Shown here: in pieces, positions 1 to 64,000 of the stretch
Position numbering within the stretch: position 1 is the first letter of the stretch
How the letters are laid out: each line of letters starts with the position of its first letter
DNA from: Minisyncoccota bacterium
GTDB lineage: Bacteria; Patescibacteriota; Minisyncoccia; Phycocordibacterales; Phycocordibacteraceae
Length of the DNA stretch: 64,000 nucleotides
Assembly: GCA_017991635.1 (NCBI GenBank)
Contig: JAGOQE010000002.1
Coordinates: 35,018-99,017 of the forward strand
Direction of reading: 5' to 3'
Position numbers and translations under genes: made by a program
Notes under the pieces: model-generated
Told to the model about the DNA's origin: nothing
What the model saw: only the letters and a program-made list of their open reading frames with translations
The model's database searches: none

Positions 1-536
1 TTAAGGACAGGGTCCCATCCTTCAGTCAGCACGCCATCGTACCCTTGCGTACTTGCCCATACGCCAAGAGCGTCGTGATAGGCGAGCTCTGTATTTCTGA
101 ATACGCGTGGGTAGGCGTGGAAAAGGGTTGCAATGCGCTCTCGGTGAAGCCGTACCTGCTCTTCAAATTCCTCAAGATCGTAAAAGAAGGCCAGTGAGTG
201 GTGATACGTCTCTCCAATAAATTCTACTTTTCCTGTTGCAGAAAGGGCTTGGAGTTTCTGAATTACTTCAGGTGCGTCTTCGCTGAGTTGGTCAATCAAC
301 GTACCAGTAATTGATAGGGCAACTTTAAAATCCGGACATGTCTGAACGAGGGCAAGCAGTAGGTCGAGTGTCGGTAGATAGGATTTCTGAGCAACTTTTC
401 TGAGTACTCGGCGATTATTCAAATCATCTTCATCGTTTCCATTAAAGTATTCAGCATCATTACCGACAGAAAAAGCATCGTAGCGTTTTACGCGGTACGG
501 TTGGTGCATGTGAAGATAGAGACAGACAGCAGACAT
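1..536 (-). CDS. Glycoside hydrolase family 57 (alpha-amylase/4-alpha-glucanotransferase-like), N-terminal part; gene continues beyond window start
   Basis: Manual minus-strand translation from ATG at 534-536 gives MSAVCLYLHMHQPYR... with no stop to position 1. The HxHQPY motif is typical of the GH57 N-terminus. Not in the ORF track because no stop falls inside the window. Confidence 0.6.
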   Translation of the reverse strand, partial: MSAVCLYLHMHQPYRVKRYDAFSVGNDAEYFNGNDEDDLNNRRVLRKVAQKSYLPTLDLLLALVQTCPDFKVALSITGTLIDQLSEDAPEVIQKLQALSATGKVEFIGETYHHSLAFFYDLEEFEEQVRLHRERIATLFHAYPRVFRNTELAYHDALGVWASTQGYDGVLTEGWDPVL

Positions 537-538
537 AA

Positions 539-1918
539 TTAGTGTGGGGCCATGAGGCGCGGGTGTTTCGTAAGATCGAGTGCAATTGCCTGTATCTCCT
601 TCGCCTTCGCTTGCCAGGTGTGTGACTTCAGTGCTTGCTTTGCCTCGCGTGCACGTATGAGTGCCGTGTCTTTGTGTGTAAGTATGTCTTCCATACGTAA
701 TGCCATTTCAGCATGATTCCAAAAATCTACTGACTGTATGTGCGGTATCGCTTCTACCACACCGCTTTGCTTTGATACGAGTACAGGAGTTTGTAGATGC
801 ATTGCTTCAAGCGCTGCAATACCATACGGCTCTGATACTGAAGGCATAACGAAAAGGTCAGCTTCTTTATACGCTTCATACTGATCGTTGCCTCGCAAAA
901 ATCCAGGGAAGAGAACATGTGCAGAAATGCCAAGCCTGGCCGCCTGTTCAACGAGTGACTGTTCCATATCACCTCCACCCGCTACAACAATGGTTGTCTG
1001 AGGATGTTTCTTAAGAAGAAGTGCACATGCTTCAAGGAAGTGGTCCGGTCCTTTCTGAAGGGTAAGTCGACCCATAAATAGCACAATGCGATGACCCTGC
1101 TTTTTAAGTGCGCTCCATCTGCCTTTAGACACTCCTTGCGGGGCAGTCTGTTCATCGATTCCGTTATGTACCACTGAAATTTTTTCTTCGGGTATCTGGT
1201 ACTTGTCGATAAGGGTTTGCTTAGTCCTTTTTGACACGGCAATTACTTTGTCGGATGCATCAAGTCCTGCTTTTTCAATTTCATAGATGATTGGGTCAGC
1301 ACGATTCTCACCTGTGCGGTCAAACTCAGTTGCGTGTACGTGGGTGATGAGGGGTTTACCTGACAGGCGCTTCGCTTCTATACCTGCAGGGAAGGAGAGC
1401 CAGTCGTGCGCATAGATAACGTCGTGTGGTGTGGTGAGTGCAAGAGCGCCCCCTGAAACGGCATAGCGCATAACTTCTTCCTTGAGTGAACTTCCGTAGA
1501 CGGGAGACCCGTTTGGGAGTGTGGCGTAGGACGCTGTTGAAAGGTATGGAGAGAGTGGCGAGTCAATGACGGTAGTGCTTTCCACGCCGGCACTCAGAAA
1601 GGGTACGGTACTTGTCTGAGGTACAGACTTAGGAAGGACGAATGTAATAGATGTGCCTTCTTTGGTGAGGCCGTCCACAATTCCCTTACAGGCAACACCG
1701 AGTCCTCCGCTGTTGTGTGGTGGAAATTCCCAGCCAAACATAAGCATTTTGAGAGAGTTACCAATGTCTGAGAACGTTCGCTTCTTGTGATACCGGACAC
1801 TCACGAGTGGGTGATAGGTTTTGTCAGACGGAGGCGTGCGAAGTGCTTGAACGAGTACGAAGGCAAGGAAAACACTTATGGAGAGACTTACCGCATAGAC
1901 AAGAAGGAGAGCAAGCAT
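539..1918 (-). CDS. Glycosyltransferase family 4 (GT-B, glycogen-synthase-like) with N-terminal membrane anchor
   Basis: 459-aa ORF. The EFPPHNSGGLGVACKG motif resembles the glycogen synthase/GT4 N-terminus, and the C-terminal GT-B region resembles GT4 (VMPSVSEPYGIAALEAM). Abuts the GH57 gene with a 2-nt gap. Confidence 0.7.
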   Translation of the reverse strand: MLALLLVYAVSLSISVFLAFVLVQALRTPPSDKTYHPLVSVRYHKKRTFSDIGNSLKMLMFGWEFPPHNSGGLGVACKGIVDGLTKEGTSITFVLPKSVPQTSTVPFLSAGVESTTVIDSPLSPYLSTASYATLPNGSPVYGSSLKEEVMRYAVSGGALALTTPHDVIYAHDWLSFPAGIEAKRLSGKPLITHVHATEFDRTGENRADPIIYEIEKAGLDASDKVIAVSKRTKQTLIDKYQIPEEKISVVHNGIDEQTAPQGVSKGRWSALKKQGHRIVLFMGRLTLQKGPDHFLEACALLLKKHPQTTIVVAGGGDMEQSLVEQAARLGISAHVLFPGFLRGNDQYEAYKEADLFVMPSVSEPYGIAALEAMHLQTPVLVSKQSGVVEAIPHIQSVDFWNHAEMALRMEDILTHKDTALIRAREAKQALKSHTWQAKAKEIQAIALDLTKHPRLMAPH

Positions 1919-1972
1919 ACTGCTCTTAGCATACCGTATGGTGCCGTAGTTGTATGAGTCGTTATACCCAAG

Positions 1973-2380
1973 CTAGGCGTGGTTACCGGCTACCGCAAAG
2001 TTTATGTACAGGTTGAAAAGATAATTCATGACACCAACAAGACAAGCAACCAGTATGCGAGCAATAAGATAGGAAAGTCCTGCGTAGGTTACGAGAAGAT
2101 AGACTGCGCCCGTAATGCAGAGCGCGCCTACACCTGCAACACTAATGAAGTATAGGTATCCGCGAGGATGCGAACGTTTTGTTTGATGGAAAACGAACTT
2201 ACGCGAGAGTACGTAGTTGATGCTCACGGCAATTAAAAAGGCAAGTGGTGTTGAGACAGTGTAAGGAATGTCACAAAACTCCGTCAGCATATACAGGAGC
2301 ACTAAATCAAAGGCGAAGGTGGACCCGCCCACAAGTGTGTATGAGAAGAAACGCTTGATAGACCGTAGTGAAAGTCTCAT
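1973..2380 (-). CDS. GtrA-family small polytopic membrane protein (polysaccharide synthesis/flippase-associated)
   Basis: 135 aa with four predicted TM helices. Size and hydrophobicity pattern are typical of GtrA-like proteins. Confidence 0.55.
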   Translation of the reverse strand: MRLSLRSIKRFFSYTLVGGSTFAFDLVLLYMLTEFCDIPYTVSTPLAFLIAVSINYVLSRKFVFHQTKRSHPRGYLYFISVAGVGALCITGAVYLLVTYAGLSYLIARILVACLVGVMNYLFNLYINFAVAGNHA

Positions 2381-2438
2381 GGCACCATTCTATCCCCAAG
2401 TAGCAGAAAGAAGCCATCATAGGTATACTCACAGACGC

Positions 2439-3371
2439 ATGAGCGACACACCCGCACTCTCCATCCAAGAACTAACCAAGACATACCCTAAGGGGGCAGA
2501 AGCCCTCAAGGGTGTTTCTCTTACGGTAGAAAAGGGTGCTTTTTTCGCACTTCTCGGTCCAAACGGTGCCGGTAAGACCAGTTTGATTTCAATTGTCGCC
2601 GGGCTTGCGACAAAGACTTCAGGCGCGGTGTTTGTTGATGGGTACTCTCAGGAGATTGAGCCTGAGAAAGTGAAAGCCGCTATTGGACTCGTGCCACAGG
2701 AGTTTAATTTCAGTATTTTTGAAAAGGTTATTGATATTGTTCTTGATCAAGCTGGGTACTACGGTATTTCTCGTGTGGACGCCATGCCCTACGCAACTGA
2801 AATACTTACCAAGCTTGGACTTTGGGAGAAACACGATAAGAAAGCCGAGACGCTCTCAGGAGGCATGAAGCGCAGACTCATGATTGCGCGCGCACTTATT
2901 CATAAGCCCTCTCTTTTGCTTCTTGACGAGCCTACGGCGGGAGTTGATGTGGAGCTTCGACGAAGTATGTGGGAATTCCTTCGAGAACTTAATCAGTCAG
3001 GCACGACGATTATCTTAACGACGCATTATCTGGAAGAAGCAGAAGAGCTCTGTAAGGAAGTCGCCATCATCAATCAGGGGAGCATCATTCAAGAGGGAAG
3101 TGTTAAAGAGCTATTGCAGAAGTTGAATGTAGTTACCTTGCAACTTGATACGGTAGAACCTGTAACTGAGGCAACGATGGCACTCCTTAAAGAATTTCCA
3201 GTTACTAAGACCGATGAGCAGACACTGTCACTTGTCGTACAGCCAGGGGAAACTATTAATGAAGTGATGCGTAAGCTCACTTCAATTGGAGTGCAGGTGG
3301 CAAATGTGCGTAATCCAGGAAGTAGACTTGAGGAAGTCTTTATGAATTTGATTCAACAAGATACGGTATGA
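2439..3371 (+). CDS. ABC transporter ATP-binding protein
   Basis: Walker A GPNGAGKTS, signature LSGGMKRR, Walker B LLLDEP. Start moved to the internal ATG (MSDTPALSIQ...) to avoid overlapping the GtrA-like gene. Confidence 0.85.
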   Translation: MSDTPALSIQELTKTYPKGAEALKGVSLTVEKGAFFALLGPNGAGKTSLISIVAGLATKTSGAVFVDGYSQEIEPEKVKAAIGLVPQEFNFSIFEKVIDIVLDQAGYYGISRVDAMPYATEILTKLGLWEKHDKKAETLSGGMKRRLMIARALIHKPSLLLLDEPTAGVDVELRRSMWEFLRELNQSGTTIILTTHYLEEAEELCKEVAIINQGSIIQEGSVKELLQKLNVVTLQLDTVEPVTEATMALLKEFPVTKTDEQTLSLVVQPGETINEVMRKLTSIGVQVANVRNPGSRLEEVFMNLIQQDTV

Positions 3372-4138
3372 AATCACCCATATTCATAGGCTATGCAACG
3401 ATGGTACGAAAAGAGTTCGTACGTATTACTCGTATCTGGTCACAAACCTTGCTTCCTCCAGTCATTACGACATCACTGTACTTCCTTATCTTTGGTGGGT
3501 TCATAGGCTCTCAAGTTGCGCCGATTGCCGGGTACTCTTACATGCAGTTCATTATGCCGGGTCTTGTCATGATGACCTTGATAACGAGCGCCTACATGAA
3601 CACCGTCTCCACGTTCTACTTTTCAAAGTGGCAGAGAGTTATGGATGAGCTTCTCGTTTCGCCCATGCCTAACTGGACCATTATCGCCGGCTTTGTGACC
3701 GGTGGCCTTTTGCGTGCCTTCATGGTCGGTCTCCTTGTGGTTGGTGTGTCGATGTTCTTCACACATCTTTCTGTATTTAATATTTTTGCGCTCTTCTCGG
3801 CAGCATTTTTGACGGCGCTTCTCTTTGCGCTTGCCGGGATTATCAATGCTATCTATGCGAAGTCGTTTGACGCGATTTCAATAGTGCCGAACTTTGTGCT
3901 TACACCACTCACGTACCTTGGCGGCGTGTTCTATTCAGTGGAAGTGTTGCCACCGTTCTTCAGAGACATTTCGTATTTCAACCCAATTCTCTACATGGTG
4001 AATGCGTTTCGATATGGTTTCCTTGGTGTGTCTGACGTCTCAGTCGCTATGGCCTTTTCAATTATGGGAGGAATAGTCGTTTTACTTACTGTGTGGGTAC
4101 TTGTCTTGTTTAAACTTGGAGTTGGTATTCGCCGTTAG
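3368..4138 (+). CDS. ABC-2 family transporter permease
   Basis: 256 aa, six TM helices. Overlaps the stop of the upstream ABC ATPase by 4 nt. Confidence 0.8.
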   Translation: MKSPIFIGYATMVRKEFVRITRIWSQTLLPPVITTSLYFLIFGGFIGSQVAPIAGYSYMQFIMPGLVMMTLITSAYMNTVSTFYFSKWQRVMDELLVSPMPNWTIIAGFVTGGLLRAFMVGLLVVGVSMFFTHLSVFNIFALFSAAFLTALLFALAGIINAIYAKSFDAISIVPNFVLTPLTYLGGVFYSVEVLPPFFRDISYFNPILYMVNAFRYGFLGVSDVSVAMAFSIMGGIVVLLTVWVLVLFKLGVGIRR

Positions 4139-4938
4139 CGACGATTAAATTTTCGTTCGCGTCCAACCATACGTGCAAATTGAATCAGGACGATAAGGAG
4201 AATGAGTAGTGCTAGGTAAAACCAAAGTGGGGAAGAGGCAACAATCAAGAGAGCGCTCACCACGGCGTGAAGCAGTTTCTGTGCGCCTGACGCAATTTGG
4301 TCAACGAGATTCTCTTTTGCGGGAGCACCTTCTTGTGCTTGGTAATCTTCAGCTCCAAGAACTTCACCCTTAGGAGCGGTTGAACTAGCTAGAGAGGTTA
4401 GCGCGTCAACAACGCTTCCTCGAATATCTTCCGCAATATTTGATGTTGTGCTCGCTATGTCGGCAACAATAGGGGCGGTGTCGCCGAGTGTTCCTGCAAT
4501 CGTATCTACTGCAACTTGCGTGTCAGTCACGAGTTCTGATGGTGCTGGAGGGGGTAGCACTGAGACGGTCGTGGTACTTGTCTGCAGTGTGGTGAGTGGA
4601 ACCGAGCTTCCGGTAAGTCCTTCAATTTTCGCCGTGATGGAATGCTCGCCTTCGGTGGCTGCCCACGTTTGAGAAATAATTTCTGTGGTGCCAGGAGCAG
4701 CGCTCCACGGTTTGCTTCCGACTGGTTTCCCGTCCACCAAGAAAACGACTGTTCCTTGAAGGGACGATCCTGAACTGTTGTAAACAACAGTATAGATGGT
4801 CGCGCCGTCTCCTGTAATGAGGTTAGTCTTTGAAAGCCATACTGAACTTTGTGGAAAGCCTGCGGGGACGCTTTCGGCGTGGGCCTCGGGCGCTACTGCC
4901 ATAAGGAGAAGAAGAGGTATTATCCACAGACGTTTCAT
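4135..4938 (-). CDS. Secreted/cell-surface protein with signal peptide, Thr/Ser-rich region and C-terminal TM anchor
   Basis: Start set at internal MKRLWIIPLLLLMAVAPEAHA (signal peptide). Has a KGEVLGA motif before the C-terminal TM segment. Confidence 0.55.
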   Translation of the reverse strand: MKRLWIIPLLLLMAVAPEAHAESVPAGFPQSSVWLSKTNLITGDGATIYTVVYNSSGSSLQGTVVFLVDGKPVGSKPWSAAPGTTEIISQTWAATEGEHSITAKIEGLTGSSVPLTTLQTSTTTVSVLPPPAPSELVTDTQVAVDTIAGTLGDTAPIVADIASTTSNIAEDIRGSVVDALTSLASSTAPKGEVLGAEDYQAQEGAPAKENLVDQIASGAQKLLHAVVSALLIVASSPLWFYLALLILLIVLIQFARMVGRERKFNRR

Positions 4939-4989
4939 AAATAGGAGTATACGACAAAACAAGGAAGTATTCAGTGCTATCATACGGAC

Positions 4990-6573
4990 ATGTACCGGAT
5001 GTGGGCACTCGCTCTCCTCCTTGTGGCGCCGTCTAGTGCGTTTGCACTTTCTATTCCCCAGATAACTTCTATTGACGACGCCAGTGGCGCCGTTTTTTTT
5101 CAAACAAATTACATAAATAGCGCCAATGCAACATTCGGATTAAGTGCAAATGTGACGGCAGATGAAAGCTCAGTTATTACTATCATTGCAACAGATGGCA
5201 CGCTTTCAACTACGTTTGGTGGCACGGGTGCGTACACTGTTTCTTCACTTGGAACACTTTCTATAAATGCAGGAGACCTCTCATCACTTTCCGATGGTGA
5301 CGTGCAGGTAATAGCTCGTGCTTCTCGAAGCGGTGAGACTGTCGACTCACTCCCGGTTACGATGACGAAAGATACTGTGGTCACTGTTGCACTCTCATCG
5401 GGTATCGCTGAAGGGGGAGCAACTGGAGACACGACACCAACCTTTGCGTGGACTGCTGAAGATGGCGCAACGTTCACGTGTGCTGTTGATGGCGGAATTC
5501 CTGTTGTGTGCACCTCTCCATACACACTCCCTCTACTTTCCGACGGCGCTCACACGTTTACCGTAACGACAACAGACCTCGCTGGAAATACCCGCACATT
5601 GACGCGTTCGTTTACGGTTGACTCTCTCCTTGACGCTGTCGCGCCAACGCTTACGAGCGTCACTATGCAGTCAAACTTCACGACAACTAGTCGTGCTCGA
5701 ACAGGGGACAGAATAACGCTCAACATGCGAGCAGACGAAACTATAGCGACACCCGTGGTCACGATTCTCGGTCACTCAGTTACACCGTCAACCTTTAGTG
5801 ACCCGGCGTTTTACTTTGCAACGTATGATGTTGTCGCAGAGGATGCTGAAGGTGTGGTGACCTTTACTATCAGCGCTCAAGATACTTCAGGTAATGTTGC
5901 TGAAACCGTAAGCGCTACGACTGATAGTTCAGCAGTTCGTATTGATAGAACAGCTCCTGTACTTACCCTTACTGGAGATAATCCACTCACCCTAGATAGA
6001 GATGGTGTGTTTAGCGACCCTGGCGCAACAGCGCTCGATGAGAGCGATGGAACGCTCGTGGTGACTGAGTCAGGCGAAGTGAGTATGGGTGCGGCAGGCA
6101 CCTATACAAGAACGTATAGTGCGACTGACCTTTCAGGCAACCAAGGAACCATTACACGCACCGTTGAGGTTCTCGGGCCTGTGCAGTCAACAGGAGGTGG
6201 CGGTGGAGGTGGCAGTCATCCGAAAAGTGCTAAGCGAAAGGGTGAAGTGCTTGGCGCAACAACGTACCTGTTTACTCGAGAACTACAACGAGGAGACTCT
6301 GGTCAGGACGTCACTGAGCTTCAGAATGTTCTTATCGCGGGTGGATATTTAGAGAGTGAGCCAACAGGATTTTTTGGTCCACTTACAGAAACTGGAGTAA
6401 TGCTCTACCAGAGCGCGAACGGACTTCCTGCCGTGGGTCGTGTTGGACCTCAGACACTCGCGCTTTTGAATCAATCCTTAGGAATGAGTAAGGAAGCAGT
6501 GCTCGCACAGCTGTATGCTACATTGAACGAACTACTTATTGAGCTAGAAAAAGCAAAGAAAGCACAGTCTTAA
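4990..6573 (+). CDS. Secreted protein with tandem Ig-like repeats and C-terminal peptidoglycan-binding (PG_binding_1-like) domain
   Basis: Signal peptide MYRMWALALLLVAPSSAFA and Thr/Val-rich beta repeats. C-terminus: GDSGQDVTELQNVLIAGGYL...GFFGPLTETGVMLYQSANGLPAVGRVGPQTL. A KGEVLGA motif precedes that domain. Confidence 0.6.
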   Translation: MYRMWALALLLVAPSSAFALSIPQITSIDDASGAVFFQTNYINSANATFGLSANVTADESSVITIIATDGTLSTTFGGTGAYTVSSLGTLSINAGDLSSLSDGDVQVIARASRSGETVDSLPVTMTKDTVVTVALSSGIAEGGATGDTTPTFAWTAEDGATFTCAVDGGIPVVCTSPYTLPLLSDGAHTFTVTTTDLAGNTRTLTRSFTVDSLLDAVAPTLTSVTMQSNFTTTSRARTGDRITLNMRADETIATPVVTILGHSVTPSTFSDPAFYFATYDVVAEDAEGVVTFTISAQDTSGNVAETVSATTDSSAVRIDRTAPVLTLTGDNPLTLDRDGVFSDPGATALDESDGTLVVTESGEVSMGAAGTYTRTYSATDLSGNQGTITRTVEVLGPVQSTGGGGGGGSHPKSAKRKGEVLGATTYLFTRELQRGDSGQDVTELQNVLIAGGYLESEPTGFFGPLTETGVMLYQSANGLPAVGRVGPQTLALLNQSLGMSKEAVLAQLYATLNELLIELEKAKKAQS

Positions 6574-6577
6574 ATTC

Positions 6578-7495
6578 ATGCCTCGAAAATCTTTTTTCAA
6601 ACACGTACATAATGCCGTTGTTCCTTCAAGGGACAATGGTCACCATCCGCATCTCCTGAAGCGGGAAGTCGTTGTTGCTGTCCTTTCATTTGCGGTGCTT
6701 CTTGAAATGCTCGTCCTTACCGATGGCTTCTTGTTTCTTCGTCAGGCGGGGAACATGGCAAGCGTCCTTCCTGGAGTAGTTGCCTCTCTCACTAATCAAG
6801 AGCGAAGAGACAATCACCTGACCACGCTCACTCAGAATCCTTTACTTGCTGAAGCTGCAAGTCTAAAAGCCAAAGATATGGCTGAAAAGGGATACTTTTC
6901 ACACACAGGCCCTGATGGCGCGCTTCCGTGGAAGTGGCTTAAACAGGTTGGGTATACCTATGAATACGCGGGAGAGAATCTTGCTGTGAACTTTGTTGAT
7001 TCTGATGAAGTGGTTGATGCGTGGATGAACTCACCGACACATAAGGCAAACATCCTCAAACAGAACTTTACGGAAATTGGTGTGGGTATGGCGAAGGGAG
7101 AGTATAAGGGAGAGGAGACTATATTCGTTGTTCAGTTTTTTGGAAAGCCTTCAGCCGTTCCAACAAAGGGTGGTGCTTCTGAAGGAAACGGACTAGCGGT
7201 TTCTGCCGATACGCTAATGACGACTGGAGAGGTCTTGGGTATTTCAACAGAGAGCATTCCACTTGTTGACCACTTCATAGGAAGTCCTATGACCATGTCC
7301 AAGTATGTCTTCGTGGCGCTTGGTGTGCTTTTTGTACTGGTCTTCCTCATTGGAGTCTTTTTTGGAAGACGTCTACCTCGTCTTGCGGCGACTATCGGAG
7401 TTCTGCTTATTCTTGCGATGATGTTTGGTCTTGTAGCATTCAACAAATCAGCGTTTCTAGGAGACGTTGAAGTTATAGAGGAGCCAGCTCCATAA
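6578..7495 (+). CDS. CAP/SCP (PR-1-like, YkwD-type) domain membrane-anchored protein
   Basis: CAP-like core: YFSHTGPDGALPWKWL...YEYAGENLAVNF...WMNSPTHKANIL. C-terminal TM; TGEVLGI motif before the TM. Confidence 0.6.
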   Translation: MPRKSFFKHVHNAVVPSRDNGHHPHLLKREVVVAVLSFAVLLEMLVLTDGFLFLRQAGNMASVLPGVVASLTNQERRDNHLTTLTQNPLLAEAASLKAKDMAEKGYFSHTGPDGALPWKWLKQVGYTYEYAGENLAVNFVDSDEVVDAWMNSPTHKANILKQNFTEIGVGMAKGEYKGEETIFVVQFFGKPSAVPTKGGASEGNGLAVSADTLMTTGEVLGISTESIPLVDHFIGSPMTMSKYVFVALGVLFVLVFLIGVFFGRRLPRLAATIGVLLILAMMFGLVAFNKSAFLGDVEVIEEPAP

Positions 7496-7524
7496 AACGC
7501 ATCAGGTCTGGTACACTTGAGGGC

Positions 7525-8076
7525 ATGACGTACGATTTTTCTACCCTCAAAAAAGATATTACTGAAACAGATGAATGGCTCCAGCGTGAGCTCACTGGAG
7601 TACGTACTGGGCGCGCCACACCTGCTCTTATGGATACGGTTAAGCCTGAAGTGTATGGCTCTCGCACGCCTATGGCGCAGGTCGCCTCACTCTCTATTGA
7701 GGACGCCCGCACGCTTCGTGTGGTGCCGTGGGATAAATCTCTAGTGAAGGCAATTGAGAAGGCAATCACTGAAGCAGACCTCGGTGTTTCAGTTGCGACA
7801 GATGATATGGGTCTCCGCGTCATGTTTCCAGAATTGACTGCCGAGCGACGCGTCATGCTTGCGAAGATTGCAAACGAAAAAACTGAACATGCAAAGGTCA
7901 CACTGCGTGGTCATCGCAATGAAGCCATCAAAGCACTTGATGCAAGTGAGAAAGAAGGTGGCATGAGCAAGGACGAGCTGTTTAGGTATAAGGAAGAGGT
8001 GCAGAAGATGATTGATAAGGGTACTGAATCTCTTGAAGCGCAATTGAAGCGCAAGCAAGAGGAGATTTCTAAATAG
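7525..8076 (+). CDS. frr: Ribosome recycling factor
   Basis: 183 aa; characteristic RRF sequence throughout (VRTGRATPALMDTVKPEVYGSRTPM...). Confidence 0.9.
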   Translation: MTYDFSTLKKDITETDEWLQRELTGVRTGRATPALMDTVKPEVYGSRTPMAQVASLSIEDARTLRVVPWDKSLVKAIEKAITEADLGVSVATDDMGLRVMFPELTAERRVMLAKIANEKTEHAKVTLRGHRNEAIKALDASEKEGGMSKDELFRYKEEVQKMIDKGTESLEAQLKRKQEEISK

Positions 8077-8077
8077 C

Positions 8078-9181
8078 ATGAGCGTCCTCATCTTCATCAT
8101 CGTTCTTGTTGTGCTCATTGTCGTACATGAGCTCGGACACTTTGTAGTGGCAAAGCTCTCAGGTATGCGTGTGGATGAGTTTGGACTTGGCTATCCACCA
8201 AAAATTGTTGGAAAAAAGTACAAGGGAACAGAGTACAGTTTGAACTGGCTTCCGTTTGGAGGGTTCGTGAAAATTCACGGAGAGGATTTGGAGGAGGGAC
8301 GCGCAAAGACCTCAACAGGTGACGCGTTTACTGATAAACCTCGTCACATACAGGCACTAGTCTTGGTGGCAGGTATTGTAATGAACCTTCTTTTCGCGTG
8401 GCTGTTGATTTACGTCACGCTTGTCATGGGTGCACCTAAGGCACTCTCTTTGGAGGAAGCAAAAACCACTCCGAACGCTGTGCTTACCGTAACTCAGGTA
8501 CTCCCTGATTCTCCTGCGGATAAGGCCGGGCTTAAGGCTGGAGACGCTATTGTGAGTGCTGCTGGCCCACACGGAAACTTTAACGAAACTACTCCAGAAG
8601 CGTTCACTGCCTATGTAGGCGCTGATGTTGAAGGAACGCCCATCTCCTTTAGAGTCATGCGTTCGGGTGAAGAGCGTTTGTTCACTGCGTCCCCTGAGGC
8701 GGGTGTAGTAAAGGATGAACCAAATAGAAAAATTATCGGCGTCACGGTAGCAACCGTTGCAACCGTCTCCACGCCCCCTTTTGAAGCAATCGGTGAAAGC
8801 TTGATGACCACAGCAAACCTCACGGTACGTACTGGAGAAGGACTGCTCGCATTCTTTGGAAGTGTCTTCTCACTTTCTGCAGATCTTTCCCAAGTTTCAG
8901 GCCCGGTGGGTATTGCGGGTGTGGTAGGAGACGCTTCACAGAGCGGTCTTGCGTCTCTCCTTACTATCACGGCCCTCATCTCTATAAACCTTGCCCTCAT
9001 TAATATTCTTCCTATTCCAGCCTTGGATGGCGGAAGGCTCTTCTTTGTTCTCATTGAATCAGTAACGCGTAAGCCAATTTGGCCAAAACTCGCTGGTACC
9101 CTTAATGTTCTTGGATTTGGCTTCTTGGTCTTACTTATGGTTGCTATTACCGTAAGCGACATCTTTAAAATCGCTGCATAA
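8078..9181 (+). CDS. rseP: RseP-type site-2 zinc metalloprotease (M50) with PDZ domain
   Basis: HELGHF zinc motif, PDZ region, C-terminal LDGG motif (ALDGGRLFF). Confidence 0.85.
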   Translation: MSVLIFIIVLVVLIVVHELGHFVVAKLSGMRVDEFGLGYPPKIVGKKYKGTEYSLNWLPFGGFVKIHGEDLEEGRAKTSTGDAFTDKPRHIQALVLVAGIVMNLLFAWLLIYVTLVMGAPKALSLEEAKTTPNAVLTVTQVLPDSPADKAGLKAGDAIVSAAGPHGNFNETTPEAFTAYVGADVEGTPISFRVMRSGEERLFTASPEAGVVKDEPNRKIIGVTVATVATVSTPPFEAIGESLMTTANLTVRTGEGLLAFFGSVFSLSADLSQVSGPVGIAGVVGDASQSGLASLLTITALISINLALINILPIPALDGGRLFFVLIESVTRKPIWPKLAGTLNVLGFGFLVLLMVAITVSDIFKIAA

Positions 9182-9226
9182 TCATCCCTTTTGCAGGCTT
9201 TCATATTCCGCGTATACTTTAGGGAT

Positions 9227-10477
9227 ATGAGGCAATCAGCACTCTTCACCAAAACACGCAGAGATGCGCCTAGTGACGAAACAGCAAAGAACGCCGAACT
9301 CTTGATTCGTGCTGGATTTGTACGAAAGGAGATGGCTGGCGTGTATGCGTATTTGCCACTTGGCTACAAAACGCTACAAAACATCATTGCTGTTATCCGA
9401 GAAGAGATGAATGCCATTGGCGGAGAAGAGGTACTTTTGACATCCCTTCAGGATGCTCTGGTCTGGAAGAAGAGTGGCAGATGGAATGACGATGTCGTTG
9501 ATGTTTGGTTTAAGACTAAGCTCAAAAATGATACTGAACTTGGACTAGCTAATACGCACGAAGAAGCGCTCACGAACTTGATGCGTGATCATATTGCTTC
9601 ATACAAAGATTTACCTCGTGCGGTGTATCAATTCCAGACGAAGTTTAGAAATGAGCTCCGTGCAAAATCAGGCATCATGCGTAGTCGTGAATTTATTATG
9701 AAGGACTTGTATTCCTTCTCTAAGGACAAGGAAGAGCACGACGCATTCTACGAGCAGGCAAGTGATGCCTATACTCGAATCTTCGAGCGTATGGGAATCG
9801 GAGCAAAGACGTACAAAACCTTTGCGTCAGGTGGTTCTTTCAGTAAGTACTCTCATGAGTTTCAAACTGAGTGCGACGCGGGTGAGGACATTATCTATAT
9901 TGATGACGCACAGGGTATTGCCCTCAATAAAGAGGTGTATGACGACAACGAGCTCTTGGAGTCAAACAATATAGTGAAAGATTCACTTCGTGAGGCAAAG
10001 GCTATTGAGGTTGGAAATATCTTTACTCTCGGTACGAAATTTTCTGACGCGCTTGAGCTTTCGTACATGAACGAAGCAGGTGAAAGCGTCCCCGTCTTTA
10101 TGGGAAGCTATGGTATTGGTCCAGGGCGTGTGATGGGAACTATTGCGGAACTGCTCTCTGATGAGAAGGGACTTGTCTGGCCTGAATCGGTTGCTCCATT
10201 TATGTATCACCTGGTCTCAGTCATGCCTCATGACGATGGTGTGCGAGCCTTGGCCGACGATCTCTACAGCGAACTGACTCGTGCAGGAGCAAGTGTTTTG
10301 TATGACGACCGTGATATGCGTGCCGGAGAGAAGTTCGCTGAGAGCGACTTGCTTGGTATGCCGTGGCGCATCACCGTTGGAAAGGATGCACTTGCCGGAA
10401 ACGGATTTGAACTTACTAACCGCCAGACAGGAGAGATGATGCTTATTACCAAGGATGAATTAGTGAGACGTATATAG
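9227..10477 (+). CDS. proS: Prolyl-tRNA synthetase (short form without editing domain)
   Basis: Class II aaRS motifs: SGRWNDDVVDVW, THEEALTNL, FQTKFRNELRAKSGIMRSREFIMKD. Start set at internal MRQSALF. Confidence 0.8.
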   Translation: MRQSALFTKTRRDAPSDETAKNAELLIRAGFVRKEMAGVYAYLPLGYKTLQNIIAVIREEMNAIGGEEVLLTSLQDALVWKKSGRWNDDVVDVWFKTKLKNDTELGLANTHEEALTNLMRDHIASYKDLPRAVYQFQTKFRNELRAKSGIMRSREFIMKDLYSFSKDKEEHDAFYEQASDAYTRIFERMGIGAKTYKTFASGGSFSKYSHEFQTECDAGEDIIYIDDAQGIALNKEVYDDNELLESNNIVKDSLREAKAIEVGNIFTLGTKFSDALELSYMNEAGESVPVFMGSYGIGPGRVMGTIAELLSDEKGLVWPESVAPFMYHLVSVMPHDDGVRALADDLYSELTRAGASVLYDDRDMRAGEKFAESDLLGMPWRITVGKDALAGNGFELTNRQTGEMMLITKDELVRRI

Positions 10478-10479
10478 GT

Positions 10480-11535
10480 ATGGTTAAGCACATCAGTAAG
10501 AATTCAATTTTTTCCCAAGACATTGGTATTGATTTGGGAACGGCAAACACACTCGTCTACGTGCGTGGGCGAGGCATTGTAATGAACGAACCGTCAGTAG
10601 TTGCGGTAAACGATAAGACCGGGCAGGTCGTCGCGGTGGGACAGGGAGCAAAGGTAATGCTTGGGAAAACACCACCACACATCCGCGCAGTACGCCCTCT
10701 TTCACATGGAGTTATTTCTGATTTTGAGGTGACGCAGGAATTGCTGTCGTACCTAATACAAAAGGCAAGTGATGGACGTGCTCGCTTGATTGGTCCTCGT
10801 GTCGTAGTTGGTGTTCCAACAGGAGTTACGAATGTGGAGAGTCGTGCGGTGCGCGATGCAGCACTCTCTTCAGGAGCGCGCGAAGTCTACATCGTTGAGG
10901 AACCAACAGCAGGAGCTATCGGAGCGCTTCTCCCAATCACTGAGGCGAAGGGGACCATGGTTCTTGATATTGGAGGGGGAACAACTGACATTGCAGTCCT
11001 TGCTCTTGGAGGCACGGTTGCCTCAAAGAGTTCTCAAGTTGCTGGTGACCGTTTTAATGAAAATATTATTGACTACGTACGTAGTGAATTTCAGCTTGCG
11101 ATTGGAGAGCGTACTGCTGAAGACGTGAAGATTGATATTGGAGCTGTGATACCTCTTGCCGAAGAACTGTCTCGCCCTGTGCGTGGTCGTGATCTTGCGA
11201 CAGGACTTCCTCGAGAAATTATTCTGACTGACTCACACGTACGTGAAGCACTCTCCGCATCTTTGGATTCCTTGATGGAAGCGCTTAAAGAGGTGATTGA
11301 GAAAACGCCACCAGAACTTCTTTCAGATGTGCTTGAGCATGGCGCGGTGGTGTTTGGTGGAGGTGCTATGCTTCGTGGCTTGCCAGAACTTCTATCAAAA
11401 ATGCTTGGTGTTCCTGTGCGTGTCGCTGACGACCCATTAACCGCTGTCGTGCGTGGCACTGGTATCATTACAGAGGATCCTCGCATATGGGGAGACGTAT
11501 TCATGCATGAAGAAGCGATTCTCGCGAAGCAGTAA
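10480..11535 (+). CDS. mreB: Rod shape-determining actin homolog MreB
   Basis: IGIDLGTANTLVY, DIGGGTTD and the rest of the actin-fold pattern. Confidence 0.92.
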   Translation: MVKHISKNSIFSQDIGIDLGTANTLVYVRGRGIVMNEPSVVAVNDKTGQVVAVGQGAKVMLGKTPPHIRAVRPLSHGVISDFEVTQELLSYLIQKASDGRARLIGPRVVVGVPTGVTNVESRAVRDAALSSGAREVYIVEEPTAGAIGALLPITEAKGTMVLDIGGGTTDIAVLALGGTVASKSSQVAGDRFNENIIDYVRSEFQLAIGERTAEDVKIDIGAVIPLAEELSRPVRGRDLATGLPREIILTDSHVREALSASLDSLMEALKEVIEKTPPELLSDVLEHGAVVFGGGAMLRGLPELLSKMLGVPVRVADDPLTAVVRGTGIITEDPRIWGDVFMHEEAILAKQ

Positions 11536-12253
11536 CAGTGGTCTGTTGACCCCATCCCGCGCACTGTTTGCGGGGCTCCTTGGAGTACTCCTGGTACTTT
11601 TTGGTGTGCGCTCTTTCTTTCCAGATACTTTTGTTGGATTTGTCGCACCACTCTTTAAAGGTGGAGAACAGTTGACCTCATTGTTTGCGGGAGGAGATAG
11701 TGTTCGTGCTGAGCGCGACCAACTCTTGCGTGCCCTTGAGGAGGAGAAGGCGAAGTACGCTGTGCTAGAAGCCACATATACCGACGTGACTGGATTTAGT
11801 CCTGAGGTGTCAGGATTGCTTGCGGGCGTCACCCTTCGTCCTCCTGTCTCACCCTATGACGTGCTCGTGGTTGCACTTGGTTCTGATGCTGGGGTGCGTG
11901 CTGGTATGGTTGCGTACACACGTGCGAATGTGCCCATTGGTACTGTTGAGCAAGTATCAAACACGAGTTCACGCATACTACTCTACAGCGCTCCTGAGCG
12001 TGTGACGTTGGGCTGGGTAGGGGAAGGCAAGGTCCCTGTTTCTCTTGTTGGACGGGGTTCGGGCGCCTTTGTGGGCGAACTCTCAAAGGATAGTCAAATT
12101 GTTGTTGGTGATGGTGTTTTCATCCCAGGTCCTGGAGCACAACTAATCGGACATATTGCAGCTATAGACAATGCGCCTTCGGCGCCGTCAGCGAGAGTAC
12201 AGATACGTCCGCTTGGCAATCCCTTTTCTGTAACGTGGGTGAAGCTTCGCTAG
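11507..12253 (+). CDS. mreC: Rod shape-determining protein MreC
   Basis: Follows mreB; N-terminal TM, coiled-coil, beta-rich C-terminal domain. Start uncertain: the ATG at 11507 overlaps mreB, and an alternative start lies around 11549. Confidence 0.7.
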   Translation: MKKRFSRSSNSGLLTPSRALFAGLLGVLLVLFGVRSFFPDTFVGFVAPLFKGGEQLTSLFAGGDSVRAERDQLLRALEEEKAKYAVLEATYTDVTGFSPEVSGLLAGVTLRPPVSPYDVLVVALGSDAGVRAGMVAYTRANVPIGTVEQVSNTSSRILLYSAPERVTLGWVGEGKVPVSLVGRGSGAFVGELSKDSQIVVGDGVFIPGPGAQLIGHIAAIDNAPSAPSARVQIRPLGNPFSVTWVKLR

Positions 12254-12254
12254 T

Positions 12255-12497
12255 ATGGTGCTCAAGATTTTTATTTTTATACTCTCGCTACTTTCCTTGA
12301 TGTGGTTCCCGTGGCCTCTTACGGTCGTATTGATGTGTCTTGCCGGTCTCGTATTTCCGCCTTTTGCTCTCTTTCTTGGAGTCGTTGCAGAACTTGTATA
12401 CGGAGTGTCGGGGTTTCCTGTTGCGTTCACTACAGGCCTCTCCATTATGCTGGTTTCGTATGCCGTGCGCGTCTTTGTAAAAAAACGTATCATATAG
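12255..12497 (+). CDS. mreD: MreD-like small membrane protein
   Basis: 80-aa polytopic membrane protein in the mreC-mreD-mrdA position. Confidence 0.55.
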   Translation: MVLKIFIFILSLLSLMWFPWPLTVVLMCLAGLVFPPFALFLGVVAELVYGVSGFPVAFTTGLSIMLVSYAVRVFVKKRII

Positions 12498-12500
12498 GCC

Positions 12501-14171
12501 ATGCTACGCAGGTTCTTCAAACGACGACGTTTCCGCGAGGAGCTTGCTCCTGAGGATATTTTTCTTGATGCTTCAAACCTACCTTCATTTAACATCGGAC
12601 AGCTTGAAGGACGATTGGAGAAACCTCTCAAGAAGAGCGCCTTCACTTCACTTGGTATCGCTATCTTTCTTGTGCTTGTGGTCTTGGTAGTGCAAGCGGG
12701 AAGACTCGGTGTTATTGATGGTGAGCGCTACGCACTTCAGAGTGAGCGTAATCGTCTTCGTAATGAAGTAATTTTTGCAAAACGAGGAGCCATCGTTGAT
12801 AGGAATGGTATTCCACTTGCCTATAACGAAGACGGCGAGACTGGTTTTGATGTGCGTACCTATAAGTATCCTGGGTTCTCATCGCTTCTAGGATACGTGT
12901 CGTACCCTAAAAAGGATTCGTCAGGACACTACTACGAAACTGAAATTGAAGGACTCGCAGGTATTGAGGCGTTCTTCGACCAACAGCTTAAAGGCACTAA
13001 TGGACGACTGCTTGTTGAGGAAGATGCGAAAGGGGTAATACAGTCACAGGGTAGTGTTATTCCCGCAACTGATGGAGAAACACTTACGCTCTCAATCGAT
13101 AGTCGGGTACAGGAAGCGTTCTATAGTTCGCTCTCAGAACTTGCTGACCGAATCCCATTTCAAGGAGGAGCAGCGATGCTCCTGGATGTGGAGACGGGTG
13201 AAGTCATCGCCCTTGCTTCGTTCCCTGAGTACGACTCAAACATTCTTTCTAAGGGAGAGAATAGGGAAGTGATCGCTTCGTACAACACTAATCCGAGGCG
13301 AGTGTATCTAAACCGAGCAACGGGTGGACTTTACGCGCCTGGCTCTATCGTGAAGCCTGTAGTTGCTGCGGGTGCTTATAACGATGGCATTATTAGCGCT
13401 GAGAAAATAATCGTCTCTACAGGAGCGCTCACGATTCCAAATCCGTACAATCCAGATAATCCAACGGTGTTTAAAGACTGGAAGGCGCACGGTGCCGTTG
13501 ATATGCGTAAAGCTATTGCAGTTTCGTCTGACGTTTATTTCTACACCATTGGTGGTGGGTTTGGTGATCAGAAGGGGCTTGGTATTGAGCGACTGAAGTA
13601 CTGGTACGAAACGTTTGGGTACACAACGGAAACAGGCATTGAGCTTCCGAGCGAGAAATCAGGTTTTGTTCCTGATCCTGCATGGAAACAGGAGACGTAT
13701 GATGAACCGTGGAGAATTGGTAACACGTATCACACCTCAATTGGGCAGTATGCAATGCAAGTCACACCGCTTGAGGCGTTGCGAGCTGTTGCTGCAGTTG
13801 CTAATGGAGGAAAACTTTTAAAACCTACCTTGATTAAGGATGCGCCTCTTCAAGGAAAATCTATCACCATTTCAAGTGAGGCACTGCGCATTGCACGAGA
13901 GGGTATGCGTCAGGGAGTTCTTGAAGGGACAGCGAAAGGATTGAATGTAGGATTCACTGACATTGCTGCGAAGACTGGTACTGCTGAAATTGGTGCTGCC
14001 AAGGATTATATTAATGCATGGGTAGTTGGTTTCTTCCCGTACGATAAGCCAAAATACGCCTTTGCCGTAGTTATGGAGCGAGGACCTGTTCATAACACGG
14101 TGGGCGGTGTATACGTTGCTGTGACGGCGCTCCAGAAGCTTAATCAGAGCGCGCCAGAATACTTCAAGTAG
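12501..14171 (+). CDS. mrdA: Penicillin-binding protein 2 (elongasome transpeptidase)
   Basis: N-terminal TM, dimerisation domain and transpeptidase motifs (SIVKP..., KTGTAE). Synteny with mreBCD. Confidence 0.85.
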   Translation: MLRRFFKRRRFREELAPEDIFLDASNLPSFNIGQLEGRLEKPLKKSAFTSLGIAIFLVLVVLVVQAGRLGVIDGERYALQSERNRLRNEVIFAKRGAIVDRNGIPLAYNEDGETGFDVRTYKYPGFSSLLGYVSYPKKDSSGHYYETEIEGLAGIEAFFDQQLKGTNGRLLVEEDAKGVIQSQGSVIPATDGETLTLSIDSRVQEAFYSSLSELADRIPFQGGAAMLLDVETGEVIALASFPEYDSNILSKGENREVIASYNTNPRRVYLNRATGGLYAPGSIVKPVVAAGAYNDGIISAEKIIVSTGALTIPNPYNPDNPTVFKDWKAHGAVDMRKAIAVSSDVYFYTIGGGFGDQKGLGIERLKYWYETFGYTTETGIELPSEKSGFVPDPAWKQETYDEPWRIGNTYHTSIGQYAMQVTPLEALRAVAAVANGGKLLKPTLIKDAPLQGKSITISSEALRIAREGMRQGVLEGTAKGLNVGFTDIAAKTGTAEIGAAKDYINAWVVGFFPYDKPKYAFAVVMERGPVHNTVGGVYVAVTALQKLNQSAPEYFK

Positions 14172-14243
14172 TGTTGATTGACGTGTGGGCTGGGGCACGT
14201 ACAATACACACACCACAAACGGTTTTGTAATTATCGTACCTTC

Positions 14244-14714
14244 ATGACTGAGCAAGAAACAATAGTGAGCCAGGAGAAATTTGACGAAATGGTTAAAGAG
14301 CTTGAAACGCTTAAGACCGTACGACGTACAGAAATCGCAAAGAATCTCGAATATGCACGTTCTCTTGGAGATTTGTCTGAGAATGCTGAATACCAAGAAG
14401 CACGTGAGCTACAAGCAGCAACAGAAGAACGCATCCGAAAGCTCGAGGAATTGGTTAAGCGCGCAAAGATTGTCACTGATGGCAAAAAGAAAGATGTTGT
14501 TGGATTTAGTTCTAAGGTACAAATCAAGCGCGAGGGAAGTTCTGAATCTCACGAGTACACCATCGTAGGTTCTGAGGAAGCAGATATGCGTGAGCGAAAG
14601 CTTTCTCACGTCTCACCACTTGGAGCTGCACTCATGGGTAAGAAGAAAGGAGATACGTTTACGTTTGAAACACCAGGAGGTAAGCAGACGTATTTAGTTG
14701 AAAAAGTCTCGTAA
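14244..14714 (+). CDS. greA: Transcription elongation factor GreA
   Basis: 157 aa; the GDLSENAEYQEARE coiled-coil motif and FKBP-like C-terminal domain. Start moved to internal MTEQE. Confidence 0.88.
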   Translation: MTEQETIVSQEKFDEMVKELETLKTVRRTEIAKNLEYARSLGDLSENAEYQEARELQAATEERIRKLEELVKRAKIVTDGKKKDVVGFSSKVQIKREGSSESHEYTIVGSEEADMRERKLSHVSPLGAALMGKKKGDTFTFETPGGKQTYLVEKVS

Positions 14715-14731
14715 GTAATTGTTTGTATGAA

Positions 14732-14760
14732 AAAGGGCGGGTCCTATGGACCCGCCCTTT
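14732..14760. terminator. Bidirectional intrinsic terminator between convergent greA and the 14784..15197 gene
   Basis: 13-bp perfect stem aaagggcgggtcc / ggacccgcccttt with a 3-nt loop, A-tract before and T-tract after, so it can work in both directions. Confidence 0.6.
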
Positions 14761-14783
14761 GCCGTTGGTGATGTCTCGCAACG

Positions 14784-15197
14784 CTAGATCATCAGACCGT
14801 TGTCCCGTGCCCGGAGGCTACGGTTTGCACGCCACCGTGCGAAGCGTTCCCGTTTTCTCTTAGGAGGGAAAAGTCCAGAGAGATTGAGAAGCGCCGTCTT
14901 CAAGGCTCGCTCGAGATCTTCCTTGGGCCCTTGGCGAACCCGGAGTGCGACCATGCGCGCTGAAGAGCGAGCAAAGGTCGGCACGTGGATGTCTCGCGCA
15001 AGCAAGGCCTCGAGGGAAGTCGCCACGCGAAGAAATTTCCCCGGGAAGCGACCCTTCAGACTCGTGAAGAGGGTCGTGGCATTCGTGGGGGCGACAGGGT
15101 CTGCTCCCGTGAGAATCAGCGTACTGGCGCCAAGTTCACGGAGTGAGGCGAGAGCCGAGACAGCGAGTGCGTCGTTCTCGTGTGCAACATACAGCAT
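14784..15197 (-). CDS. Hypothetical protein, GC-rich orphan gene (unknown function, Arg/Lys-rich C-terminus)
   Basis: 137 aa with a protein-like hydrophobic pattern. AGGGGA SD 9 nt upstream of the ATG. Coding region is noticeably more GC-rich than its surroundings. The overlapping plus-strand ORF is Arg-rich antisense noise. Confidence 0.5.
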   Translation of the reverse strand: MLYVAHENDALAVSALASLRELGASTLILTGADPVAPTNATTLFTSLKGRFPGKFLRVATSLEALLARDIHVPTFARSSARMVALRVRQGPKEDLERALKTALLNLSGLFPPKRKRERFARWRANRSLRARDNGLMI

Positions 15198-15488
15198 TAT
15201 AGTTCCCCTAGGTGTCTTCTTTGGGCTAAAGACAACAGTGTGAAAGATCAGTGGTGCCCAAACTAAAACGAGCTTCCGATTTTTGGTCGGAAGCTCGCGT
15301 GAATTTTCAGTGTAGGAGAGTTAATCTGCTGAACGCTCAAGCGAAGTCCCGACCGGACGTAGAAGTCCGACCCAAATAAAGGTGTAGGTGACGTTTGAGC
15401 GCATGCGATTCATGACTGTAGAAGAATAGCGTCAGACCTCGATACGGTCAAATGAAACATACGATTTCTGGGGATAAGGTATGCGTGG

Positions 15489-15534
15489 TGGGAGATTGTG
15501 TCATATACTAGTCTACTAGTGGGATGAAGTGGGA
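15489..15534 (+). promoter_or_regulatory. Putative MraZ operator: three TGGGA direct repeats upstream of mraZ
   Basis: TGGGA at 15489-15493, 15520-15524 and 15530-15534. The last two sit inside 10-bp tandem units AGTGGGATGA and AGTGGGATAT, 28 nt upstream of the mraZ ATG. E. coli MraZ binds spaced TGGGN repeats in its own promoter. Confidence 0.4.
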
Positions 15535-15561
15535 TATTCGCTTCAAACCTAAAAACTACCT

Positions 15562-15996
15562 ATGTTCATCGGAGAATACCGTCACACTTTTGATACTAAG
15601 AATCGCGTCTCACTTCCTGCGAAGTTTCGTAAGGCTATTGGTACCTCCGTCATTGTTACTCGTGGCTTGGACCACTGTCTCTTTGTGTACTCAAAGACTG
15701 CTTGGAAGAAGGAAGCAGAGAAAATTGCTAAACACGCTACAGGAAATGCTGCTGGGCGTGGTCTTTCTCGTTTGATGCTTGCTGGCGCGTCAGAGGCTGA
15801 TGTTGATAGCGCAGGACGTATTCTTGTACCTGATTACCTACGCACCTTTGCTGGACTCTCAGACAAGGCAGTAATTGCTGGTGTGTCAGAGCGCATTGAA
15901 ATCTGGGATGAGAAGGCTTGGGAAACCTACACCAAGGCTATTGAGCGTGATGCAGATATGTTTGCAGAGACCCTCGGCACGCAAGGCGCCCTATAA
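15562..15996 (+). CDS. mraZ: Transcriptional regulator MraZ
   Basis: 144 aa; two MraZ/SpoVT-AbrB-like repeats (DTKNRVSLPAKFR...). First gene of the dcw cluster. Confidence 0.9.
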   Translation: MFIGEYRHTFDTKNRVSLPAKFRKAIGTSVIVTRGLDHCLFVYSKTAWKKEAEKIAKHATGNAAGRGLSRLMLAGASEADVDSAGRILVPDYLRTFAGLSDKAVIAGVSERIEIWDEKAWETYTKAIERDADMFAETLGTQGAL

Positions 15997-16000
15997 CAGT

Positions 16001-16948
16001 ATGAGCACGCACGTATCAGTCCTCCTTGATGAAGCAGTAGAAGCTCTCGACCTTGTAGGCGGAGATGTCGTTGTTGACGCAACTCTTGGTGGTGGGGGAC
16101 ATTTCGGCAAAATCCTTGAACGCTTGTCAGGAGAGGGAACGGCCATTGGTATCGATGCTGATCATGAAGCGATAGAGCGCGCAGAGGCTGTCTCCAAAAC
16201 CTTTGAGAGCAAAGATCTCACCGTGCATCTCGTGGAGAACAATTTCCGTAACCTAGATGAGATTCTCGACTCACTCGATATAGAAGCAATTGACGCGTCA
16301 CTCTTTGACCTTGGGTGGAGCAGTTTCCAACTTGAGCGCGGTCGTGGATTCTCTTTTAAGACAGAAGAGCCACTACTGATGACTTATGGCGAGCCTACGT
16401 CAGGAAAGACTGCAGCGGACTTAGTAAACAGTGCATCAGAGGAAGCACTCTCAGAGCTCATCTACACCTTTGGCGAAGAGCGATTTGCACGAAGTATTGC
16501 AGCAAGTATCGTCACGCTTCGCAAAGAGAAGAGCATTCTCACTACGGGTGACCTTGTTGATGCTGTGATGAAGGGAACTCCACGTTGGTACCATCATCGC
16601 CGCCTCCATCCTGCAACAAAGACCTTCCAGGCGCTCCGTATTGCGGTGAACGATGAACTACAGGTAGTTCGCGAAGGACTTCAAAGCGCACTTACCCGTA
16701 CCCGTCATGGTGGGCGTATTGCCGTGATTACTTTCCACAGTATTGAGGACCGTATCGTGAAGGGAATATTCCGTGACGCACAGTACCAGGGACTTGGCGC
16801 CTCAGTTACTAAAAAGCCGATTGCTCCTTCTGCGGGAGAAATTGCTCGTAATCCTCGAGCACGAAGCGCAAAACTCCGTGTCTTTGAACGCGGTAAGGTC
16901 GCCTCTCTTGGGGAGAAACTTACACAAAGCCGATACACCTATGCCTGA
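16001..16948 (+). CDS. rsmH: 16S rRNA (cytosine1402-N4)-methyltransferase RsmH
   Basis: HVSVLLDEAVEAL...DATLGGGGH SAM motif. Start moved to internal MSTHVSV. Confidence 0.88.
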   Translation: MSTHVSVLLDEAVEALDLVGGDVVVDATLGGGGHFGKILERLSGEGTAIGIDADHEAIERAEAVSKTFESKDLTVHLVENNFRNLDEILDSLDIEAIDASLFDLGWSSFQLERGRGFSFKTEEPLLMTYGEPTSGKTAADLVNSASEEALSELIYTFGEERFARSIAASIVTLRKEKSILTTGDLVDAVMKGTPRWYHHRRLHPATKTFQALRIAVNDELQVVREGLQSALTRTRHGGRIAVITFHSIEDRIVKGIFRDAQYQGLGASVTKKPIAPSAGEIARNPRARSAKLRVFERGKVASLGEKLTQSRYTYA

Positions 16949-17225
16949 CCGAACTATTCCACTTTTGAGTGCTACTGCCATCCTCCTCTTCGTAGGGTAT
17001 TTGGGTCTTATGGTGACCACTATTTCATTTGCAACGTGGCAGACAGAGCTTACGCGTGAAATGCGCGACACTGAAGTGCGTATCGCTTCTCTTGAGGGTC
17101 GCTACTATGACCTCATAAAGACCGTTGGAGCAGAGGACCCAAGCACCTTTGGACTTGTTGAGCCGCGCGCTGTGCGCTACGTTGCTGAGGCTTCTCGCAA
17201 TGACCTCTCACTTCGGGGGGAGTAG
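16941..17225 (+). CDS. ftsL: FtsL-like cell division protein (single TM plus coiled-coil)
   Basis: About 94 aa, bitopic, positioned between rsmH and ftsI. Start at internal MPDRTIPLL. Confidence 0.55.
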   Translation: MPDRTIPLLSATAILLFVGYLGLMVTTISFATWQTELTREMRDTEVRIASLEGRYYDLIKTVGAEDPSTFGLVEPRAVRYVAEASRNDLSLRGE

Positions 17226-17234
17226 TATGGTGCT

Positions 17235-18962
17235 ATGCGAAGAGCATTTAGAGCACGACTTCGTATCCTCATCGTAGGCGTATTTGCAGTAGCGCTCTTT
17301 CTTGTCCTTAGACTCTATTTTGTACAGGTAGTGCACCAGGAAGATTACGCGTTAAAGGCAGAACGTCAGTATGTAAGCTCAAGCGCACGTCTGTATGACC
17401 GTGGCGCTATTTTCTTTACGCGAAAGGACGGCACGCTCATTTCAGCAGCAACACTTGGAACTGGTTTCACCATTGCGATGGACCCGTCTCACGTCAAAGA
17501 CCCAGAGGCGCTCTACGCCTCTGTTTCAGCTCTCGCCACTATTGACCGTACAGCGTTTGACCAGAGCATCGCAAAGACTGATGACCCGTATGAAGTCCTC
17601 GTTAAGCAAGTTCCCGAAGACGTTGGTCAAATCCTGTCTGAGAAGAAGATTCCAGGGCTTATCATTGAGCGCAATCGTTGGCGCGAGTATCCTGCAGGTG
17701 ATATTGCCTCACAGACTATTGGTTTTGTTGCCTATGACCAAGATGTCTTGGTGGGGCGCTACGGACTTGAGCGCTACTACGAACAGACTCTGAGTCATAA
17801 CTCAGACGGACTGTTCGGAAACTTCTTTGCTGAACTGTTTGCAAGTTTGGATAACGTTCTTGCCGACGGAAAGGAGGCAAAGCAGGGAGACATCATCACT
17901 ACCATTGAACCAGTGGTTGCGGACAAACTTTCCAGCATTCTTGATGGTGTGCAGGCACAGTACGGAAGTGTTGAGACAGCCGGTATCATCATGAACCCAA
18001 AGACCGGAGAAATTATTGCTATGGAAGTGCGTCCAAGTTTTGATTTGAATAATTATCGCGAAGCAGACAGTAGTCGCTTCGCGAATCCCTTTGTTGAAGA
18101 CGTGCGTGAGTTCGGCTCCATCATGAAGCCACTCACGATGACTGCTGGCTTGGATGCTGGTGTGATTACACCGGAGACTACCTACAACGACACGGGCTGT
18201 ATTACAGTGAATAAAAGTAAAATCTGCAACTTTGACCTTCGGGGTCGTGGAGTGGTACCGATGCAACGCATTTTGTCCGACTCGCTTAATACGGGCGTAT
18301 CCTTTATTACAGGACAGCTAGGTCACGATAGATTCCGAGACTACTTTATGAAGCTTGGTTTTGGTACTGAAACAGGTATTGATTTGCCTGAGGAGACTCG
18401 AGGACTTGTAGAAAACTTGAAGAGTCCTCGCGATGTTGAGTACTACACCGCATCCTTTGGTCAGGGTGTTGCGGTGACTCCTGTTGAAATGATTCGTGCA
18501 CTCGGCTCACTCGCAAATGATGGACAAATCGTGACTCCACACTTGGTGAAATCTATTCGTCTTGAGTCAGGCATCATGAAGCAGTTGTCATGGGGTTCGC
18601 CTGAGCGAGTATTCTCTAAGGAGGCGACAGAACAAACCACGCATATGCTCGTGAAGGTGGTGGACGAGTCACTTGCACACGGCACGGTGAAAATTCCTGA
18701 AATGAGTGTTGCCGCAAAGACCGGTACGGCTCAGCTTGCCGGACCTGGAGGGAAGTACTATGAATCAAAGTACCTCCACTCCTTCTTCGGGTACTTCCCA
18801 GCGTACGACCCTGAATTTGTCATTCTCCTCTATACGCGCGAGCCACAGGGTGTACAGTATGCATCTGAGACCCTGACGCATCCCTTTATGGAGTTGACGC
18901 ACTTCCTCATCAGCTATTACGATATTGCCCCAGATAGGGCCGTATACGAAGACCCCTCGTAA
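17235..18962 (+). CDS. ftsI: Penicillin-binding protein (FtsI/PBP3-type divisome transpeptidase)
   Basis: N-terminal TM, PBP dimerisation domain and transpeptidase motifs (SIMKP, KTGTAQ). dcw synteny. Confidence 0.85.
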   Translation: MRRAFRARLRILIVGVFAVALFLVLRLYFVQVVHQEDYALKAERQYVSSSARLYDRGAIFFTRKDGTLISAATLGTGFTIAMDPSHVKDPEALYASVSALATIDRTAFDQSIAKTDDPYEVLVKQVPEDVGQILSEKKIPGLIIERNRWREYPAGDIASQTIGFVAYDQDVLVGRYGLERYYEQTLSHNSDGLFGNFFAELFASLDNVLADGKEAKQGDIITTIEPVVADKLSSILDGVQAQYGSVETAGIIMNPKTGEIIAMEVRPSFDLNNYREADSSRFANPFVEDVREFGSIMKPLTMTAGLDAGVITPETTYNDTGCITVNKSKICNFDLRGRGVVPMQRILSDSLNTGVSFITGQLGHDRFRDYFMKLGFGTETGIDLPEETRGLVENLKSPRDVEYYTASFGQGVAVTPVEMIRALGSLANDGQIVTPHLVKSIRLESGIMKQLSWGSPERVFSKEATEQTTHMLVKVVDESLAHGTVKIPEMSVAAKTGTAQLAGPGGKYYESKYLHSFFGYFPAYDPEFVILLYTREPQGVQYASETLTHPFMELTHFLISYYDIAPDRAVYEDPS

Positions 18963-18974
18963 TACCTATATTTT

Positions 18975-20261
18975 ATGAAACAAATACTCAAATCCATGGT
19001 TGCCGGTATCCTCGCCCTTTTTGCGAGAGCTATTATTCGCAAATATAAACCCTACGTAGTCATGATTACGGGTAGCGTGGGTAAGACATCCACCAAGGAT
19101 GCAGTTCACGCCGTACTCGCGTCCTCTACCTTCGTGCGTGCCAGTGAGAAGAGCTATAACAGTGAGTTTGGAGTACCGCTCACCATTATTGGCGCCAAGA
19201 ATCCCTGGAACAATCCTATTGCCTGGCTTCGTGTCTTTCACGAGGCCACCTTGCTTTTATGTACAAAAAATCATTTTCCTAAGACACTCGTTCTTGAAGT
19301 TGGGGCAGATAGACCAGGAGACCTCAAGAATATTTTAAAAATTGCCACACCAGACGCAGTCGTCGTAACAAAGCTTCCTGAAGTGCCTGTCCATGTTGAA
19401 GCGTACGCTTCTCCGAGCGCCGTTCGTGATGAGGAATTTCTCCCAGCATATGCACTTAAGTCCGGCTCTCCGCTCATCTTGAGTAGTGACGACCCCTACG
19501 CACGTGAGATGGCCTCTCGTATTCAAGCTAAGGTCACTACGTATGGCACCGCCCCTGACGCTGATGTGCGCCTATCGGAGCCACATATTCGCTTTATAGA
19601 GGATACGCCAGTTGGCATGGAAGCGACACTCACTATTAAAGGGAAGTCATATCCGCTTCAGGTAAATGGCGCTCTCGGTATTCCACAGCTCTACGCGCCC
19701 TCAGCAGCATTCGCGCTTGCGTATGAGCTTTCCATGAGTGAGGAGGATATCTTGAAAGGTGTCGCTTCCTATGTGTCTCCAGCAGGGCGGGGAAGAGTCC
19801 TTCGCGGAATCAACAACTCAGTTCTTATTGATGATACGTATAATGCCTCTCCTGCTGCAGTTGTAGAGGCTCTCAACAATCTCTCCTTTATCCCTAATCG
19901 TCGCCGTGTCGCTATTTTAGGTGACATGCTTGAGCTCGGTCGGTTCTCCATTGAGGAGCATGAGAAGATTGGAGTTCTCGCAAAAGAAAAAGCGGACGTC
20001 TTGGTTACGGTCGGTGTGCGCTCTCGGGAGACCTGCACGGCCTCAAAGAAGGCTGGTATGGAGGAAGCTGTCACACACTGCTTCGATAGTACAAAGGACG
20101 CACTAAAGGGCATTAGAGACCTCGTAGGGGAGGGTGATGTGATTCTCATAAAGGGCTCGCAGTCTATCCGTATGGAGCATATTGTTGAGACACTGCTTGA
20201 GAACCCTGATGATAGCCAGTATCTGGTCCGCCAGGATACGGAATGGAAATCTATTAAGTAG
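18975..20261 (+). CDS. murF: Mur ligase family, most likely UDP-MurNAc-tripeptide--D-Ala-D-Ala ligase
   Basis: ATP-binding TGSVGKTSTK and C-terminal IDDTYNASP motif. About 430 aa, in the dcw position after ftsI. MurE cannot be excluded. Confidence 0.65.
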   Translation: MKQILKSMVAGILALFARAIIRKYKPYVVMITGSVGKTSTKDAVHAVLASSTFVRASEKSYNSEFGVPLTIIGAKNPWNNPIAWLRVFHEATLLLCTKNHFPKTLVLEVGADRPGDLKNILKIATPDAVVVTKLPEVPVHVEAYASPSAVRDEEFLPAYALKSGSPLILSSDDPYAREMASRIQAKVTTYGTAPDADVRLSEPHIRFIEDTPVGMEATLTIKGKSYPLQVNGALGIPQLYAPSAAFALAYELSMSEEDILKGVASYVSPAGRGRVLRGINNSVLIDDTYNASPAAVVEALNNLSFIPNRRRVAILGDMLELGRFSIEEHEKIGVLAKEKADVLVTVGVRSRETCTASKKAGMEEAVTHCFDSTKDALKGIRDLVGEGDVILIKGSQSIRMEHIVETLLENPDDSQYLVRQDTEWKSIK

Positions 20262-20457
20262 AGTTTGACCACAGAGCTCACCACCTACTTCGTTACGGGT
20301 CCCAACTCGTCGCTTCACCGTACTAGAAGTACGTCTCCGCTCCTCATTCTCCCGTGCCTCGCATCTGGCGCCTCTGAAGTCAAAGGGATAATAGAGGGTT
20401 TGGGGAATAGACTTGAGAAACAGAGCAAATTGTTTTATAGTCAGAAAGTTCACAGAC

Positions 20458-20529
20458 GGCCTCATCGTCTAACGGTTAGGACAGATCCCTCTCACGGATC
20501 AAATCGGGGTTCGATTCCCCGTGAGGTCA
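20458..20529 (+). tRNA. tRNA-Glu (anticodon CUC)
   Basis: Cloverleaf folded by hand: 7-bp acceptor stem (one G-U), 4-bp D stem with a GG-containing loop, anticodon stem gatcc/ggatc with loop c-t-CTC-a-c, 4-nt variable region, T arm cgggg-ttcgatt-ccccg, discriminator A, no encoded CCA. 72 nt. Confidence 0.8.
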
Positions 20530-20541
20530 CAAATCGGCCAA

Positions 20542-20563
20542 CCCAAAAGCGTAAGCTTTTGGG
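20542..20563 (+). terminator. Hairpin directly after the tRNA (cccaaaagc-gtaa-gcttttggg)
   Basis: 9-bp stem with a GTAA loop, followed by ctgttgccgtttg. Confidence 0.4.
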
Positions 20564-20807
20564 CTGTTGCCGTTTGTAGACCTCACGGGAATCGAAGGAC
20601 GGAGGCCGCGAAGCCTTGCGAAGCAAGTGGCCGAGTCGGGCGTAGATTTTGTTGCGCGTGAGCGAGCTAGAAAATCAAGTGCAAAGCACTGCGAAATTTC
20701 AGCGGAAAATTATCTGTGGTCGATGGGCGCTCGTATTCCACACGAACGCAGTGACTCGGGAATATGCAGTCTCTTCATGAATTCACAGAAATATAAACCA
20801 CAGGCCT

Positions 20808-22931
20808 TTGACGTACAGATCAAATTTTATCCGCTATACTATATCTGTGGAATTTTTCTCGTACATTGGTTTACACACTCTATACTTGCTCGTTTTTTCT
20901 ATTGCCCTCGGGCTCGGTTTGGGTGCGTCTGCGCTGAGCCATATACTTTTTCTTTTTTCAGGTCGTGATCGAACAGTGTCGCGCGACGAGTTTAAATTGT
21001 TGAAAGTGTCGCGCATTGTGGTCTGGGTCGCAATTCTTTTGTATGGGTTTAGTGGACTAGGTCTCTTTACACTTGCGTATGAGTCGATGATTGAGCTTGG
21101 AATTTTTTACGCAAGCCTGACCATCGCAGTGATCCTTATCGGGAATGAAATTGTATTTGCTATGCGTCACCTACCTCGCGTGCGCGATATTCGCGACGGA
21201 AGGATCGCGCTCGATGCACTCGTTTTAGAAAGTGGGGCTGTATCCGCGGTCTCGTGGGTATTTTTAATGTTTCATCACACAATCTACAGGACTGATATAG
21301 GATATTTTGCATTTATGGCGCTTTACGCCGTGGCTATTGCTATTGTTATGCTTTTGACATGGACTGTACGCCGAAGAGATGCGCGCACTCACGACACAAT
21401 AGTGTTGAAGCGGTCAGTTCTTGCCGCTCTTTTTTTCGCACTTGTTTTTGCAGGTGCATGGCTCGCCAAGGCTGACAGCGTTATAAAGCCTGCCGAAATA
21501 GGAAAGCGTCTAGCCACCGAAGTTGTTGGCTCGACTTACACAATTGATGATGTTGCCCTTCATAATAATTCAGAGGATTGTTGGCTCGTCATTGATAGCA
21601 AGGTATTCAACGCGACTGAAGCGTCACGTCTTCATCCTGCAATGTTCAACTGTGGCGAGGAGGTGAGTGAGAATTATCACAAGAACCATGGCGAGGGCAT
21701 CAGAGATAAGATGATGAAGTACTACATAGGCGATCTTCGCAGCGGGAAAGGTGTAACGAATACCGACGCACCCTTCAAGAGGAACGAGACACTCAAACCG
21801 TACCGCGAGTTGTATGTTGACGAAGGATCGTGGAATGCACTTGAATTGATGCTTGTTGTTGAAAAAGATGCCGAGAAGCTCCTTGCTATCGACGGAACGA
21901 CGCACACGGTGATTGGGCGCGTGCACGATGTTGGTTTTCAGCCACACACCTCTGTCTACTCTTCGGATGCAAAATACATGTATATCATTTCTCGGGATGG
22001 ATGGCTCACGAAGATTGACCTAACTACTCTCGAGCCAGTCGCATCAGTGCTCGTAGGTGAGAATTCGCGCGGGACAGCTATCACTGATAACGATAAATAT
22101 GTTGCCATCGGCAATTACAATCCCGGGAATGTTGTTATCCTTGACGCTTCATCGATGGAAATTCTAAAAACTATACCGCTCTCGATGGAAAAGGATGGTA
22201 AACAGATTGAGTCTCGTGCGGGTGCAGTTGTCGAAGATGGAAATCGGATTATTGTTGCGCTTAAAGACGGGACCAGTGTTTGGGCGATAGATACTGACCA
22301 ATCTGGGTTCCCTGTGACGCATAAATTTTCGGACATAGGAGCCGGCAGGCCCGCGCTCCACGACGCCTTTCTCACACCAAATGGCTCGCATTATATTGTT
22401 GCATCGCAAGGATCGAAGACCGCATGGATACTTGATGTGGCGACCATGAAACCAGTTGCGGAGATAGAGACTGGCGATACACCGCACACGGGCCCGGGTG
22501 CTGCTTGGGGTAACTACATTTACATCCCGTCGTTGGGAGAGGGCCTTATTACTGTTATCGATATGACCACATGGAAGCCAGCGAAATATATAAAGACCGG
22601 CGGACCAGGTCTGTTTGTGCGGAGCTACAGTAAGGATCCGACCTATCCATATGTGTGGGCCGACACTGCATTCGGCGATCACAAGGATGAGATTTATGTT
22701 ATTGACGCGCGAGTCAATGAGATCGTGAAAACGATTATTCCGGTTAAGGGCGAAAGTTCGTGGCATCCGGAGTTCACCTATGATGGAAAATTTGTTTACG
22801 TTGTATCTCAATCTGCGAACGAAGTTGAGGTGTACGATGCGTACACCTTTGATATCGTAAAGCGCATTAAATCTGAGACACCTTCAGCGATATCTAACGT
22901 TGGCCTACGAATCGAAGAGCCAGGACTGTAA
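20808..22931 (+). CDS. Membrane-anchored fusion protein: N-terminal polytopic membrane domain, cytochrome b5-like heme-binding domain, C-terminal beta-propeller (YVTN/cd1-like repeats)
   Basis: Several N-terminal TM helices. The middle segment fits the cyt-b5 pattern (LHNNSEDCWLVIDSKVFNATEASRLHPAMF...YHKNHGEG). The C-terminal region has repeated beta-propeller-like blades. Confidence 0.6.
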   Translation: MTYRSNFIRYTISVEFFSYIGLHTLYLLVFSIALGLGLGASALSHILFLFSGRDRTVSRDEFKLLKVSRIVVWVAILLYGFSGLGLFTLAYESMIELGIFYASLTIAVILIGNEIVFAMRHLPRVRDIRDGRIALDALVLESGAVSAVSWVFLMFHHTIYRTDIGYFAFMALYAVAIAIVMLLTWTVRRRDARTHDTIVLKRSVLAALFFALVFAGAWLAKADSVIKPAEIGKRLATEVVGSTYTIDDVALHNNSEDCWLVIDSKVFNATEASRLHPAMFNCGEEVSENYHKNHGEGIRDKMMKYYIGDLRSGKGVTNTDAPFKRNETLKPYRELYVDEGSWNALELMLVVEKDAEKLLAIDGTTHTVIGRVHDVGFQPHTSVYSSDAKYMYIISRDGWLTKIDLTTLEPVASVLVGENSRGTAITDNDKYVAIGNYNPGNVVILDASSMEILKTIPLSMEKDGKQIESRAGAVVEDGNRIIVALKDGTSVWAIDTDQSGFPVTHKFSDIGAGRPALHDAFLTPNGSHYIVASQGSKTAWILDVATMKPVAEIETGDTPHTGPGAAWGNYIYIPSLGEGLITVIDMTTWKPAKYIKTGGPGLFVRSYSKDPTYPYVWADTAFGDHKDEIYVIDARVNEIVKTIIPVKGESSWHPEFTYDGKFVYVVSQSANEVEVYDAYTFDIVKRIKSETPSAISNVGLRIEEPGL

Positions 22932-22981
22932 GTCAGCACACCTCTTGCAATCGGAGCAGACGAAATATTAAACGGTCGAGT

Positions 22982-24004
22982 TTGCATGCTAAAATCCCCT
23001 CAATGCGCCCCCTACGTCTCCGCAAACTCCTCAAACGCAAACTCCCACTCCTCGTCTTCCTCATTCTCCTCGTTGTAGCTTTCTCTGTCGCATTTTATAT
23101 ATACCGAAACTCTCCCGTAGAGCCTCTAAGCCCCGAGGCATACAAAGAACTTGAGGCAAGGCTTGTAACACTTGTTGAGGACGAGGACCCGCGCGTCGCA
23201 CTCCATGCTCTACAAGAAGAAATTGATAGAAGTGAGAGTGTACTTCGCTCATGTCATGGCTTGGTACACGAAATAGGACATGAGGCATATGAGAAATACG
23301 GAGACGTGGCGAAGGCATTTTCATACCGAGACGAAATCTGCGGGGCAGGGTACATACACGGCGTGATTGAGTCCTATATGGATGATAAGGGGTTTGAGGA
23401 GAGTGAACTTTCTTCTATTTGCACTTCGTATAAAGGGGAAGATCGCGATAACTGCTTCCATGGTGTGGGGCATGGACTCATGTTCTATACGAGAAATGAT
23501 GTACCCGCGTCTATAACGTCATGTCATGCACTTACGGACGCGAAAGCACGTATGCGGTGTGCCGAGGGAGTCTTCATGGAGAACTTTGAGAGTGACGATG
23601 TCTTCCACCTCTCTGAGTATGTGGATGATAACGACCTCTTTGGAATTTGCAGGGAACAAAAAGAAATCTATCAAAAGGGTGCGTGTTACTTCTACGCACC
23701 ACTCTTTTATTTGAATGAACATGAGCGGGATTACGCCGACATGTTTGCATTGTGTAGGGAAGCTGAGGCTCCCTATATTTCTACCTGTATAAAAGGTACT
23801 TCAAGTAGGGTCACGAAGGAGAATATTGAACGCCCATCTCTAGTCTCTTCATACTGTATGAAGCAGAAAGGGTATGAGGGTGCGTGCGTTGAGGGAATAG
23901 GAAGTTACTACTATACGCACTACGGCGACACGAAAAAGGTAGAGGAACTCTGCAGTAAGGTTGCAAAGGATTATATGTCTGCCTGTACGAGCACGCTTAA
24001 GTAA
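22982..24004 (+). CDS. Hypothetical membrane-anchored Cys/His-rich repeat protein
   Basis: N-terminal TM followed by about seven spaced C-x-x-G/E-x-x-H/Y units: SCHGLVHEIGH, ICGAGYIHG, NCFHGVGHG, RCAEGVF, GACYFYAPL, TCIKGTS, GACVEGIGSYYY. Confidence 0.5.
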   Translation: MHAKIPSMRPLRLRKLLKRKLPLLVFLILLVVAFSVAFYIYRNSPVEPLSPEAYKELEARLVTLVEDEDPRVALHALQEEIDRSESVLRSCHGLVHEIGHEAYEKYGDVAKAFSYRDEICGAGYIHGVIESYMDDKGFEESELSSICTSYKGEDRDNCFHGVGHGLMFYTRNDVPASITSCHALTDAKARMRCAEGVFMENFESDDVFHLSEYVDDNDLFGICREQKEIYQKGACYFYAPLFYLNEHERDYADMFALCREAEAPYISTCIKGTSSRVTKENIERPSLVSSYCMKQKGYEGACVEGIGSYYYTHYGDTKKVEELCSKVAKDYMSACTSTLK

Positions 24005-24047
24005 AAACAGAAAAGCTCCACCAAAAGGCAAAGCCTTTCCGTAGAGC

Positions 24048-24365
24048 CTAGAAATTCCTGCGTTTTGTTCGTGTCAGTTCAGGCCAGATAGGCAGGCAGA
24101 GGACGACGATGAAAAGGAGAGCAAGGAAGGCAAGCACACTGCTTGTGGTCACGAAATAGTCACGCGGAGAGTGCTTCCAGCCAAGCCAGAAACACACACC
24201 ACAACACAAGGACCAGAAGAGGGAGTACGACCACGCGATGATTCGGTGCTGTGCCTTAGAGGCGCTCATGCGTAAGAGCGCGACTACCACAAAAACGAGA
24301 AAGAAGTTCAGTACAAACACTATAGTCCAAACGAGCACAGGAATGCTGATTCCAGCTTTTTCCAT
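24048..24365 (-). CDS. Hypothetical small polytopic membrane protein
   Basis: Start moved to the internal ATG (MEKAGISIP...), which has a GGAGGA SD 6 nt upstream. The longer GTG-started ORF in the track would overlap the divergent promoter. Confidence 0.5.
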   Translation of the reverse strand: MEKAGISIPVLVWTIVFVLNFFLVFVVVALLRMSASKAQHRIIAWSYSLFWSLCCGVCFWLGWKHSPRDYFVTTSSVLAFLALLFIVVLCLPIWPELTRTKRRNF

Positions 24366-24432
24366 AGCGTTTCCTCCAGTTTCTACCTCTACGCTATGAC
24401 CTAGAAGGCATAAAATCAAGCCCTCTAGGTAC

Positions 24433-24461
24433 TTGACTTTTGACACTATGTGTGATAATAT
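24433..24461 (+). promoter_or_regulatory. Sigma70-like promoter for the GC-rich gene: TTGACT ... TGtGATAAT (extended -10)
   Basis: TTGACT at 24433-24438. TGTGATAAT at 24451-24459 (alternatively read as TAATAT at 24456-24461 with a 17-nt spacer). Sits in an AT-rich 163-bp spacer 70 nt upstream of the 24529 ATG. Confidence 0.4.
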
Positions 24462-24528
24462 ATATGTACGTCAGGAAGGCTGACGAAGTACCTCAACATC
24501 AATCAGTTTACCTCTGGAGACGACCCAC

Positions 24529-25596
24529 ATGACCCAGTCCCAAGAAGCGCGTTTCGACTTCCCGGGTTTCAACCTGGTGAAGACGCAGGACAACGACCGC
24601 CACCAGGTGGAAGTCGGCACGATCGAGGACGGGGACCACGTGTTCACCGTCACCATGATCCGCAGCCAACAGCACCAGTTCCTCCCGTTCGCCATCTCGA
24701 CGGTGGCCGACAAGGACGGCAAAAAGATCTGGACCTTCCAGGGCGCCAAGCACGACGGTGTCGGCCTTCTGGCCTACGCCGGCGATGTGCCCGTCATCGC
24801 GCTCATCACGCGCGGCAAGGATCCCATCGTCGAGCGGGTCATTCCGCTCACTTCCCTGGTCAGCAACAAGCCCGTCGGGCTTCGTGAACTGATCAAGGGC
24901 AAGATGGGCGCCGCCATCGACCTCGACTGCCGCTACCGGCTGACCGAGGACGAGGGGAAGGTCGTCAAGATCGACGAAGGCCGGATGCACGCCGAGATGG
25001 TCCGCAAGGACCGCGAGGCGAGCGAGCGTCGGAACTCGGCCCGCGATGCGGAGAAAATCCGCAGGCAGGAAGAGGCCCGGGCACAAGAGGCGGAGCGCGA
25101 AAAGCGCGTCGCCCTGATCATGATCCGGGAAATCGTCACGGGCTACACCGCCCTGGGCGAACGGCGCTACGGCACTCCGGTCCTCGAGGCCGAGTGGCAG
25201 TCGCTTCCGAACGGCACCTTCGCCATTCTCGTCGACGCCATCGGCGAAGACGGGAAGGTCGGCAAACTGCTCGAAAGCTTCAAGATCGTGAAGCAGGCGG
25301 GCAGGCAACCGATGAAGGTGATGACCAGCCAGCTGGCCGCCAGGCAGGAAGGTCCGACGGAAATTCCGGAGGAGCTTCAGCCCACGGGCACGGTTCTGGT
25401 GGAGATCAAGGACGACTTCTTCAATGTCGGCCTCTACGCCTCCAAGGACCTGATCAACAGGGCCTGGAAGGCCGGTCTCAACGGCGGCGCCTATGTGGCC
25501 GTCGACGACCGTGACGCCGACGGCAAACTGGTCGTCTTCACCGTCACGAAGGAAACCGGCGCCAAGAAGGTCGGCTCCTTCATCCCCCTCGGCTAG
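24529..25596 (+). CDS. Hypothetical protein encoded by a strongly GC-rich (foreign-looking) ORF: two globular regions joined by a highly charged E/R-rich helix
   Basis: 355 aa; GGAG SD 9 nt upstream. The third codon position is almost always G or C (GAC, GGC, CTG, ATC, AAG, CGC...). Followed by a textbook intrinsic terminator. No family recognised. Confidence 0.6.
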   Translation: MTQSQEARFDFPGFNLVKTQDNDRHQVEVGTIEDGDHVFTVTMIRSQQHQFLPFAISTVADKDGKKIWTFQGAKHDGVGLLAYAGDVPVIALITRGKDPIVERVIPLTSLVSNKPVGLRELIKGKMGAAIDLDCRYRLTEDEGKVVKIDEGRMHAEMVRKDREASERRNSARDAEKIRRQEEARAQEAEREKRVALIMIREIVTGYTALGERRYGTPVLEAEWQSLPNGTFAILVDAIGEDGKVGKLLESFKIVKQAGRQPMKVMTSQLAARQEGPTEIPEELQPTGTVLVEIKDDFFNVGLYASKDLINRAWKAGLNGGAYVAVDDRDADGKLVVFTVTKETGAKKVGSFIPLG

Positions 25597-25645
25597 TCCG
25601 AGTACTGCACCTTAGGCCCCACCCAATTGGCCTTTCAAATGGGAA

Positions 25646-25678
25646 CCCCGTAGTCATGCGACTACGGGGTTTTGTTTT
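25646..25678 (+). terminator. Intrinsic terminator of the GC-rich gene
   Basis: Perfect 10-bp stem ccccgtagtc / gactacgggg with an atgc loop, followed by TTTTGTTTT. Confidence 0.7.
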
Positions 25679-25686
25679 ATACAGAG

Positions 25687-25717
25687 CGCCCCTGAAGACC
25701 TTCGGTCTTCAGGGGCG
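25687..25717. other. Second GC-rich hairpin (about 14-bp stem, 3-nt loop) between the convergent genes
   Basis: gcgcccctgaagacc-ttc-ggtcttcaggggcg. No clear T-tract on either strand. Confidence 0.4.
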
Positions 25718-25720
25718 TCT

Positions 25721-26035
25721 TCATTGCAGTGTCTTAAATTTTGTCGGATCAAGACCCGCAAGAACATTTATGGTGTGTTCACCAGGCACGGGCTCTGTGG
25801 GCACGTGAATCAATGCACACTCAGGAGAGAGACAGACGCCATCGCGTAGTTGCGTCAGGCACATAATGGCTCTCTCAAGCATCTCAGTAATGGCGAGAGT
25901 TGAAGCACTTTGAAGGAGGGACTTCTTTGTGCTTGTAATCACTCCGTCATAGATGACGGCACCGAAGCTTGACCCTTCAAATTCAAAGTCAAGAATCCAC
26001 GAGCCAGGTTGGTTCGGAAACAACAGGTCGTTCAT
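25721..26035 (-). CDS. Hypothetical protein (104 aa), downstream of truB on the same strand
   Basis: Host-like composition; no motif recognised. Confidence 0.45.
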   Translation of the reverse strand: MNDLLFPNQPGSWILDFEFEGSSFGAVIYDGVITSTKKSLLQSASTLAITEMLERAIMCLTQLRDGVCLSPECALIHVPTEPVPGEHTINVLAGLDPTKFKTLQ

Positions 26036-26071
26036 GGGTGTCTCCCAAGCAACGTCTAGAAAAACTCTACC

Positions 26072-26881
26072 CTAGGAAAAGCGCTTAAGCCAGAGACGAA
26101 GAAGGGGGAAGTATCTACCAATAGTTGTGCGGTGAATAGAGAGAGCGAGCCCGTTCGTGGCAAGGTTCTCTCCTATTCTTCCTGAAAGCGAACGCATGTA
26201 CGCTCCACTTCCTGAAATTACCCGTATACGAAGAACGGTAAAAGATTCCTGCGACGTAGTGGCAAAAAGTTCATCCCATGACTTCGTGATGGCATCAATT
26301 CTAAAATCGGCACCCAAATGTTTTGAAGGCTCGGTTGTCCGTGGTGTCTTATCCAAATGTTCACGTACACGCTCCATAAGCTCAGCCTTGGTGTAGGTAT
26401 TTCGCTCAATGAGACGAATAGCATAGAAGGCTTCTTGGTGTGTGGGGATGGTGATGTTTGCGAGCGTGCCTTCAAGTGCGTGTAGGAATAATGGCTTACC
26501 TGAAACAGTCTTGGAAGAAAATGCGGGGTAGGGAACTGCATGCACTCCTACAAGTGGTGTGAGCGCTTTGCGAATCTCATCGTCTGACACTGTCACGCCC
26601 TTTCCTTCGTGTGGAAGTCCAAGCACGTCCCCAGTATCGCTCCCGACACCAAGCAGTACTTCTACAATGTATTCCTTATCAAGCTTGGTGAAGTGGCGCT
26701 GGCGCTTGCACGTGTCTCCTACAAGTACGAGAAGCTTCCCGCTTGCCATAGGGTCAAGCCGTCCTGCGTAGGAGAGGCGTGTATCGTCAGGCATGGCGTG
26801 CTTCTCTTTAAGCTTCGTTACTACTTCAAGGGGCGTCTGGCCGACTTCTTTTTCAGCGATGACATAGGGAGGAAGGTTCAT
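26072..26881 (-). CDS. truB: tRNA pseudouridine synthase (TruB-like)
   Basis: Catalytic-Asp motif GRLDPMASG, 269 aa, PUA-less short form. Confidence 0.75.
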   Translation of the reverse strand: MNLPPYVIAEKEVGQTPLEVVTKLKEKHAMPDDTRLSYAGRLDPMASGKLLVLVGDTCKRQRHFTKLDKEYIVEVLLGVGSDTGDVLGLPHEGKGVTVSDDEIRKALTPLVGVHAVPYPAFSSKTVSGKPLFLHALEGTLANITIPTHQEAFYAIRLIERNTYTKAELMERVREHLDKTPRTTEPSKHLGADFRIDAITKSWDELFATTSQESFTVLRIRVISGSGAYMRSLSGRIGENLATNGLALSIHRTTIGRYFPLLRLWLKRFS

Positions 26882-26916
26882 AGGTTCACAGTACGTGCTT
26901 TGTATGAAAAGGAAAA

Positions 26917-26949
26917 GGCCGGTTTGAAAGCTGTGCTTTCAAACCGGCC
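26917..26949 (-). terminator. Intrinsic terminator of the small GC-rich gene (minus strand)
   Basis: Perfect 15-bp stem ggccggtttgaaagc / gctttcaaaccggcc with a 3-nt loop, followed on the minus strand by TTTTCCTTTTC. It ends 35 nt before the truB ATG. Confidence 0.65.
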
Positions 26950-26974
26950 CTGTCGTGTGTCCTGACTTCGGCGC

Positions 26975-27277
26975 TTACTGCACCGTCGCCGGGACTCCCA
27001 GATGACGCTTGATGCGGTCGGCGAGCGTTCTGGACTCACGAGCGATGCCCGTGTAGTGGCAGAACTTGCCGACCTTGGTGATCTCGACCTTGCCGTCCTT
27101 GTGGACGATGTCGAGCGTGCCGCCGTAGACTTCCTGCAGGGCCTCGTAGGCCGAAACGGGAATGGCGCCGGCGCGGTCGGGCATCCAGGCCTTTATGGGA
27201 AGCTCGACCCCCTTGGAGGTGAGTCCCGTAGCCGGCGGCTTCTGGACGACGGCTTCAAAGTCGATATTGCTGGCCAT
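26975..27277 (-). CDS. Hypothetical small protein (100 aa) encoded by a GC-rich ORF
   Basis: AGGGGG SD 6 nt upstream of the ATG. G/C-dominated third codon positions like the 24529..25596 gene. No family recognised. Confidence 0.55.
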   Translation of the reverse strand: MASNIDFEAVVQKPPATGLTSKGVELPIKAWMPDRAGAIPVSAYEALQEVYGGTLDIVHKDGKVEITKVGKFCHYTGIARESRTLADRIKRHLGVPATVQ

Positions 27278-27359
27278 GTGGCCCCCTGTTGAGTGGTTTT
27301 TGAGTTTACTAAAACACCATCATTGGAGCGCACCTTATACTCGATGTGCTTCCTTTACT

Positions 27360-27368
27360 ATTATACCA
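27360..27368 (-). promoter_or_regulatory. Extended -10 promoter element TGgTATAAT (minus strand) for the small GC-rich gene
   Basis: A perfect TATAAT hexamer preceded by TGn on the minus strand, about 83 nt upstream of the ATG at 27277. The surrounding sequence is AT-rich. Confidence 0.45.
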
Positions 27369-27385
27369 TAATTATGAAAAAAGCG

Positions 27386-27421
27386 AAAGGACGGCAACCG
27401 GGGTTAATCGGGCCGTCCTTT
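27386..27421 (-). terminator. Intrinsic terminator of the 27429..27857 gene (minus strand)
   Basis: 10-bp stem aaaggacggc / gccgtccttt, with an inner extension, followed on the minus strand by CGCTTTTTTC. Confidence 0.6.
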
Positions 27422-27428
27422 GCATAGG

Positions 27429-27857
27429 CTAGAAAAGCATTACGCGTTGCCCGCTCTTCTCCTCGCCAAAGAGGCTTGGATCAAGAAGCGTGCGTGACGT
27501 GACTGATTCTGGCGCAGGTGCTCTACGTTGTCTGGCGTAGTGCGCTCTGTTTGAAAACAGTTTGCTCACCGCGGAACTATAGGCATCAAACCTGACGCTG
27601 TCGTTCCTGCACTGCTGAGGCAGGAGTCGAAGCAGCGTTTCGCGCTTGGCCGTGTAGAAACTCTTCGGCCGGCGTCTGTGCTTCGTGTACCAGTGAACAC
27701 CGACAGCGTTCGCGAGTGTGCGAAGCATGTCTGGATCAAGTGTGGCACCCAAAACGACACGCTTATCTTTTCCGCGACCTACTGTGTGATCGCTACTAGC
27801 ATATGCAATTCCCTTGGCCACATCGGCCGTGGAGAAATGCAGAAATGAACTCTCCAA
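27429..27857 (-). CDS. Hypothetical Arg-rich protein (142 aa), TTG start
   Basis: TTG start with an AGGAGG SD 7 nt upstream. Consensus-like promoter upstream and terminator downstream. No family recognised (contains HWYTKHRRRP). Confidence 0.5.
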   Translation of the reverse strand: MESSFLHFSTADVAKGIAYASSDHTVGRGKDKRVVLGATLDPDMLRTLANAVGVHWYTKHRRRPKSFYTAKRETLLRLLPQQCRNDSVRFDAYSSAVSKLFSNRAHYARQRRAPAPESVTSRTLLDPSLFGEEKSGQRVMLF

Positions 27858-27908
27858 CGACGCCTCCTATGGCTACAGGGAAACAAGTATCAATGTTCTT
27901 TGCTCTAA

Positions 27909-27936
27909 ATTCTAGTATATAACTTAGACTTGTCAA
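27909..27936 (-). promoter_or_regulatory. Sigma70-like promoter TTGACA-N16-TAGAAT (minus strand) for the 27429..27857 gene
   Basis: Perfect -35 TTGACA (27931-27936, overlapping the yqeY stop) and -10 TAGAAT (27909-27914). Confidence 0.45.
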
Positions 27937-28388
27937 GCAAGAAGCTTATCAACAACTGCTTTAACGGTTGCACCGTCTGCCTTTCCTTTAAGTTCTTGCA
28001 TAACTGCACTCATAAAACGCCCTGTATCTTTTTTGTCGGTGATACCAAGTTCAGCTTTCTTAGCCTCTGCAATAGGGAAGACCTCTTCCTCGCTCATGAG
28101 TGTGGGGAGATATGCCTCAAGTAGAGCGAGCTCTTCCTTCTCGGGAACTGCAAGCTCATGGCGTCCTGCATTTTCAAACTGTTCTATTGAATCTTTACGC
28201 TGACTTGCGGCACGCTTGATTACAGCAAGCGCTTCCTCATCAGTGAGAAACTCATCGGGCTTGCGCTTCTTTGAGACAACCTCATTCGTCATCATCGTTG
28301 AAAGGGAGCGAAGGGTACGGAGGCGAATGCCGTCACGCGCTTTTAATGCTTCTGGGATACCTTGTTTGATTGATTCGTGTAGCGTCAT
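27933..28388 (-). CDS. GatB/YqeY domain protein
   Basis: About 151 aa of YqeY-like sequence (MTLHESIKQGIPEALKARD...). Start moved to the internal ATG. Confidence 0.7.
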   Translation of the reverse strand: MTLHESIKQGIPEALKARDGIRLRTLRSLSTMMTNEVVSKKRKPDEFLTDEEALAVIKRAASQRKDSIEQFENAGRHELAVPEKEELALLEAYLPTLMSEEEVFPIAEAKKAELGITDKKDTGRFMSAVMQELKGKADGATVKAVVDKLLA

Positions 28389-28427
28389 AGTGAGGTAATC
28401 GTACCACGGCTGATATACTAGCTCTAT

Positions 28428-31112
28428 ATGGATTCCCTGTGGCACTCGTTGAGTGAAGTTGAAACTGCAAATCAACTCAGTACCGATTTAGAGAAGGGAC
28501 TTACGACCCTTGAGGCGGAGCTTCGTCTTAAAGAAGGCACGAACGGTCTCCCAGAGGGAAAGAAAGATACGCTCTTTCTACGTATTCTTAGACAATTTAA
28601 AAGTCCTATTGCTCTCGTTCTCATTCTTGCAGCGCTCGCAACACTTTTCATAAGTCACGTGACTGACGCTGTGGTTATTGCGGTCGCCCTTCTTGTGAAC
28701 GTAATCATCGGCGTCTTTCAGGAGGGAAGGGCAGGCAATGCCTTTAAGAAGCTCAAGGAAAGCTCTGCATCTTTTGCTGTAGTTATCCGCGACGGTAAGA
28801 AGAAAGAGGTGCAAAGCAGGGATGTGGTGCCAGGTGATGTTGTTGTGCTCATGCTTGGTACAAAGGTACCCGCTGATGTCCGGCTCACGGAAGCGCACGG
28901 ACTCTCGCTTCAAGAGGCACAACTAACGGGTGAATGGGTACCGTCAGAGAAGGGAGAGAATGCTGTTCATGCTGAGGCACCACTCGCCGAGCGCAGTTCA
29001 ATGGCGTATGCAGGCTCACTCGTTTCTTCTGGAACTGGACAGGGAATCGTCGTTGCTACAGGTACGAAGACTGAAATTGGTGCTATTGCTAAGGCACTTC
29101 TCACCAGCCAAGAAAGTGAAACACCATTACAGAAAGACTTGGCGAAGATTGCAAACCTTCTTCTCTTCATTAGTGTCATCACGCTTGTTGTTATTTCAGC
29201 ACTCGCACTCATACGTGGAGTGTCGCTTGCTGACACAATGCTCATCGCGATTTCTATTGCCGTGTCGTCTATTCCTGAAGGGTTGCCTGCTGCAGTGACG
29301 GTAGTGCTCGCTCTTGGTATGGAGCGTATTTTGAAATCAGGAGGGCTCGTGCGTTCACTTGTCGCTGCTGAAACTCTGGGTGCGACGAGTGTCATTCTGA
29401 CAGACAAAACAGGAACACTAACTGAAGGCTCGATGCGCGTGTCGGGCGTCATCACGCTTTCTGGAACCACTGAAGAGGTGGCGAGCGAACAAGCTAAAGG
29501 AATTCTTCGAGCAGCACTTCTTGCTACAGAGGGATACCTTGAAGAAAAGGATGGACCTTCACCCGAGGGTGAGACGGTAGTGGCGCACGGTCGACCGGTG
29601 GAACAGGCAGTCATGTTGGCCGCACTTCGTGCTGGAATGTCTGAGAGCGAGTTCCGCGGAAAGTTTCCAAAAATTGACCTTATTCCATTTGCGTCTGAAC
29701 GCCGGTTTGGCGGTTCTCTCGTGCGGGAGGGCGATACGCACATGCTCTATGTCACCGGAGCACCTGAACTACTACTCTCACGCGCCGTGTGCACTAAAGG
29801 GGAAGCGTGTCGCGCACTCGTGAAGGCAGAACATGACGTACTCAATGAGGCGTTGGTGCGTGCTGCTCGTGAGGGAATGCGAGTGCTTGCTGTTGGAGAG
29901 CGCTCGTGGAGAGAACCTGACTTGCCTGAAGGCGAAGAAGAGCGTGATCAATTATTGTCTGAAGTGCACGTTCTCGGGCTTCTCTTGCTCTCAGACCCAA
30001 TTCGCAGTGAGGCACGTCAGGCGGTCGTGAGTATGCAGGAGGCAGGTGCTCGCGTGATTATGCTTACGGGTGACAATCCAGAAACTGCGCTTTGGGCCGC
30101 GCGTCTCACCAACATTGCTCAGGAAGGCGACACTGCGCTTACCGGTGTGGAGATACAGAACCTCTCAGATGAGATGTTGCTTGAAGCACTGCGCACGAAG
30201 AGCGTATTTGCGCGCGTGGCACCTGCCGATAAGATGCGCATTGCGCGTGTTTTGGAGGATGCGGGTGAAGTTGTTGCTATGACTGGAGACGGTGTGAATG
30301 ATGCGCCAGCGCTTCAACAGGCATCTATTGGCGTTGCGCTTGGAAGTGGTACTGATGTCGCAAAGGAAGCTGCTGACATTGTGCTTCTGACAGATAGTTT
30401 CTCCGTAATTACTGTCGCAATCTCAGAGGGGAGACGGCTTCGCGACAATATTAAGAAGATTTTTGTGTACATGCTCTCCACAAACTTTAGCGAGACATTT
30501 CTCATTACCGTTGCACTCTTCTTTGGACTTCCGCTTCCAATTCTTCCAACGCAGATTCTTTGGGCGAATCTTATTGAAGGAGGACTCATGAACGTTGCTC
30601 TTGCCTTTGAGCCCTTGTACCCATCAGCAATGCGTCGCTCGCCCAAGGATGATGAAAATGCCCACGTTATCTCAAAGAATGTACTTAAGCTTATTATCGT
30701 CATTGGTCTTCTTACCGGCCTGCTCTTACTCTCACTCTACTTAGTTCTTCTTGGTATTGAGTTGCCTGAAGGGGAGCTTCAAACAGCAATGTTTGTCGCA
30801 CTCTCACTCTCTTCAGTCTTTGGCGCTTTCTCTATGAAGAGCTTTGGAACACCGCTCTGGCGTCTTAATCCAAAAGGAAATCCGTTTCTTTTGATTTCAC
30901 TTCTCGTGAGTTTCCTCATGCTCGGTGTGGCGCTCTTCGTGCCTCAGGTGTCCATGATTATCAAAACCGTACCGCTTCATGGAGTAACGCTTGCTGCGCT
31001 TGCGGTCGTTGGAGTTCTCAACCTCATCATTATTGAGACGGTTAAGTATCTGCTCTACATTCGTCCTGAGGAAAAGAGAAAGGGCAGGGAAGGTGGTGAA
31101 CCTGTATACTAA
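28428..31112 (+). CDS. P2-type cation-transporting P-type ATPase (Ca2+/Mg2+-like)
   Basis: DKTGTLT phosphorylation motif, TGDGVNDAPAL, PEGLPA in M4, ten TM helices, 894 aa. Confidence 0.88.
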   Translation: MDSLWHSLSEVETANQLSTDLEKGLTTLEAELRLKEGTNGLPEGKKDTLFLRILRQFKSPIALVLILAALATLFISHVTDAVVIAVALLVNVIIGVFQEGRAGNAFKKLKESSASFAVVIRDGKKKEVQSRDVVPGDVVVLMLGTKVPADVRLTEAHGLSLQEAQLTGEWVPSEKGENAVHAEAPLAERSSMAYAGSLVSSGTGQGIVVATGTKTEIGAIAKALLTSQESETPLQKDLAKIANLLLFISVITLVVISALALIRGVSLADTMLIAISIAVSSIPEGLPAAVTVVLALGMERILKSGGLVRSLVAAETLGATSVILTDKTGTLTEGSMRVSGVITLSGTTEEVASEQAKGILRAALLATEGYLEEKDGPSPEGETVVAHGRPVEQAVMLAALRAGMSESEFRGKFPKIDLIPFASERRFGGSLVREGDTHMLYVTGAPELLLSRAVCTKGEACRALVKAEHDVLNEALVRAAREGMRVLAVGERSWREPDLPEGEEERDQLLSEVHVLGLLLLSDPIRSEARQAVVSMQEAGARVIMLTGDNPETALWAARLTNIAQEGDTALTGVEIQNLSDEMLLEALRTKSVFARVAPADKMRIARVLEDAGEVVAMTGDGVNDAPALQQASIGVALGSGTDVAKEAADIVLLTDSFSVITVAISEGRRLRDNIKKIFVYMLSTNFSETFLITVALFFGLPLPILPTQILWANLIEGGLMNVALAFEPLYPSAMRRSPKDDENAHVISKNVLKLIIVIGLLTGLLLLSLYLVLLGIELPEGELQTAMFVALSLSSVFGAFSMKSFGTPLWRLNPKGNPFLLISLLVSFLMLGVALFVPQVSMIIKTVPLHGVTLAALAVVGVLNLIIIETVKYLLYIRPEEKRKGREGGEPVY

Positions 31113-31118
31113 AGCCAT

Positions 31119-32171
31119 ATGGAAGTCTTGCTCATCATTGGTCTTGTTGTCGTAGTTCTGTTGCAGGGTATTGGTATCTTTGTGTTTTTGAAGGGAAGAC
31201 AGGCCCCAAAGGAAGACGGCACGGGGTTAGTGTTGATTCAAAAGCAAATGGAGAATCTTGAACGTTCTCTTGATACGCGTATGGCTGACTCATCTCGTCA
31301 GATGCACGAGACGATGCGTAGTCAGGTTGGAGAATCTACTCGTTTGATTAGAGAGATTACTGAGGAAATTACTTCAGTAAAGGAAATCAGTAGGCAGACT
31401 GGTGAATTTGCAAAGGAACTGCAGTCACTTTCTGACGTGCTTAAAAATCCAAAGCAACGTGGAGTACTTGGTGAGTACTATCTTGAGACGGTGCTTAAAA
31501 ATGTGCTTGCTCCAGGTATGTATCAGATTCAGTATCCGTTCAAAAACGGAGAGATTGTGGATGCGGCAGTCTTTGTGAATGATAAAATCGTACCGATTGA
31601 CTCAAAGTTCTCTCTTGAAAATTACAATCGCTTCATTCATGCAAAGGAGCCTGCAGAGAAGATTGCTCTAGAGAAGGCATTCGTGAATGACCTTAAGATG
31701 CGTATCACAGAAACGGCAAAATACATTCGACCAGAGGAAGGGACTATGGACTTCGCTTTCATGTTTATTCCTTCAGAGGGTATCTACTATGACCTTCTTG
31801 TAAATCAGGTGGGAGCCGGAGAGGACGAGAACCTTATCCAACGAGCAGCAAGTAAGTACAAGGTCATCATCGTGTCACCGACATCATTTCTTGCGTACTT
31901 GCAGACCGTGCTTCAGGGACTTCGCGCTCTTTCAATTGAGCAGAAGGCTGTTGAAATTCAAAAGCGTGTGGGAGAGCTTGGTAAGCACGTGGCAAGTTAC
32001 GAGACGTACTACAAGAAGCTCGGTACTGCTCTTGGTACTGCTGTCTCGCACTACAACACAGGCTATAAGGAACTCGGAAAGATTGATAAGGATGTGTATC
32101 GTATCAGCGAAGAAAAGATTGGAATTGAAGCGGAACTACTCGAGAAGCCATCTGAGGATGATGACGATTAG
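31119..32171 (+). CDS. rmuC: DNA recombination protein RmuC
   Basis: N-terminal TM, coiled-coil and a conserved RmuC C-terminal region. Confidence 0.75.
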   Translation: MEVLLIIGLVVVVLLQGIGIFVFLKGRQAPKEDGTGLVLIQKQMENLERSLDTRMADSSRQMHETMRSQVGESTRLIREITEEITSVKEISRQTGEFAKELQSLSDVLKNPKQRGVLGEYYLETVLKNVLAPGMYQIQYPFKNGEIVDAAVFVNDKIVPIDSKFSLENYNRFIHAKEPAEKIALEKAFVNDLKMRITETAKYIRPEEGTMDFAFMFIPSEGIYYDLLVNQVGAGEDENLIQRAASKYKVIIVSPTSFLAYLQTVLQGLRALSIEQKAVEIQKRVGELGKHVASYETYYKKLGTALGTAVSHYNTGYKELGKIDKDVYRISEEKIGIEAELLEKPSEDDDD

Positions 32172-32181
32172 ATAAAGCAAT

Positions 32182-32204
32182 CGCCCGAGCTTGTGACTCG
32201 GGCG
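32182..32204. terminator. Bidirectional terminator hairpin between rmuC and the convergent 32211..32495 gene
   Basis: 8-bp stem cgcccgag / ctcgggcg with a 7-nt loop; T-rich flank on the minus strand. Confidence 0.45.
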
Positions 32205-32210
32205 TGCGCT

Positions 32211-32495
32211 TCAGTTCTTCTGAAAGAGCGGAAGCCTTAAGAGGTCGAGCGGGATGTCTTTACGCTCCACCGATTCATAGGGGTGGTGTGCAGGTGTATT
32301 GAGAAGCTTGCGATCGCAGGCAATGAGACCAGTTTTGGTCTTGCCGATACGATATTCAAAGTCGAATATCGTTACGACACGATAGCTCATGCCCACTTCT
32401 TTCCCGTCGATGACGAGGGTAATGCTTTCAGACGATGATTGGTCGCCCATAGAGGCCTCCCTAGGTACAAGTTGATACTCATAAGACATTCCCAC
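32211..32495 (-). CDS. Hypothetical protein (94 aa)
   Basis: GGTGGGA SD upstream; no motif recognised. Confidence 0.4.
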   Translation of the reverse strand: MGMSYEYQLVPREASMGDQSSSESITLVIDGKEVGMSYRVVTIFDFEYRIGKTKTGLIACDRKLLNTPAHHPYESVERKDIPLDLLRLPLFQKN

Positions 32496-32574
32496 CTTTC
32501 AGGAGTCATTGCAAGAGGGCAGGTACGCTCATTTAGGTGTATAGTCTTCAAAGAAACAGCACAGGGGACTAGTC

Positions 32575-32775
32575 ATGGAAGCCGCATTATTCTGGCTCGG
32601 ACTACTTAGCCTTCTTGGAGCCCTCGTGTCCTTTGTGGCGGGGATTTCCGAGAGGGTAATGGGAAGACCTTCACTTTGGCACTTCATTTCAGCTGTAAGC
32701 CTGTTCATCACCTTCGTACTCATGTTTGGCGAACTCTATCTTCGGAGCGTCCTCGCCATCTCATTTCCGCTCTAA
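32575..32775 (+). CDS. Hypothetical small membrane protein (66 aa, two TM)
   Basis: AGGGGAC SD. Followed by a hairpin gccaccc...gggtggc plus T-tract around 32810-32850. Confidence 0.4.
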   Translation: MEAALFWLGLLSLLGALVSFVAGISERVMGRPSLWHFISAVSLFITFVLMFGELYLRSVLAISFPL

Positions 32776-32874
32776 GTGCCCCAAAGGCCAAAAGGGCCCA
32801 TATAAGCGACTTCGCCACCCTGAGAACTCGGGGTGGCTTGCTTTTTAGGGCTGAAATAGTAAGATGTGGGGATT

Positions 32875-33192
32875 ATGGAATACGCCGTTATAAAGACTGG
32901 TGGAAAGCAATATGTCGTTGCCCCTGGCGACCTTGTTACCATCGAGAAGATGAAAGATGAGCACAAGAAGGGTGATGCGGTAGTTTTTGATACCGTTCTT
33001 CTTGTTGATAACGGCAAGGACACTACTATTGGAGCTCCAGCTATCAAGGGAGCAAAGGTTACAGGAACCGTCTACTCTGTAGGACGCGCAAAGAAGATTG
33101 AGGTGGTGAAGTACAAGGCAAAGAGCCGATACCTCAAGCGAAACGGACACCGTCAGCCTTTCGTTAAAGTAACGATTGATTCAATCTCCTAA
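32875..33192 (+). CDS. rplU: 50S ribosomal protein L21
   Basis: MEYAVIKTGGKQYVV...; characteristic L21. Start at internal Met4 of the track ORF. Confidence 0.9.
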   Translation: MEYAVIKTGGKQYVVAPGDLVTIEKMKDEHKKGDAVVFDTVLLVDNGKDTTIGAPAIKGAKVTGTVYSVGRAKKIEVVKYKAKSRYLKRNGHRQPFVKVTIDSIS

Positions 33193-33244
33193 ACAAACAC
33201 TCCCGAAAGGGAGTTTTTGCTATCTCGCGGGATATACTTTTTGC

Positions 33245-33499
33245 ATGGATACACTAATTTTCTTATTGCTCCTGCTCGGTCCGTCACTGCTCATACTCTT
33301 CATGCTGTATGACAGCTCTACTCGTAAGAGTGTAAACAGTAAGTTTGTAGAAAAGTCACGCAAGGTAGTAAGAGTTCTTTCGATACTCCTGTTTGTCGCA
33401 ATGGCACTCACAATTCTGTACTTCCTTATTAAGGACAACAGCCTCTCAAGCTTCCCATTCTTTGCCCAGTTAGGACAGATGCTACCTCCAAGTAATTAG
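33245..33499 (+). CDS. Hypothetical small membrane protein
   Basis: Two TM helices; start at internal MDTLIFLLLL. Preceded by a short GAAA-loop hairpin plus T-tract after rplU. Confidence 0.35.
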   Translation: MDTLIFLLLLLGPSLLILFMLYDSSTRKSVNSKFVEKSRKVVRVLSILLFVAMALTILYFLIKDNSLSSFPFFAQLGQMLPPSN

Positions 33500-34095
33500 G
33501 TTTCCTTACGATTTTGAAATGCAGCCTGGAGCGTTTCCTTGTCGGAGTACTCAAGCTCGCTCCCTGTAGAAAGACCGCGTCCAAGCGTGGTGAGTTTTAG
33601 GTGGGGAGTAAGAGGTGCAAGGGTGCGCCTAAGGTGATCGGTCGTGTGCTCTCCTTCGGCCGTTGCTGAAAGGGCAAGAATAATTTCAGAGAGGCCCTTG
33701 TCCTTGTAGTGCTCGATTGCCTTTAAAAGAGCGTCCTCTCGAATAGCCCCTTTCCCAGAAAGGGTAAGCGCGCCCCCGAGGACGAGGTAGCGTCCCTTAT
33801 AGGTGCCCGAGCGTTCAAGGGCTTCAAGGTCCTGATCTTTCTCAACTACCATCAAGAGTGTGTTCTCTCGGTGTGTGTCGCTACAGTACGCACAGAGTGC
33901 CGTTTTAGCTCCTGAGAAGCGTTTACAGAGCGTACACTGACCTATCTCTCCCTGAAGTTTAGTAATGAGTGAGGCGAGCTTATCGCGTTCACTCGGAGGT
34001 ACATTCAAAAGGTGATAGACAAAACGTTTGGCCTGACGAGGTCCAATTCCTGGGAAGCGTGCAAAGGCTGAGGCGAGTTCGGAAATGCTATCCAT
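33496..34095 (-). CDS. recR: Recombination protein RecR
   Basis: HhH N-terminus, C4 zinc finger CTLCKRFSGAKTALCAYC, Toprim domain. Confidence 0.9.
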   Translation of the reverse strand: MDSISELASAFARFPGIGPRQAKRFVYHLLNVPPSERDKLASLITKLQGEIGQCTLCKRFSGAKTALCAYCSDTHRENTLLMVVEKDQDLEALERSGTYKGRYLVLGGALTLSGKGAIREDALLKAIEHYKDKGLSEIILALSATAEGEHTTDHLRRTLAPLTPHLKLTTLGRGLSTGSELEYSDKETLQAAFQNRKET

Positions 34096-34098
34096 AGA

Positions 34099-35463
34099 TT
34101 AAAACTCAGAGGCAAGTCCGCCATAGCCTGACTTATCAAGAGGTTGGAATGTGGTGCGCTTATCGTCAAAGAAGAGTTCAACCATACCGGTAGGGCCGTT
34201 ACGGTGCTTTTCAATAAGGATTTCTGCAATGTTTGGTCGGTCACTGTCTGGATTACGTTTGTCCTCGCGGTGAATGAACATAACGACGTCAGCGTCCTGC
34301 TCAATAGAACCTGAGTCACGAAGGTCTGAAAGACGAGGCTTTCCTCCGCGCTGTTCAACGGCACGAGAGAGCTGTGAGAGGGCAAGGACGGGAACCTTGA
34401 GCTCACGGGCAAGGGACTTGAGGGAGCGAGAAATTTCGGTTACTTGTTGCACCATGTTGTCTGAGTTTTTGGTATTGGTCGGAGCCATGAGCTGGAGGTA
34501 GTCCACAATGATGAGACCGATACCGTGTTCACGCTTAAGTCGTCTAGCAACGGCACGCATGGATAGAATATTGTTGCCAGGCTTATCGTCAATAAAGATA
34601 GGCGCCTTTGAAAGAGACTCAAGCGCATCTCGAATGCGTCCAAAATCTTCCTCATCCTTCACGCCTCCGGTACGAAGCTTCCATGAGTTCACGTAGCTCT
34701 CTGAGGAGAGCATACGGTCAATCAACTGCTCGGAGCTCATTTCAAGTGAGAAGATACCCACTGGAACGTTGTGACGCACGGCGGCATTACGTGCGATATC
34801 GAGGGCAAGGGAAGTCTTACCCATAGAAGGACGCGCAGCAAGAATGATGAGGTCTGAGGGGTGAAGACCTGAGAGAAGAGAATCCAAATCAGGGAAGCCG
34901 GTTGGTGTACCGCGAATACCGTCTTCTTTTTTGGAGAGGGCTTCAATACGATTCCATGCGTCTTCAATCTTTTCCGAGATGGCAATGAACTTGTGTGTCG
35001 CTGAGCGGTCTCCAATTGAGTAGATAAGCTTCTCCGCTCTATCAAGCACTGCAGCAGAGTCCTCACTGTCTTGAAAGGCAGATTCAGAAATTTCATGAGA
35101 CGCATCAATCAAGGCACGCATGACGTGCTTACGAGCCACAAGCTCAGCGTAGTGGTGATAGTTACCGGGAGCAGGAGCAGAGTTTGCAAGCTCGGCAATG
35201 TAGGCACGTCCACCAATGCGCTCCAGAGTACCCTTAGCGCTCAAGCGTTCAGAAAGTGAGACGATATCAATCGGCTCTCCACGTTCAGAGAGTTCACGCA
35301 TCGCCTCAAAAATGGAGCGGTGCTTGTCAGCATAAAAAGAATCATGACGCACGATATCTCCTACGTCATGAATAACGTCAGGCTTCAAAAGAAGTGCACC
35401 AAGAAGGGCGCGCTCAGACTCAAGACTTTGAGGTGGAATGCGGACAGTGGGGTCGTTGGCCAT
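34099..35463 (-). CDS. dnaB: Replicative DNA helicase DnaB
   Basis: Walker A GARPSMGKTS, DnaB N- and C-domain patterns, 454 aa. Confidence 0.92.
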   Translation of the reverse strand: MANDPTVRIPPQSLESERALLGALLLKPDVIHDVGDIVRHDSFYADKHRSIFEAMRELSERGEPIDIVSLSERLSAKGTLERIGGRAYIAELANSAPAPGNYHHYAELVARKHVMRALIDASHEISESAFQDSEDSAAVLDRAEKLIYSIGDRSATHKFIAISEKIEDAWNRIEALSKKEDGIRGTPTGFPDLDSLLSGLHPSDLIILAARPSMGKTSLALDIARNAAVRHNVPVGIFSLEMSSEQLIDRMLSSESYVNSWKLRTGGVKDEEDFGRIRDALESLSKAPIFIDDKPGNNILSMRAVARRLKREHGIGLIIVDYLQLMAPTNTKNSDNMVQQVTEISRSLKSLARELKVPVLALSQLSRAVEQRGGKPRLSDLRDSGSIEQDADVVMFIHREDKRNPDSDRPNIAEILIEKHRNGPTGMVELFFDDKRTTFQPLDKSGYGGLASEF

Positions 35464-35481
35464 CCGCTTGATTGTAGCACT

Positions 35482-36978
35482 TTAGCGTTTATGAACGAGG
35501 GGGCCAGAAGCGCTGTCTTCCACACGATATCCCCGTTCCTCTATGTGGATACGGAAACGGTCTGCCTCTACGAAATTCTTCGATTTCCTTGCTTCTTCGC
35601 GGTTTTTGACCAGTATTTTTACTTCTTCAGGAATTTCGTGATCGGCAAGGGGAAGGAATCGTACCGGAGGGTAGAGAAGGGAAAGTCCAAGTACGTCATC
35701 AAGTACGGTGATGACTCCAAAGGCGTCTTTTGCGCTTATTGTGTCGTCCTTGAGTACGCTCCAGAGAAAGGCAATTGCTTGAGGAGTTGAAAGGTCCTCA
35801 CGCACAATGGTTAAGGCACGACGTGAAGCATCGCTTCCGTTGGCTACTCCCTTTGCCTCGTGTTTAATCTCTTCACAGGCACGCCAGAGGCGATGCAGTG
35901 CATCGTTAGACGCTTCAAGTGATTCCCATGAGAAGGAAAGGGGAGAACGGTAGTGTGCTGTTAAAAACAGGTAGCGAAGAGAGAGTGGGTGAAAGCCTCG
36001 TTCAACAATATCTGAAACGTAAATATCATTCCCAAGTGATTTTGAAATAGGGTCACCCTGTATAGAGAGAAACGCTCCATGAATCCAGAAACGTGCGAGC
36101 GGACGCTCGTTTGCAGATTCAGACTGCGCAATTTCATTATTGTGATGAATGGCTACGAGGTCTTCACCTCCCGCATGTATATCAATCTCGTCACCCAAAA
36201 GCGCTTTAATCATTGCAGAACACTCAATGTGCCATCCTGGATTTCCAAAGCCCCAAGGAGAATTCCATTGTTGTAGGTCACCACGCTTTGCTTTGCGCCA
36301 GAGGGCGAAGTCAGCCGGACTCTTCTTCTCAGTATTTTCTCCAATACGACTGACGGCTGCGAGGTGAATACGCTTCTTTAGCGATGCGGCGGAGCCCTGC
36401 TTGATAACGGCCTCAGGGGCGTGTCCGCCGAGCCTTCCGTAATTTGCAAACTGCGCAGTGTCAAAATAGAGACCATCACTTGTCTGGTACGTGTAGCCCT
36501 TCTTTTCAAGAACCTTAACCATGGCAATCTGCTCCTCAATATATTCAGTTGCTTTAGGAAAGCGGATGCTTCTGGTGTTAACTCCAAGAAGTTCCAAATC
36601 CTCTATAAACATATCGGTGTAGCGTTTCGCAATTTCTGCAGGCGTCGTGCCTTCGCGTTTGGCGCCGAGCGTCATCTTGTCTTCACCTGTCTCTTGGTCG
36701 GCTACGAGGTGACCCACGTCAGTGATGTTCGTAATACGATGTACGTGTAGTCCTGCCTGTGCAAGGGTGCGCGCAATACTGTCTGCCATGATGTGCGTGC
36801 GCATGTTACCGATGTGCGCTTTTCCGTACACTGTTGGACCGCAAGCATAAAAGGAAACCTCACCCTTATGCAGGGGCGCAAAAGCCTCACGCTTGCCCGA
36901 CTGTGTATTGGTGAAAAATATAGGGGCAGAACAATCGAGTGGTTTTGGAGCAGTCTTACGGACAAGAAATGAAAACAT
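35482..36978 (-). CDS. cysS: Cysteinyl-tRNA synthetase
   Basis: CGPTVYGKAHIGN (HIGH) and the KMSKS-equivalent ISKSLGN. Start ambiguous between Met1 (36990) and Met5 (36978). Confidence 0.88.
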   Translation of the reverse strand: MFSFLVRKTAPKPLDCSAPIFFTNTQSGKREAFAPLHKGEVSFYACGPTVYGKAHIGNMRTHIMADSIARTLAQAGLHVHRITNITDVGHLVADQETGEDKMTLGAKREGTTPAEIAKRYTDMFIEDLELLGVNTRSIRFPKATEYIEEQIAMVKVLEKKGYTYQTSDGLYFDTAQFANYGRLGGHAPEAVIKQGSAASLKKRIHLAAVSRIGENTEKKSPADFALWRKAKRGDLQQWNSPWGFGNPGWHIECSAMIKALLGDEIDIHAGGEDLVAIHHNNEIAQSESANERPLARFWIHGAFLSIQGDPISKSLGNDIYVSDIVERGFHPLSLRYLFLTAHYRSPLSFSWESLEASNDALHRLWRACEEIKHEAKGVANGSDASRRALTIVREDLSTPQAIAFLWSVLKDDTISAKDAFGVITVLDDVLGLSLLYPPVRFLPLADHEIPEEVKILVKNREEARKSKNFVEADRFRIHIEERGYRVEDSASGPLVHKR

Positions 36979-36980
36979 AC

Positions 36981-37898
36981 CTATATCCAACGCTTAACTT
37001 TGAAGAAGGTCAAGAAGGAGAGGGCGAGGGAGAGCATGATGGCAAGAATAATCCAGAAATCACCATGAATACCAATAATAGGTAGGTAATCAGTTTCCAT
37101 GGCAAACAAGGCCGCGAGGAAGGTGAGCGGGAAGGTCACGAAGGACATGATGGTGAGACTCTTCATGACTTGGTTTTGAGAAGAGGATAGGAGGGAGTCG
37201 TTGGTGATACGTAACTCTCCTGCAACTTCACGATAGGAAGCGATAAGTGCTGCCACATGGTCACGTTCAGCCGCAATGTGTGAGGCGTGCACCATGAATC
37301 CTTTTCCAAAGAATGACGCTGCAGAAAGGTGTTCGAAAACTAAATCAAGCGATTCTGCGTGACGACGAAGGGTTGTGTCAAAACGGAGGAGTACGCGATT
37401 TACTTCAGAAATAGTGTGCACGATTTCTCGCTCGTGACCGGCAAAAATATCCTTCTCAATACGTTCAAGCATGATACCGATGCGCTCACTCTCCTGACGA
37501 ATAGCACCATAGAGTCTACGCATCATGCGTTCAAATAGTTCGCTTGCATGAGTCTCGTGAATAGGAAGATCAAGGAGTTCTTCTGCTTCAAATACTTTGT
37601 GTAGGTTGTGAATCGTTTCGATGACTTCGTACCTCGCGGTAATGAGGAAGTTTTTTCCAACAATAAAGTCAATTTCCTGACGCTTAGCTCCTCCAGAGGC
37701 TTCCGTCGTTGGGAAGTGGAGAATCATGTAGATGTAGCTTGGGAAGGAGACGACAATAGGATACGGAGTGGGACTTATGATTTCCTCTTCAACGCGCGCA
37801 TCAATTCTGAACTCCCGCATAATGCTTTGGAGTTCATCAAGCGTGGGTGACTCCATGTCTACCCACACCACCTTGCCTCGCGTATGGCGTGTAATCAT
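36981..37898 (-). CDS. CorA-family divalent cation transporter (variant GMN motif)
   Basis: Cytoplasmic alpha/beta domain plus two C-terminal TM helices with MKSLTIMSFVTFPLTFLAALFAMET, where the canonical YGMNF is replaced. Confidence 0.65.
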   Translation of the reverse strand: MITRHTRGKVVWVDMESPTLDELQSIMREFRIDARVEEEIISPTPYPIVVSFPSYIYMILHFPTTEASGGAKRQEIDFIVGKNFLITARYEVIETIHNLHKVFEAEELLDLPIHETHASELFERMMRRLYGAIRQESERIGIMLERIEKDIFAGHEREIVHTISEVNRVLLRFDTTLRRHAESLDLVFEHLSAASFFGKGFMVHASHIAAERDHVAALIASYREVAGELRITNDSLLSSSQNQVMKSLTIMSFVTFPLTFLAALFAMETDYLPIIGIHGDFWIILAIMLSLALSFLTFFKVKRWI

Positions 37899-37996
37899 CG
37901 TACGTAAAGTATATCAGCGAACGGTTACTTCTTTATTGCGTACCCTGTGCGCCTTGTGTACAGAGCGAGACGGGTGCGTGATACACTGACTTCACG

Positions 37997-39253
37997 ATGG
38001 AGGATACACATACAAAAAATACATTTACTGGATGGAAGGGTGCACGCATGGCGATAGCGTTTGCTGTCGTGCTCGCCCTTGGTTTTGTTGGCGGAGTTTC
38101 AGTAGGCGCAAGTGGCGGACAGAATGTATTTTCAGGTAACGCACTTCTTGGTGGTCCTTCTGCACTCCCTGATCAAAGTGCTGACCTCGCTGATTTTTGG
38201 CGTGCATGGAACACCTTGAACGAGAAGTTTGTTGAGACGCATGCGTCTACGACACTACCTACGTCCGAAGAGCGTGTGTGGGGAGCTATTGAAGGACTCA
38301 CGAGTTCATACGGAGATCCGTACACTATCTTTATGCCACCAGAAAAGGCAAAGATTTTCAACGCAGACATTCAAGGAAACTTTGAGGGTGTGGGTATGGA
38401 AATTGGCATGAGTAAAAATAAGATTATCTCAGTCATTGCTCCTTTGAAGGGAACTCCTGCAGAGCGTGCTGGTATGCGCACCGGAGATGAAATTCTCGCC
38501 ATTAACGACACTTCAACTGAAGGCATGTCTACAGATGCTGCGGTAAAGATTATTCGTGGACCAAAGGGAACCGAAGTGGTATTCAAGGTGCTTCGTGAGG
38601 GAGAAATTTCTGAAATTACCGTTGTGCGTGATGTCATCAACGTGCCATCAATGGAGGCGATTAACGACCCATCAACAGGAGTATTCACCATCTCGTTCTA
38701 TTCCTTTAGTGGAAACTCAGCGCAACTATTTGCTAAGTCAATGGAAGAGTTCAAGGCTTCCGGCAGCACGCGACTTCTGATTGATCTTCGCGGTAATCCT
38801 GGAGGGTATCTTGATGCTGCGGTAAAGATTGCAGGTCACTTCCTTGCTAAGGGAGAGGTTGTGGTCACAGAAGACTACAAGGGTAACAGAGAGAATGTCG
38901 TGCACCGAAGCCCTGGCCCAGGCGTTCTGCCTCAAGGAACTCGTGTTGCGATTCTCATTGACCAAGGTTCAGCTTCTGCATCTGAAATTCTAGCGGGTGC
39001 GCTTCAAGACCATGAGAAAGCAACCCTTATTGGTACCCGTTCATACGGAAAGGGTTCTGTGCAGGAGTTGGTAAAGATTGGAGAGGCATCTCTTAAGGTT
39101 ACGGTAGCTCGCTGGCTCACTCCCGAAGAGCGCTCAATCTCAGATGGTGGATTAACTCCTGATATCGAGGTGCTTCGTACGCCTGAGGAAGCTAAGGCAG
39201 GAAAGGACCCGCAGAAAGAAAGAGCTCTTGAGTTCCTTCGTACTCTAGAATAG
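37997..39253 (+). CDS. ctpA: C-terminal processing peptidase (S41) with PDZ domain
   Basis: PDZ region, catalytic Ser region GSASASEILAGAL, Lys-region KGSVQ. Confidence 0.85.
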   Translation: MEDTHTKNTFTGWKGARMAIAFAVVLALGFVGGVSVGASGGQNVFSGNALLGGPSALPDQSADLADFWRAWNTLNEKFVETHASTTLPTSEERVWGAIEGLTSSYGDPYTIFMPPEKAKIFNADIQGNFEGVGMEIGMSKNKIISVIAPLKGTPAERAGMRTGDEILAINDTSTEGMSTDAAVKIIRGPKGTEVVFKVLREGEISEITVVRDVINVPSMEAINDPSTGVFTISFYSFSGNSAQLFAKSMEEFKASGSTRLLIDLRGNPGGYLDAAVKIAGHFLAKGEVVVTEDYKGNRENVVHRSPGPGVLPQGTRVAILIDQGSASASEILAGALQDHEKATLIGTRSYGKGSVQELVKIGEASLKVTVARWLTPEERSISDGGLTPDIEVLRTPEEAKAGKDPQKERALEFLRTLE

Positions 39254-39298
39254 GGCTTAGTTGCGCCATACCCGCATACACGGTAGGATAGACACACT

Positions 39299-39724
39299 AT
39301 GAAAGTTGTACTACTAAAAGACGTGAAGGACATGGGCCGTGCGCATACTACCGTTGAAGTTTCTGACGGACACGCTATTAATTTTCTTATTCCCCGAAAG
39401 CTTGCTGTTGCCGCAACTGAAGGAGCTCTCAAAAATGCCTCAGTTCGTGTGAAGCAGGTGATTGACCGAAAGGAGCTTGACCACAAGCTTGTGGAGGAGC
39501 GTCTTCAGGCCCTTTCTGAGGGAGTTCTTGAGATTATCAAGAAAGCGAACGAGCAGGGTCACCTCTACGATGGAGTTGATGCAAAGGAGCTTGCAGAGGT
39601 TGCTGCACTTCCTGCTGACGTTATCCGTATTGAGAAGCCTTTCAAGGAGCTCGGTGATTTTGAAGTGCCTGTCTCTTACGGTGAAGCTTTCGGCTCATTC
39701 CACATCCGTATTGTTGCTGAGTAG
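39299..39724 (+). CDS. rplI: 50S ribosomal protein L9
   Basis: MKVVLLKDVKDMG...; characteristic L9. Confidence 0.88.
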   Translation: MKVVLLKDVKDMGRAHTTVEVSDGHAINFLIPRKLAVAATEGALKNASVRVKQVIDRKELDHKLVEERLQALSEGVLEIIKKANEQGHLYDGVDAKELAEVAALPADVIRIEKPFKELGDFEVPVSYGEAFGSFHIRIVAE

Positions 39725-39736
39725 TGAATATACAGG

Positions 39737-39769
39737 GAAAGGGCGCGGAAGAATCTCTTCCGCGCCCTT
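39737..39769 (+). terminator. Intrinsic terminator of rplI
   Basis: 15-bp perfect stem aaagggcgcggaaga / tcttccgcgcccttt with a 3-nt loop, followed by TTTCGTTTTTCT. Confidence 0.7.
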
Positions 39770-39785
39770 TTTCGTTTTTCTCGTG

Positions 39786-40382
39786 CTAGAAGAAGCTTTC
39801 GCCTCTCGCACGATTTCGCTTCGAGAGCGTGCCACCCTTTTGGCGGCTCCATTTTTTACCAGATTTCTGCCATCTCCATCCGAGGACAATGATTGAGAAC
39901 ACGCGCCACAGAAAGAAGAGGAACGAACAGATAGGCTTTATGAGAACAATGATCAGCAAAGTAAAGAAGCCGACCACGTAGAATTCATAATTTTCCTTGA
40001 ACGTATTAGGCCGAAGCTCGCGATCAAGCGCTTCTTTCAGTTCGCGGGCTTGTCCTTCAGCGGTGGCAGCTTTCGCCTGTGCCTCTGTAACGAGTGCGTC
40101 CTTACTGGCAAGAAGTGCTTGGTCAGCTATGGCGCGTGCGCACACGTCACCAGGCATCTCGCCTAGAGCAATAGGGTACGTTCGCTCGAAAAGCGTGAAG
40201 CGAAAGCCCGGCTGGATTCGCGTAAGGTCCTCTTGGCCGTACTTTTCGACAAGACCAGCTTCACACTGTGCTTTTGGCGAAGAGACGCTTGCGGGCACCG
40301 CCTCTGCTGGAGTTTGGGCTCCAGACAGAGAGGGGACCGCAAAAGCTATTAGCAACACGAGTGCCGTCAAATATCTATGCAT
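39786..40382 (-). CDS. Hypothetical secreted/membrane protein (signal peptide plus C-terminal TM)
   Basis: N-terminus MHRYLTALVLLIAFAVPSLSGAQ; hydrophobic C-terminus. Confidence 0.45.
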   Translation of the reverse strand: MHRYLTALVLLIAFAVPSLSGAQTPAEAVPASVSSPKAQCEAGLVEKYGQEDLTRIQPGFRFTLFERTYPIALGEMPGDVCARAIADQALLASKDALVTEAQAKAATAEGQARELKEALDRELRPNTFKENYEFYVVGFFTLLIIVLIKPICSFLFFLWRVFSIIVLGWRWQKSGKKWSRQKGGTLSKRNRARGESFF

Positions 40383-40497
40383 GTGCCCCTCCCGAAAGGC
40401 TCAAAATGATCTATAAGGGCCGTTTGCCCCAAGAAAGGATACTGACACAAAAAGACCCTGGAAACAACTCCAGGGTCTTTTTAGGGAAGGGTAATCC

Positions 40498-40776
40498 TTA
40501 TGCTGGGATAACGTGCACGATTTTCTTTCGGCGAGTATTGCCGTCAAAGTTAGTCTTGCGCATTTCTCCGAACTTAACGACACCTGTAACCATTGAGAAA
40601 AGGGTGTGGTCACGGCCTACGCGAACATTCTTGCCTGGTTCAACCTTTGTACCGCGCTGACGAATGATAACCATGCCTGGGCGAGCAGATGCGCCGTCAG
40701 CAAGCTTAACCCCAAGGTATTTTGGGTTTGAGTCGCGTAAGTTTTTTGTTGAGCCGCCGGCTTTTGTACTTGCCAT
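40498..40776 (-). CDS. rpmA: 50S ribosomal protein L27
   Basis: [24 protein letters not shown]...; characteristic L27. Confidence 0.9.
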
Positions 40777-40833
40777 AATGGTATGCTGTTAGTGCGTATG
40801 AGTATAGCAACACTCACCCAGAAAGGCAAGGAT

Positions 40834-41214
40834 ATGCTCACTTCAGTGCCAAATCACGTCCTCTATGTCCTTCTTCTCCTCGTTACGGCAATTCTAGCCT
40901 TTTCCCTAGGTATATTGGCGGGGAAAGATCTTGAACGAGGCGCCCTGGAGCTTCAAATGACGACTTTTCCTATGGAAGAGGTACAGACTACCAAGAACAC
41001 GTCAGAAGCCAGTGTTTCCAAGGCTGTTCAGGAGCAAGCAGTTGTGCCTAAGGAGGGTGGGGGATATGTGGCTTCTAAAAGTGGCACTCGCTACTACCTC
41101 CCATGGTGCAGTGGTGTCTCCCGTATTAAGGAAGAAAATAAGGTCTGGTTCAGTACGAAGGAAGAGGCTGAGGCTCGCGGACTTACTCCAGCAAAGAATT
41201 GTGAGGGTATGTAA
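40834..41214 (+). CDS. Hypothetical membrane-anchored protein with an Ada-N-like C-terminal motif
   Basis: TM at the N-terminus. The C-terminus YYLPWCSGVSRIKEENKVWFSTKEEAEARGLTPAKNC resembles the Ada metal-binding/HTH N-domain pattern but has only two Cys. Confidence 0.4.
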   Translation: MLTSVPNHVLYVLLLLVTAILAFSLGILAGKDLERGALELQMTTFPMEEVQTTKNTSEASVSKAVQEQAVVPKEGGGYVASKSGTRYYLPWCSGVSRIKEENKVWFSTKEEAEARGLTPAKNCEGM

Positions 41215-41259
41215 CTATCCCCGAGGAGTGGGGAAGTTGTCCTGGTATAGTGTATCTAC

Positions 41260-41859
41260 ATGATTGCTCTTGATGTTGAGACAACTGGCATGAGTCCTGA
41301 GCATTGCTCCATTGTTTCCTTGGGCGCTGTTGATACAAAGAACCCTTCTAATCAGTTTTATGAAGAGTGCGGAGTGAGAGAAGATGCGCACATCCACGAA
41401 GAAGCACTCGCCGTACATGGCTTCACGAGGGAAGAGCTTCTTCATGGTGGGAAGCAGTCGGAATCTGAGCTTATTAAAAACTTTGTTGCGTGGGCACTCG
41501 ATGGTATTGAGGACAGGACACTCATTGCACAGAATCCATCCTTCGACCATGACTTCGTGAGGAGCGCGTGTGACAGAGCAAATATAGAATTTCCTTTCGC
41601 AAAGCGTACGCTCGATGTCCATTCGCTTGTTTGGCTGCATATGCAACACAAGGGAATCCCACAGCCAACAGGCAGACATCACTCACTTATAAATTTGGAC
41701 TTTGCACTTCGCTACTGCGGTATTCCTGAAGAGCCACATCCACACAATGCACTCACCGGAGCACTATCCCATGCGGAGGTGTTCTTTCGCGTAGCGTATA
41801 ATCAAAAAACATTGCCAGAGTTTCTAGCGTACGACATACCATGGATGACGAATCAGTAG
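41260..41859 (+). CDS. DnaQ-like (DEDDh) 3'-5' exonuclease
   Basis: Exo I LDVETTG, Exo II FDHDF and an Exo III H/D region. Confidence 0.75.
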   Translation: MIALDVETTGMSPEHCSIVSLGAVDTKNPSNQFYEECGVREDAHIHEEALAVHGFTREELLHGGKQSESELIKNFVAWALDGIEDRTLIAQNPSFDHDFVRSACDRANIEFPFAKRTLDVHSLVWLHMQHKGIPQPTGRHHSLINLDFALRYCGIPEEPHPHNALTGALSHAEVFFRVAYNQKTLPEFLAYDIPWMTNQ

Positions 41860-42599
41860 TGCCAACAACCATCAAGGAGCCAAACCACCGAGCCGTAGCA
41901 GAAAAGCTCACTCGCGCCATAGAGGAAGGTAGACATGAGATGCCCGAATCTCCTGAGCCTCTTGTGTGTAAACCACGACAACTTGAATCGTGGAGAGTGT
42001 TTAAGATTATGTCTGAATTTGTTGAGGGCTTTGAACTTATTCAGAAGTACGGTCTAGCGGCTTCAGTGTTTGGCACTGCGCGTTGCGGTTTTGATGATGA
42101 AGTGTACCAGTCTGCTACCGAACTTTCGGCACGACTTGCCAAAAGTGGCTATGCAATTATCACCGGAGGAAGTGCCGGGGTGATGGAGGCTGCCAACAAG
42201 GGAGCGTATGACGCTGGAGGTGCTTCTATTGGGCTCAATATCGAACTACCGCATGAGCAGAATGAGAACGGCTATCTGACTGAGTCACAGACGTTCCATC
42301 ACTTTTTTGTTCGTAAGGTGATGCTCACGTTTGCGTCAGAGGTGTACATCTATTTCCCCGGAGGTTTCGGCACACTGGATGAGTTTACAGAAATTCTAAC
42401 GTTGGTGCAGACAAAGAAAATAAAGCGCGTGCCGATTGTGCTCTATGGAAAGGATTACTGGTCTCCACTCATCACGTTCTTTGAGAACGACCTCTTCAAG
42501 AAGCATCACGCAATAGATGAAGCGGACTTGGAACTCTATAAGGTCGTTGACTCAGTTGATGATGCGTATGACTACATCATCAAGACGGTGCGGTGCTAA
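41841..42599 (+). CDS. LOG family protein (cytokinin riboside 5'-monophosphate phosphoribohydrolase-like)
   Basis: GGSAGVMEAANKGA and PGGFGTLDEF motifs. Confidence 0.8.
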   Translation: MDDESVVPTTIKEPNHRAVAEKLTRAIEEGRHEMPESPEPLVCKPRQLESWRVFKIMSEFVEGFELIQKYGLAASVFGTARCGFDDEVYQSATELSARLAKSGYAIITGGSAGVMEAANKGAYDAGGASIGLNIELPHEQNENGYLTESQTFHHFFVRKVMLTFASEVYIYFPGGFGTLDEFTEILTLVQTKKIKRVPIVLYGKDYWSPLITFFENDLFKKHHAIDEADLELYKVVDSVDDAYDYIIKTVRC

Positions 42600-42600
42600 G

Positions 42601-42629
42601 TTGACATACTTCATTTTTCGGGTTAGATT
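42601..42629 (+). promoter_or_regulatory. Promoter-like TTGACA-N17-TAGATT upstream of the leader region of the ABC exporter
   Basis: Perfect -35 directly after the LOG stop; weaker -10. Confidence 0.35.
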
Positions 42630-42810
42630 CTTTCTACGTCGGATAACCGGCAGAACTACTATGACAAATACCATTTCACAGTTTGCGCCAACAACCATGC
42701 GTTTTGCAGGGTTTTCAGGTGTGTTCCTACCTTCTGGTGCGCCACGCGCGTACACCAAGAGTGGAGGGCAGTGTGTTATGGCTACGTAATCAGTATTCTG
42801 ATAGGTACCC

Positions 42811-42840
42811 ACAACGCCCTGCTCTCAAGCAGGGCGTTGT
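42811..42840 (+). terminator. Hairpin (12-bp stem) 33 nt upstream of the ABC exporter start; candidate attenuator/terminator
   Basis: acaacgccctgc-tctcaa-gcagggcgttgt, followed by TCGTTG. Confidence 0.45.
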
Positions 42841-42873
42841 TCGTTGATATAGGGAAAGAAAAAGGAGACAGAC

Positions 42874-44709
42874 ATGTCTACACCCCAAACAGTATCTGAG
42901 GTAGGTTTCAGTGCGTATGTGCGCGAAATAAAGCATACGGCAGATGCACTGTCGTGGATCTGGAAGGTGCTTGTTGGTCCTGAAGGGAAGCGGTTCACGC
43001 TCCTCATGTTCGTGGCCTTCATTGTGTCTGCGTTATTTGGGACACTCCAACCACTCATGTTCTCTCGTGCAGTTAACCTTGTTGACGATAGTAAGCTTCA
43101 AATGCTTCTTCTGGCCTGTGGCGCGCTAGCATCCGTTGCTCTCGTTCACCTCATTTCTCAAGTGACACAACAGTTGTTGCGTGAGAGAGCGTGGAATAGG
43201 AACATGCTGCACTTGCAGTCAAAGGTAAATGAACTCTTCTACGAGAAATCTCTGGGACAACACTCTAGCGAGGGAAGTCTTCTGAGTCACACCACTATCG
43301 ACAGGGCAAAAGGTCGAGTAGAGAACGTGCAAATGATCTTGTTCTTCGATGTGGGTTCATCGCTCGTACAGTTGCTGTTCGTGTATATCCTACTGTGGAC
43401 GCTTGGTCCCTTGATTGGACTGATTGCAACGCTGCTCATACTGGTGCACGTTTCGTGGTCGCTCTACTTGAATTACCACGTCTCAACAAAGACGGAGTCA
43501 ATCGAGAAACAGTTCCGCGCTCATAACCGACAACTGATTGAGCGATGGGAAAAAATCTCCCGCGTGAAGACGAGTGGAAAGTCGAGTGCTGAGCATGAAC
43601 GTCTTACCTTGTGGTTTGATGAAATTCTACGTACTGACCTTTCGTTTTGGACGTGGTTCATTACTCGTTCCGCTTTGCGCGACGCGCTTGCTCTCTCGGT
43701 GAACCTCGGCGTGATTGGGTATGGAGTCTTTTTGGTCTACACAGACGTGTGGCCCGTTGGCTCACTCATCCCTCTCTTTGCGTGGATGACGACGTTGTAT
43801 CAGAACCTCGGCTACATTGGTTTGGCCGAACGGCGGTTGAGTCAACAAGTTCCTTTCATTAAGTCCATGCAACGAGCTCTTGAGCTTCCTGTGGATTTTG
43901 TTGAAGGGGCAGGGAAGACGCTCTCGCACACCACGCCTATCAGTGTTCGGTTTGAAGGTGTCGGACTCTCCTATGAGGACGGCACATACCCGATTCTCGA
44001 GGACATCCATTTCACGATTAATCCCGGAGAAAAGGTTGCCTTGATTGGTTCTTCAGGAGCAGGGAAGACAAGCATCATGAAGCTCCTGCTCAGGTACACT
44101 GACCCTTCAGAAGGAGAAATCTGGGTTAATGGGTCTCGGCTCACCGATATCGCCCTTCCGTCATGGATGGAGCGTGTGGGGTACATTCCTCAGCAGTCAG
44201 AAGTGTTTGATGGCACCATTCGGTACAATCTCACCTTTGGCTTGCCTGAGGAGCGAAAGAACACTATCACTGACGAAGAGATATGGGACGTAATGCAACT
44301 CTTGCAGATAGACTTTGGTGCCCGGCTGACTGACGGTCTTGAAACACGCGTCGGCAGGAATGGGCTCAAGCTCTCTGGAGGACAAGCACAACGACTCATG
44401 ATTGGTGCTGCAGTCATCAAGAAGCCCATCTTCATGGTGATTGATGAAGCAACATCATCGCTCGACTCAACTACTGAACGACTGGTACAAAAGGGTCTTG
44501 AAGCAGTACTCTCAGGGCCTGTGGGTGCGCTTATCGTTGCTCACCGACTCTCGACAGTGCGAACGATGTGTAATCGATTCATCGTACTTCGTCCTCATCA
44601 AGGAAGAGGCATTCCTCAGATTGAGGCAGACGCCAGTTCGTTCGAGGAACTCTACAAAGGTTCAGAGACGTTCCGTAGGCTTGCCGATGATCAAGGGATC
44701 GTAATCTAA
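42874..44709 (+). CDS. ABC exporter, fused permease-ATPase (MsbA/lipid A-like type I exporter)
   Basis: Six TM helices plus an NBD with Walker A GSSGAGKTS, signature LSGGQAQR and Walker B MVIDEA. AAAAAGGAG SD. Confidence 0.88.
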   Translation: MSTPQTVSEVGFSAYVREIKHTADALSWIWKVLVGPEGKRFTLLMFVAFIVSALFGTLQPLMFSRAVNLVDDSKLQMLLLACGALASVALVHLISQVTQQLLRERAWNRNMLHLQSKVNELFYEKSLGQHSSEGSLLSHTTIDRAKGRVENVQMILFFDVGSSLVQLLFVYILLWTLGPLIGLIATLLILVHVSWSLYLNYHVSTKTESIEKQFRAHNRQLIERWEKISRVKTSGKSSAEHERLTLWFDEILRTDLSFWTWFITRSALRDALALSVNLGVIGYGVFLVYTDVWPVGSLIPLFAWMTTLYQNLGYIGLAERRLSQQVPFIKSMQRALELPVDFVEGAGKTLSHTTPISVRFEGVGLSYEDGTYPILEDIHFTINPGEKVALIGSSGAGKTSIMKLLLRYTDPSEGEIWVNGSRLTDIALPSWMERVGYIPQQSEVFDGTIRYNLTFGLPEERKNTITDEEIWDVMQLLQIDFGARLTDGLETRVGRNGLKLSGGQAQRLMIGAAVIKKPIFMVIDEATSSLDSTTERLVQKGLEAVLSGPVGALIVAHRLSTVRTMCNRFIVLRPHQGRGIPQIEADASSFEELYKGSETFRRLADDQGIVI

Positions 44710-44741
44710 CCATCACCCTCTCCTTTTCGATTCCCAAACTT

Positions 44742-44768
44742 ACACCCGCGACTAAACATCGCGGGTGT
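44742..44768 (+). terminator. Intrinsic terminator of the ABC exporter
   Basis: 9-bp stem acacccgcg / cgcgggtgt with a 9-nt loop, followed by CTTTAT. Confidence 0.5.
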
Positions 44769-45210
44769 CTTTATATGTAGGGTAGGGGAGTTAGGCGTCT
44801 TTTTCTAAGGTCTTCAAACTATCAACTTACACAATCCCCCGCTCTTCCAGAACAAAATCGGGGGAGGGGTTGCAGTAGCAAAAGATACGTATGAACACAT
44901 ATGATGAATGACATTGAAGGCGTACAGAAGAAAATTATGAGTCGCTAGGGAAGGGGTGGTTATTAATAGAATGTGATTTGGGTCAATGGATTCCTACTCT
45001 TGAGTGTCGCACAATGTATCTTTTGCGACTAAGTCTCTAGAAAAACCAAGGCTGGATTGAATTCCGGCATCGCCTTGCATGGGCTCATTATTCGTACCGC
45101 TTCTCTACTATCTCAGTGATTTGCTTGCGAGTGTTGGCGGTAGATATATTTGTGTATACAAAGAGCGCCAGTAAGGCGCTCGTGTACCACTTCCCCGAAC
45201 GGTCATTTTT

Positions 45211-45468
45211 TTACGAAGCATCGGCGGGTAGATGTCGTGTGAAATGTTGTTTAATTGTTTGATCAAGTGCACGGCTGAACTCTATGGCGTGTTTTGGTGA
45301 CAATACAATCTCAGATACCAGTTGTCCTTGTGGTGTTCCTGGTCGTAGGTACGCAAATTGTATGACCACAGAGTCATCTGAAACGTTTACCTGAGTCGCA
45401 TTTGAGAATGCGGGCATCTGTCCTTGTGGAATGGTAATAGAGAACTCCTTGGGTGTTTCGTCTGGCAT
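45211..45468 (-). CDS. Hypothetical small protein (DUF3467-like?)
   Basis: 85 aa; loose resemblance to the DUF3467 pattern (VNVSDDSVVIQFAYLRP). Low certainty. Confidence 0.4.
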   Translation of the reverse strand: MPDETPKEFSITIPQGQMPAFSNATQVNVSDDSVVIQFAYLRPGTPQGQLVSEIVLSPKHAIEFSRALDQTIKQHFTRHLPADAS

Positions 45469-45507
45469 ACGAGAGGTGTGTAAGGCTTATAAGCCTCTCT
45501 ATTGTAT

Positions 45508-45729
45508 CTATCCGCGGAGAATCTGACCAATTGCGCCAATCCATGTGGTGACAAAGGCCCAGCCATCACGAAGAAGTGTCTGGAGGAAACGGAAGTTATC
45601 TACCGTCTGTGGATCCTGCACCAACTCTCGTAAAGAAATTCCAAAGAAGGAGAGGGCAAGGACTCCTATGACGACCCAGGCAATAAGCTTTAGCATGGTA
45701 TTAAGTATATATCTTCTTTTGTCGTACAA
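45508..45729 (-). CDS. Hypothetical small membrane protein
   Basis: 73 aa, two TM helices. Confidence 0.35.
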   Translation of the reverse strand: MYDKRRYILNTMLKLIAWVVIGVLALSFFGISLRELVQDPQTVDNFRFLQTLLRDGWAFVTTWIGAIGQILRG

Positions 45730-45737
45730 TAGCGCTA

Positions 45738-46370
45738 ATGACTGATTCTGTTGAGAAGCGTGCCAAGAAGCATTTTAAAAAGACGGACGAAGTCATGTAT
45801 CGTCTAGCCGAGAATGCCGAGAAAAAGCACCTGTGGACAACTCGCCTGACCGAGAAGCGAGTAAGTGGGCGCTTGTTTGAGACCCTTGCTTCTTCAGTCG
45901 TAAGTCAGCAACTTTCAACGAAGGCGGCAGACACTATCTGGAATCGACTCAAGGGTGTGTGTGGTGGCAGGGTCACCCCTGACACTATTTTGGCTACGCC
46001 ACTTCCCTCTCTCCGTAGTGCGGGACTCTCTAATGCAAAGTGCAAAACGCTTACCGAACTTTCCCTTGCTATAAAAAATGGACTCAACCTCCCTGCCCTC
46101 AGGAACATTTCAGAAGATGAAGCTATCAAGAAATTATCTGCTGTCTGGGGTATTGGCACATGGACCGCTGAGATGTTTCTCATCTTTGCCTTGCAGAGAG
46201 AGGATGTTTTTTCCGTAGGTGATCTTGGTCTCGTGCGCGCTGTTGAAGAGGCGTATGGACTTCCAAAAGATACGCCAAAGAAAACTATTGAGGAGATGAG
46301 TCTTGCGTGGGCGCCGTATCGTTCGTACGCCTGCCTACTGTTGTGGAATTTTCGCGATACCAAATCCTAA
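45738..46370 (+). CDS. HhH-GPD superfamily DNA glycosylase (AlkA/3-methyladenine glycosylase II-like)
   Basis: VWGIGTWTAEMFLIFAL...VGDLGLVRA hairpin-helix-GPD region with the catalytic Asp. Confidence 0.7.
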   Translation: MTDSVEKRAKKHFKKTDEVMYRLAENAEKKHLWTTRLTEKRVSGRLFETLASSVVSQQLSTKAADTIWNRLKGVCGGRVTPDTILATPLPSLRSAGLSNAKCKTLTELSLAIKNGLNLPALRNISEDEAIKKLSAVWGIGTWTAEMFLIFALQREDVFSVGDLGLVRAVEEAYGLPKDTPKKTIEEMSLAWAPYRSYACLLLWNFRDTKS

Positions 46371-47734
46371 AGGAAGGACATTGGGTTTAGGTATCCATCC
46401 TTCGGAGCGACTGGCATACGAGCATTTGCGCATGGTGATGTTGCACCTCGGTACTGTGCAAGCGTCATAATCTGTACTGCCTGACTTGCGTACACACTAA
46501 AGTGAAGGTGAGGACCAGTTGCGTAGCCAGTCATGCCTGAGTAGCCGATAGTTTGTCCTGTCGTGACTGTCTGTCCAGCAACGACATCAATAGTTGAGAG
46601 ATGGGCGTAGAGCGTTGACAGGCCGTTAGCGTGCTTTATGAGCACCCATTTTCCGTAGGAATAACAACCAGCAACGGCATCGGTATTTCCGGTTCCAGAC
46701 ACTGTGCCAGAAAGGGCTGCGAGAAGTGGAGTACCTACAGGAAGACCGATATCAATGGCATTGTGGCCGTTGCCGTTATAGACCTGTGAGTTTGCTGTAG
46801 CGAAGGGAGTATTACCAAAATACTGAGTAATACAGTAGGGATTTCCAAGCGCTGAAGCCTTCCCGCGACAGCTCTCTGCGACTGAGGCTGAGTAGGGCCA
46901 AATGAGGACACCAGAGCCAACTGAAGGAATGCGCGTCGAGTCAATGTCTACCTTCAGGCTGTTTTCGAGTGCTTGGAGTTCGCTCTCAAAGGCTTTCTGC
47001 TGAGCGCGCTTCTGCGCGATGAGTGTTTGGTAACTTCCCTCTTGAGACTTCGTTTGCGCAAGGAGTTGCTCCTTTGCGCGCTTGTTTGCAACAAGCTCGG
47101 CCTCTTGAGAGCTGAGGTCATTGTTGAGTGAGATGAGCTCCTTTCGTGATTTTGCAACTTCAGCCTGTTGGTCCACGAGCACAATCTTTGCTGAGGCAAG
47201 ATCAATAGTTCGTTCACGAAGCGCGTCTGAAAGTTGAGCCATGTCATCAGCAGCAGTCCACGCTTCAGTTAAGCTTCTTGATGAAAAAAGGTGTTCGACG
47301 AGCGTAGTATCGTCGGCACTATCTAGGGAGCGTATGGAGGCGGCAATTGCCTGCCTATCAAGGGCAATAGCCTCCTCCTTACTTCCAATCATGGAACCAA
47401 GTTCCTCTATGCGAAGATTTGCAGCGCTAATTTTACTCTGGGTGAGTTTAATCTGGGCGGTGATTTTAGACCGGGAGACATCAAGTCCCTTAATGGCTGA
47501 CTGAAGTGTCTGGCGCTGATTGCCTAGAGCATTTAGTTCTTTCTGATAGCCCGCGATTTCTTTCTCAAGATCCTTAATCTTGTCGTTTGTCGTACTAATT
47601 TGAGACTTAATATCATCAACCGCTTGTCCAAAAACAGTTTGTGGAGAATTTCCTAACAGAAAGAAGATACTAAGGAGAAAAACAAAGGCAAGAGACCCTT
47701 GTCTAAGCTCTGAAGGAACACGGGACAAACTCAT
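46367..47734 (-). CDS. M23 family peptidase with N-terminal coiled-coil (EnvC-like murein hydrolase/activator)
   Basis: Signal/TM, long coiled-coil, C-terminal LytM domain (HxxxD...H..GYSGMTGYATGPHLHF). Confidence 0.8.
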   Translation of the reverse strand: MSLSRVPSELRQGSLAFVFLLSIFFLLGNSPQTVFGQAVDDIKSQISTTNDKIKDLEKEIAGYQKELNALGNQRQTLQSAIKGLDVSRSKITAQIKLTQSKISAANLRIEELGSMIGSKEEAIALDRQAIAASIRSLDSADDTTLVEHLFSSRSLTEAWTAADDMAQLSDALRERTIDLASAKIVLVDQQAEVAKSRKELISLNNDLSSQEAELVANKRAKEQLLAQTKSQEGSYQTLIAQKRAQQKAFESELQALENSLKVDIDSTRIPSVGSGVLIWPYSASVAESCRGKASALGNPYCITQYFGNTPFATANSQVYNGNGHNAIDIGLPVGTPLLAALSGTVSGTGNTDAVAGCYSYGKWVLIKHANGLSTLYAHLSTIDVVAGQTVTTGQTIGYSGMTGYATGPHLHFSVYASQAVQIMTLAQYRGATSPCANARMPVAPKDGYLNPMSFL

Positions 47735-47736
47735 TC

Positions 47737-49167
47737 CTACAGTATAGCAAGAGCTCCTTCTATGCGTGAAATGACTTCCTTGCGGGGTAGGATATGAATA
47801 AGAGTAAACGGATCGGGAGAACGCTCTTGTCCTGTGAGTGCGTATCGAAGTGGCCAGAGCACAGCTCCTCTTCCTCCGCGCTCCTTCGAAATTGAATCTG
47901 CGTATGGCATGAGGTGCGATTTAATCGTCTCTACATCAGCTAATTCAGGTAGGGAGTCAACGAGAGCCTGTAGCGCATGAAGATGCTCTCCTGTTGCGGA
48001 AGTGTCCTTCGTGGGCTCTTTGCTGACCAAGAGCTCTTTATCTAGGGTCGGAGCGTTGAAAAAGAATGAGAGCTCTGTTGCGAGCATGTCACGTGCCTCG
48101 CTAAAGGTAGCTGCCCGCTCTTTGAGGAGAGGTACAAGCATAGGTAGGAGTTCTCGGCTCGCACTCGTCTCACCGAGCTTCTCTATGTATGTCTCCTCGC
48201 TGAGAGTACGCATCCACTCACGATTAATGTGAAGTAGTTTATCTTCATCAAAACGAGCACCGCTTTTACCTATATCGGTGATATCAAAAGCTGCAGTTAT
48301 GTCCTCTAGGGAAAGTACCTCACTTCCCTCCTCTGGGTGCCAGCCAAGCAAAGAGAGGAAATTCACCATTGCGTGCGGAAGATACCCCTCAGCACGGTAG
48401 TCGAGAATATCTTTTGCGCCATCGCGCTTACTTAGTTTCTTAGTGCCTGCCTCTCCAAGAATTGGTGGCAACGTTACGAAAATAGGTGGTGGCATATCCA
48501 GTGCCTCGTACAAAGAAAGGAATTTAGGCGTTGAGGACACAAACTCGTTCCCACGCATGACGTGCGTGACACCCATCTCAATATCATCTACTACGTGAGC
48601 AAAGTTATAGGTGGGGTATCCGTCATTCTTGATTAATACAAAGTCATCAAGCGCTTCTTCGCCTGCAGAGAGTTCTCCGAGGACAGCATCCTGCCAGGTG
48701 TAGCGCACTACGCGAGGTACCTTGAAACGAAGTGTTGTTTCACCATCCCACTCACCTGCCTGCTCTGGACGATGTTCTCGGTAGAGAAACGGACGTCCTT
48801 CAGACTCTGCGCTTTTGCGAAGCTCGTCTATTTCTTCCTCAGTAAAGGGGTCAGGATATGCAAATCCGGCTTCAAGAAGACGACGTGCGTAGTCTTGATA
48901 GAGCGGTAGTCGTGCAGACTGAATGTATGGGCCATACGGGCCATCAACGTCTGGTCCTTCATCCCACTCTATGCCAAGCCAACGGAGACTCTCCATAATG
49001 TGTCCAATAGCGCCTTCAACTTCCCGTTCCTTATCGGTGTCCTCAATACGAAGAAGAAACTGACCTCCCATTTTGCGAGCGTAGAGCCACGCAAAAAGTG
49101 CGGTGCGAACACCGCCTACGTGCATAAAGCCAGTTGGACTTGGGGCGAAACGGGTACGTACACTCAT
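47737..49167 (-). CDS. gltX: Glutamyl-tRNA synthetase
   Basis: RFAPSPTGFMHVGG (HIGH) and KLSKR (KMSKS). Confidence 0.9.
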   Translation of the reverse strand: MSVRTRFAPSPTGFMHVGGVRTALFAWLYARKMGGQFLLRIEDTDKEREVEGAIGHIMESLRWLGIEWDEGPDVDGPYGPYIQSARLPLYQDYARRLLEAGFAYPDPFTEEEIDELRKSAESEGRPFLYREHRPEQAGEWDGETTLRFKVPRVVRYTWQDAVLGELSAGEEALDDFVLIKNDGYPTYNFAHVVDDIEMGVTHVMRGNEFVSSTPKFLSLYEALDMPPPIFVTLPPILGEAGTKKLSKRDGAKDILDYRAEGYLPHAMVNFLSLLGWHPEEGSEVLSLEDITAAFDITDIGKSGARFDEDKLLHINREWMRTLSEETYIEKLGETSASRELLPMLVPLLKERAATFSEARDMLATELSFFFNAPTLDKELLVSKEPTKDTSATGEHLHALQALVDSLPELADVETIKSHLMPYADSISKERGGRGAVLWPLRYALTGQERSPDPFTLIHILPRKEVISRIEGALAIL

Positions 49168-50318
49168 ACTGTTTCCTCTGTTATGTCATGAGCTCGTCCG
49201 ATAGACAAGAGCGCTTCCGCTATACGGGTAGAGGCCATTCCATCTGAAAAGAGCGCTCCCTTTGCTCCCATATCAGACCCTAGAGAAGGATTCTCAGCAA
49301 TACGGCGTATCTCAGATACCAGCACGTGAGGGGTGAGGTTGGATTGCTCCACAACGACTGCGGCGCCTGTGTGTGCGTATGAGTAGGCATTAGTGCGCTG
49401 GTCGTGACTTACATCCTCTGGGATTGGAATAAGCACGGCAGGACGTCTCCATAGTGAGGCTTCAGCAATAGCTGTTGCGCCTGCTCGAGAGACAATAACG
49501 TGCGCGGCACCAGCGGCCATCTTGAGCGATTCTGCTGAGAAAAATGGCTGGGCATGGTAGCGAGTTGCGTACGGATTCTTGTGAAGAATCACTTCAGCCG
49601 TCTTTGCCACTTCCTTGTAGTGTTCCTTTCCTGTTTGATGAATAACATTAATGTGCGAAACCAAATCAAGAAGGCCAGCAAGAACAATTTCATTAATGGC
49701 AACAGAGCCCGATGAACCACCCAGGATGAGTACTGTAGGTACCGAAGCATCAAGCCCAAAATGAGCGATACCTCCAGAAGGGTCAAGGTGTTGAAGCGTC
49801 TTTCGAAGCGGAATACCCGTCTTAGCTATTTTTGCGCGAGCCTTTAGAGGAAAGTATTTAGCGGAGTCATCAAAGGAGACGGCAATGTGTGTTGCGAACC
49901 GTGAAGCAAGGAGATTTGCGCGCCCGGGTTTCGCGTCTGACTCGTGGATAATAATAGGGATACGCAGAAGGTGTGCTGCAAGCACTGTGGGCACACTCGC
50001 GTACCCTCCCTTTGAAAAAACGACATCAGGATAGATTTTAAAAAGTGTGACGAGACACCAAAAAGTCCCCCAGAGTGTCACAAAGGGGTCAGTAAGATTC
50101 TTCAAGCTCGCATAACGGCGCATCTTCCCTGCAGGACTCTTGATGTAACGAATGCCGTTAGCAAAGAGGGACTCCTCGTCATAGGGGCTTGGCGCAATAT
50201 AAAAGAGTTCGGGCTCAAGTTCCCTCTTCTCATTACGGATATCTCGCAGTGCCTCGGCTACTGCAATAATGGGGTAAAAATGCCCTCCTGTGCCTCCTCC
50301 GGTAAAGACAATTTTCAT
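49164..50318 (-). CDS. murG: UDP-GlcNAc:lipid I N-acetylglucosaminyltransferase MurG
   Basis: FTGGGTGGHFYP N-terminal motif; GT-B fold GT28. Confidence 0.88.
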   Translation of the reverse strand: MKIVFTGGGTGGHFYPIIAVAEALRDIRNEKRELEPELFYIAPSPYDEESLFANGIRYIKSPAGKMRRYASLKNLTDPFVTLWGTFWCLVTLFKIYPDVVFSKGGYASVPTVLAAHLLRIPIIIHESDAKPGRANLLASRFATHIAVSFDDSAKYFPLKARAKIAKTGIPLRKTLQHLDPSGGIAHFGLDASVPTVLILGGSSGSVAINEIVLAGLLDLVSHINVIHQTGKEHYKEVAKTAEVILHKNPYATRYHAQPFFSAESLKMAAGAAHVIVSRAGATAIAEASLWRRPAVLIPIPEDVSHDQRTNAYSYAHTGAAVVVEQSNLTPHVLVSEIRRIAENPSLGSDMGAKGALFSDGMASTRIAEALLSIGRAHDITEETV

Positions 50319-50343
50319 ACCTAACGTCTATAGAGTATAGCAC

Positions 50344-51435
50344 TTAGTCCAAAGTGAGCTTCTCGGGTGGCTTGGTCGCCTTCTCAAGAAGCATTTCCGT
50401 GTAATCTTTAAGATGAGGAACAATAATACTGTCGGCAAGGTGTGTGTAGTACCGAAATACGGAAGACACAACACTTACACTCCTTTCTCCTGAGACACCT
50501 TGAGTCCGAGCATCTCTTGCAGGACAGCCAAGACGAAGTTCGTCGTTGTCATTGCCTCCCCTGACTTTTTTGTATAATTCAAACTGCGTCAGCGCTTCCT
50601 GATCGAAGACTAGTCTCGGTGAGCCTTCATTATCCTCAAGCGAGAAGAACTCAAGGGGAAACTCAAGGCGTACCGATTTATTGAGCGACTTCCCTGCCCG
50701 AGCAAATTGTAAGAGACGCGAGAAGCTGTGTATGTGTAGTGAGGAAAGTTGTATGACGAGCGCTTCAGCTTGCCGTGCTACCTCTCGATACTCGTCTTCT
50801 GAAATAACCTTTCCGTACGTGTTGTAGTAGGCAAAAGGAATAGCTCGAAGAATATCGAAGGAGACACTTCCTACAGTATTGGCTCCTCGGATAATAAACG
50901 ATTCGACGTGATGATAAGGGTCAATCTTTCTTGTGTTGGTAAGTGAGGTCTCAATAAAGAGGTCGTGGAGTCTACTGTACACTCTGTGGTCATACTGAGC
51001 GTCTCCCTTCCCTGCCTTGGCGCGATTTGACCACGCTTCAAGAGAATCAGTAAACGCAGTAACGTACGCCTGCTCTGCCCACTCAAGAACCGTTTTGGCA
51101 TAGGAGGCGTCTTCACGAGACTTGCGTAAATCATACACGTGAACCTCTCCATCCTCAGGCACTGGAAATTTAATAATGTTTCTCACCACAAGTTTATCTG
51201 GATTCTCAGTAAGCTCTTTAAAAGCTTCATCATGCACTTTTTCAATAATATAGGCTGAGAGTGCATATGCTTCAGTTTTCACTTTCTCGTATTCAGGAAG
51301 TTCAATAGTGTCAGGATCTTCAGGAGAGTGCGGAATGGGATAGACGTGTTCACGAAGCTCTTTCAGTTTTCGGGCAATTGGCTCCCCGGTTCTTTCCGGA
51401 TACAAAATACTTTTGATTGGAAATTTCTCACTCAT
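50344..51435 (-). CDS. Hypothetical protein (363 aa) between ftsW and murG
   Basis: Soluble; no motif recognised. Occupies a slot inside the conserved mraY-ftsW-murG block. Confidence 0.5.
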   Translation of the reverse strand: MSEKFPIKSILYPERTGEPIARKLKELREHVYPIPHSPEDPDTIELPEYEKVKTEAYALSAYIIEKVHDEAFKELTENPDKLVVRNIIKFPVPEDGEVHVYDLRKSREDASYAKTVLEWAEQAYVTAFTDSLEAWSNRAKAGKGDAQYDHRVYSRLHDLFIETSLTNTRKIDPYHHVESFIIRGANTVGSVSFDILRAIPFAYYNTYGKVISEDEYREVARQAEALVIQLSSLHIHSFSRLLQFARAGKSLNKSVRLEFPLEFFSLEDNEGSPRLVFDQEALTQFELYKKVRGGNDNDELRLGCPARDARTQGVSGERSVSVVSSVFRYYTHLADSIIVPHLKDYTEMLLEKATKPPEKLTLD

Positions 51436-51437
51436 AC

Positions 51438-52553
51438 TTAGGTAACGGCTCGCTTAACTTTGGGACGATGGGCGGCAATATTCAAAATAACACCCACCGA
51501 GGCTAGGGTGACCAAGAGCGCTGTTCCTCCATGGGAGATGAATGGAAGTGGAAGACCCGTGAGTGGCATAACACCGAGCATGGCACCCATGTTCATAAAG
51601 GCCGATATGGCTATCATTAAGGTAAGGCCTGTGGCAGCCAGAAGTCCAAAAAGGTTCGGTGCGTCTGCCGCAATCATAAAACCTCTTGCCGTGAACATAA
51701 GGAAAAGAAAGACCAGGAATATGGTTCCCAGAAGTCCAAACTCCTCTCCGTAGACTGCAAAAATAGAGTCGCCGTGAGGCTCGGGAAGATAGTTAAACTT
51801 CTGGACGCTCTGACCATATCCGCGTCCAAGGAGCCCGCCAGAACCAATGGCGATGAGTGATTGCTGTACTTGATACCCTTCATGAAGTGGGTCTGCTGCA
51901 GGATTAACAAAGGTCATGACACGGTCCATGAGGTACGGTCGGAATGAAATAAGTATGGCAAGTCCCACGATAGCCGTTGCAATAATGATTGCGATGTCAC
52001 GTAGTTTGGCTCCTGCGAGGAAGTAGAGAGCAAGAGACGTCGCACCAATGACGAGGACTGTTGAGGTGTTTGGTTGCAGAAGAAGAAGTATGGACGGAAG
52101 TCCTACAATTATGCCAAGGCCAAGGAGACCGAACCGTGGACTTTGAATCTTAGTTTTAATATGCGCCAGGTACGCTGAGAGCATTAAGATAGTACCTATT
52201 TTAATAAATTCAGCTGGCTGAATAGTGGTGAATCCCAGATTAATCCAACGCGTAGCACCGTTTGCACTCTGTCCAATCCCGGGAACGAAAACGAGAGCAG
52301 TTAGTATGAGTGCAACGATATAGAGTGGGAGAATCCCCTTCGCGAGAAGCTTGGGTGGTGTAAAACGAACGGCAATGAGGGCTATGATACCTGGCACAAG
52401 ACCAAGAAGAAGTTGGGTAAAGGCAAGTCGCCATGGAGAGGCTCCTTCAGTACGTGCGAGAAGACCGAGTGCTGCAGAAGCGAAAAGCGCGATGCCAAGC
52501 ACTACCAATACAAGAACAATGAGTGCGAAGAGTCGGTCTCCAGTAAGGTGCAT
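51438..52553 (-). CDS. ftsW: SEDS-family peptidoglycan glycosyltransferase FtsW/RodA
   Basis: Ten TM helices, SEDS pattern, dcw context. Confidence 0.85.
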   Translation of the reverse strand: MHLTGDRLFALIVLVLVVLGIALFASAALGLLARTEGASPWRLAFTQLLLGLVPGIIALIAVRFTPPKLLAKGILPLYIVALILTALVFVPGIGQSANGATRWINLGFTTIQPAEFIKIGTILMLSAYLAHIKTKIQSPRFGLLGLGIIVGLPSILLLLQPNTSTVLVIGATSLALYFLAGAKLRDIAIIIATAIVGLAILISFRPYLMDRVMTFVNPAADPLHEGYQVQQSLIAIGSGGLLGRGYGQSVQKFNYLPEPHGDSIFAVYGEEFGLLGTIFLVFLFLMFTARGFMIAADAPNLFGLLAATGLTLMIAISAFMNMGAMLGVMPLTGLPLPFISHGGTALLVTLASVGVILNIAAHRPKVKRAVT

Positions 52554-52557
52554 TTTC

Positions 52558-53619
52558 CTATTGTAACAGGGCGATGGCTACTCCGAACATGCCAGAGATG
52601 ATGGTGATAACCCAGTAACGCATAGTGACCTTATAGGGTGGCCAGCCAAGTGCTTCAAAGTGGTGATGAATAGGGGCAATCTTGAAAAGCTTTCGTTTGA
52701 ATACTTTCTTCGAGAAGACCTGAAGTACGTCGGTCACTACTGTTACAAAAAGTGGCAGTGCAATTATGGGAAGTACAGAAACACCCACTCCCTCTGAAAG
52801 CACGTCTGAGGAGAACGCAGTGAGTGTAAGCGCCATGGTAAGCGCCATGGTCCCAGTCTCTGATAGGTAGAATCGCGCTGGCGGAATATTGAACCAAAGA
52901 AAGGCAAACAAGCTTCCGGCGACCGTGGCCGCAAATCCAGCAAGGGCTATTTGATTCTGTGAGAATGCTATTCCTGCGTAGGCAAGGAAAATAATAGCGA
53001 ATACGCCTCCAGCCAAGCCATCAATTCCATCAATGACACCACTGGCGTAGACGGCGAGTGCGACGAGTACAAAAAACACAATGAAGAGCGGACCTAGAGG
53101 CAATGCTCCCATAAACGGTATTCCTACTGCTGACACGCCAAGTTTTGCATAAAACCACCAGCCAGCAAAAAGACCAAAACCTCCAACTAGGAGAAGACGC
53201 TTGGTAAGTGAAAGGCCTCCCTTCCCCCGAGTAACTTCAAGAATATCGTCTATAAGTCCTACACAGCCTCCAAGGACAAGTGCAAATAACGGAAGCCATG
53301 TTTGACCACGGTTAAGGAAATCAAGATCAGTAAATGCGCCATTGAAGAGTGCGGCGAGGATGACGAGAATAAGGGTCACGACAAGCGTGGTGCCCCATAC
53401 CAACACGCCTCCCATGCGAGGTGTGTTTACTTCACGTTCCTTATGAAGTTCATTGAAGAGTGGTGTGCCTGAGGCGTCACCGAGTCCCTTTTCCTTACCG
53501 CCTTTCTTCTTCCATGCCTTGTGTGCGTAGAGGTAGTGCGCAAGTACAGGAGCGAGCGCGATGCCGAGCGTAAAGGCAATAACAAAAGGAATAAGGACTC
53601 GTGCGGCGTCTAGAATCAT
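52558..53619 (-). CDS. mraY: Phospho-N-acetylmuramoyl-pentapeptide transferase MraY
   Basis: Polytopic; MraY conserved Asp and His region (PIHHHFE). Confidence 0.9.
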   Translation of the reverse strand: MILDAARVLIPFVIAFTLGIALAPVLAHYLYAHKAWKKKGGKEKGLGDASGTPLFNELHKEREVNTPRMGGVLVWGTTLVVTLILVILAALFNGAFTDLDFLNRGQTWLPLFALVLGGCVGLIDDILEVTRGKGGLSLTKRLLLVGGFGLFAGWWFYAKLGVSAVGIPFMGALPLGPLFIVFFVLVALAVYASGVIDGIDGLAGGVFAIIFLAYAGIAFSQNQIALAGFAATVAGSLFAFLWFNIPPARFYLSETGTMALTMALTLTAFSSDVLSEGVGVSVLPIIALPLFVTVVTDVLQVFSKKVFKRKLFKIAPIHHHFEALGWPPYKVTMRYWVITIISGMFGVAIALLQ

Positions 53620-54560
53620 GGTGCGTCTGGGTAAGCAAAGCCGTCTAGGGTTGCATCCATAAGTGCTTCAACATCACTGAAGCGACCTTCCTTGGTAGAG
53701 CCTAGTACCACCACTGCTATAGGGTGATTAAAGGACGCATCAAATACCACAGCAAGGTTCCCTCCTGCTAGGTCGGTGAATCCAGTCTTTGACAAGAGTG
53801 TTCCTGGCTGGCTTGAGACATGCTGATTCGTGTTTTGAAGTGTATGCAGAGCCCCCTCTTCGCTGTAGACACTCACGCTATTTGAGACAGTGGCCGAAGC
53901 AAGCTCAGGCGCTGCTGCGAGAAGTGCTCCAGATAGAAGAGCAACATCTCTTGCTGAACCATAGGCCCCAGAAACATTGGTGCTCTCATCAAGTCCTGTT
54001 CCGTTCACCGCATAGGTTTGAGTGAGTTTTGCAGCAGTAATAGCACTTCCCATAAGCGCAGCCTTCGCGACTCCCTTCTTGGTGCTTGCTGTTTCCGCAA
54101 TCGCCGCCGCCGCATCGTTTGATGAGGCCACAAGCGCAAGTTTGGCGAGGCGTTCAAATGTAAACGACTCACCTAAGGCAAGACCACTCTCGCCTTCAAC
54201 GGCAAGTGCTGAGTCAGAAATAGTGATGCGAGTTTCTTTAGGAATAGCACCAAGAGCTGCATAGACGGTAAGAAGCTTGGTCAAAGATGCGAGTGGAAGT
54301 TGTGCCTCTGCATTCTTTTCATACAGAGTCTCTCCAGTAGTGAGGTCATATACAATTGCAGCCTTTGCAGTAACTCGAACAGAACTCAAGCGCTCGCTTG
54401 AGAATGTAGGAAGAACAGCAGTTTGCGATGGTGGCTTCTGTACTATCGGGAAGAACAAAGTAAGGATGCCGAGAATGATGCTGAGCACAATGATTGCAGC
54501 ACCAGCCTGAAGCCAGCGTTTATCTCCGGTCCAAAAATGTGAAAGTCTAGGCAGTGTCAT
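53616..54560 (-). CDS. D-alanyl-D-alanine carboxypeptidase (S11/PBP5-like), membrane-anchored
   Basis: SxxK motif ASLTKLLT, SxN SSN and KTG motifs. Start moved to the internal ATG (MTLPRLSHFW) to reduce overlap with scpB. Confidence 0.75.
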   Translation of the reverse strand: MTLPRLSHFWTGDKRWLQAGAAIIVLSIILGILTLFFPIVQKPPSQTAVLPTFSSERLSSVRVTAKAAIVYDLTTGETLYEKNAEAQLPLASLTKLLTVYAALGAIPKETRITISDSALAVEGESGLALGESFTFERLAKLALVASSNDAAAAIAETASTKKGVAKAALMGSAITAAKLTQTYAVNGTGLDESTNVSGAYGSARDVALLSGALLAAAPELASATVSNSVSVYSEEGALHTLQNTNQHVSSQPGTLLSKTGFTDLAGGNLAVVFDASFNHPIAVVVLGSTKEGRFSDVEALMDATLDGFAYPDAP

Positions 54561-55110
54561 GAATGGTTTCTGAGGCGGTCTGGCGTACTTCTTCCTTTGC
54601 AAGAGCGACTTTAAATGTTTGGTACTCGGGAAGCTCAGTAAGTGATGAGACTCCAAGGTGTGAAAGAGCGTCTACTGTAGGTTCGTAACAGGCTCTTCGC
54701 TTGTCGCTCGGGTCGTCTACACGCTTCACCAGTCCTCGCATCAAGAGAGAGCGGAGCGCTGCTCCAGAGTTCACACCACGCACCCAGTCTATGTGTCCAC
54801 GCGTTGCTTGTCCGCGATACACAATTACAGCAAGTGTCTCAAGACCGGCCTTTCCTAGGTCACGAGAGAGCTCGGCCTCACGAAGCTTCTTGGTAAGTTC
54901 AAAGGTCTCCGGATGAGTGCGGAGTTCAACGTCGTCATTAACTTCAACCAATGCTAGTCCACGGTCGTCTAAGTCGGTACGAAGCTGGCCAAGGGCCATT
55001 TCTAGGAGGTCAGGACTCACTCCAAGAAGCGTACATAGCTTCTTTTTAGAAAGAGGCTCTCCTGCGGCAAACAGAAGGGCTTCAAGAGTTGCTCCAGGCG
55101 AACGTGCCAT
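54547..55110 (-). CDS. scpB: Segregation and condensation protein B
   Basis: Winged-helix ScpB pattern (ALLFAAGEPLS...). Start at internal MARSPG. Confidence 0.75.
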   Translation of the reverse strand: MARSPGATLEALLFAAGEPLSKKKLCTLLGVSPDLLEMALGQLRTDLDDRGLALVEVNDDVELRTHPETFELTKKLREAELSRDLGKAGLETLAVIVYRGQATRGHIDWVRGVNSGAALRSLLMRGLVKRVDDPSDKRRACYEPTVDALSHLGVSSLTELPEYQTFKVALAKEEVRQTASETIHDTA

Positions 55111-55164
55111 ATCTATAGAGAATACCCTACTAAAACTCGAAGACCAACCTGTTTCAAGTGAGTT

Positions 55165-55953
55165 TTGGCGTATACTACGAAGTACATGACGTATATAGAT
55201 AGTATTATCCTCGGCATCATAGAAGGATTCACCGAGTTTCTCCCTATTTCTTCCACAGGTCACCTTATTTTGGGAAGTGTTCTGCTTGGCCTTCCCCAGA
55301 CTGATGTTCTAAAAAGTTTTGAAATAGCTATCCAGCTTGGTGCTATTTGTGCAGTTGCCCTGTTGTTCTGGAAGCGATTTTTAGACTGGAGTATCCTTAC
55401 GCGCCTTCTTTCGGCATTTATACCAACGGCTGTTATTGGTCTCCTCCTCCATTCTTTTGTAAAAGAGCACTTGCTTGGTAATCCTTACGTCGTGGTGGCG
55501 GCGCTCTTTCTTGGTGGTGTTTTTCTTATCGTCTTTGAGTTTTTTCACAAAGAGGACAAAACTAAAGAAGAAGACATCACTGACATTTCACACAAGCAGG
55601 CCTTCATTGTCGGTGTGTGTCAGGCTTTCGCCATAGTTCCAGGCGTGTCGCGTTCTGCTGCAACTATTGTGGGCGGTCTTTCGCTCGGCCTCCGCCGTGC
55701 ATCAATTGTTGAGTTTTCATTCCTGCTCGCTGTTCCTACCATGCTCGCAGCAACGACGCTTGATGTCGCAAAAAGCTACCAGCTATTTTCCGTTAACGAT
55801 ATCGGTCTTATCCTAACTGGATTTACCACTGCCTTTCTTGTTGCTCTCGTTTCAGTTAAATTCCTCCTTCACTATGTAAAGCGCTACACATTTATGCCAT
55901 TTGGTGTGTACCGTATTATTGTGGCACTACTCTTTTTCTTCCTAGTGCTTTAA
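55165..55953 (+). CDS. uppP: Undecaprenyl-diphosphatase
   Basis: BacA/UppP conserved regions (EGFTEFLPISSTGHL, PGVSRSAAT). Confidence 0.9.
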   Translation: MAYTTKYMTYIDSIILGIIEGFTEFLPISSTGHLILGSVLLGLPQTDVLKSFEIAIQLGAICAVALLFWKRFLDWSILTRLLSAFIPTAVIGLLLHSFVKEHLLGNPYVVVAALFLGGVFLIVFEFFHKEDKTKEEDITDISHKQAFIVGVCQAFAIVPGVSRSAATIVGGLSLGLRRASIVEFSFLLAVPTMLAATTLDVAKSYQLFSVNDIGLILTGFTTAFLVALVSVKFLLHYVKRYTFMPFGVYRIIVALLFFFLVL

Positions 55954-56684
55954 TAGCGAGGCACGTCAGCCTTTGAATTAGTTATCGTGATGTCCTCAAA
56001 TTTTTCGTGTTGCTCTGCGCCAACGACACCTTGCTTCACAAGCTCCAAGAGAGCAAGAAACGACACAATTACCTCAACCTTTTCCTTTGAGTTTCCAGAA
56101 AACTCTTTAAATGAAAGCGTCAGTGCAGTCTGCACACGCTTTGTCAGTGTATCCATAACCTCTTCAAGGGAAATAATAGAACGCACTCTCGCCTCAGGAA
56201 GTTCGACCTGTTTCTCAAGCGCCATAAGAGCATCACGAAGTGCACTTTGAAGGGATGCGGATGAAAGGTCTTTGCTTGGTGCAAAAATAATTTCTGGAGC
56301 TTTCTCCCCTCTCTCAAGTAGCACTGCTTTTCCGAACATGCCCGAAAGAATGCGCGAAGCTCTACGTGCTTCCTCATATGCCTTAAGTCTTCGCGTGAGA
56401 TCATCAACATCTCCTTCCTCTTCCTCAGTGAGTTCAAGTTGCGGAAGAAGTGATTTTGATTTTATTAAAAGTAGTGTGGCGGCAACAGCGATGAAGTCAG
56501 TCGCCTGCTCCATAGGAAATTCTGCGTGAGAACGGATATGGAGAATAAAGTCGTCAGTGACGCTCGTGAGCGATACTTCGTTCACGAGAAGTTTACGCTT
56601 TTCTATAAGGTCCAAGAGAAGTTCTAATGGGCCTTCAAAGCTCGTGGTGCGTACGGTGTAGTTCTTCTGTACTAGTTCTTCCAT
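55950..56684 (-). CDS. scpA: Segregation and condensation protein A
   Basis: ScpA kleisin pattern, 244 aa. Confidence 0.75.
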   Translation of the reverse strand: MEELVQKNYTVRTTSFEGPLELLLDLIEKRKLLVNEVSLTSVTDDFILHIRSHAEFPMEQATDFIAVAATLLLIKSKSLLPQLELTEEEEGDVDDLTRRLKAYEEARRASRILSGMFGKAVLLERGEKAPEIIFAPSKDLSSASLQSALRDALMALEKQVELPEARVRSIISLEEVMDTLTKRVQTALTLSFKEFSGNSKEKVEVIVSFLALLELVKQGVVGAEQHEKFEDITITNSKADVPRY

Positions 56685-58087
56685 GACTCTATGAAGTGTA
56701 GCAGAAGTCTGACCGGAGAACCGGCAGCACCCTTCCCTAACTCTTCACCCGGAGCTGAGGTCATTCTTGGAGCTATATCAATGTGCGCCCAAGGTGCGTC
56801 TATTTCCTTTGCAAACTGATAGAGGAAGACTGCGCCTTCAATAGCGCCCCCTCCCTTACTTCCTCCGTTTGCTACGTTTGCGAGGTCGGCAAAGGTACCT
56901 TTAATTGAGGACTCATACTCGTCCCACAAAGGAAGACGCCATGCGTAGTCACCGCTATTTTCTGCGTGTGTGAGAAGGGTCTCTGCAAGTGTGTCGTCCT
57001 TAGTCATAAGTGCATTTGCATGAAGTCCAAGAGCGGTAATGGCGGCACCTGTAAGTGTTGCTACATCAACTACAACACTTGGATTAAGACGCTTCGCGTA
57101 TGTAAGTGCGTCAGCGAGAACGAGTCTTCCTTCAGCGTCAGTGTTCAATACTTCAATAGTTTTTCCTGAAAGCGAGGTGAGAATGTCTCCTGGGCGATAG
57201 CTCTCTCCTGAAAGTGAGTTCTCCGCTGAAGGCATAAGGGCAATGACGTGTTGCTTCACTTTTAGGCGTGAGGCAAGCACAACGGCAAAGAGAACTGCCG
57301 CAGCACCAGACATGTCCATGTGCATCTCGTAAATTCCTGATGTTGGTTTTAGATTCAAGCCGCCCGAATCAAAGGTAATTCCTTTCCCAGCGAGAATGAT
57401 AGGTTTGGTTTTCTTTCCAGCCTTTGTGCCGTTGTAGGAGACGATGGTGAAAGTTGGTTCATTTACAGAGCCCTGGGCCACACCAAGGAGTGCTCCCATG
57501 CCGAGCTTTTGCATCTCCTTCTTTCCAAGCACCTCAACCGTGATTCCTCCCTTCCCTCCAAACTTCTTTGCAGCTTCAGAGAGTTTACGAGGTGTCATGA
57601 GTCCTCCCGGAGTATTGGCAAGGACACGACACTCATTTACGGTGTCGCCAATAATCTGTCCGCGCGAAAATCCACGACGCGTCTCCAAATCAAACTCTCC
57701 CACAAAGAGTACTTCTTTAAGTTCTGGAAATCCTTCCTTTGGCTTTGACTTATAGTTGGTGAACTCAAAGTCAGCCATGATGAGGTTCTCCGCAATACGC
57801 TCCGCAAGTGTCGCGCGCTCAATGTGCGCAAGTTCCCTAAACGAGAACAGTTCTTCTCCGATACTTATCTTTGAGAGTCTGTGCTGTTTTGCGGTGCGTG
57901 CAATCTTGCGTACAAGAATGATGAAGGTTCGAAGCGTCTGCTTCTTCACATCACCCAGGGGAAAATCCAAGTACTCGTATCCGTCTTCGCGCACGATACG
58001 TGCAACTGCTTTGTCTTCCTGGCTTATGCGTACTCGAACGACCCCTTTCAGTTCCCTGCTCTCAAGCGTATGGAAGGAGAACTTCAT
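56672..58087 (-). CDS. pepA: Leucyl aminopeptidase (M17)
   Basis: NTDAEGRL and the surrounding M17 metal ligand pattern. Confidence 0.88.
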   Translation of the reverse strand: MKFSFHTLESRELKGVVRVRISQEDKAVARIVREDGYEYLDFPLGDVKKQTLRTFIILVRKIARTAKQHRLSKISIGEELFSFRELAHIERATLAERIAENLIMADFEFTNYKSKPKEGFPELKEVLFVGEFDLETRRGFSRGQIIGDTVNECRVLANTPGGLMTPRKLSEAAKKFGGKGGITVEVLGKKEMQKLGMGALLGVAQGSVNEPTFTIVSYNGTKAGKKTKPIILAGKGITFDSGGLNLKPTSGIYEMHMDMSGAAAVLFAVVLASRLKVKQHVIALMPSAENSLSGESYRPGDILTSLSGKTIEVLNTDAEGRLVLADALTYAKRLNPSVVVDVATLTGAAITALGLHANALMTKDDTLAETLLTHAENSGDYAWRLPLWDEYESSIKGTFADLANVANGGSKGGGAIEGAVFLYQFAKEIDAPWAHIDIAPRMTSAPGEELGKGAAGSPVRLLLHFIESWKN

Positions 58088-58090
58088 AGG

Positions 58091-59482
58091 CTACTTGTCC
58101 TTGGTGGGCTTAACAGTAAGACCGAGTTCAGTAAGTTGCTTGTCGTTGATTGCTGCCGGCGCTCCGGTCATGAGGTCCTTTCCCTCTCCAGTTTTAGCAA
58201 AGGCAATCACTTCTCGAATATTTGGCTGATTCTCCAAAATCATAACAATACGGTCGATACCTGGAGCAAATCCACCGTGAGGTGGCGTACCAAAGGTGAA
58301 GGCCTTAAGCATGTGACCAAAGCGTGACTGCTGTTCCTCTTCGCTAATACCAAGAAGATTGAAGACCTGCTTCTGCTCCTCGGCTTTGTGAATACGAATT
58401 GAACCTGATGAAAGTTCGTAACCGTTAAGCACTAGGTCGTATGAGTTAGCGCGAATTGAGAGAAGATCCTCTCCTTTCATAAACTTCTCATTATCCTCTG
58501 GCTTCACTGAACAGAATGGGTGGTGGGCAGCCTGTAGGCTTCCGTCGTCCATCTTTTCAAACATGGGGAAATCAACAATCCATGCAAAGGCGAGCTCGTT
58601 AGGGTCGTTCTTATCTTTTCTGAGGTCTGGCTTGTCTGAGCCGTAACGCTCCATACTCTCGGCATACGTGAGGCGAGGAAATGGTACCTCAGTGAAGTGC
58701 TTCTCTGGGTAGAGGGTCTGTACCATGCCAATAAACATGGCTTCGGTGTAGGTGAGAACATCCTCTTGCTCTACAAAGGACATCTCAAAGTCGAGCTGAG
58801 TAAATTCAGGCTGACGATCACCCCGAGTATCTTCGTCGCGCATACAGCGTGCAATTTGGAAGTACTTTTCAAATCCAGCAACCATAAGCAGTTGCTTAAA
58901 CTGCTGAGGTGACTGTGGAAGAACATAAAACTTTCCCTGTTCCAATCTGGAAGGTACGACGTACTCACGACTGCCTTCAGGAGTTCCCTTCATCATGAGT
59001 GGAGTCTCAATTTCAACGAAGTCGTGTGAGCGCATGTAGTTTCGAAGGAAGGCCACGATGCTGTCGCGCATGCGTAGGTTTCTCTGCATGCGTGGAGAGC
59101 GAAGGTCGAGGTAGCGGTAGGTCAAACGTGTTGCCTCATCAATTCCAAGCGTGTCGCCAGTGACATCAAAAGGAACGGGCTCACTTTCGTTAAGGACGGT
59201 AATGCCCTTAATCTCAAGCTCAATGTCGCCATTTATCTTTCCTTCCTGCACGTTCTTCTCGGGGCGCTTGTTTACTATGCCCTCGACAGAAACGACGTAT
59301 TCGTGGCGAACTTCTTTGGCTACTGTCATCAACTCGTCGTTTCCAGGAAGCACGACTCCCTGCACCGAGCCTGTGCGGTCACGAAAATCAAAAAACACCA
59401 TTTTCCCCTGGTCACGGCGCACGTCCACCCAGCCTGAAATAGACACCGTTTCCCCTGTCTTGCGGGCCAGTTCCCCAATCAT
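58091..59482 (-). CDS. aspS: Aspartyl-tRNA synthetase, archaeal/eukaryotic short type
   Basis: OB-fold N-terminus and class II motifs; no GAD insertion. Start at internal MIGELARK. Confidence 0.85.
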   Translation of the reverse strand: MIGELARKTGETVSISGWVDVRRDQGKMVFFDFRDRTGSVQGVVLPGNDELMTVAKEVRHEYVVSVEGIVNKRPEKNVQEGKINGDIELEIKGITVLNESEPVPFDVTGDTLGIDEATRLTYRYLDLRSPRMQRNLRMRDSIVAFLRNYMRSHDFVEIETPLMMKGTPEGSREYVVPSRLEQGKFYVLPQSPQQFKQLLMVAGFEKYFQIARCMRDEDTRGDRQPEFTQLDFEMSFVEQEDVLTYTEAMFIGMVQTLYPEKHFTEVPFPRLTYAESMERYGSDKPDLRKDKNDPNELAFAWIVDFPMFEKMDDGSLQAAHHPFCSVKPEDNEKFMKGEDLLSIRANSYDLVLNGYELSSGSIRIHKAEEQKQVFNLLGISEEEQQSRFGHMLKAFTFGTPPHGGFAPGIDRIVMILENQPNIREVIAFAKTGEGKDLMTGAPAAINDKQLTELGLTVKPTKDK

Positions 59483-59550
59483 TGTTCGTCCCTTCATATA
59501 GCTATAAAGTACCACGCCCGAGCTTTTTAGGCTCGGGCGTGAGGGCGGGA

Positions 59551-59670
59551 CTACTTGTCCCGAAACAGCTTGTGAAGTTGAAGGCCGATGGCGACACTGA
59601 CGACAATAATGCCGACAATCCAGACAAGGGTCGTGTCGCTTCCGTACGAGATGGTGGTCCCGTTATCCAT
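59551..59670 (-). CDS. Candidate small ORF: 39-aa hydrophobic peptide (MDNGTTISYGSDTTLVWIVGIIVVSVAIGLQLHKLFRDK)
   Basis: AGGGAG SD 8 nt upstream; single TM helix. Below the ORF-track size cutoff; purely an in-silico call. Confidence 0.3.
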   Translation of the reverse strand: MDNGTTISYGSDTTLVWIVGIIVVSVAIGLQLHKLFRDK

Positions 59671-59732
59671 AGCACGACTCCCTAGGTACAAAGGTCTGCG
59701 TATTATCATCGCGCTGACTCACAAAAGCGCAA

Positions 59733-60275
59733 TTAGTGTGAGTGCATATCCAAATATTCCTTCAAACTATCCAAGGCAGGCTTTCTAATGGATGCACGTA
59801 CATACTCATCAGGAGAGAGTTCCGAGCGCGTTACCGAATACCCTTCTTGAATAAAAATTGCATCCCAACCATATCCTCCACTTCCTTTCGGTTTGTCTGA
59901 AATAGTTCCGTTCACGCTTGAAACAAATGCAATAAAGTCCTTTCCATCAAAATAGCCAATAGCAACAGTCGCAATAGCTTTTCTGTTTCCATGTGCAGTC
60001 AAATTGCAAACACCTTCGTTACCAACTGTCTTCAGAAACCATTTAATCAATGGTCCAGGTAATCCGTGAAGTGACTCTATCTCAACACTTGCATCGTCAA
60101 CAAGAACAGGTGTCGCGAGTATACGGTAGGCTTCTCTAGCCTTTGCCTCAATAATTTCACGCACATCAAGTGATTGAATCTCATAGAGATCCAACGATGC
60201 GTGTGCTATTGGGTAGCCCAACTGCTGCCCAATTTCGCTCGCCTTGTCCTTGTTGCCAGTTACAAAGGTGAGCAT
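59733..60275 (-). CDS. rdgB: Non-canonical purine NTP pyrophosphatase (RdgB/HAM1)
   Basis: FVTGNKDKASE N-terminus and the Ham1 fold pattern. Confidence 0.8.
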   Translation of the reverse strand: MLTFVTGNKDKASEIGQQLGYPIAHASLDLYEIQSLDVREIIEAKAREAYRILATPVLVDDASVEIESLHGLPGPLIKWFLKTVGNEGVCNLTAHGNRKAIATVAIGYFDGKDFIAFVSSVNGTISDKPKGSGGYGWDAIFIQEGYSVTRSELSPDEYVRASIRKPALDSLKEYLDMHSH

Positions 60276-60281
60276 ACGAAG

Positions 60282-61298
60282 CTATGTGACTCCAACCACT
60301 TTTCGAACCTCTTCCATCTTCTTTTCGGCACGTTCTCTTGCTAGAGCGTTACCTCTCTCAAGTGCCTTCTCTACTACCTCAGGACTTGCTTTAAGTTCGT
60401 TATAGCGAGCGCGCATGGGTGCGAGGTATGCGTTTAGGTCTTCTGCAAGCGCATCCTTGAGTGGTTTGTATCTACCCTTATGCTCCTCATAAAGTGGTGC
60501 AAGTTCTTCCTCGCTCTTTATGAGTCGGTGAAGAGCATAGACGTTTTCAGGTCGCTCTCCTTCTGAGTCAGTGACGATGCTCATCACGCGCTCAGTAGTT
60601 TCCTCGGGTGTAGCGAAAAGTTTAATCGTGTTTCCGTAGCTCTTGCTCATTTTCTGACCATCAAGACCTGGGACAATTGCAACGTCCTCAACAATTTTTT
60701 CAGCAGGAAGTCTAAAGGTCTCACCAAAGACGCGATTAAATTTCTCCGCAGTATCACGCGCGTACTCAATGTGCTGTTTTTGGTCTTGCCCGACAGGAAC
60801 CACTGCTGTGTCATAGAGGAGAATGTCCGCAGCCATAAGCATCGGATAGTTAAACGTGCCTACTGAAATTTCTGGTGCCATTTTTGCTCTCAATGCCTTA
60901 CCTATAGCACCTCCAATAGGTCCAATTTCCTCCGTCGCCTTATCGAAAGCGGCCTTATAGGCGTGCGCGCGCATGAGGTACGGCACTGTGGTGATGGTGT
61001 CAAAAATCCATGCAAGTTCAGTGTGTGCAGAAACAGCAGATTGCTTAAAGAGAACTACCTTTTCAGGGTCAAGACCTGAAGCCATATAGGAGAGCATGAG
61101 TTCGTGGATGAGTGCGCGCATCTCTTCCCCATTTTGGACAAAGTTAAGAGCGTGGTAGTCAGCAACCATAATCATGACGTCGTGCGTGTCGTCCTTGCTC
61201 ATTTCAACAAACTGACGCACTGCGCCGAAGTAATTTCCAAGATGGAGTTCTCCCGTGGGCTTAATGCCCGAGAGAAGGACAGGTTTTGACTCGTTCAT
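60282..61298 (-). CDS. trpS: Tryptophanyl-tRNA synthetase
   Basis: GIKPTGELHLGNY (HIGH) and KMSKS. Start at internal MNESKP. Confidence 0.88.
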   Translation of the reverse strand: MNESKPVLLSGIKPTGELHLGNYFGAVRQFVEMSKDDTHDVMIMVADYHALNFVQNGEEMRALIHELMLSYMASGLDPEKVVLFKQSAVSAHTELAWIFDTITTVPYLMRAHAYKAAFDKATEEIGPIGGAIGKALRAKMAPEISVGTFNYPMLMAADILLYDTAVVPVGQDQKQHIEYARDTAEKFNRVFGETFRLPAEKIVEDVAIVPGLDGQKMSKSYGNTIKLFATPEETTERVMSIVTDSEGERPENVYALHRLIKSEEELAPLYEEHKGRYKPLKDALAEDLNAYLAPMRARYNELKASPEVVEKALERGNALARERAEKKMEEVRKVVGVT

Positions 61299-61396
61299 GC
61301 CTCTAAAGATACCACAAGGCGCTATGGAAAAAGAAAAAAGGTCGCGCAGGCACAGGACGTGTAGCGCGACCCTTTTCGAAGGCTGACCATAGGTCA

Positions 61397-61615
61397 CTAG
61401 ACCTTTCTGATGAGGACGATTTTGCCGTAAACGACGTTCTCCTCACCAGCAGGCAGGGTCACCGTGTCGCCGACTTTGTGGCCGATAACGATAGCTTCCC
61501 AGTGACCCGCAGGGCTCCTCCTTGCCACAAGCGTCTTCTGGCGCGGACGACGCCGGCCGGTTACGCCTGTGATTTTCATGCGGACGGTATCTCCGTCCGA
61601 AACAACAATGGGCAT
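61397..61615 (-). CDS. Hypothetical small basic protein (72 aa, OB/barrel-like?)
   Basis: AAGGAGGG SD before the internal ATG (MPIVVSDGDTV...). Moderately GC-rich; no family recognised. Confidence 0.4.
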   Translation of the reverse strand: MPIVVSDGDTVRMKITGVTGRRRPRQKTLVARRSPAGHWEAIVIGHKVGDTVTLPAGEENVVYGKIVLIRKV

Positions 61616-61738
61616 GGTGCCCTCCTTTTCTTTGGTCTGACCGAGTGTCAGACCATCGTTATACAGTACCCAGTCCAAGTGCTCAAGGTTACAAAATGTA
61701 GTGTCCCCGCGCATGCTTGGCATGCGCGGGGACCAGAA

Positions 61739-62332
61739 TCACGAAGCGGGACCGCCTTCCGTGATAATTTTCGTTTCAGGTACGGGCTTAGGCTTTTGCT
61801 TCGGCTTGGGAAGTTTCGTCACGGACTCAACTGGACGCTCACCTTTCTTGAGTGACTGAAGCTCCTCAATGAGCGGAGAGAGCGCCTTGTCAGCTTCAGC
61901 AACAGCCCTGTCTCGGGCTTTTTTGATTTCAAGCTCAAGATAGGCAATGCGAGTGAGGTCCTCCCAATTTCGGTATACGATGGCGAGCTCTTTCTCAGCA
62001 GCAATCAGTATGGCGCGAAGGACTGCACGGACCGAAATAGGTGATTCGTCCTGAGGCCAAACGAGACCACCCTTGGTGATCAGGAATTCGCTGATACCAT
62101 TTGCGAGCGAGCTAATCTTGACTTCATTCAGTTTTTCAAGCGCTTCGGAGTTAAAGCTTGCGCGCAGGATGTTGCCAACCTCAGTCGCGACCCGTTCCTC
62201 ATGAACGATGTCGATACATAGCTCGACACATTCATCACAGATGAACACGGTCGGCCCTGCAATGAGCTTTTTCACCTCGTGCTGGCTTTTTCCGCAGAAG
62301 GAGCAGTACAGAGTTGATTTCGGTTCGGCCAT
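61739..62332 (-). CDS. Standalone ClpX-type C4 zinc-finger protein (no AAA+ domain)
   Basis: N-terminus [35 protein letters not shown] matches the ClpX zinc-finger. The rest is a coiled-coil/Lys-Pro-rich tail. Confidence 0.65.
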
Positions 62333-62400
62333 GAGGCCCTCCTTGGTTTCTGGGCGTATTCCTCTACCACTTCACTACAACTGGCTATTTAAGTCAACGT

Positions 62401-63027
62401 CTAGAGCAAGATGGCTTGAGTCATGAATAATGTTCCGGCAATAAGTGGAAGGGCGAGATTGTCGAGGCCTTTATCTAGAGAAAGCTCAAGCGCGGTAAGA
62501 ATCAGTGGAATAAAAAGAAGGTGGAGCCCGAGAGTGGGTATGAAGCAAAACGTAATAACAAACGTTGTTAGAAAAAATACCAGAGACCCTTCGACACTTT
62601 TTGTTGCTCCCCATACCTTTAGTGGATGTTTTCCAAAATACTCTCCAACTATGCCAGCAAGAGCATCCGCAATACCCATGATAAGTACACCAGCTTGAAA
62701 TGCCATGAGTGAGTGTGGCAGTACTACAAAGGCAGACAACGCAACACCAAGAGGCAGATACACTTCTCCGTACGTGTGCCTCTCAACGCTGTGTAGTGAA
62801 CGCAGTATTTTGTATTTCTTACTTACATAAAGAAGTAGAGCAAGGAAAACACAGATGTATACAAAAAGTAGATGTGAGACATATAAGGGAGCAATCACCG
62901 CCACTATGGACGTGCCTATGTGTGCCCCTCTTCTGGTGAGCGTTGTAGCTACCTTGTGTCGGCGTTTACCGTATTCAGCCATTGCAATACATGCACCTGA
63001 AATCAGTAAGAGTACAAAAATCTCCAT
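62401..63027 (-). CDS. CTP-dependent cytidylyltransferase/kinase-like membrane protein (CdsA/dolichol-kinase superfamily)
   Basis: Polytopic. The C-terminal motif DALAGIVGEYFGKHPL...KSVEGS resembles the CdsA/DUF46 signature. Confidence 0.4.
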   Translation of the reverse strand: MEIFVLLLISGACIAMAEYGKRRHKVATTLTRRGAHIGTSIVAVIAPLYVSHLLFVYICVFLALLLYVSKKYKILRSLHSVERHTYGEVYLPLGVALSAFVVLPHSLMAFQAGVLIMGIADALAGIVGEYFGKHPLKVWGATKSVEGSLVFFLTTFVITFCFIPTLGLHLLFIPLILTALELSLDKGLDNLALPLIAGTLFMTQAILL

Positions 63028-63029
63028 AA

Positions 63030-63851
63030 TTACAGTCTAAAGGTAAAAGCAGAGTATTCTCTGAATATAGTCAGGTCCTCTGTAGGAAATTTATGCACGC
63101 CATTCCCCTTTCGTATGAGTGCGTAGATTATTGTCTTATATCTGCGCGCAAGCGCGTCCTTGTGTAGTCTGTACGCAAGCGCTCTTCCTAGCCCTTTCCC
63201 TTGATATGAGGGTTTAAGTGCAATCGTTTTGCAGATGAGTGTTTTTTCGTCTTCGCGGCCTGTACTTAAAAATCCCACAATGGTCTTGCCTTTGTAGAGG
63301 AGATACAGCGAGTTCATGTAGGTGCTTAACTTTTGTTTTGCGTACAGTTCGAGAAAGGCCGTAGGGCTTAGTGGTGTGTAAGCGAAACTATTTGAAAATG
63401 CTTCAAGGGAAATCTCGTACAGTGCTTGTGCTATATCCTCCGATACATGTGTCACTTCTTCTATGCGTACACCTTGCGTCATTAATTGAATTTGAGTCCC
63501 GGGCCCAAGTATGGGTATGAGAAAGCTAAACGCTTTTCTTAGAGCAGAGAGGTACTGAATCTCTTCTTGCGGAAGCTTTCCAAGCAGGAGGTGGTGATAG
63601 TACTCTTTTGAAAGTGGCTCAGAAGTAACGTAGGGTGTCCCGTCAGAATATGATACGCAACGGTATGAGTGCCAAATACTTCCTTGTATAGGTCCCTTAA
63701 GTGTTTCAATTCTCTCGTTGCGGGCTTTCTCTAAAAGCGCACCCCACAGTAGTTCAAATATCTCTTTGCTCTCGGGGAAATCCATAAAGCCAAAGAATGC
63801 TTCTGTCTTTGGTAGGCGGACATCCTTTATAAGAGCGATGTGTCCCACCAT
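63030..63851 (-). CDS. GNAT-family N-acetyltransferase domain protein
   Basis: Motif A LKPSYQGKGLGRALAY. The frame stays open upstream of the ATG to the window edge, so the gene may extend further. Confidence 0.5.
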   Translation of the reverse strand: MVGHIALIKDVRLPKTEAFFGFMDFPESKEIFELLWGALLEKARNERIETLKGPIQGSIWHSYRCVSYSDGTPYVTSEPLSKEYYHHLLLGKLPQEEIQYLSALRKAFSFLIPILGPGTQIQLMTQGVRIEEVTHVSEDIAQALYEISLEAFSNSFAYTPLSPTAFLELYAKQKLSTYMNSLYLLYKGKTIVGFLSTGREDEKTLICKTIALKPSYQGKGLGRALAYRLHKDALARRYKTIIYALIRKGNGVHKFPTEDLTIFREYSAFTFRL

Positions 63852-64000
63852 TCCTTCATCAGAAACGACGCGAATTGGAAAGAATGAAATTGAAGGCTCG
63901 GTGAGTACATATCGGTACGCCGTGAGGGAATCGTGTATTGCGTACTCCGCACCTCGCTGGCCTTGGTAGTTCCTTCTTAAGAAAGATTCGTACCCATCTG

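What the first reader, a model, noticed from the sequence alone, without database searches (positions are those of the whole stretch)
4135..7495. Three adjacent surface proteins share a GEVLG(A/I) motif just before their C-terminal anchoring segment
KGEVLGA occurs in the 4135..4938 protein before its C-terminal TM. RKGEVLGA occurs in the Ig-repeat protein before its peptidoglycan-binding domain. TGEVLGI occurs in the CAP-domain protein before its TM. A short conserved motif at the same relative position in three neighbouring exported proteins suggests a shared processing, sorting or attachment signal, analogous in role though not in sequence to LPXTG or PEP-CTERM.
Basis: seen in the sequence. 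Interest (0 to 1): 0.5.

Follow-up and report, generated by a model that had tools for sequence, protein, structure and literature searches.

The report
Conserved anchor-proximal motif in Paceibacteria surface proteins
Three neighbouring exported proteins of an uncultivated ultrasmall bacterium share an eight-residue tag (G-x-V-L-G-A-x-T) that recurs just outside the wall or membrane anchor of many unrelated surface proteins in this lineage, so it is probably an undescribed signal read by a common cell-envelope factor.

Summary
GEVLG occurs three times in all six frames of the window, once in each of three adjacent genes (about 0.06 expected), and the codons differ.

The motif is not local. 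In 80 related Patescibacteria loci, VLG[AETVSI][ESTQDAK][TSAIV] occurs 105 times, against 12.7 in shuffles and 7 for the reversed pattern. The consensus is G-[EQS]-V-L-G-A-[ES]-T, with core [VI]-x-G. It is invariant or nearly so in orthologues of proteins 1 and 3, inside otherwise unconstrained linkers.

It ends a disordered linker in exported proteins and always lies next to the anchor:
- 9 residues before a PG_binding_1 core;
- 4-7 residues before LPXTG, in all 5 sortase signals found;
- 9-73 residues outside a transmembrane segment.

No Pfam or NCBIfam model covers it, and literature searches found nothing.

A new result is a conserved gene pair. The gene just upstream of the membrane CAP gene carries the motif in 49 of 76 cases, against 31 of 1135 other genes, and those 49 fall into 38 unrelated families.

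The function is inferred only. I favour a recognition site for a shared envelope factor, most likely a cleavage site (V-x-G|A) cut by the CAP protein, by analogy with PrgA/PrgB. Non-cleaved docking is nearly as likely.

The parts
4135..4938 (-). P1 gene, 267 aa: signal peptide, Ig-like/CARDB-like domain, helical region, motif, C-terminal hydrophobic anchor, basic tail
   Evidence: ORF. The ATG at 4938 is supported by a 100% identical 267-aa protein, P0121 (KBC16_01500, Candidatus Pacebacteria), and 18 homologues. Weak Big_3_5 match; the orthologue in L005 matches CARDB.
4876..4938 (-). P1 signal peptide (MKRLWIIPLLLLMAVAPEAHA)
   Evidence: Read from the sequence; aligned N-termini in A2.
4351..4371 (-). 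P1 motif KGEVLGA (aa 190-196)
   Evidence: G191, V193, L194 and G195 are invariant and A196 is at least 90% conserved over 19 homologues down to 33% identity. VLG is present in 73 of 129 full-length representatives, and many of the others carry related cores (ILG, VLS, VLA, V-x-G-F).
4138..4275 (-). P1 C-terminal hydrophobic anchor (aa 222-255) and basic tail RMVGRERKFNRR
   Evidence: Read from the sequence; conserved in A2.
4990..6573 (+). P2 gene, 527 aa: signal peptide, Big_13 and Bact_surface_Ig-like domains, Gly-rich/basic linker, motif, PG_binding_1, C-terminal helix
   Evidence: Big_13 E 5.7e-9; Bact_surface_Ig-like E 6.3e-15; PG_binding_1 E 1.3e-13.
6193..6234 (+). P2 poly-Gly and basic linker (GGGGGGGSHPKSAK) just upstream of the motif
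   Evidence: Read from the sequence. In the loci, 77 of 109 motif copies have at least 75% disorder-promoting residues upstream, against 6.4% background. AF2 pLDDT is below 50 here.
6235..6258 (+). P2 motif RKGEVLGA (aa 416-423)
   Evidence: AF2 places it in the low-confidence segment that ends exactly where the folded PG-binding domain begins. Spacing to the L..G..G.DV..LQ core is 9 aa in 19 of the 20 canonical PG_binding_1-type copies and 21 aa in the other.
6298..6468 (+). P2 PG_binding_1 domain (aa 437-493)
   Evidence: Pfam PF01471, E 1.3e-13. AF2 pLDDT 88-97.
6487..6567 (+). P2 C-terminal amphipathic helix, preceded by a degenerate motif copy QSLGMSK (nt 6472-6492)
   Evidence: AF2 helix at model residues 116-141. 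The same 'motif plus terminal helix' layout is seen in P0140, P0142, L027 and L044.
6578..7495 (+). P3 gene, 305 aa: cytoplasmic N-terminus, TM1, CAP/YkwD domain, linker with motif, TM2, TM3. It starts 4 nt after the P2 stop codon.
   Evidence: CAP E 2.7e-18; YkwD family E 1.9e-35; AF2; Foldseek to bacterial SCP/CAP structures.
6668..6739 (+). P3 TM1 (aa 31-54)
   Evidence: AF2 helix 29-55; read from the sequence.
6788..7138 (+). P3 CAP domain (aa 71-187). H109, E133, S152 and H155 are invariant.
   Evidence: (pLDDT above 90).
7223..7243 (+). P3 motif TGEVLGI (aa 216-222)
   Evidence: A non-membrane VLG lies at this position in about 80 of 120 homologues down to about 37% identity. Variants there read ILG, VAG, VFG, VMG, VQG, VKG and VRG. 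AF2 pLDDT is below 50, with no docking on the CAP domain.
7304..7441 (+). P3 TM2 (aa 243-263) and TM3 (aa 269-288), preceded by the invariant S236-P237

Best explanation
GEVLG[AI] is the local form of a lineage-wide short linear motif of Paceibacteria/Parcubacteria (Patescibacteria). The consensus is G-[EQS]-V-L-G-A-[ES]-T and the core is [VI]-x-G.

Shown here: the motif marks the end of the disordered stalk of exported proteins, immediately outside whatever module holds the protein to the envelope. That module can be a PG_binding_1 domain, an LPXTG sortase signal, or C-terminal TM segments. The motif is maintained by selection independently of both the passenger and the anchor type.

Also shown here: motif-bearing, hypervariable surface proteins are encoded directly next to a conserved membrane-tethered CAP (YkwD-like) protein that carries the motif in its own stalk. 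In the window, this pair is P2 followed by P3.

Inferred: the motif is read in trans by one shared envelope factor. Its side chains at alternate positions (V and G) would bind in an extended conformation.

Inferred, and my preferred outcome: recognition leads to site-specific endoproteolysis at V-x-G|A. This would mature or shed the ectodomain from its anchor. The co-encoded CAP protein is the leading candidate for the enzyme or adaptor, by analogy with enterococcal PrgA, a surface CAP protein reported to be needed for processing of PrgB, another adhesin of the same plasmid.
For: Reality and generality of the motif:
- 3 GEVLG in the window, against 0.06 expected.
- The codons differ among the three copies.
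- 105 six-residue matches in 399k aa of 80 related loci, against 12.7 in shuffles and 7 for the reversed pattern. For the eight-residue form, 52 against 1.
- It also occurs away from the CAP locus: 6 matches against 0.76 expected.

Selection:
- G, V, L and G are invariant in the P1 family.
- VLG is kept in about two thirds of P3 homologues, inside a linker that is otherwise unalignable.
- P3-family variants keep V and G but vary the middle residue. P1-family variants are broader and sometimes replace G (VLA, VLS).

Exposure:
- AF2 pLDDT is below 50 at the motif in P3 and in P2. In P2 the folded PG-binding domain starts right after it.
- 77 of 109 copies follow a disorder-type linker, against 6.4% background.

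Position next to the anchor:
- 9-aa spacing to the PG_binding_1 core in 19 of 20 canonical copies.
- 9-73 aa before a TM segment.
- 4-7 aa before LPXTG in all 5 sortase signals found (chance about 2e-12).

Exported proteins only: 85 of 102 have an N-terminal hydrophobic segment, against 41% baseline. Two carriers have choice-of-anchor J or C domains.

Link to the CAP gene:
- The upstream neighbour carries the motif in 49 of 76 cases, against 31 of 1135 other genes (odds ratio 65, p 3e-46). The 49 fall into 38 BLAST families.
- Variant cassettes insert a sortase between the LPXTG-type motif protein and the CAP gene.

Hints for cleavage:
- V at -3 and G at -1, with a free -2 position and G at -5, is the geometry of signal-peptidase-type sites.
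- In N-terminal PG_binding_1 proteins (P0143, P0144) the inferred signal-peptide cleavage site (...ANA) aligns near VLG-A.
- The P3 model matches the PrgA CAP domain.
- The PrgA paper reports that PrgA is needed for processing of PrgB at an unstructured region just after the adhesion domain (bioRxiv 10.1101/2020.06.18.156562).
Against: - No cleavage, binding or attachment was observed. The outcome of recognition rests entirely on inference.
- Proteins with no passenger domain still keep the motif. Examples are SP-Gly-rich-motif-PG_binding_1 (P0140, P0142, L026, L043) and SP-(GGS)n-motif-motif-LPXTG (L033, L071). Release of an ectodomain cannot be the purpose there, which favours a function intrinsic to the anchor region.
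- Cleavage 5-8 residues from an LPXTG would undo sortase anchoring.
- About 10% of carriers have two copies, which is more typical of binding avidity.
- AF2 does not dock P3's own motif into its CAP cavity.
- The residue equivalent to PrgA's proposed nucleophile (the one before the second His) is not conserved in the P3 family (T/A/S/E/M). The protease activity of CAP domains is itself debated.
- Variant cores in the CAP stalk (VMG, VAG, VQG) are not mirrored in the neighbour's motif, so there is no signature of co-evolution.
- The loci were collected through the CAP gene. The linkage statistic uses within-locus controls only, not whole genomes.
Confidence: 0.35

Rival explanations
1. The motif is a non-cleaved docking or assembly motif. 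It would be a wall-level peptide 'handle' that binds a partner by beta-strand addition. The partner could be the CAP domain, peptidoglycan or another wall polymer, an S-layer, or other motif copies. This would organise membrane-anchored (P1, P3) and wall-anchored (P2) proteins into one surface complex, as WxL-cluster proteins are organised in Firmicutes.
For: - In every anchor class the motif ends up at about the level of the wall.
- Passenger-less carriers and double copies exist.
- All three neighbouring proteins of the window carry it, and synteny is conserved.
- The alternate-residue core fits strand pairing.
- The WxL precedent is a cluster of a large variable protein plus membrane-anchored partners that bind it (PMC10599100, abstract seen).
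- DalA, the NCBIfam family that P3 hits below its cut-off, binds peptidoglycan.
Against: - AF2 gives no ordered contact of the motif with either the CAP or the PG_binding_1 domain.
- No partner has been identified.
- Eight-residue conservation with small residues at G and A also fits an enzyme site.
Confidence: 0.3
2. The motif is a covalent attachment signal. A sortase-, exosortase- or GPI-transamidase-like enzyme would cleave at the small residues (G|A) and transfer the ectodomain to a wall or lipid acceptor, and the downstream PG_binding_1, TM or LPXTG module would act only as a retention signal that is later discarded.
For: - The logic parallels LPXTG, PEP-CTERM, the T9SS C-terminal domain and GPI omega-sites: small residues, a spacer, then a retention element.
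- Carriers with choice-of-anchor domains exist.
- The motif lies 75-130 aa from the C-terminus.
- Sortase genes are embedded in some CAP cassettes.
Against: - The motif co-occurs with a complete LPXTG signal a few residues downstream in 5 of 5 cases. That would make one of the two signals redundant.
- Discarding a folded PG-binding domain is uneconomical.
- In P3 the protein stays membrane-anchored by TM1 regardless.
- No dedicated transpeptidase is linked in the window or in most loci.
Confidence: 0.1
3. The motif is a sequon for a lineage-specific post-translational modification such as O-glycosylation of the Thr at +5. This would stiffen or protect the stalk near the wall.
For: - Thr is at +5 in 56% and Ser/Thr at +4 in 36% of copies.
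- The motif sits in Ser/Thr/Pro/Gly-rich linkers typical of glycosylated stalks.
- General O-glycosylation motifs exist in other phyla (own knowledge: the Bacteroidetes D-[ST]-[AILVMT] motif).
Against: - The conserved positions are G, V, L and G, not the hydroxyl residues.
- There are only one or two copies per protein, at a fixed position, whereas sequons are usually scattered.
- P1 has AED after VLG, with no Ser or Thr.
Confidence: 0.07
4. There is no independent function. On this view the motif is the N-terminal edge of a mobile PG_binding_1 cassette spread by domain shuffling, and its presence in P1 and P3 is a relic or chance.
For: - 19 of the 20 canonical PG_binding_1-type copies have a 9-aa spacing to the domain core, so in that class the motif behaves like part of the module.
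- The passengers upstream of it are swapped freely: 38 families.
Against: - The motif is invariant in the P1 family and highly conserved in the P3 family. Neither has a PG-binding domain, and both keep it inside linkers that otherwise drift freely.
- It is also coupled to LPXTG signals.
- The codons differ.
- AF2 places it outside the folded domain.
- The chance expectation is 0.06.
Confidence: 0.05

Closest known systems
LPXTG sortase sorting signal (Gram-positive cell-wall anchoring)
   Same: A short conserved peptide near the C-terminus of exported surface proteins, read by a shared envelope factor and independent of the passenger domain.
   Different: The sequence differs and the motif is not followed directly by a TM segment and basic tail. 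In these genomes it lies 4-7 residues upstream of genuine LPXTG signals (5 of 5). It also precedes PG_binding_1 domains and distant TM segments, so it is an accompanying element and not a sortase motif.
Enterococcal PrgA (surface CAP-domain protein) and the adhesin PrgB of plasmid pCF10
   Same: A cell-surface CAP-fold protein is paired with a large adhesin. PrgB is reported to be processed in an unstructured region just after the adhesion domain. P3's CAP model matches PrgA's CAP domain by Foldseek (6z9l_A E 5.9e-4, 6z9k_B E 1.6e-3).
   Different: PrgA is LPXTG-anchored on a 40 nm coiled coil, whereas P3 is held by three TM segments. The PrgB site (IFNYGNPKEP) is unrelated in sequence. PrgA's proposed Ser nucleophile is not conserved in the P3 family. 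No processing has been shown here.
Type I signal peptidase cleavage sites (the -3,-1 rule)
   Same: An aliphatic or small residue at -3 (V/I), a small residue at -1 (G), a tolerant -2 position and a helix breaker at -5 (G). The position relative to the start of PG_binding_1 matches the inferred signal-peptide cleavage point in N-terminal PG_binding_1 proteins.
   Different: There is no preceding hydrophobic h-region. Gly is preferred over Ala at -1, while the organism's own signal peptides end in AHA or AFA. The site lies hundreds of residues into the mature protein.
WxL surface-protein gene clusters of Firmicutes
   Same: A cluster combining a large variable surface protein that has a conserved C-terminal wall-binding module, small proteins that consist of the module only, and conserved membrane-anchored partner proteins (PMC10599100, abstract seen).
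   Different: The domains differ (WxL, DUF916 and DUF3324, against PG_binding_1, CARDB-like and CAP). The shared element here is an 8-residue linear motif and not a folded domain.
PEP-CTERM/exosortase, PGF-CTERM/archaeosortase and GlyGly-CTERM/rhombosortase signals
   Same: Lineage-restricted short motifs shared by many otherwise unrelated exported proteins. Some carriers are 'choice-of-anchor' proteins.
   Different: Those motifs abut a C-terminal TM helix and co-occur with a dedicated polytopic enzyme. This motif is separated from the TM segment by 9-73 residues or is followed by a soluble domain, and no such enzyme was found nearby.

Membership tests
LPXTG sortase signal | LPXTG pentapeptide near the C-terminus | tested here: not met
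   P1, P2 and P3 contain no LPXTG-like peptide in their C-terminal regions.
LPXTG sortase signal | Hydrophobic segment plus basic tail immediately after the motif | tested here: not met
   P1 has a TM segment and an RERKFNRR tail, but they start 25 aa after the motif. P2 has a soluble PG_binding_1 domain instead. P3 has two TM segments that start 20 aa later.
LPXTG sortase signal | Cognate sortase gene | tested here: not met
   No sortase-like ORF was found in the 64 kb window. Sortases occur only in 4 variant cassettes whose substrates have a true LPXTG signal. The rest of the genome was not visible.
PEP-CTERM / GlyGly-CTERM / PGF-CTERM type signals | Signature motif directly abutting a C-terminal TM helix, plus an exosortase, rhombosortase or archaeosortase gene | tested here: not met
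   The motif-to-TM distance is 9-73 aa. No NCBIfam sorting-signal model hits any carrier. No such enzyme was seen in the window or the loci.
PG_binding_1 (PF01471), for P2 | Match to the Pfam model above its gathering score | tested here: met
   51.4 bits against a cut-off of 23, at aa 437-493. The motif (aa 416-423) lies outside the model and outside the AF2-ordered domain.
CAP / SCP / YkwD superfamily (PF00188), for P3 | Match to the Pfam model, the alpha-beta-alpha sandwich fold, and conserved His/Glu cavity residues | tested here: met
   67.3 bits against a cut-off of 21.1. AF2 pLDDT is above 90, and the Foldseek top hits are 4ifa and 4d53. H109, E133 and H155 are invariant. The YkwD and DalA NCBIfam models are hit below their cut-offs, so P3 is not filed as either equivalog.
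PrgA-like CAP protease with adhesin substrate | Serine nucleophile adjacent to the second cavity His (S476-H477 in PrgA) | tested here: inconclusive
   The residue before H155 is T in P3 and T/A/S/E/M across the family. S152, three residues upstream, is invariant.
PrgA-like CAP protease with adhesin substrate | CAP-dependent processing of the adhesin at an unstructured site | not testable with these tools
   Only the genetic linkage and the disorder of the site could be shown.
Type I signal peptidase site | Small or aliphatic residues at -3 and -1 | tested here: met
   The core is [VI]-x-G, and in the P3 family the middle residue varies while V and G are kept.
Type I signal peptidase site | Preceding n- and h-regions (a membrane-spanning signal peptide) | tested here: not met
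   The upstream 28 aa are Gly/Ser/Thr/Pro-rich and non-hydrophobic in 77 of 109 copies.

The most novel reading that the evidence does not exclude
Paceibacteria may possess a previously unrecognised surface-protein maturation or display system. In it, an anchor-independent tag (G-x-V-L-G-A-x-T) on every major surface protein would be read by a dedicated membrane-tethered CAP-domain protein acting as protease or receptor. That CAP protein is encoded directly downstream of a hypervariable adhesin gene. If correct, this would give the bacterial CAP/YkwD family its first defined peptide substrate. It would also provide a one-line sequence rule for finding the host-contact proteins of these uncultivated episymbionts.
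Probability: 0.25. Interest if true: 0.8.

Novelty: new variant of a known kind. Interest (0 to 1): 0.6.

Why it matters
Patescibacteria make up a large share of bacterial diversity. Most are thought to live attached to other microbes, yet almost nothing is known about how they build or display their surface proteins.

An eight-residue tag sits next to the anchor regardless of anchor type (PG-binding domain, sortase signal or TM). It can therefore serve three purposes:
1. It is a practical marker for cataloguing the surface proteome and the hypervariable, probably host-binding, proteins in thousands of genomes assembled from metagenomes.
2. It points to a shared envelope factor that could be identified by phyletic profiling.
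3. Together with the conserved pair of a variable motif protein and a membrane CAP protein, it offers a concrete, testable hypothesis for the function of bacterial CAP/YkwD proteins, which is still unknown.

It also shows that sortase signals in this lineage have a conserved upstream extension.

Tried and rejected
1. Recent duplication or recombination as the source of the three copies. Rejected, because the codons differ.

2. Docking of the motif onto its own CAP domain or onto PG_binding_1. The AF2 models of P3 (32-sequence alignment) and of the P2 C-terminus (6 sequences, shallow) both leave the motif at pLDDT below 50.

3. RseP (8078..9181, two genes downstream of P3) as the cognate protease. 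Rejected, because this is the housekeeping frr-rseP-proS order and it is conserved only in the closest locus, L001.

4. Signal peptidase I, rhomboid, S8 protease or L,D-transpeptidase genes as linked enzymes. Signature searches found only scattered housekeeping copies.

5. A concerted-evolution test. Variant cores in the CAP stalk (VMG, VAG, VQG, VRG, VLA) are not matched by the neighbour's motif, which stays VLG. The test is uninformative for a CAP-motif pairing.

6. A word-indexed protein search with the P2 C-terminal 132 aa returned only 5 hits, so there was no deep alignment for that region.

7. A tblastn search of an LPXTG-type motif tail against plasmids found nothing relevant. My recollection of 'VLGxRR' repeats upstream of sorting signals in some Firmicutes surface proteins could not be verified, and it is not used as evidence.

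8. Literature searches for the motif or for a Patescibacteria sorting signal found nothing.

9. Autoproteolysis of the CwpV or SEA type (own knowledge). Rejected, because the residue after Gly is mostly Ala or Glu and is not a nucleophile.

10. The VEVLGP at P2 aa 392-397 as a fourth copy. Rejected, because it is the last strand of the Ig-like domain and lacks G at -2 and A at +1.

Full report
**Observation.** The region holds three genes.
- P1: 4135..4938 (-), 267 aa.
- P2: 4990..6573 (+), 527 aa.
- P3: 6578..7495 (+), 305 aa.

KGEVLGA, RKGEVLGA and TGEVLGI are at nt 4351-4371, 6235-6258 and 7223-7243. GEVLG occurs nowhere else in any of the six frames of the 64 kb window. The window's composition predicts 0.06 occurrences in ORFs. 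The three copies use different synonymous codons, so the identity is maintained at the protein level.

A protein 100% identical to P1 is annotated as KBC16_01500 of a Candidatus Pacebacteria genome assembled from a metagenome. The window is therefore from a Patescibacteria (CPR) genome.

**Anatomy of the three proteins.**
- P1 has a signal peptide and an Ig-like domain (weak Big_3_5 match; its orthologue in L005 matches CARDB). A helical region follows, then the motif, then a long hydrophobic C-terminus with a basic tail 25 aa further on.
- P2 has a signal peptide, Big_13 and Bact_surface_Ig-like domains, a poly-Gly and basic linker, the motif, PG_binding_1 (aa 437-493) and a terminal helix.
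- P3 has no cleavable signal peptide. It has a conserved cytoplasmic N-terminus, TM1, a CAP/YkwD domain, a linker with the motif, and two more TM segments.
- P3 starts 4 nt after the P2 stop codon. P1 is divergent from P2, with 51 nt between the two start codons.

**The motif is conserved in orthologues.**
- Among 120 P3 homologues (down to about 37% identity), about 80 have a non-membrane VLG at the same place. It sits in a linker that is otherwise unalignable in length and sequence. In a 32-sequence alignment chosen from those, V219, L220 and G221 are the only invariant linker residues apart from S236-P237 before TM2.
- Homologues without VLG read ILG, VAG, VFG, VMG, VQG, VKG or VRG.
- In 19 P1 homologues down to 33% identity, G191, V193, L194 and G195 are invariant.
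- A profile search of 1.84 billion representatives found 1845 relatives at E up to 0.001. Of the 129 full-length-like proteins among the best 150, 73 have G-x-VLG-[AT]-[SE]-T. Many of the others have ILG, VLS, VLA or a V-x-G-F-x-A-P variant, and some have no recognisable copy.
- The core across both families is therefore [VI]-x-G followed by a small or acidic residue.

**The motif is lineage-wide and not tied to these three families.** I fetched 80 loci (1.25 Mb) around P3 relatives from Patescibacteria genomes, including Nomurabacteria, Zambryskibacteria, Colwellbacteria, Giovannonibacteria and Lloydbacteria.
- In 1293 crude ORFs, VLG[AETVSI][ESTQDAK][TSAIV] occurs 105 times. Residue shuffles give 12.7 (maximum 17), and the reversed pattern gives 7. 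The eight-residue form occurs 52 times against 1.
- The logo is G(68%)-[E/Q/S]-V-L-G-A(53%)-[E/S]-T(56%), preceded by Ser/Gly/Thr/Pro/Ala-rich sequence.
- 85 of 102 carriers have an N-terminal hydrophobic segment, against 41% of all ORFs.
- 77 of 109 copies follow a stretch with at least 75% disorder-promoting residues, against 6.4% at random positions.
- Passenger domains are all different: SpaA-like, Big_9, cadherin-like, CBM_4_9, choice-of-anchor J and C, and CARDB.
- No Pfam or NCBIfam model covers the motif.

**Position relative to anchors.** The motif lies 75-130 residues from the C-terminus and always just outside the anchoring element.
- Canonical PG_binding_1: the spacing to the L..G..G.DV..LQ core is 9 residues in 19 of 20 copies.
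- A Cys-containing PG_binding_1 variant begins about 20 residues after the motif.
- C-terminal TM segments begin 9-73 residues later.
- All five genuine LPXTG signals in the loci have [VI][LA]GA 4-7 residues upstream (GQVLGAEFIPT-LPVTG, SAVLGAEFAPS-LPITG, GLVAGAFTDLPG-LPNTG, SEVAGAFTELPG-LPDTG, DEILGASIT-LPETG). The chance of this is about 2e-12.

In each class the motif would end up at roughly the level of the wall; this is my inference. About 10% of carriers have two copies. Some carriers have no passenger domain at all. These are SP-Gly-rich-motif-PG_binding_1(-motif)-helix and SP-(GGS)n-motif-motif-LPXTG.

**Structure.** AF2 models the CAP domain of P3 at pLDDT above 90 but leaves residues 196-226, which include the motif, below 50 (bar two residues) and undocked. 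In the P2 C-terminal model, the motif (model residues 33-38) is in the low-confidence segment, and the ordered PG-binding domain starts right after it (shallow alignment). The motif therefore behaves as an exposed linear motif and not as part of a fold.

**A conserved gene pair.** The gene immediately upstream of the P3-type CAP gene carries the motif in 49 of 76 cases, against 31 of 1135 other genes in the same loci (odds ratio 65, p 3e-46). Those 49 proteins fall into 38 BLAST families of 130-1776 aa.
- The unit is therefore a hypervariable exported protein (with motif and wall anchor) followed by a TM-CAP-motif-TM-TM protein.
- P1-type genes accompany the pair in about 14 loci.
- In four loci the variable protein is LPXTG-type and a sortase gene sits immediately upstream of the CAP gene. 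In two of these a small secreted CAP paralogue is also present.
- In L077 an LPXTG-type carrier lies directly downstream of the CAP gene.

**Mechanism.** What is shown is a selected, exposed, anchor-proximal motif in exported proteins that is genetically linked to a membrane CAP protein. What is inferred is a common trans-acting reader.

The alternate-position core (V and G kept, the middle residue free in the P3 family), with G at -5 and A at +1, resembles a -3/-1 protease site. MAFFT aligns the inferred signal-peptide cleavage site (...ANA) of N-terminal PG_binding_1 proteins near VLG-A.

Foldseek relates the P3 model to bacterial SCP proteins and to the CAP domain of enterococcal PrgA. The PrgA study proposes that domain to be a serine protease and reports that PrgA is needed for processing of the adhesin PrgB at an unstructured region just after its adhesion domain.

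On this basis I favour site-specific processing at V-x-G|A by, or with, the CAP protein (confidence 0.35). The observations against it are:
- passenger-less carriers;
- double copies;
- the site lying only a few residues from LPXTG;
- the non-conserved PrgA-type Ser position;
- the lack of mirrored variants between the CAP stalk and the neighbour's motif.

These keep a non-cleaved docking or assembly role almost as likely (0.3). Covalent transfer (0.1), a modification sequon (0.07) and a functionless cassette edge (0.05) are less likely.

**Comparison with known systems.** The motif is not an LPXTG, PEP-CTERM or GlyGly-CTERM signal. The defining features of those signals were tested and not met, and the motif coexists with LPXTG. 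By logic, the closest systems are sorting and processing motifs of surface proteins, the PrgA/PrgB pair, and WxL clusters.

Seven literature searches, five of them aimed at the motif or at surface-protein sorting in this lineage, found no description of it. I rate it a new variant of a known kind (an anchor-region signal of surface proteins). There is a 0.25 chance that it marks a new CAP-dependent display or maturation system.

**Limits.**
- The loci were collected through the CAP gene, so genome-wide frequencies are extrapolated. Away from the CAP locus there are 6 strict copies per 278k aa, against 0.76 expected.
- ORFs were called crudely.
- Taxonomic breadth beyond Paceibacteria-type genomes was not tested.
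- No experiment bears on cleavage or binding.

Noticed in passing
window 6620-6667 (P3 aa 15-30): The cytoplasmic N-terminus of the membrane CAP family carries its own conserved motif, roughly P-x3-N-x-H-x-P-H-x-L-R. N20 and P24 are at least 90% conserved in a 32-sequence alignment. No function is known.
   Followed up: no
window 7283-7288 (P3 S236-P237): An invariant Ser-Pro lies a few residues before TM2 in the CAP family. Apart from VLG, it is the only conserved element of the linker.
   Followed up: no
window 6472-6567 (P2 aa 495-526): After its PG-binding domain, P2 has a degenerate second motif copy (QSLGMSK) and a predicted amphipathic C-terminal helix. The same 'motif plus terminal helix' tail occurs in P0140, P0142, L027 and L044, and in a small secreted CAP paralogue (L066:8782-9369). 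It may be a second shared module, for example a coiled-coil docking helix.
   Followed up: partly
L062:3756-11095, L066:4605-11038, L070:1-1595, L072:1397-8668: These are variant cassettes. In L062, L066 and L072 a very large LPXTG-type surface protein is followed by a sortase (..LITCSG or ..LITCDG) and then the membrane CAP gene. L066 and L072 also have a small secreted CAP paralogue between the large protein and the sortase. L070 shows only the sortase and the CAP gene, because the contig ends there.
   Followed up: partly
L033:5944-6498(-), L071:3087-3602(-): These are small wall proteins made only of a signal peptide, a long (GGS)n-type low-complexity run, two motif copies and an LPXTG signal. 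The motif is their only non-repetitive feature.
   Followed up: partly
window 7525-10477: frr, rseP (an M50 site-2 protease with HELGH) and proS follow P3 in the usual housekeeping order. This adjacency is conserved only in the closest locus (L001), so it is not linked to the motif.
   Followed up: yes
window 24001-26000: A compositional outlier: GC 0.57 and AT skew +0.16, against about 0.48 GC elsewhere. It overlaps ORFs at 24048-24446(-), 24529-25596(+) and 25721-26035(-). There is no Rfam hit.
   Followed up: no
window 4939-4989: Only 51 nt separate the divergent start codons of P1 and P2, so their promoters must overlap. An upstream in-frame TTG at 5103 would extend P1 to 322 aa, but homologues do not support it.
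   Followed up: partly
window 20458-20530: A single tRNA-Glu (CTC) is the only RNA gene detected in the 64 kb window.
   Followed up: yes

Follow-up and report, generated by a model that had tools for sequence, protein, structure and literature searches.

What kind of gene occupies the interval between greA and mraZ, beside the dcw cell-division cluster, and how might it be controlled? In the window, by which we mean the whole 64-kb stretch of DNA that was analyzed, this interval holds a 137-aa gene on the minus strand (positions 14784 to 15197; N terminus of the product, MLYVAHENDALAVSAL), comprising an alpha/beta core (residues 1 to 110) and an Arg/Lys-rich tail (residues 111 to 137). A sequence-only reading of the locus had described the open reading frame (ORF) as clearly richer in GC than its neighbors (about 60%), with GC-rich third codon positions and a good Shine-Dalgarno (SD) sequence, and had suggested compositional statistics as a check. 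These descriptive points were borne out. The GC content of the ORF is 60.1%, that of the window 48.9% (z = 3.3), and a GC content this high is reached in just 1.5% of all windows of 414 bp; at codon positions 1, 2, and 3, the GC fractions are 0.66, 0.51, and 0.64, the last of which compares with a mean GC3 of 0.47 (standard deviation, 0.07) for the window's long ORFs, so that the deviation is real. Leucine, alanine, and arginine together make up 43% of the residues of the product. Since its amino acid composition, combined with the codon usage of the window, predicts just 53.5% GC, rather than the 60.3% observed in this comparison, codon choice must be shifted as well. The SD sequence, AGGGGA (15204 to 15209, minus strand), lies 6 nt upstream of the ATG, and a purine-rich, GGGAG-like block is found at the equivalent position in other loci. 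The strongest compositional outlier of the window is located elsewhere: a 355-aa ORF (24529 to 25596, plus strand) with a GC content of ca. 64%, a GC3 of ca. 0.86, and no Pfam match. It lies inside the GC-richest block (24421 to 25874), with long ORFs on the opposite strand (24508 to 25308), and is probably another of the ORFs that had been called foreign.

A contig of another metagenome (L001), with the same greA-ORF-mraZ order as the window, allowed us to ask how the ORF has changed. The two copies are 78.7% identical, without indels or stop codons, and their differences are distributed over the three codon positions of the minus frame as 14/12/62; 58 codon changes are synonymous and 17 nonsynonymous (dN/dS of 0.08). 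This periodicity, together with the low dN/dS and the absence of stops, identifies the minus-strand ORF as a genuine protein-coding gene under purifying selection. A plus-strand ORF (14800 to 15243) was discarded as a gene candidate, having acquired three stops in L001. The presence of long ORFs on both strands of the GC-rich block might also suggest a structured noncoding RNA, with the ORFs of both strands being artifacts, a view that could draw on the folding z scores (-3.2 to -3.7) and on the plus-strand string GGAGGGAAAAGUCC, which recalls RNase P RNA. However, Rfam returned no hits to such an RNA at an E value of ≤1, homologues exist at the protein level with a confident predicted fold, and, decisively, both the three-base periodicity and the dN/dS of 0.08 belong to the minus frame. 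With Rfam negative, we rejected the RNase P-like interpretation, the probability of which we consider negligible. In the whole 64-kb window, the only match at the Rfam gathering level was a tRNA gene (20458 to 20529, plus strand), and RNase P RNA, tmRNA, and SRP RNA were not detected by Rfam.

The sequence-only reading had found the protein unrecognizable, and, indeed, searches of Pfam, NCBIfam, PHROGs, PADLOC, and PDB sequences all came up empty; a word-indexed protein search retrieved just two near-identical proteins. Relatives surfaced only when 1.84 billion cluster representatives were scanned exhaustively with HMMER (E ≤ 1e-3); 19 of them were retrieved, all 132 to 168 aa long and matched nearly end to end. 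At an E value of ≤1, neither the ORF product nor any of 20 family members matched a Pfam profile. We then turned to 80 species-level genomes fetched via MraZ, all of them Patescibacteria and mostly labeled Paceibacterota or Parcubacteria. An iterated family profile detected a member in 27 of the 80, invariably on the strand opposite mraZ and ending 300 to 400 bp away from it. As a control for the bias of anchoring on mraZ, four distant family members were looked up directly, and all four turned out to be divergent from mraZ, with either greA or the gene for class-I lysyl-tRNA synthetase (LysRS) on the far side. The mraZ-divergent position was thus the same in all family contexts inspected, and the constant partner of the family is mraZ (15562 to 15996, plus strand, in the window; Pfam PF02381, E value of 2.6e-36), not greA. 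The window itself contains one family member and one copy of the leader described below; tandem duplicates of the family gene were seen at two loci (L068 and L076) of the 80. Several related records (L007, L009, L013, and many CAY*/CAZ* entries) are titled "uncultured Candidatus Saccharibacteria," while their MraZ is 73 to 81% identical to that of the window and the leader is the same; these labels look unreliable.

Taken by the protein profiles and the gene order, the ORF is almost certainly both a real gene and a member of a conserved family, namely, one of unannotated, fast-evolving basic proteins of approximately 135 to 165 aa, so far found only in Patescibacteria (Paceibacterota/Parcubacteria). 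The term "orphan," used of it earlier, had to be given up in view of the 19 representatives and the members in 27 of 80 related genomes. It had also been proposed to look for the gene at the greA-mraZ junction in relatives: a conserved orthologue does sit at the mraZ-divergent junction across the lineage, which refutes the reading of the ORF as a foreign orphan.

Where, then, does the GC excess come from? The closest homologue beyond L001 (P0003; 50% identity) is located on contig L092, in the same greA-ORF-mraZ order, and the GreA and MraZ proteins of that contig are 96% and 89% identical to those of the window, respectively. The L092 copy is of ordinary composition (GC of 53%, GC3 of 0.48), and the mean GC excess of family genes over their own genomes is just 2.4 points. 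On these grounds, the excess of 11 to 12 points is a recent peculiarity of the window/L001 lineage. Relative to MraZ, the family protein has diverged 4.4-fold between the window and L001 (12.4% over 2.8%) and 4.5-fold between the window and L092 (49.6% over 11.1%); an equal ratio at two depths fits a steady, fast clock rather than a one-off foreign replacement.

These observations bear directly on the idea that the gene was acquired horizontally as a foreign orphan between greA and the dcw cluster or, in a softer form, that it was replaced by a xenologous copy from a GC-richer relative. In its favor are the GC of 60% in a 49% environment, the GC3 of 0.64 versus 0.47, the mere two near-identical proteins found by word-based homology search, and the occurrence of family members of similar GC content in GC-rich relatives. 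Moreover, dS between the window and L001 is 1.04 for the ORF, approximately 1.7 times that of the adjacent greA (0.64) and mraZ (0.57). Nevertheless, homologues share the position in many related genomes, the nearest of them being the syntenic copy of the nearest sampled lineage; the divergence ratios of 4.4 and 4.5 agree; and both the leader and the terminator that flank the ORF are vertically conserved. We therefore regard foreign origin as very improbable. Of the earlier description of the ORF as compositionally foreign, the deviant composition stands, albeit for the window/L001 lineage only, whereas foreignness is not demonstrable for a gene with syntenic homologues. The GC enrichment is real and arose recently in the window/L001 lineage during rapid vertical divergence. 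Candidate causes of the raised dS and GC3 are relaxed codon selection, biased gene conversion, and recombination.

The product has a pI of 11.5 and a net charge of about +12, and its structure was predicted with a pLDDT of 84.5 (AlphaFold with only three input sequences gave 46.7). The sequence-only reading had guessed at a small Rossmann-like domain with a basic tail, which agrees well with the predicted alpha/beta core and Arg/Lys-rich residues 111 to 137. Throughout the family, D9, G23, R57, P73, and A102 are conserved, and H6, K54, R68, and the motifs FPSKxLR and RGFxIPxWA mostly so; 23 of 25 members carry 8 to 14 Lys and Arg residues among their last 35. A Foldseek search of PDB and BFVD with the predicted model gave nothing significant. 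The predicted fold is of the same class as that of the [NiFe]-hydrogenase maturation endopeptidases HybD/HycI (PDB 5ija and 1cfz), but with 14% identity and no match to the PF01750 profile; furthermore, HybD/HycI are encoded in a hydrogenase context, whereas the ORF is found in an mraZ/greA context and adds a basic tail. HybD/HycI bind metal through a Glu/Asp-Asp-His triad, which is not recognizable in the ORF product, where only Asp9 has a plausible positional counterpart. Similarly, peptidyl-tRNA hydrolase (Pth; PDB 8axp and 4yly) measures ca. 190 aa, compared with the 110-aa core, and shares 10% identity with it; there is no PF01195 match, and the catalytic His and Asp are not identifiable.

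The family profile's best match among PDB sequences was ArfB/YaeJ (E value of 0.19, not significant), which covered one strand, one helix, and the basic tail. In ArfB, likewise of ca. 140 aa, a helix and a C-terminal tail rich in Lys/Arg come after a globular domain. However, its GGQ motif and RF-1 domain (PF00472) are absent from the ORF product and its fold is different, and we rejected this identity, since only the tails are alike. The product may be a cytoplasmic alpha/beta domain in the fold class of HybD and Pth, as modeled, without their motifs. The Arg/Lys tail might serve as a tether to nucleic acid, with RNA or the ribosome as possible targets; nucleic acid binding through this tail is our best guess, though a doubtful one. 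That the protein is a divergent HybD- or Pth-type enzyme, in the extreme form one that rescues stalled ribosomes by combining a Pth-like domain with an ArfB-like tail, we consider hardly probable.

On its downstream side, the ORF converges with greA (14244 to 14714, plus strand; assigned by Pfam), a position taken by other genes, such as that for class-I LysRS, in other lineages. The two genes had been proposed to share a bidirectional terminator, and the terminator hairpin is indeed located between their convergent stop codons (14732 to 14760, both strands). Its perfect 13-bp stem, with a UAU/AUA loop, includes three A-U pairs and is stable on either strand (-27.4 kcal/mol and a z score of -5.7 on the plus strand; -26.5 kcal/mol and -6.9 on the minus strand). 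UUUGCC comes next on the plus strand and UUUUUCAU on the minus strand, and, except for one loop base, the hairpin is kept in L001. A consensus terminator scan did not list this hairpin, probably since its stem takes up the A/T bases on either side. Weak Rfam matches to Atu_C9 (E value of 1.7e-4) and the L20 leader (E value of 0.18) at 14658 to 14769 (plus strand), both under the gathering score, were caused only by the greA terminator hairpin and do not indicate real members.

On the upstream side of the ORF, the gap to mraZ measures 364 bp in the window and 320 to 430 bp in most loci, which is large for such compact genomes, and identity between the window and L001 reaches ca. 96% over 15198 to 15310, above that of the flanking genes. 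Promoter scanning located, on the minus strand, a near-consensus sigma-70 promoter (15423 to 15451; TTGACC, a 17-nt spacer, and TATTCT), the -10 element of which ends 9 nt ahead of an AUG. This AUG opens a micro-ORF of 30 codons (MNRMRSNVTYTFIWVGLLRPVGTSLERSAD; 15321 to 15413). Among 40 leaders, with a mean column identity of 42%, the micro-ORF is open, with 28 to 34 codons and a fixed start position, in at least 36. A TANNNT element ends 6 to 11 nt upstream of the start codon in 18 of 19 leaders, the -35 element matches TTGACA in at least 5 of 6 positions in 16 of 18, and an SD-like sequence was found in 1 of 19. Given this spacing and the lack of an SD sequence, the micro-ORF transcript should be leaderless or nearly so. 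The peptide, which has no known family in the protein libraries searched, contains a conserved hydrophobic/aromatic core, followed by GLLxPVGVSLE, a segment dictated in part by the RNA pairing discussed below; across the leaders, it shows no run of one amino acid or of a single regulatory codon.

Downstream of the micro-ORF, a hairpin with a 12-bp stem (15268 to 15298, minus strand; designated 3:4) is followed by UUUAGUUUGG (15267 to 15258) and was classified as terminator-like by the terminator scan, with a folding energy of -20.5 to -22.4 kcal/mol and a z score of -4.8. All 40 leaders form a stem of 11 to 19 bp at this site (-18 to -38 kcal/mol), although the stem sequences differ, and 17 of the 40 hairpins carry a GNRA loop on the ORF's strand. 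The U content 3' of these hairpins is modest, with a mean of just 3.5 U per 10 nt, although the copy in the window is accepted by the terminator scan on the minus strand. Most leaders contain a conserved box, GAUCUUUCA (15241 to 15249, minus strand), placed between the hairpin and the SD sequence; it might serve as an anti-SD segment or bind a protein. Finally, the minimum free energy structure of the window shows a small, 7-bp hairpin just 5' of the SD sequence (15213 to 15234, minus strand); from the alignment, read by eye, such a hairpin appears to be present in many loci, with a sequence that varies by species. The minus-strand unit comprises, in order, promoter, apparently leaderless micro-ORF, hairpin, box, SD sequence and ORF, and the terminator shared with greA. 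Apart from the weak terminator-hairpin matches, neither the leader, including better-conserved leaders, nor the GC-rich block matched Rfam 15 at an E value of ≤1.

The end of the micro-ORF and the hairpin turned out to be related. The last 8 to 9 codons of the micro-ORF (region 2; 15329 to 15354, minus strand) are a near-copy of the 3' arm of the hairpin, such that region 3, made up of the 5' flank and 5' arm of the hairpin (15285 to 15310, minus strand), can pair either with region 4, yielding the hairpin, or with region 2, yielding an alternative 2:3 helix. The 2:3 duplex is strong in 40 of 40 leaders: its mean energy is -33.2 kcal/mol, compared with -12.6 kcal/mol once region 2 is shuffled, and its average stability exceeds that of the hairpin (mean, -26.4 kcal/mol). 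In the alignment of the 40 leaders, 92.1% of the 2:3 cells are paired, compared with 28 to 62% when the partner columns are slid. Covariation was observed as well: both partners have changed in 12 of the 23 pairs, and the 52 double-sided changes compare with 12.7 ± 3.2 in shuffles, none of 500 of which scored as high. In one example, a hairpin arm reading CCUGACC is accompanied by a region 2 reading GGUCAGG, at the price of a Gly-to-Arg change in the peptide; as complementarity of region 2 is kept despite such a change, part of the peptide's conservation is imposed by the RNA. Pairing between the start and the end of the micro-ORF (1:2) was seen in a subset only (e.g., L036, L052, and L029; L085/L090 show compensatory changes), and, being weak on average over the leaders, it was dismissed as a general feature. 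Since RNAalifold, applied to MAFFT-aligned hairpins, set the arms out of register and recovered six pairs, we relied on per-sequence folds instead. Very probably, then, the mutually exclusive 2:3 and 3:4 helices form an RNA switch.

How would such a switch act? While reading the last codons of the micro-ORF, a ribosome would mask region 2, leaving region 3 to pair with region 4; the resulting hairpin, beside its U-rich tail, would stop transcription ahead of the ORF. If translation of the micro-ORF lagged or stalled, the more stable 2:3 helix would form first and strip the base of the hairpin, allowing RNA polymerase to read through and the ORF to be expressed. The ORF would, under this scheme, be switched on when translation is slow. 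For ribosome-dependent termination as the mode of action, we judge the odds to be even, the modest U-tract and the lack of a regulatory codon run weakening the case. For the explanation as a whole, that is, a family gene behind an mraZ-linked leader with ribosome-mediated transcription attenuation, we arrive at a probability of roughly 55%.

The proposed arrangement resembles the leader-peptide attenuators of Escherichia coli (trpL, ilvL, and pheL) in having a short ORF in the 5' region, codons that double as one strand of a helix competing with a U-followed hairpin, and the regulated gene directly behind. Unlike those systems, the mraZ leader has an apparently leaderless micro-ORF with no single-codon run, a modest U-tract, and a weak 1:2 helix, from which it follows that an untranslated leader should default to read-through, not termination. 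It also differs in being fixed beside mraZ, while the gene behind it differs by lineage, and in occurring in Patescibacteria, which, to our knowledge, largely lack amino acid biosynthesis. Ribosome-mediated attenuators reportedly control drug-response genes as well, such as Bacillus subtilis bmrCD.

The leader was found in 43 of the 80 mraZ-anchored genomes, 18 of which have no detectable family gene. Scanning metagenomes for the 19-nt leader core produced 120 stretches, 100 of them chance matches and 20 true leaders; mraZ was located divergently upstream of the latter in 17 of 17 testable cases, and a family gene came next in 7 of 15. The leader is therefore a conserved, mraZ-linked element, more conserved than the gene behind it, and the ORF family is the commonest occupant of a variable slot, filling it in roughly half of the cases and leaving the remainder to unrelated small ORFs. 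More specifically, where no clear family gene is present, the slot is taken up by a very diverged family member or by small acidic ORFs that recur but are unrelated to the family. Two recurrent types, both located about 130 to 160 nt downstream of the leader core, were distinguished: type B, with the pattern "...GVEPG[DE][ST]I..PIPRPY..DPDDW..GYTSL" (L145, L212, L191, L178, and L006), and type C, with the pattern "...AAYGEG..PPM.T.ADRD.FE..QR.GW..RS" (L155, L030, and L035). These are alternative cargoes of the same switch. The tandem duplications mentioned above involve the whole module (L068, 2462 to 2908 and 3183 to 3647; L076, 2386 to 2874 and 3164 to 3637), every gene copy keeping its own micro-ORF leader. 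A second leader is also present in L051 (2938 to 3074), and in L017 a masked run of N (ca. 3560 to 3680) directly follows the leader and obscures the cargo.

Might the micro-ORF simply be a small-protein gene in its own right, with the hairpin serving as its terminator or as an mRNA stabilizer and the ORF being expressed by constitutive read-through or from a weak promoter of its own? The micro-ORF and its strong promoter are, after all, more conserved than the downstream gene and always found with mraZ, the cargo varies, and the peptide displays a conserved hydrophobic core with conservative substitutions. What this leaves unexplained is that the end of the micro-ORF is complementary to the 5' arm of the hairpin, with compensatory changes that cost amino acids, and that each duplicated gene copy has kept a leader of its own; we consider it unlikely. 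Still less probable, in our opinion, is a conflict-type module (toxin-antitoxin-like or defensive) in which the duplicating, replaceable small proteins, placed under a stress-sensing leader, are effectors or immunity factors and the peptide is possibly akin to a type I toxin. Such a role would be in line with evolution approximately 4.5 times faster than that of MraZ, with the tandem duplications, with replacement by unrelated small ORFs in other lineages, and with a hydrophobic peptide of 28 to 34 aa, the start codon of which can be sequestered in some loci. However, PADLOC and PHROGs gave no match, the chromosomal position beside mraZ is fixed over a broad clade rather than mobile, a dN/dS of 0.08 amounts to ordinary purifying selection, and Arg or Lys residues often interrupt the hydrophobic stretch of the peptide. 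A leader that attenuates transcription of a lineage-variable cargo remains our preferred reading.

The other side of the intergenic region is occupied by the control elements of mraZ. MraZ operators upstream of dcw clusters consist of GTG(G/T) boxes spaced by 6 nt (PMC12957436). In the window, the operator and mraZ promoter (15488 to 15532, plus strand) comprise two box pairs, GTGG-N6-GTGT (15488 to 15501) and GTGG-N6-GTGG (15519 to 15532), both conserved across loci, between which lies a -10-like element, CATATACT (15502 to 15509). The four boxes, in two pairs ca. 21 nt apart, are highly conserved in the clade. While 6-nt-spaced GTGG/GTGT boxes around a -10 element on the mraZ-proximal side are as described for known MraZ operators (PMC12957436), the operator differs from these in being back-to-back with a second strong, divergent promoter, which drives the micro-ORF unit and is a partner not described in the literature that we searched. 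By virtue of this arrangement, MraZ may control both divergent promoters.

We found no prior description in the literature of the mraZ-divergent gene or of its leader in CPR bacteria. What emerges beside the dcw cell-division cluster is a conserved, undescribed regulatory module, in which a strong promoter, an apparently leaderless micro-ORF, and an RNA with two covarying states stand back-to-back with the MraZ operator, together with a new protein family whose fold is predicted with confidence. The locus also holds a caution: an ORF of 60% GC in a 49% GC genome, with no match by word search, was nevertheless a vertically inherited member of a fast-evolving family, and its descent was revealed only by an exhaustive profile search combined with synteny. 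As a distinctly long shot, we speculate that the leader is a Patescibacteria-specific, translation-sensing switch for lineage-variable small proteins, the ORF family being the commonest of them, whose targets would be the ribosome or the division machinery, so that division in these ultra-small symbiotic bacteria would be tied to translational capacity; small, fast-evolving proteins would be switched on when ribosomes fall behind RNA polymerase and, in the sharpest form of this idea, the ORF product would join a Pth/HybD-like domain to an ArfB-like tail and represent a new factor associated with the ribosome. Gene regulation in uncultivated Patescibacteria is little known, and the module is small enough for in vitro work; its slot, filled by different small proteins in different lineages, offers a handle on lineage-specific biology.

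Follow-up and report, generated by a model that had tools for sequence, protein, structure and literature searches.

Large serine recombinases (LSRs) of the phiC31/Bxb1 type drive integrative elements and prophages, and tRNA 3' ends are not a classic target of these enzymes. Islands targeted to tRNA genes are catalogued by Islander and TIGER (PMC4383910, PMC12424338), with tyrosine integrases described as the usual catalyst (PMC4383910). Tycheposons and persistent tRNA-anchored islands are also described from the streamlined genome of Prochlorococcus (bioRxiv 10.1101/2020.12.28.424599). There, integrase elements are present in some genomes only, integrations are separated by partial tRNAs, and the material is mostly left-behind cargo devoid of mobility genes. 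A minority of the elements use LSRs and carry primase modules (bioRxiv 10.1101/2020.12.28.424599).

We analysed a stretch of 64,000 nucleotides from a Paceibacteria (CPR/Patescibacteria) genome (hereafter, the window), whose MurF homologues are named Parcubacteria/Paceibacterota, together with 80 species-level relatives represented by GTDB loci (L009-L088). The sole tRNA gene in the window, tRNA-Glu(CTC) at 20458-20530 on the plus strand, was found by both ARAGORN and Rfam. It opens the DNA that follows murF, as the preliminary description had stated. The gene lies after murF in 60 of the 80 relatives, on the plus strand in 38 and on the minus strand in 22. At plus-strand loci the 5' side of the tRNA is tight (median 57 bp) and the 3' side variable (15-6478 bp, median 1669, with 5545 bp in the window). 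At the 22 minus-strand loci the tRNA faces murF and has variable DNA on both sides. Among relatives the gap ranges from 138 bp (L062) to 9 kb (L038), and its content differs in nearly every one. Most gap ORFs are singletons (216 of ~320), and the 146 ORFs with Pfam assignments fall into 126 families, of which Resolvase, with five members, is the commonest.

The locus shares several features with the Islander/TIGER islands: one of its ends is an intact tRNA, the cargo 3' of that tRNA varies, and relatives are polymorphic for presence or absence relative to an uninterrupted site. Partial tRNA 3' ends repeated in tandem, and integrase-bearing occupants of the site in other genomes, add to the likeness. 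Unlike those islands, the window carries neither an integrase nor an intact displaced tRNA fragment at the far end, and unlike the tyrosine-integrase islands described in PMC4383910, the integrases of the relatives are LSRs and the host is a CPR bacterium. Compared by layout, the conserved tRNA-adjacent location, the transient integrase-bearing occupants and the partial tRNA repeats within the clade match the Prochlorococcus islands, whereas the intervals here are far smaller (0.1-9 kb). We consider it likely that the junction of murF, tRNA-Glu(CTC) and truB-yqeY is a clade-wide hotspot of recombination and integration at which an old rearrangement and a flexible islet coincide. The data show directly that the site is conserved and its content variable, that relatives have recombinases at this tRNA end, that one insertion is precise when set against an empty site, and that divergence drops sharply at the tRNA.

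The canonical dcw cluster runs mraZ-rsmH-ftsL-ftsI-murE-murF-mraY-murD-ftsW-murG and onward. In the window, a proximal half of mraZ, rsmH, an ftsL-like gene, ftsI and murF occupies 15562-20261 on the plus strand. NCBIfam and Pfam matches confirmed MraZ (15562-15996), RsmH, FtsI (17235-18962) and MurF (18975-20261), with ftsL represented by an FtsL-sized ORF, and murE is absent between ftsI and murF. This proximal order was found in 80 of 80 relatives. On the minus strand, GltX (47737-49167), MurG (49164-50318), hyp363, FtsW (51438-52553), MraY (52558-53619), a DacA-like protein (53616-54656), ScpB (54547-55263), ScpA, an M17 peptidase, AspS, Ham1 and TrpS form a distal block at 47737-61397, in which GltX and ScpB flank the dcw genes and bacA, near scpB/scpA, is on the plus strand. 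The cluster thus exists as two mutually inverted halves, just as first described, with 29 kb between the end of murF at 20261 and the minus-strand genes at 49164-54656. Internal order is canonical in both parts (mraZ-rsmH-ftsL-ftsI-murF and mraY-ftsW-murG). Unlike the canonical cluster, that of the window is broken after murF and has neither murE nor murD in the expected places, and its distal part is embedded in trpS-aspS-scpAB-dacA...gltX on the opposite strand, which is the clade-wide state. Neither in the window nor in most relatives is mraY the next gene after murF in the same orientation.

The preliminary description had attributed this split to an accessory region, that is, to an island inserted at tRNA-Glu that pushed the halves apart and inverted them. 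The break after murF does coincide exactly with the tRNA, whose 3' side adjoins accessory genes, and in four collinear relatives (L032, L042, L067 and L085) no tRNA-Glu is closer to murF than 10 kb. However, the 20-41 kb between the halves consist of housekeeping genes. In the window these begin with truB (26072-26881, minus strand; TIGR00431 and PF01509), a core gene and the right-hand anchor of the variable interval, which follows murF/tRNA-Glu in at least 28 relatives. Next come a conserved 142-aa core ORF (27429-27857, minus strand), whose homologues adjoin yqeY in L041 and L055, and yqeY itself (27933-28475, minus strand; PF09424), also conserved in relatives. A core block on mixed strands (28428-47734), recognised by profile matches and recurring in the same order in relatives, holds a P-type ATPase, rmuC, L21, recR, dnaB, cysS, corA, an S41 protease, L9, an RNase T-like protein, LOG, ABC, HhH-GPD and an M23 peptidase. 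The recurring order is murF, tRNA-Glu, a variable gap, truB (-), yqeY (-), P-ATPase (+), rmuC (+), recR (-), dnaB (-), cysS (-), corA (-) and S41 (+). About 49 of the 80 relatives have MurF followed by truB and/or yqeY, both on the minus strand, and then by the onward core genes (45 of these ~49 were measured end to end). The split persists in L062, in which murF and yqeY are a mere 138 bp apart with the tRNA counted in, and in L020, where the gap is 170 bp. Moreover, the islet of the window is at most 5.5 kb long, and GC skew has no discontinuity at 20.3-20.5 kb. We therefore regard insertion of an island as a very improbable cause of the split.

In L085 the counterpart of the window's 47.7-61.4 kb block directly follows murF on the same strand, in the order MurF, TrpS, AspS, M17, ScpA, ScpB, DacA, MraY, FtsW, MurG and GltX, all on the plus strand. 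Relative to this arrangement, the window is inverted from ~20.3 to 61.4 kb, which places mraY-ftsW-murG on the opposite strand. Because about 49 of 80 relatives keep the order of the window, even at the 138-bp murF-yqeY gap, gene order indicates that the split is an old core-gene rearrangement, common to most relatives and separate from insertion of the islet. Whether the split or the L085-like arrangement is the older we can only infer, with a neighbour-joining tree that is midpoint-rooted and built from 2-4 proteins. Gene order confines the island boundaries to 20531-26071 rather than to the 29 kb between the halves, and the interval 20458-27936 as first delineated also takes in two core genes, truB and the 142-aa ORF. 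The suggestion of an island either degraded or formed by rearrangement was partly right: there is an accessory islet that lacks an integrase, but the dcw split is a separate, older event.

The interval from the tRNA to truB (20531-26071) is a genuine flexible islet made up of a trailer module and five genes. The first gene, Cytb5D1 (20808-22931, plus strand; likely start ATG 20847, giving 694 aa), encodes an N-terminal multi-TM segment, a cytochrome b5 domain and a heme-d1-type (NirN/NirF-like) beta-propeller (Pfam Cytochrom_D1, 7e-68; Cyt-b5, 8e-07), with NirN 6rtd and NirF 6tv2 as best PDB matches. CysHis340 (22982-24004, plus strand) is a membrane-anchored Cys/His-rich protein of 340 aa with no Pfam, NCBIfam or PHROG match. 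It is followed by TM132 (24048-24446, minus strand), a small transmembrane protein with a homologue in L097, and by ORF355 (24529-25596, plus strand), a GC-rich member of an orphan CPR family. Of 14 ORF355 homologues, the three looked up are in unrelated genomic contexts and are also GC3-rich, and the AlphaFold2 model of ORF355 (pLDDT 85) gave no PDB fold match at E<=0.001. The fifth gene, hyp104 (25721-26035, minus strand), encodes a hypothetical protein of 104 aa, again with a homologue in L097. None of the islet genes, CysHis340 and hyp104 included, occurs in the 80 GTDB relatives, and the islet genes are in the same order in the sister lineage. Beyond truB, a second small variable slot (26882-27428) holds ORF100 (26975-27277, minus strand), a GC-rich ORF of a ~100-aa orphan family. 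In L097 this slot is taken by another GC-rich ORF, which shares only 25% identity with ORF100. A similar small GC-rich ORF lies outside the islet, at 14784-15197.

Base composition had been one reason to regard the region as foreign. ORF355 has a GC content of 0.64 and a GC3 of 0.87, and ORF100 a GC3 of 0.83, against a genome GC3 of ~0.45. In contrast, Cytb5D1 and CysHis340 are genome-like (GC3 0.48), so that the genes called atypical are indeed present but two of them, the cyt-b5/propeller fusion and the Cys/His protein, are compositionally typical. The ORF355 homologue of the sister lineage keeps a GC3 of 0.88, and ORF355 has been at its present position at least since the two lineages split. 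Composition appears to be a poor island marker at the murF/tRNA-Glu locus, where the recently exchanged genes are genome-typical, the GC-rich ORF355 is older at the site, and a GC-rich ORF is found outside the islet too.

Profile searches found no integrase, transposase, phage, excisionase or replication gene in any window ORF, in agreement with the initial reading of the window as to integrases and transposases. None of nine ORFs compared with PHROGs had a significant match, no capsid, terminase or tail genes of a prophage were found, and IMG/VR gave no match to the tRNA 3' end. An integrase inside the island, as Islander would expect, is therefore lacking in the window, and LSRs are present only in relatives, six or more of which have them beside the 3' end of tRNA-Glu. 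Directly against this end, L021, L029 and L073 have a 534-aa LSR (Resolvase, Recombinase and Zn ribbon), L075 and L086 have fragments of it, and L050 has a second LSR. In L029 the LSR element displaces the tRNA terminator hairpin by ~3.9 kb relative to its sister L060, which represents the empty site. The insertion junctions (..GGTCAC/AAAAAG and ..CCTCAC/CAAAG) share few bases. An integrase beside its attachment site together with an empty site is thus seen in L029 versus L060 and is not seen in the window. Domain architecture, an integrase abutting the attachment site and the few shared junction bases are as in phiC31/Bxb1-type elements, but the predicted LSR elements of the relatives are tiny (~3.9 kb) and have no phage genes. 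The pairing of a PrimPol with an LSR was seen only at another locus (L098/L099), another difference from the Prochlorococcus islands.

These observations are consistent with a mechanism in which the tRNA-Glu 3' end would act as an attachment site. In relatives, LSR-carrying elements would insert exactly between the tRNA and its terminator, and small folded modules without coding capacity, each delimited by copies of the tRNA 3' end, would also accumulate there. Cargo left behind could persist without an integrase and may then pass from one related lineage to another, through new site-specific events or through homologous recombination via the conserved flanks. For the islet of the window, we infer arrival via an LSR-type element, and likewise the enzyme involved and the direction of transfer.

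Divergence was measured from the sister lineage, represented by L002 and L097. Both are short metagenome contigs from one sample, assumed to belong to one genome and possibly chimeric at the tRNA. Nucleotide identity between the window and L002 is 83.1% in the 6 kb to the left of the tRNA, compared with 99.1% in the 2.49 kb to its right. On the same contigs, dS in the left core was 1.14 for MraZ, 1.30 for RsmH, 1.08 for FtsI and 0.73 for MurF. It was 0.019 for Cytb5D1 (versus L002), 0.17 for CysHis340, 0.22 for TM132 and 0.66 for hyp104 (all versus L097), and 0.32 for ORF355, before rising to 1.06 for TruB and 1.83 for hyp142 in the right core. Divergence in the islet (0.019-0.32) is thus far below that of the flanking core (0.73-1.83), as expected of horizontal exchange and subject to the short contigs. 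Together with the gene content and the LSRs of relatives, this bears out the earlier view that the DNA 3' of tRNA-Glu is accessory, horizontally exchanged and located at a tRNA integration target.

We considered whether vertical inheritance alone, in a fast-evolving intergenic neighbourhood with lineage-specific gain and loss and neither site-specific mobility nor recent transfer, could account for the locus. The window's lack of an integrase or att repeat, the genome-typical GC of most islet genes and their shared order in the sister lineage would all fit. Such a history is nonetheless quite improbable given the step in dS from 0.73 to 0.019 exactly at the tRNA, and given the LSR genes and one precise LSR insertion at the tRNA-Glu end in relatives. 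Furthermore, Cytb5D1 is found at the same site in non-sister lineages: L100/L101 have a 76% homologue at the same tRNA-Glu site, and in the neighbour-joining tree L100 groups with L014/L022, while closer relatives of the L100 and window lineages have no Cytb5D1. In L098/L099, the distance between an 86% copy and PrimPol plus LSR is 6-10 kb.

On the right, the tract of low divergence ends gradually and not abruptly, with dS climbing from 0.02 to 0.66 as truB is approached, a pattern that homologous recombination explains no less well than site-specific integration does. Homologous recombination only, through the flanks tRNA/murF and truB/yqeY and with the tRNA as a block of homology instead of an attachment site, would also suit a window without an integrase, and recombination between repeats could explain the gain, loss and hybrids of trailer units in L093 and L094. 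We consider it unlikely to be the whole account, as the left boundary lies within a few bases of the tRNA 3' region when it could have fallen anywhere along the 6 kb of conserved dcw genes, this very point is the one that recombinase-bearing elements use, and lineages with Cytb5D1 at the same site are only ~60% identical in their core, too divergent for efficient homologous exchange. A mis-join or chimera at the conserved tRNA is more improbable still and receives almost no weight from us. All Logan (k=31) contigs of the window strain and close relatives break inside or at the tRNA, but these breaks are explained by the module array immediately behind the tRNA, which varies among strains, and the junction is spanned by a 165-kb NCBI MAG contig with an identical ORF355, by the ENA contig L002, by the 644-kb contig L101 and by 45 independent relatives.

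The trailer module (20531-20787, plus strand), identified by repeat search, fold energy and homologous units and assigned to 'unit B', a class without hairpin HP2, contains a terminator-like hairpin (20543-20564, plus strand), an inverted copy of the tRNA 3' end (~20575-20596, repeat I2) and tail hairpins. At 20770-20786 the tRNA 3' end recurs as a decayed direct copy (10/17 bases), which bounds the module at 257 bp. Its fold energy is -71 kcal/mol (z = -6.5), and homologous units are present in L002, L046, L066, L088, L132 and L134. Strains L093 and L094 have an extra or hybrid unit after tRNA-Glu, and an intact 20-bp repeat bounds an extra 213-bp unit in L002/L093. No displaced tRNA 3' fragment was found downstream within 2-3 mismatches as a direct repeat bounding the 5.5-kb islet, so the att-like repeat that an island at this tRNA might have left is represented only by the inverted copy and the 10/17 relic.

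Many Paceibacteria have such a conserved, covarying structured module of ~170-260 nt after their tRNA-Glu genes, at both isoacceptors. It has no Rfam match: only the tRNA exceeded the gathering threshold, and nothing credible was found at E<=1-10. Copies of the tRNA 3' end occur in the module in both inverted and direct orientation, and each unit starts at that end and finishes in a further copy of it. One segment pairs and covaries with two parts of the tRNA itself, the T-arm and the 3' strand of the acceptor, and several hairpins are maintained by compensatory changes. Units form tandem arrays that differ in number between 98%-identical strains, and in L088 a unit displaces the original terminator of the tRNA. 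In integrons, cassettes with folded attC sites form arrays, and the 3' external transcribed spacers of tRNAs can act as small RNAs. The units call these systems to mind by their head-to-tail arrangement, each ending in the same recombination-site-like sequence, by a strong structure with compensatory changes and by their place directly 3' of a tRNA; these are resemblances only. They differ in being non-coding, 170-260 nt long and without an integron integrase or attC consensus. We tentatively suggest that the module may be an undescribed family of structured non-coding insertion elements specific to tRNA-Glu, or else a functional 3'-trailer RNA, with somewhat less than even probability. If so, the units could make the tRNA-Glu end a capture site for cargo, and could possibly serve as breakpoints for local tRNA flips and larger inversions across the clade.

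CPR/Patescibacteria genomes are small, are often treated as static and have few recognised mobile elements. The locus described here is a defined, clade-wide site of entry and exchange between lineages that differ by ~17% at the nucleotide level in core genes. LSRs are the visible agents of gene flow in the relatives, and the site is similar to the islands anchored at tRNAs in Prochlorococcus, which is likewise a streamlined lineage. For annotation, a dcw cluster broken beside a tRNA mimics an island insertion, where here it reflects an old core-gene rearrangement. The structured module behind tRNA-Glu is a candidate new RNA or miniature mobile element. Finally, the membrane protein combining cytochrome b5 with a heme-d1 propeller is widespread in CPR and evidently mobile, which bears on how these bacteria acquire redox functions.

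The only tRNA in the window (GC content 48.9%) is tRNA-Glu(CTC), at 20458-20530 on the plus strand. Upstream of it, mraZ, rsmH, an ftsL-sized ORF, ftsI and murF run on the plus strand up to 20261. The minus strand carries gltX, murG, a 363-aa ORF, ftsW, mraY, a dacA-like gene and scpB at 47737-55263, with bacA (+), scpA, an M17 peptidase gene, aspS, ham1 and trpS beyond scpB, to 61397. The preliminary description had reported a plus-strand dcw half, a minus-strand half and the tRNA-Glu; this observation was correct. MurF homologues, together with the names given by their sources, indicate that the window genome belongs to the Parcubacteria/Paceibacteria (CPR). ORF355, an orphan gene between the halves, is identical to a protein on a 165-kb contig of an NCBI metagenome-assembled genome named 'Candidatus Pacebacteria bacterium'.

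No murE was found between ftsI and murF (17235-20261), and murD, murC, ftsQ, ftsA and ftsZ were absent among the window ORFs searched. The murF subfamily profile TIGR01143 matches the 428-aa MurF only from profile position 118 on, and its N-terminal domain looks reduced or divergent. The 363-aa ORF (50344-51435, minus strand) is flanked by ftsW and murG, a place where one might look for murD; it had no family match, and L085, the murF locus of one relative, has no counterpart of it between these two genes.

We fetched the DNA around murF from 80 species-level relatives (MurF 53-62% identical; loci L009-L088) and mapped the window proteins onto it. The window order was found in about 49 of the 80, and could be measured end to end in 45 of these: murF, a gap of 0.1-9 kb, then (truB-) yqeY- (P-ATPase+) rmuC+ recR- dnaB- cysS- corA- S41+. 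The DNA between the dcw halves, proposed in the preliminary description to be an accessory region that split the cluster, thus consists of core genes in a shared order, and did not cause the split. Within 26-47.7 kb it holds truB, yqeY, a P-type ATPase gene, rmuC, L21, recR, dnaB, cysS, corA, an S41 protease gene, L9, and genes for an RNase T-like protein, a LOG protein, an ABC transporter, an HhH-GPD glycosylase and an M23 peptidase. The order persists even where murF is only 138 bp from yqeY, tRNA included (L062), or 170 bp from truB (L020). The break after murF is therefore old and shared, and was not caused by the genes now found there.

A minority of loci differ at this junction. In L085 the order is MurF+ TrpS+ AspS+ M17+ ScpA+ ScpB+ DacA+ MraY+ FtsW+ MurG+ GltX+, and the block after MurF exactly matches window 47.7-61.4 kb read as its reverse complement. 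Compared with L085, an inversion covers about 41 kb of the window. Three loci (L032, L042, L067) have MurG+ GltX+ M23+ beginning 2.6-4.4 kb after MurF, and nine others have 4-10 kb of unrelated DNA after murF. The 3' junction of murF is thus a recurrent breakpoint. In rough neighbor-joining (NJ) trees the split arrangement occurred in all major branches with the collinear loci nested among them, but rooting was too weak for the trees to arbitrate which arrangement is older. GC skew also failed as a marker of the inversion, as the discontinuity looked for at tRNA-Glu was absent and the sole sign change lay near 55 kb. Cumulative skew rises steadily from position 1 to ~55 kb and then falls to ~61 kb, turning at scpB/bacA; the turn at ~54-56 kb may mark a switch like that at a replication terminus, or may follow from the strands on which the genes lie. 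At the same place, bacA/uppP (55165-55953, plus strand) lies on the opposite strand between scpA (55950-56684) and scpB (54547-55263), and its raw ORF overlaps that of scpB. In L085, scpA and scpB are adjacent with no gene in between.

The tRNA itself is part of the junction. A tRNA-Glu(CTC) follows murF in 60 of the 80 relatives, on the plus strand in 38 and on the minus strand in 22; the four collinear loci (L085, L032, L042, L067) have none within 10 kb of murF. Among plus-strand cases, the tRNA starts a median of 57 bp after murF, and the distance from tRNA to truB or yqeY ranges from 15 to 6478 bp (median 1669; 5545 bp in the window). tRNA-Glu belongs to a conserved junction, and variable DNA builds up on its 3' side. 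In the NJ tree, plus- and minus-strand loci are intermingled (for example L035-/L018+, L073+/L079- and L065+/L059-, among L009-L088 at locus ~11.3-13 kb), which implies that the tRNA was flipped locally, together with the structured non-coding module behind it, many times independently. Across the 80 relatives, 216 of ~320 gap ORFs were singletons. The 146 largest fell into 126 Pfam families, of which Resolvase was the commonest; others include transporters, response regulators, methyltransferases, a beta-lactamase-family protein, DNA methylases, restriction subunits and pilin-like proteins. Two gap ORFs 3' of murF carry a DnaA C-terminal domain, so the junction may lie next to the replication origin region in some genomes.

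Recombinases were found directly at the tRNA in several relatives. In L021, L029 and L073, a 534-aa large serine recombinase (Resolvase, Recombinase and Zn ribbon domains) is encoded immediately 3' of the tRNA, on the strand opposite to it; L075 and L086 carry fragments of this recombinase, and a different large serine recombinase is at the tRNA in L050. In L060, the sister of L029, the terminator hairpin GGAAAAAGCGCCC...GGCGCTTTTTC immediately follows the tRNA, while in L029 it is ~3.9 kb downstream, with the recombinase and two orphan ORFs in between. Relative to L060, L029 thus has an insertion placed precisely where the tRNA 3' end would meet the terminator. On another CPR contig, L130, a related large serine recombinase (5323-6917) abuts the 3' end of tRNA-Ser(CGA). 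The window has no integrase, excisionase, replication or phage genes, in agreement with the earlier remark that no integrase is visible. The att-like direct repeat of the tRNA 3' end that the preliminary description suggested looking for further downstream was not found: searches with a 22-mer (≤ 3 mismatches) and a 15-mer (≤ 2 mismatches) returned no intact repeat in the window, only the tRNA itself and a chance-level match at 34398. Nor did the 23-mer of the tRNA 3' end have an exact match, as a phage attP, in IMG/VR viral contigs.

Recent exchange at the site was apparent from L002, an ENA sediment contig whose MurF is 93% identical to that of the window. Identity between the two was 83.1% over 6 kb of dcw genes and 99.1% over the 2.49 kb after the tRNA. 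Contig L097, from the same sample, begins where L002 stops, and its identity to the window is 91-98% in the gene for the Cys/His protein, down to ~80% in truB. Synonymous divergence (dS) was 1.14 for MraZ, 1.30 for RsmH, 1.08 for FtsI and 0.73 for MurF in the left core; 0.019 for the cyt-b5/propeller protein, 0.17 for the Cys/His protein, 0.22 for the TM protein, 0.32 for ORF355 and 0.66 for hyp104 in the islet, the five-gene segment from tRNA-Glu to truB (20531-26071); and 1.06 for TruB and 1.83 for hyp142 in the right core. The low-divergence tract has a sharp left edge, at the tRNA, and a gradual right edge. We infer that the islet was exchanged recently. The intermediate dS values argue against a simple chimera, with the caveat that L002 and L097 are short metagenome contigs. 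Composition is no marker of this exchange, the GC3 of the exchanged genes being 0.48.

The first islet gene, Cytb5D1 (20808-22931), encodes a multi-TM N-terminus, a cyt-b5 domain and a propeller that most resembles those of the heme-d1-binding NirN and NirF. Its family has at least 208 scored homologues and, where the source named the organism, this was always Patescibacteria/CPR. The distribution of the gene is patchy. It was absent from the tRNA-Glu/murF site in all 80 GTDB relatives. It is present at the exact window site in L100/L101 (76% identical), in the order MurF, tRNA-Glu, Cytb5D1, 102-aa ORF, TruB; L100 groups with L014 and L022, both without the gene. An 86% identical copy in L098/L099 lies in unrelated surroundings, with a PrimPol and a large serine recombinase 6-10 kb away (L099 17790-18147).

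Four small orphan ORFs have raised GC3 compared with ~0.45 for the genome, and C-ending codons predominate in them: ORF355 (24529-25596, plus strand; 0.87), ORF100 (26975-27277, minus strand; 0.83), and ORFs at 14784-15197 (minus strand; 0.64) and 61397-61723 (minus strand; 0.65). Codon shares in ORF355 and ORF100 were 0.73 for GGC, 0.76 for GCC, 0.71 for GTC and 0.83 for ATC; BLASTP found no similarity between the two, and they were rejected as paralogues. High expression was not adopted as the cause because GC3 of the window L21 gene is ordinary (0.49). A recent import from a high-GC donor also fails for ORF355, since its homologue in L097 has a GC3 of 0.88 at a dS of 0.32, and family members in three other CPR genomes, in unrelated contexts, are likewise GC3-rich relative to their hosts. 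A confident AlphaFold2 model of ORF355 (pLDDT 85) had no PDB fold match at E ≤ 0.001, and the orphan ORFs had no match in PHROGs. Near an ORF355 homologue on L090 is a DGR with bAvd and reverse transcriptase (16247-17011). In both lineages a GC-rich ORF of ~100 aa occupies the slot between truB and the conserved 142-aa ORF (window 26882-27428; L097 3872-4412). These are only 25% identical, with N-termini alike by eye, compared with 79-87% for the neighboring genes; the gene either evolves very fast or has been replaced.

Immediately behind the tRNA, the module (20531-20787) comprises a terminator-like hairpin, an inverted tRNA copy, further hairpins and a degenerate direct repeat of the tRNA 3' end. 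The inverted copy (ttcgattccc-gtgaggtc, 20575-20596) corresponds to the T-arm and acceptor 3' strand. Modules are ~170-260 nt long, end in a direct copy of the tRNA 3' end and occur 3' of both tRNA-Glu isoacceptors, CTC and TTC; instances lie in L002 (6150-6640), L014 (11596-12063), L088 (11259-11535), L126 (2680-2851) and L141 (3845-4018). Related units occur in ~22 relatives, always on the tRNA 3' side and in either orientation, some in tandems of two or three. A pattern scan of metagenomes gave 40 matches, 19 of them directly 3' of tRNA-Glu: six after tRNA-Glu(CTC) near murF, and 13 after tRNA-Glu(TTC) elsewhere, in most cases at tRNA-Ser(CGA)/tRNA-Glu(TTC).

Covariation supported the module structure. 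In an alignment of 13 sequences, 97.3% of cells were paired, and 22 of 50 pairs had compensatory changes, compared with 10.4 ± 1.9 in shuffles (0 of 500 reached 22) and 4-10 with slid partners. The antisense segment also covaries with the acceptor sequence of the neighboring tRNA. Rfam gave only tRNA, both when the whole window was searched at the gathering threshold and when two example modules were searched at permissive E-values. Near-identical modules occur in one JGI sample in L136 (6678-6851; tRNA-Glu(CTC), murF locus) and L141 (tRNA-Glu(TTC), tRNA-Ser/Val locus). One hairpin differs between them by compensatory changes (CCC/GGG versus AAC/GTT), which points to paralogous units, perhaps of a single genome, whose structure is constrained.

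The module also varies among close strains. Conspecific strains, 98.3% identical, differ here: L093 has an extra 213-bp unit bounded by the 20-bp repeat TTCCCCGTGAGGTCACAAAT, a unit that L002 of the sister lineage shares, and L094 has a hybrid unit. All k=31 Logan contigs of the window strain and close strains break at or inside tRNA-Glu (the end of L001, the ends of L005/L007 and the starts of L093-L096; window ~20487-20515), whereas it is spanned by contigs from Megahit and from MAGs. Variation of the module array between strains fits these breaks and explains them. A second tRNA 3' end and the original terminator come after the unit in L088, so that the unit behaves as an insertion. The units may be miniature elements, non-coding and specific for the 3' ends of tRNA-Glu genes, or they may be a trailer RNA with a function.

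Taken as a tRNA-anchored island, the region proposed earlier holds for the ~5.5 kb after the tRNA and the ~0.5-kb slot after truB, and not as the cause of the divided dcw cluster. The murF/tRNA-Glu site is best described as a clade-wide, tRNA-Glu-anchored hotspot of insertion and exchange, at which an old rearrangement breakpoint also lies. Among known kinds, the nearest is the tRNA-targeted genomic island, and the tycheposon-seeded islands of Prochlorococcus (bioRxiv 10.1101/2020.12.28.424599) are conceptually close; the integrating enzymes at the hotspot in the window's relatives are large serine recombinases. The hotspot itself is thus of a known kind, and the structured tRNA-Glu module could be its new part.
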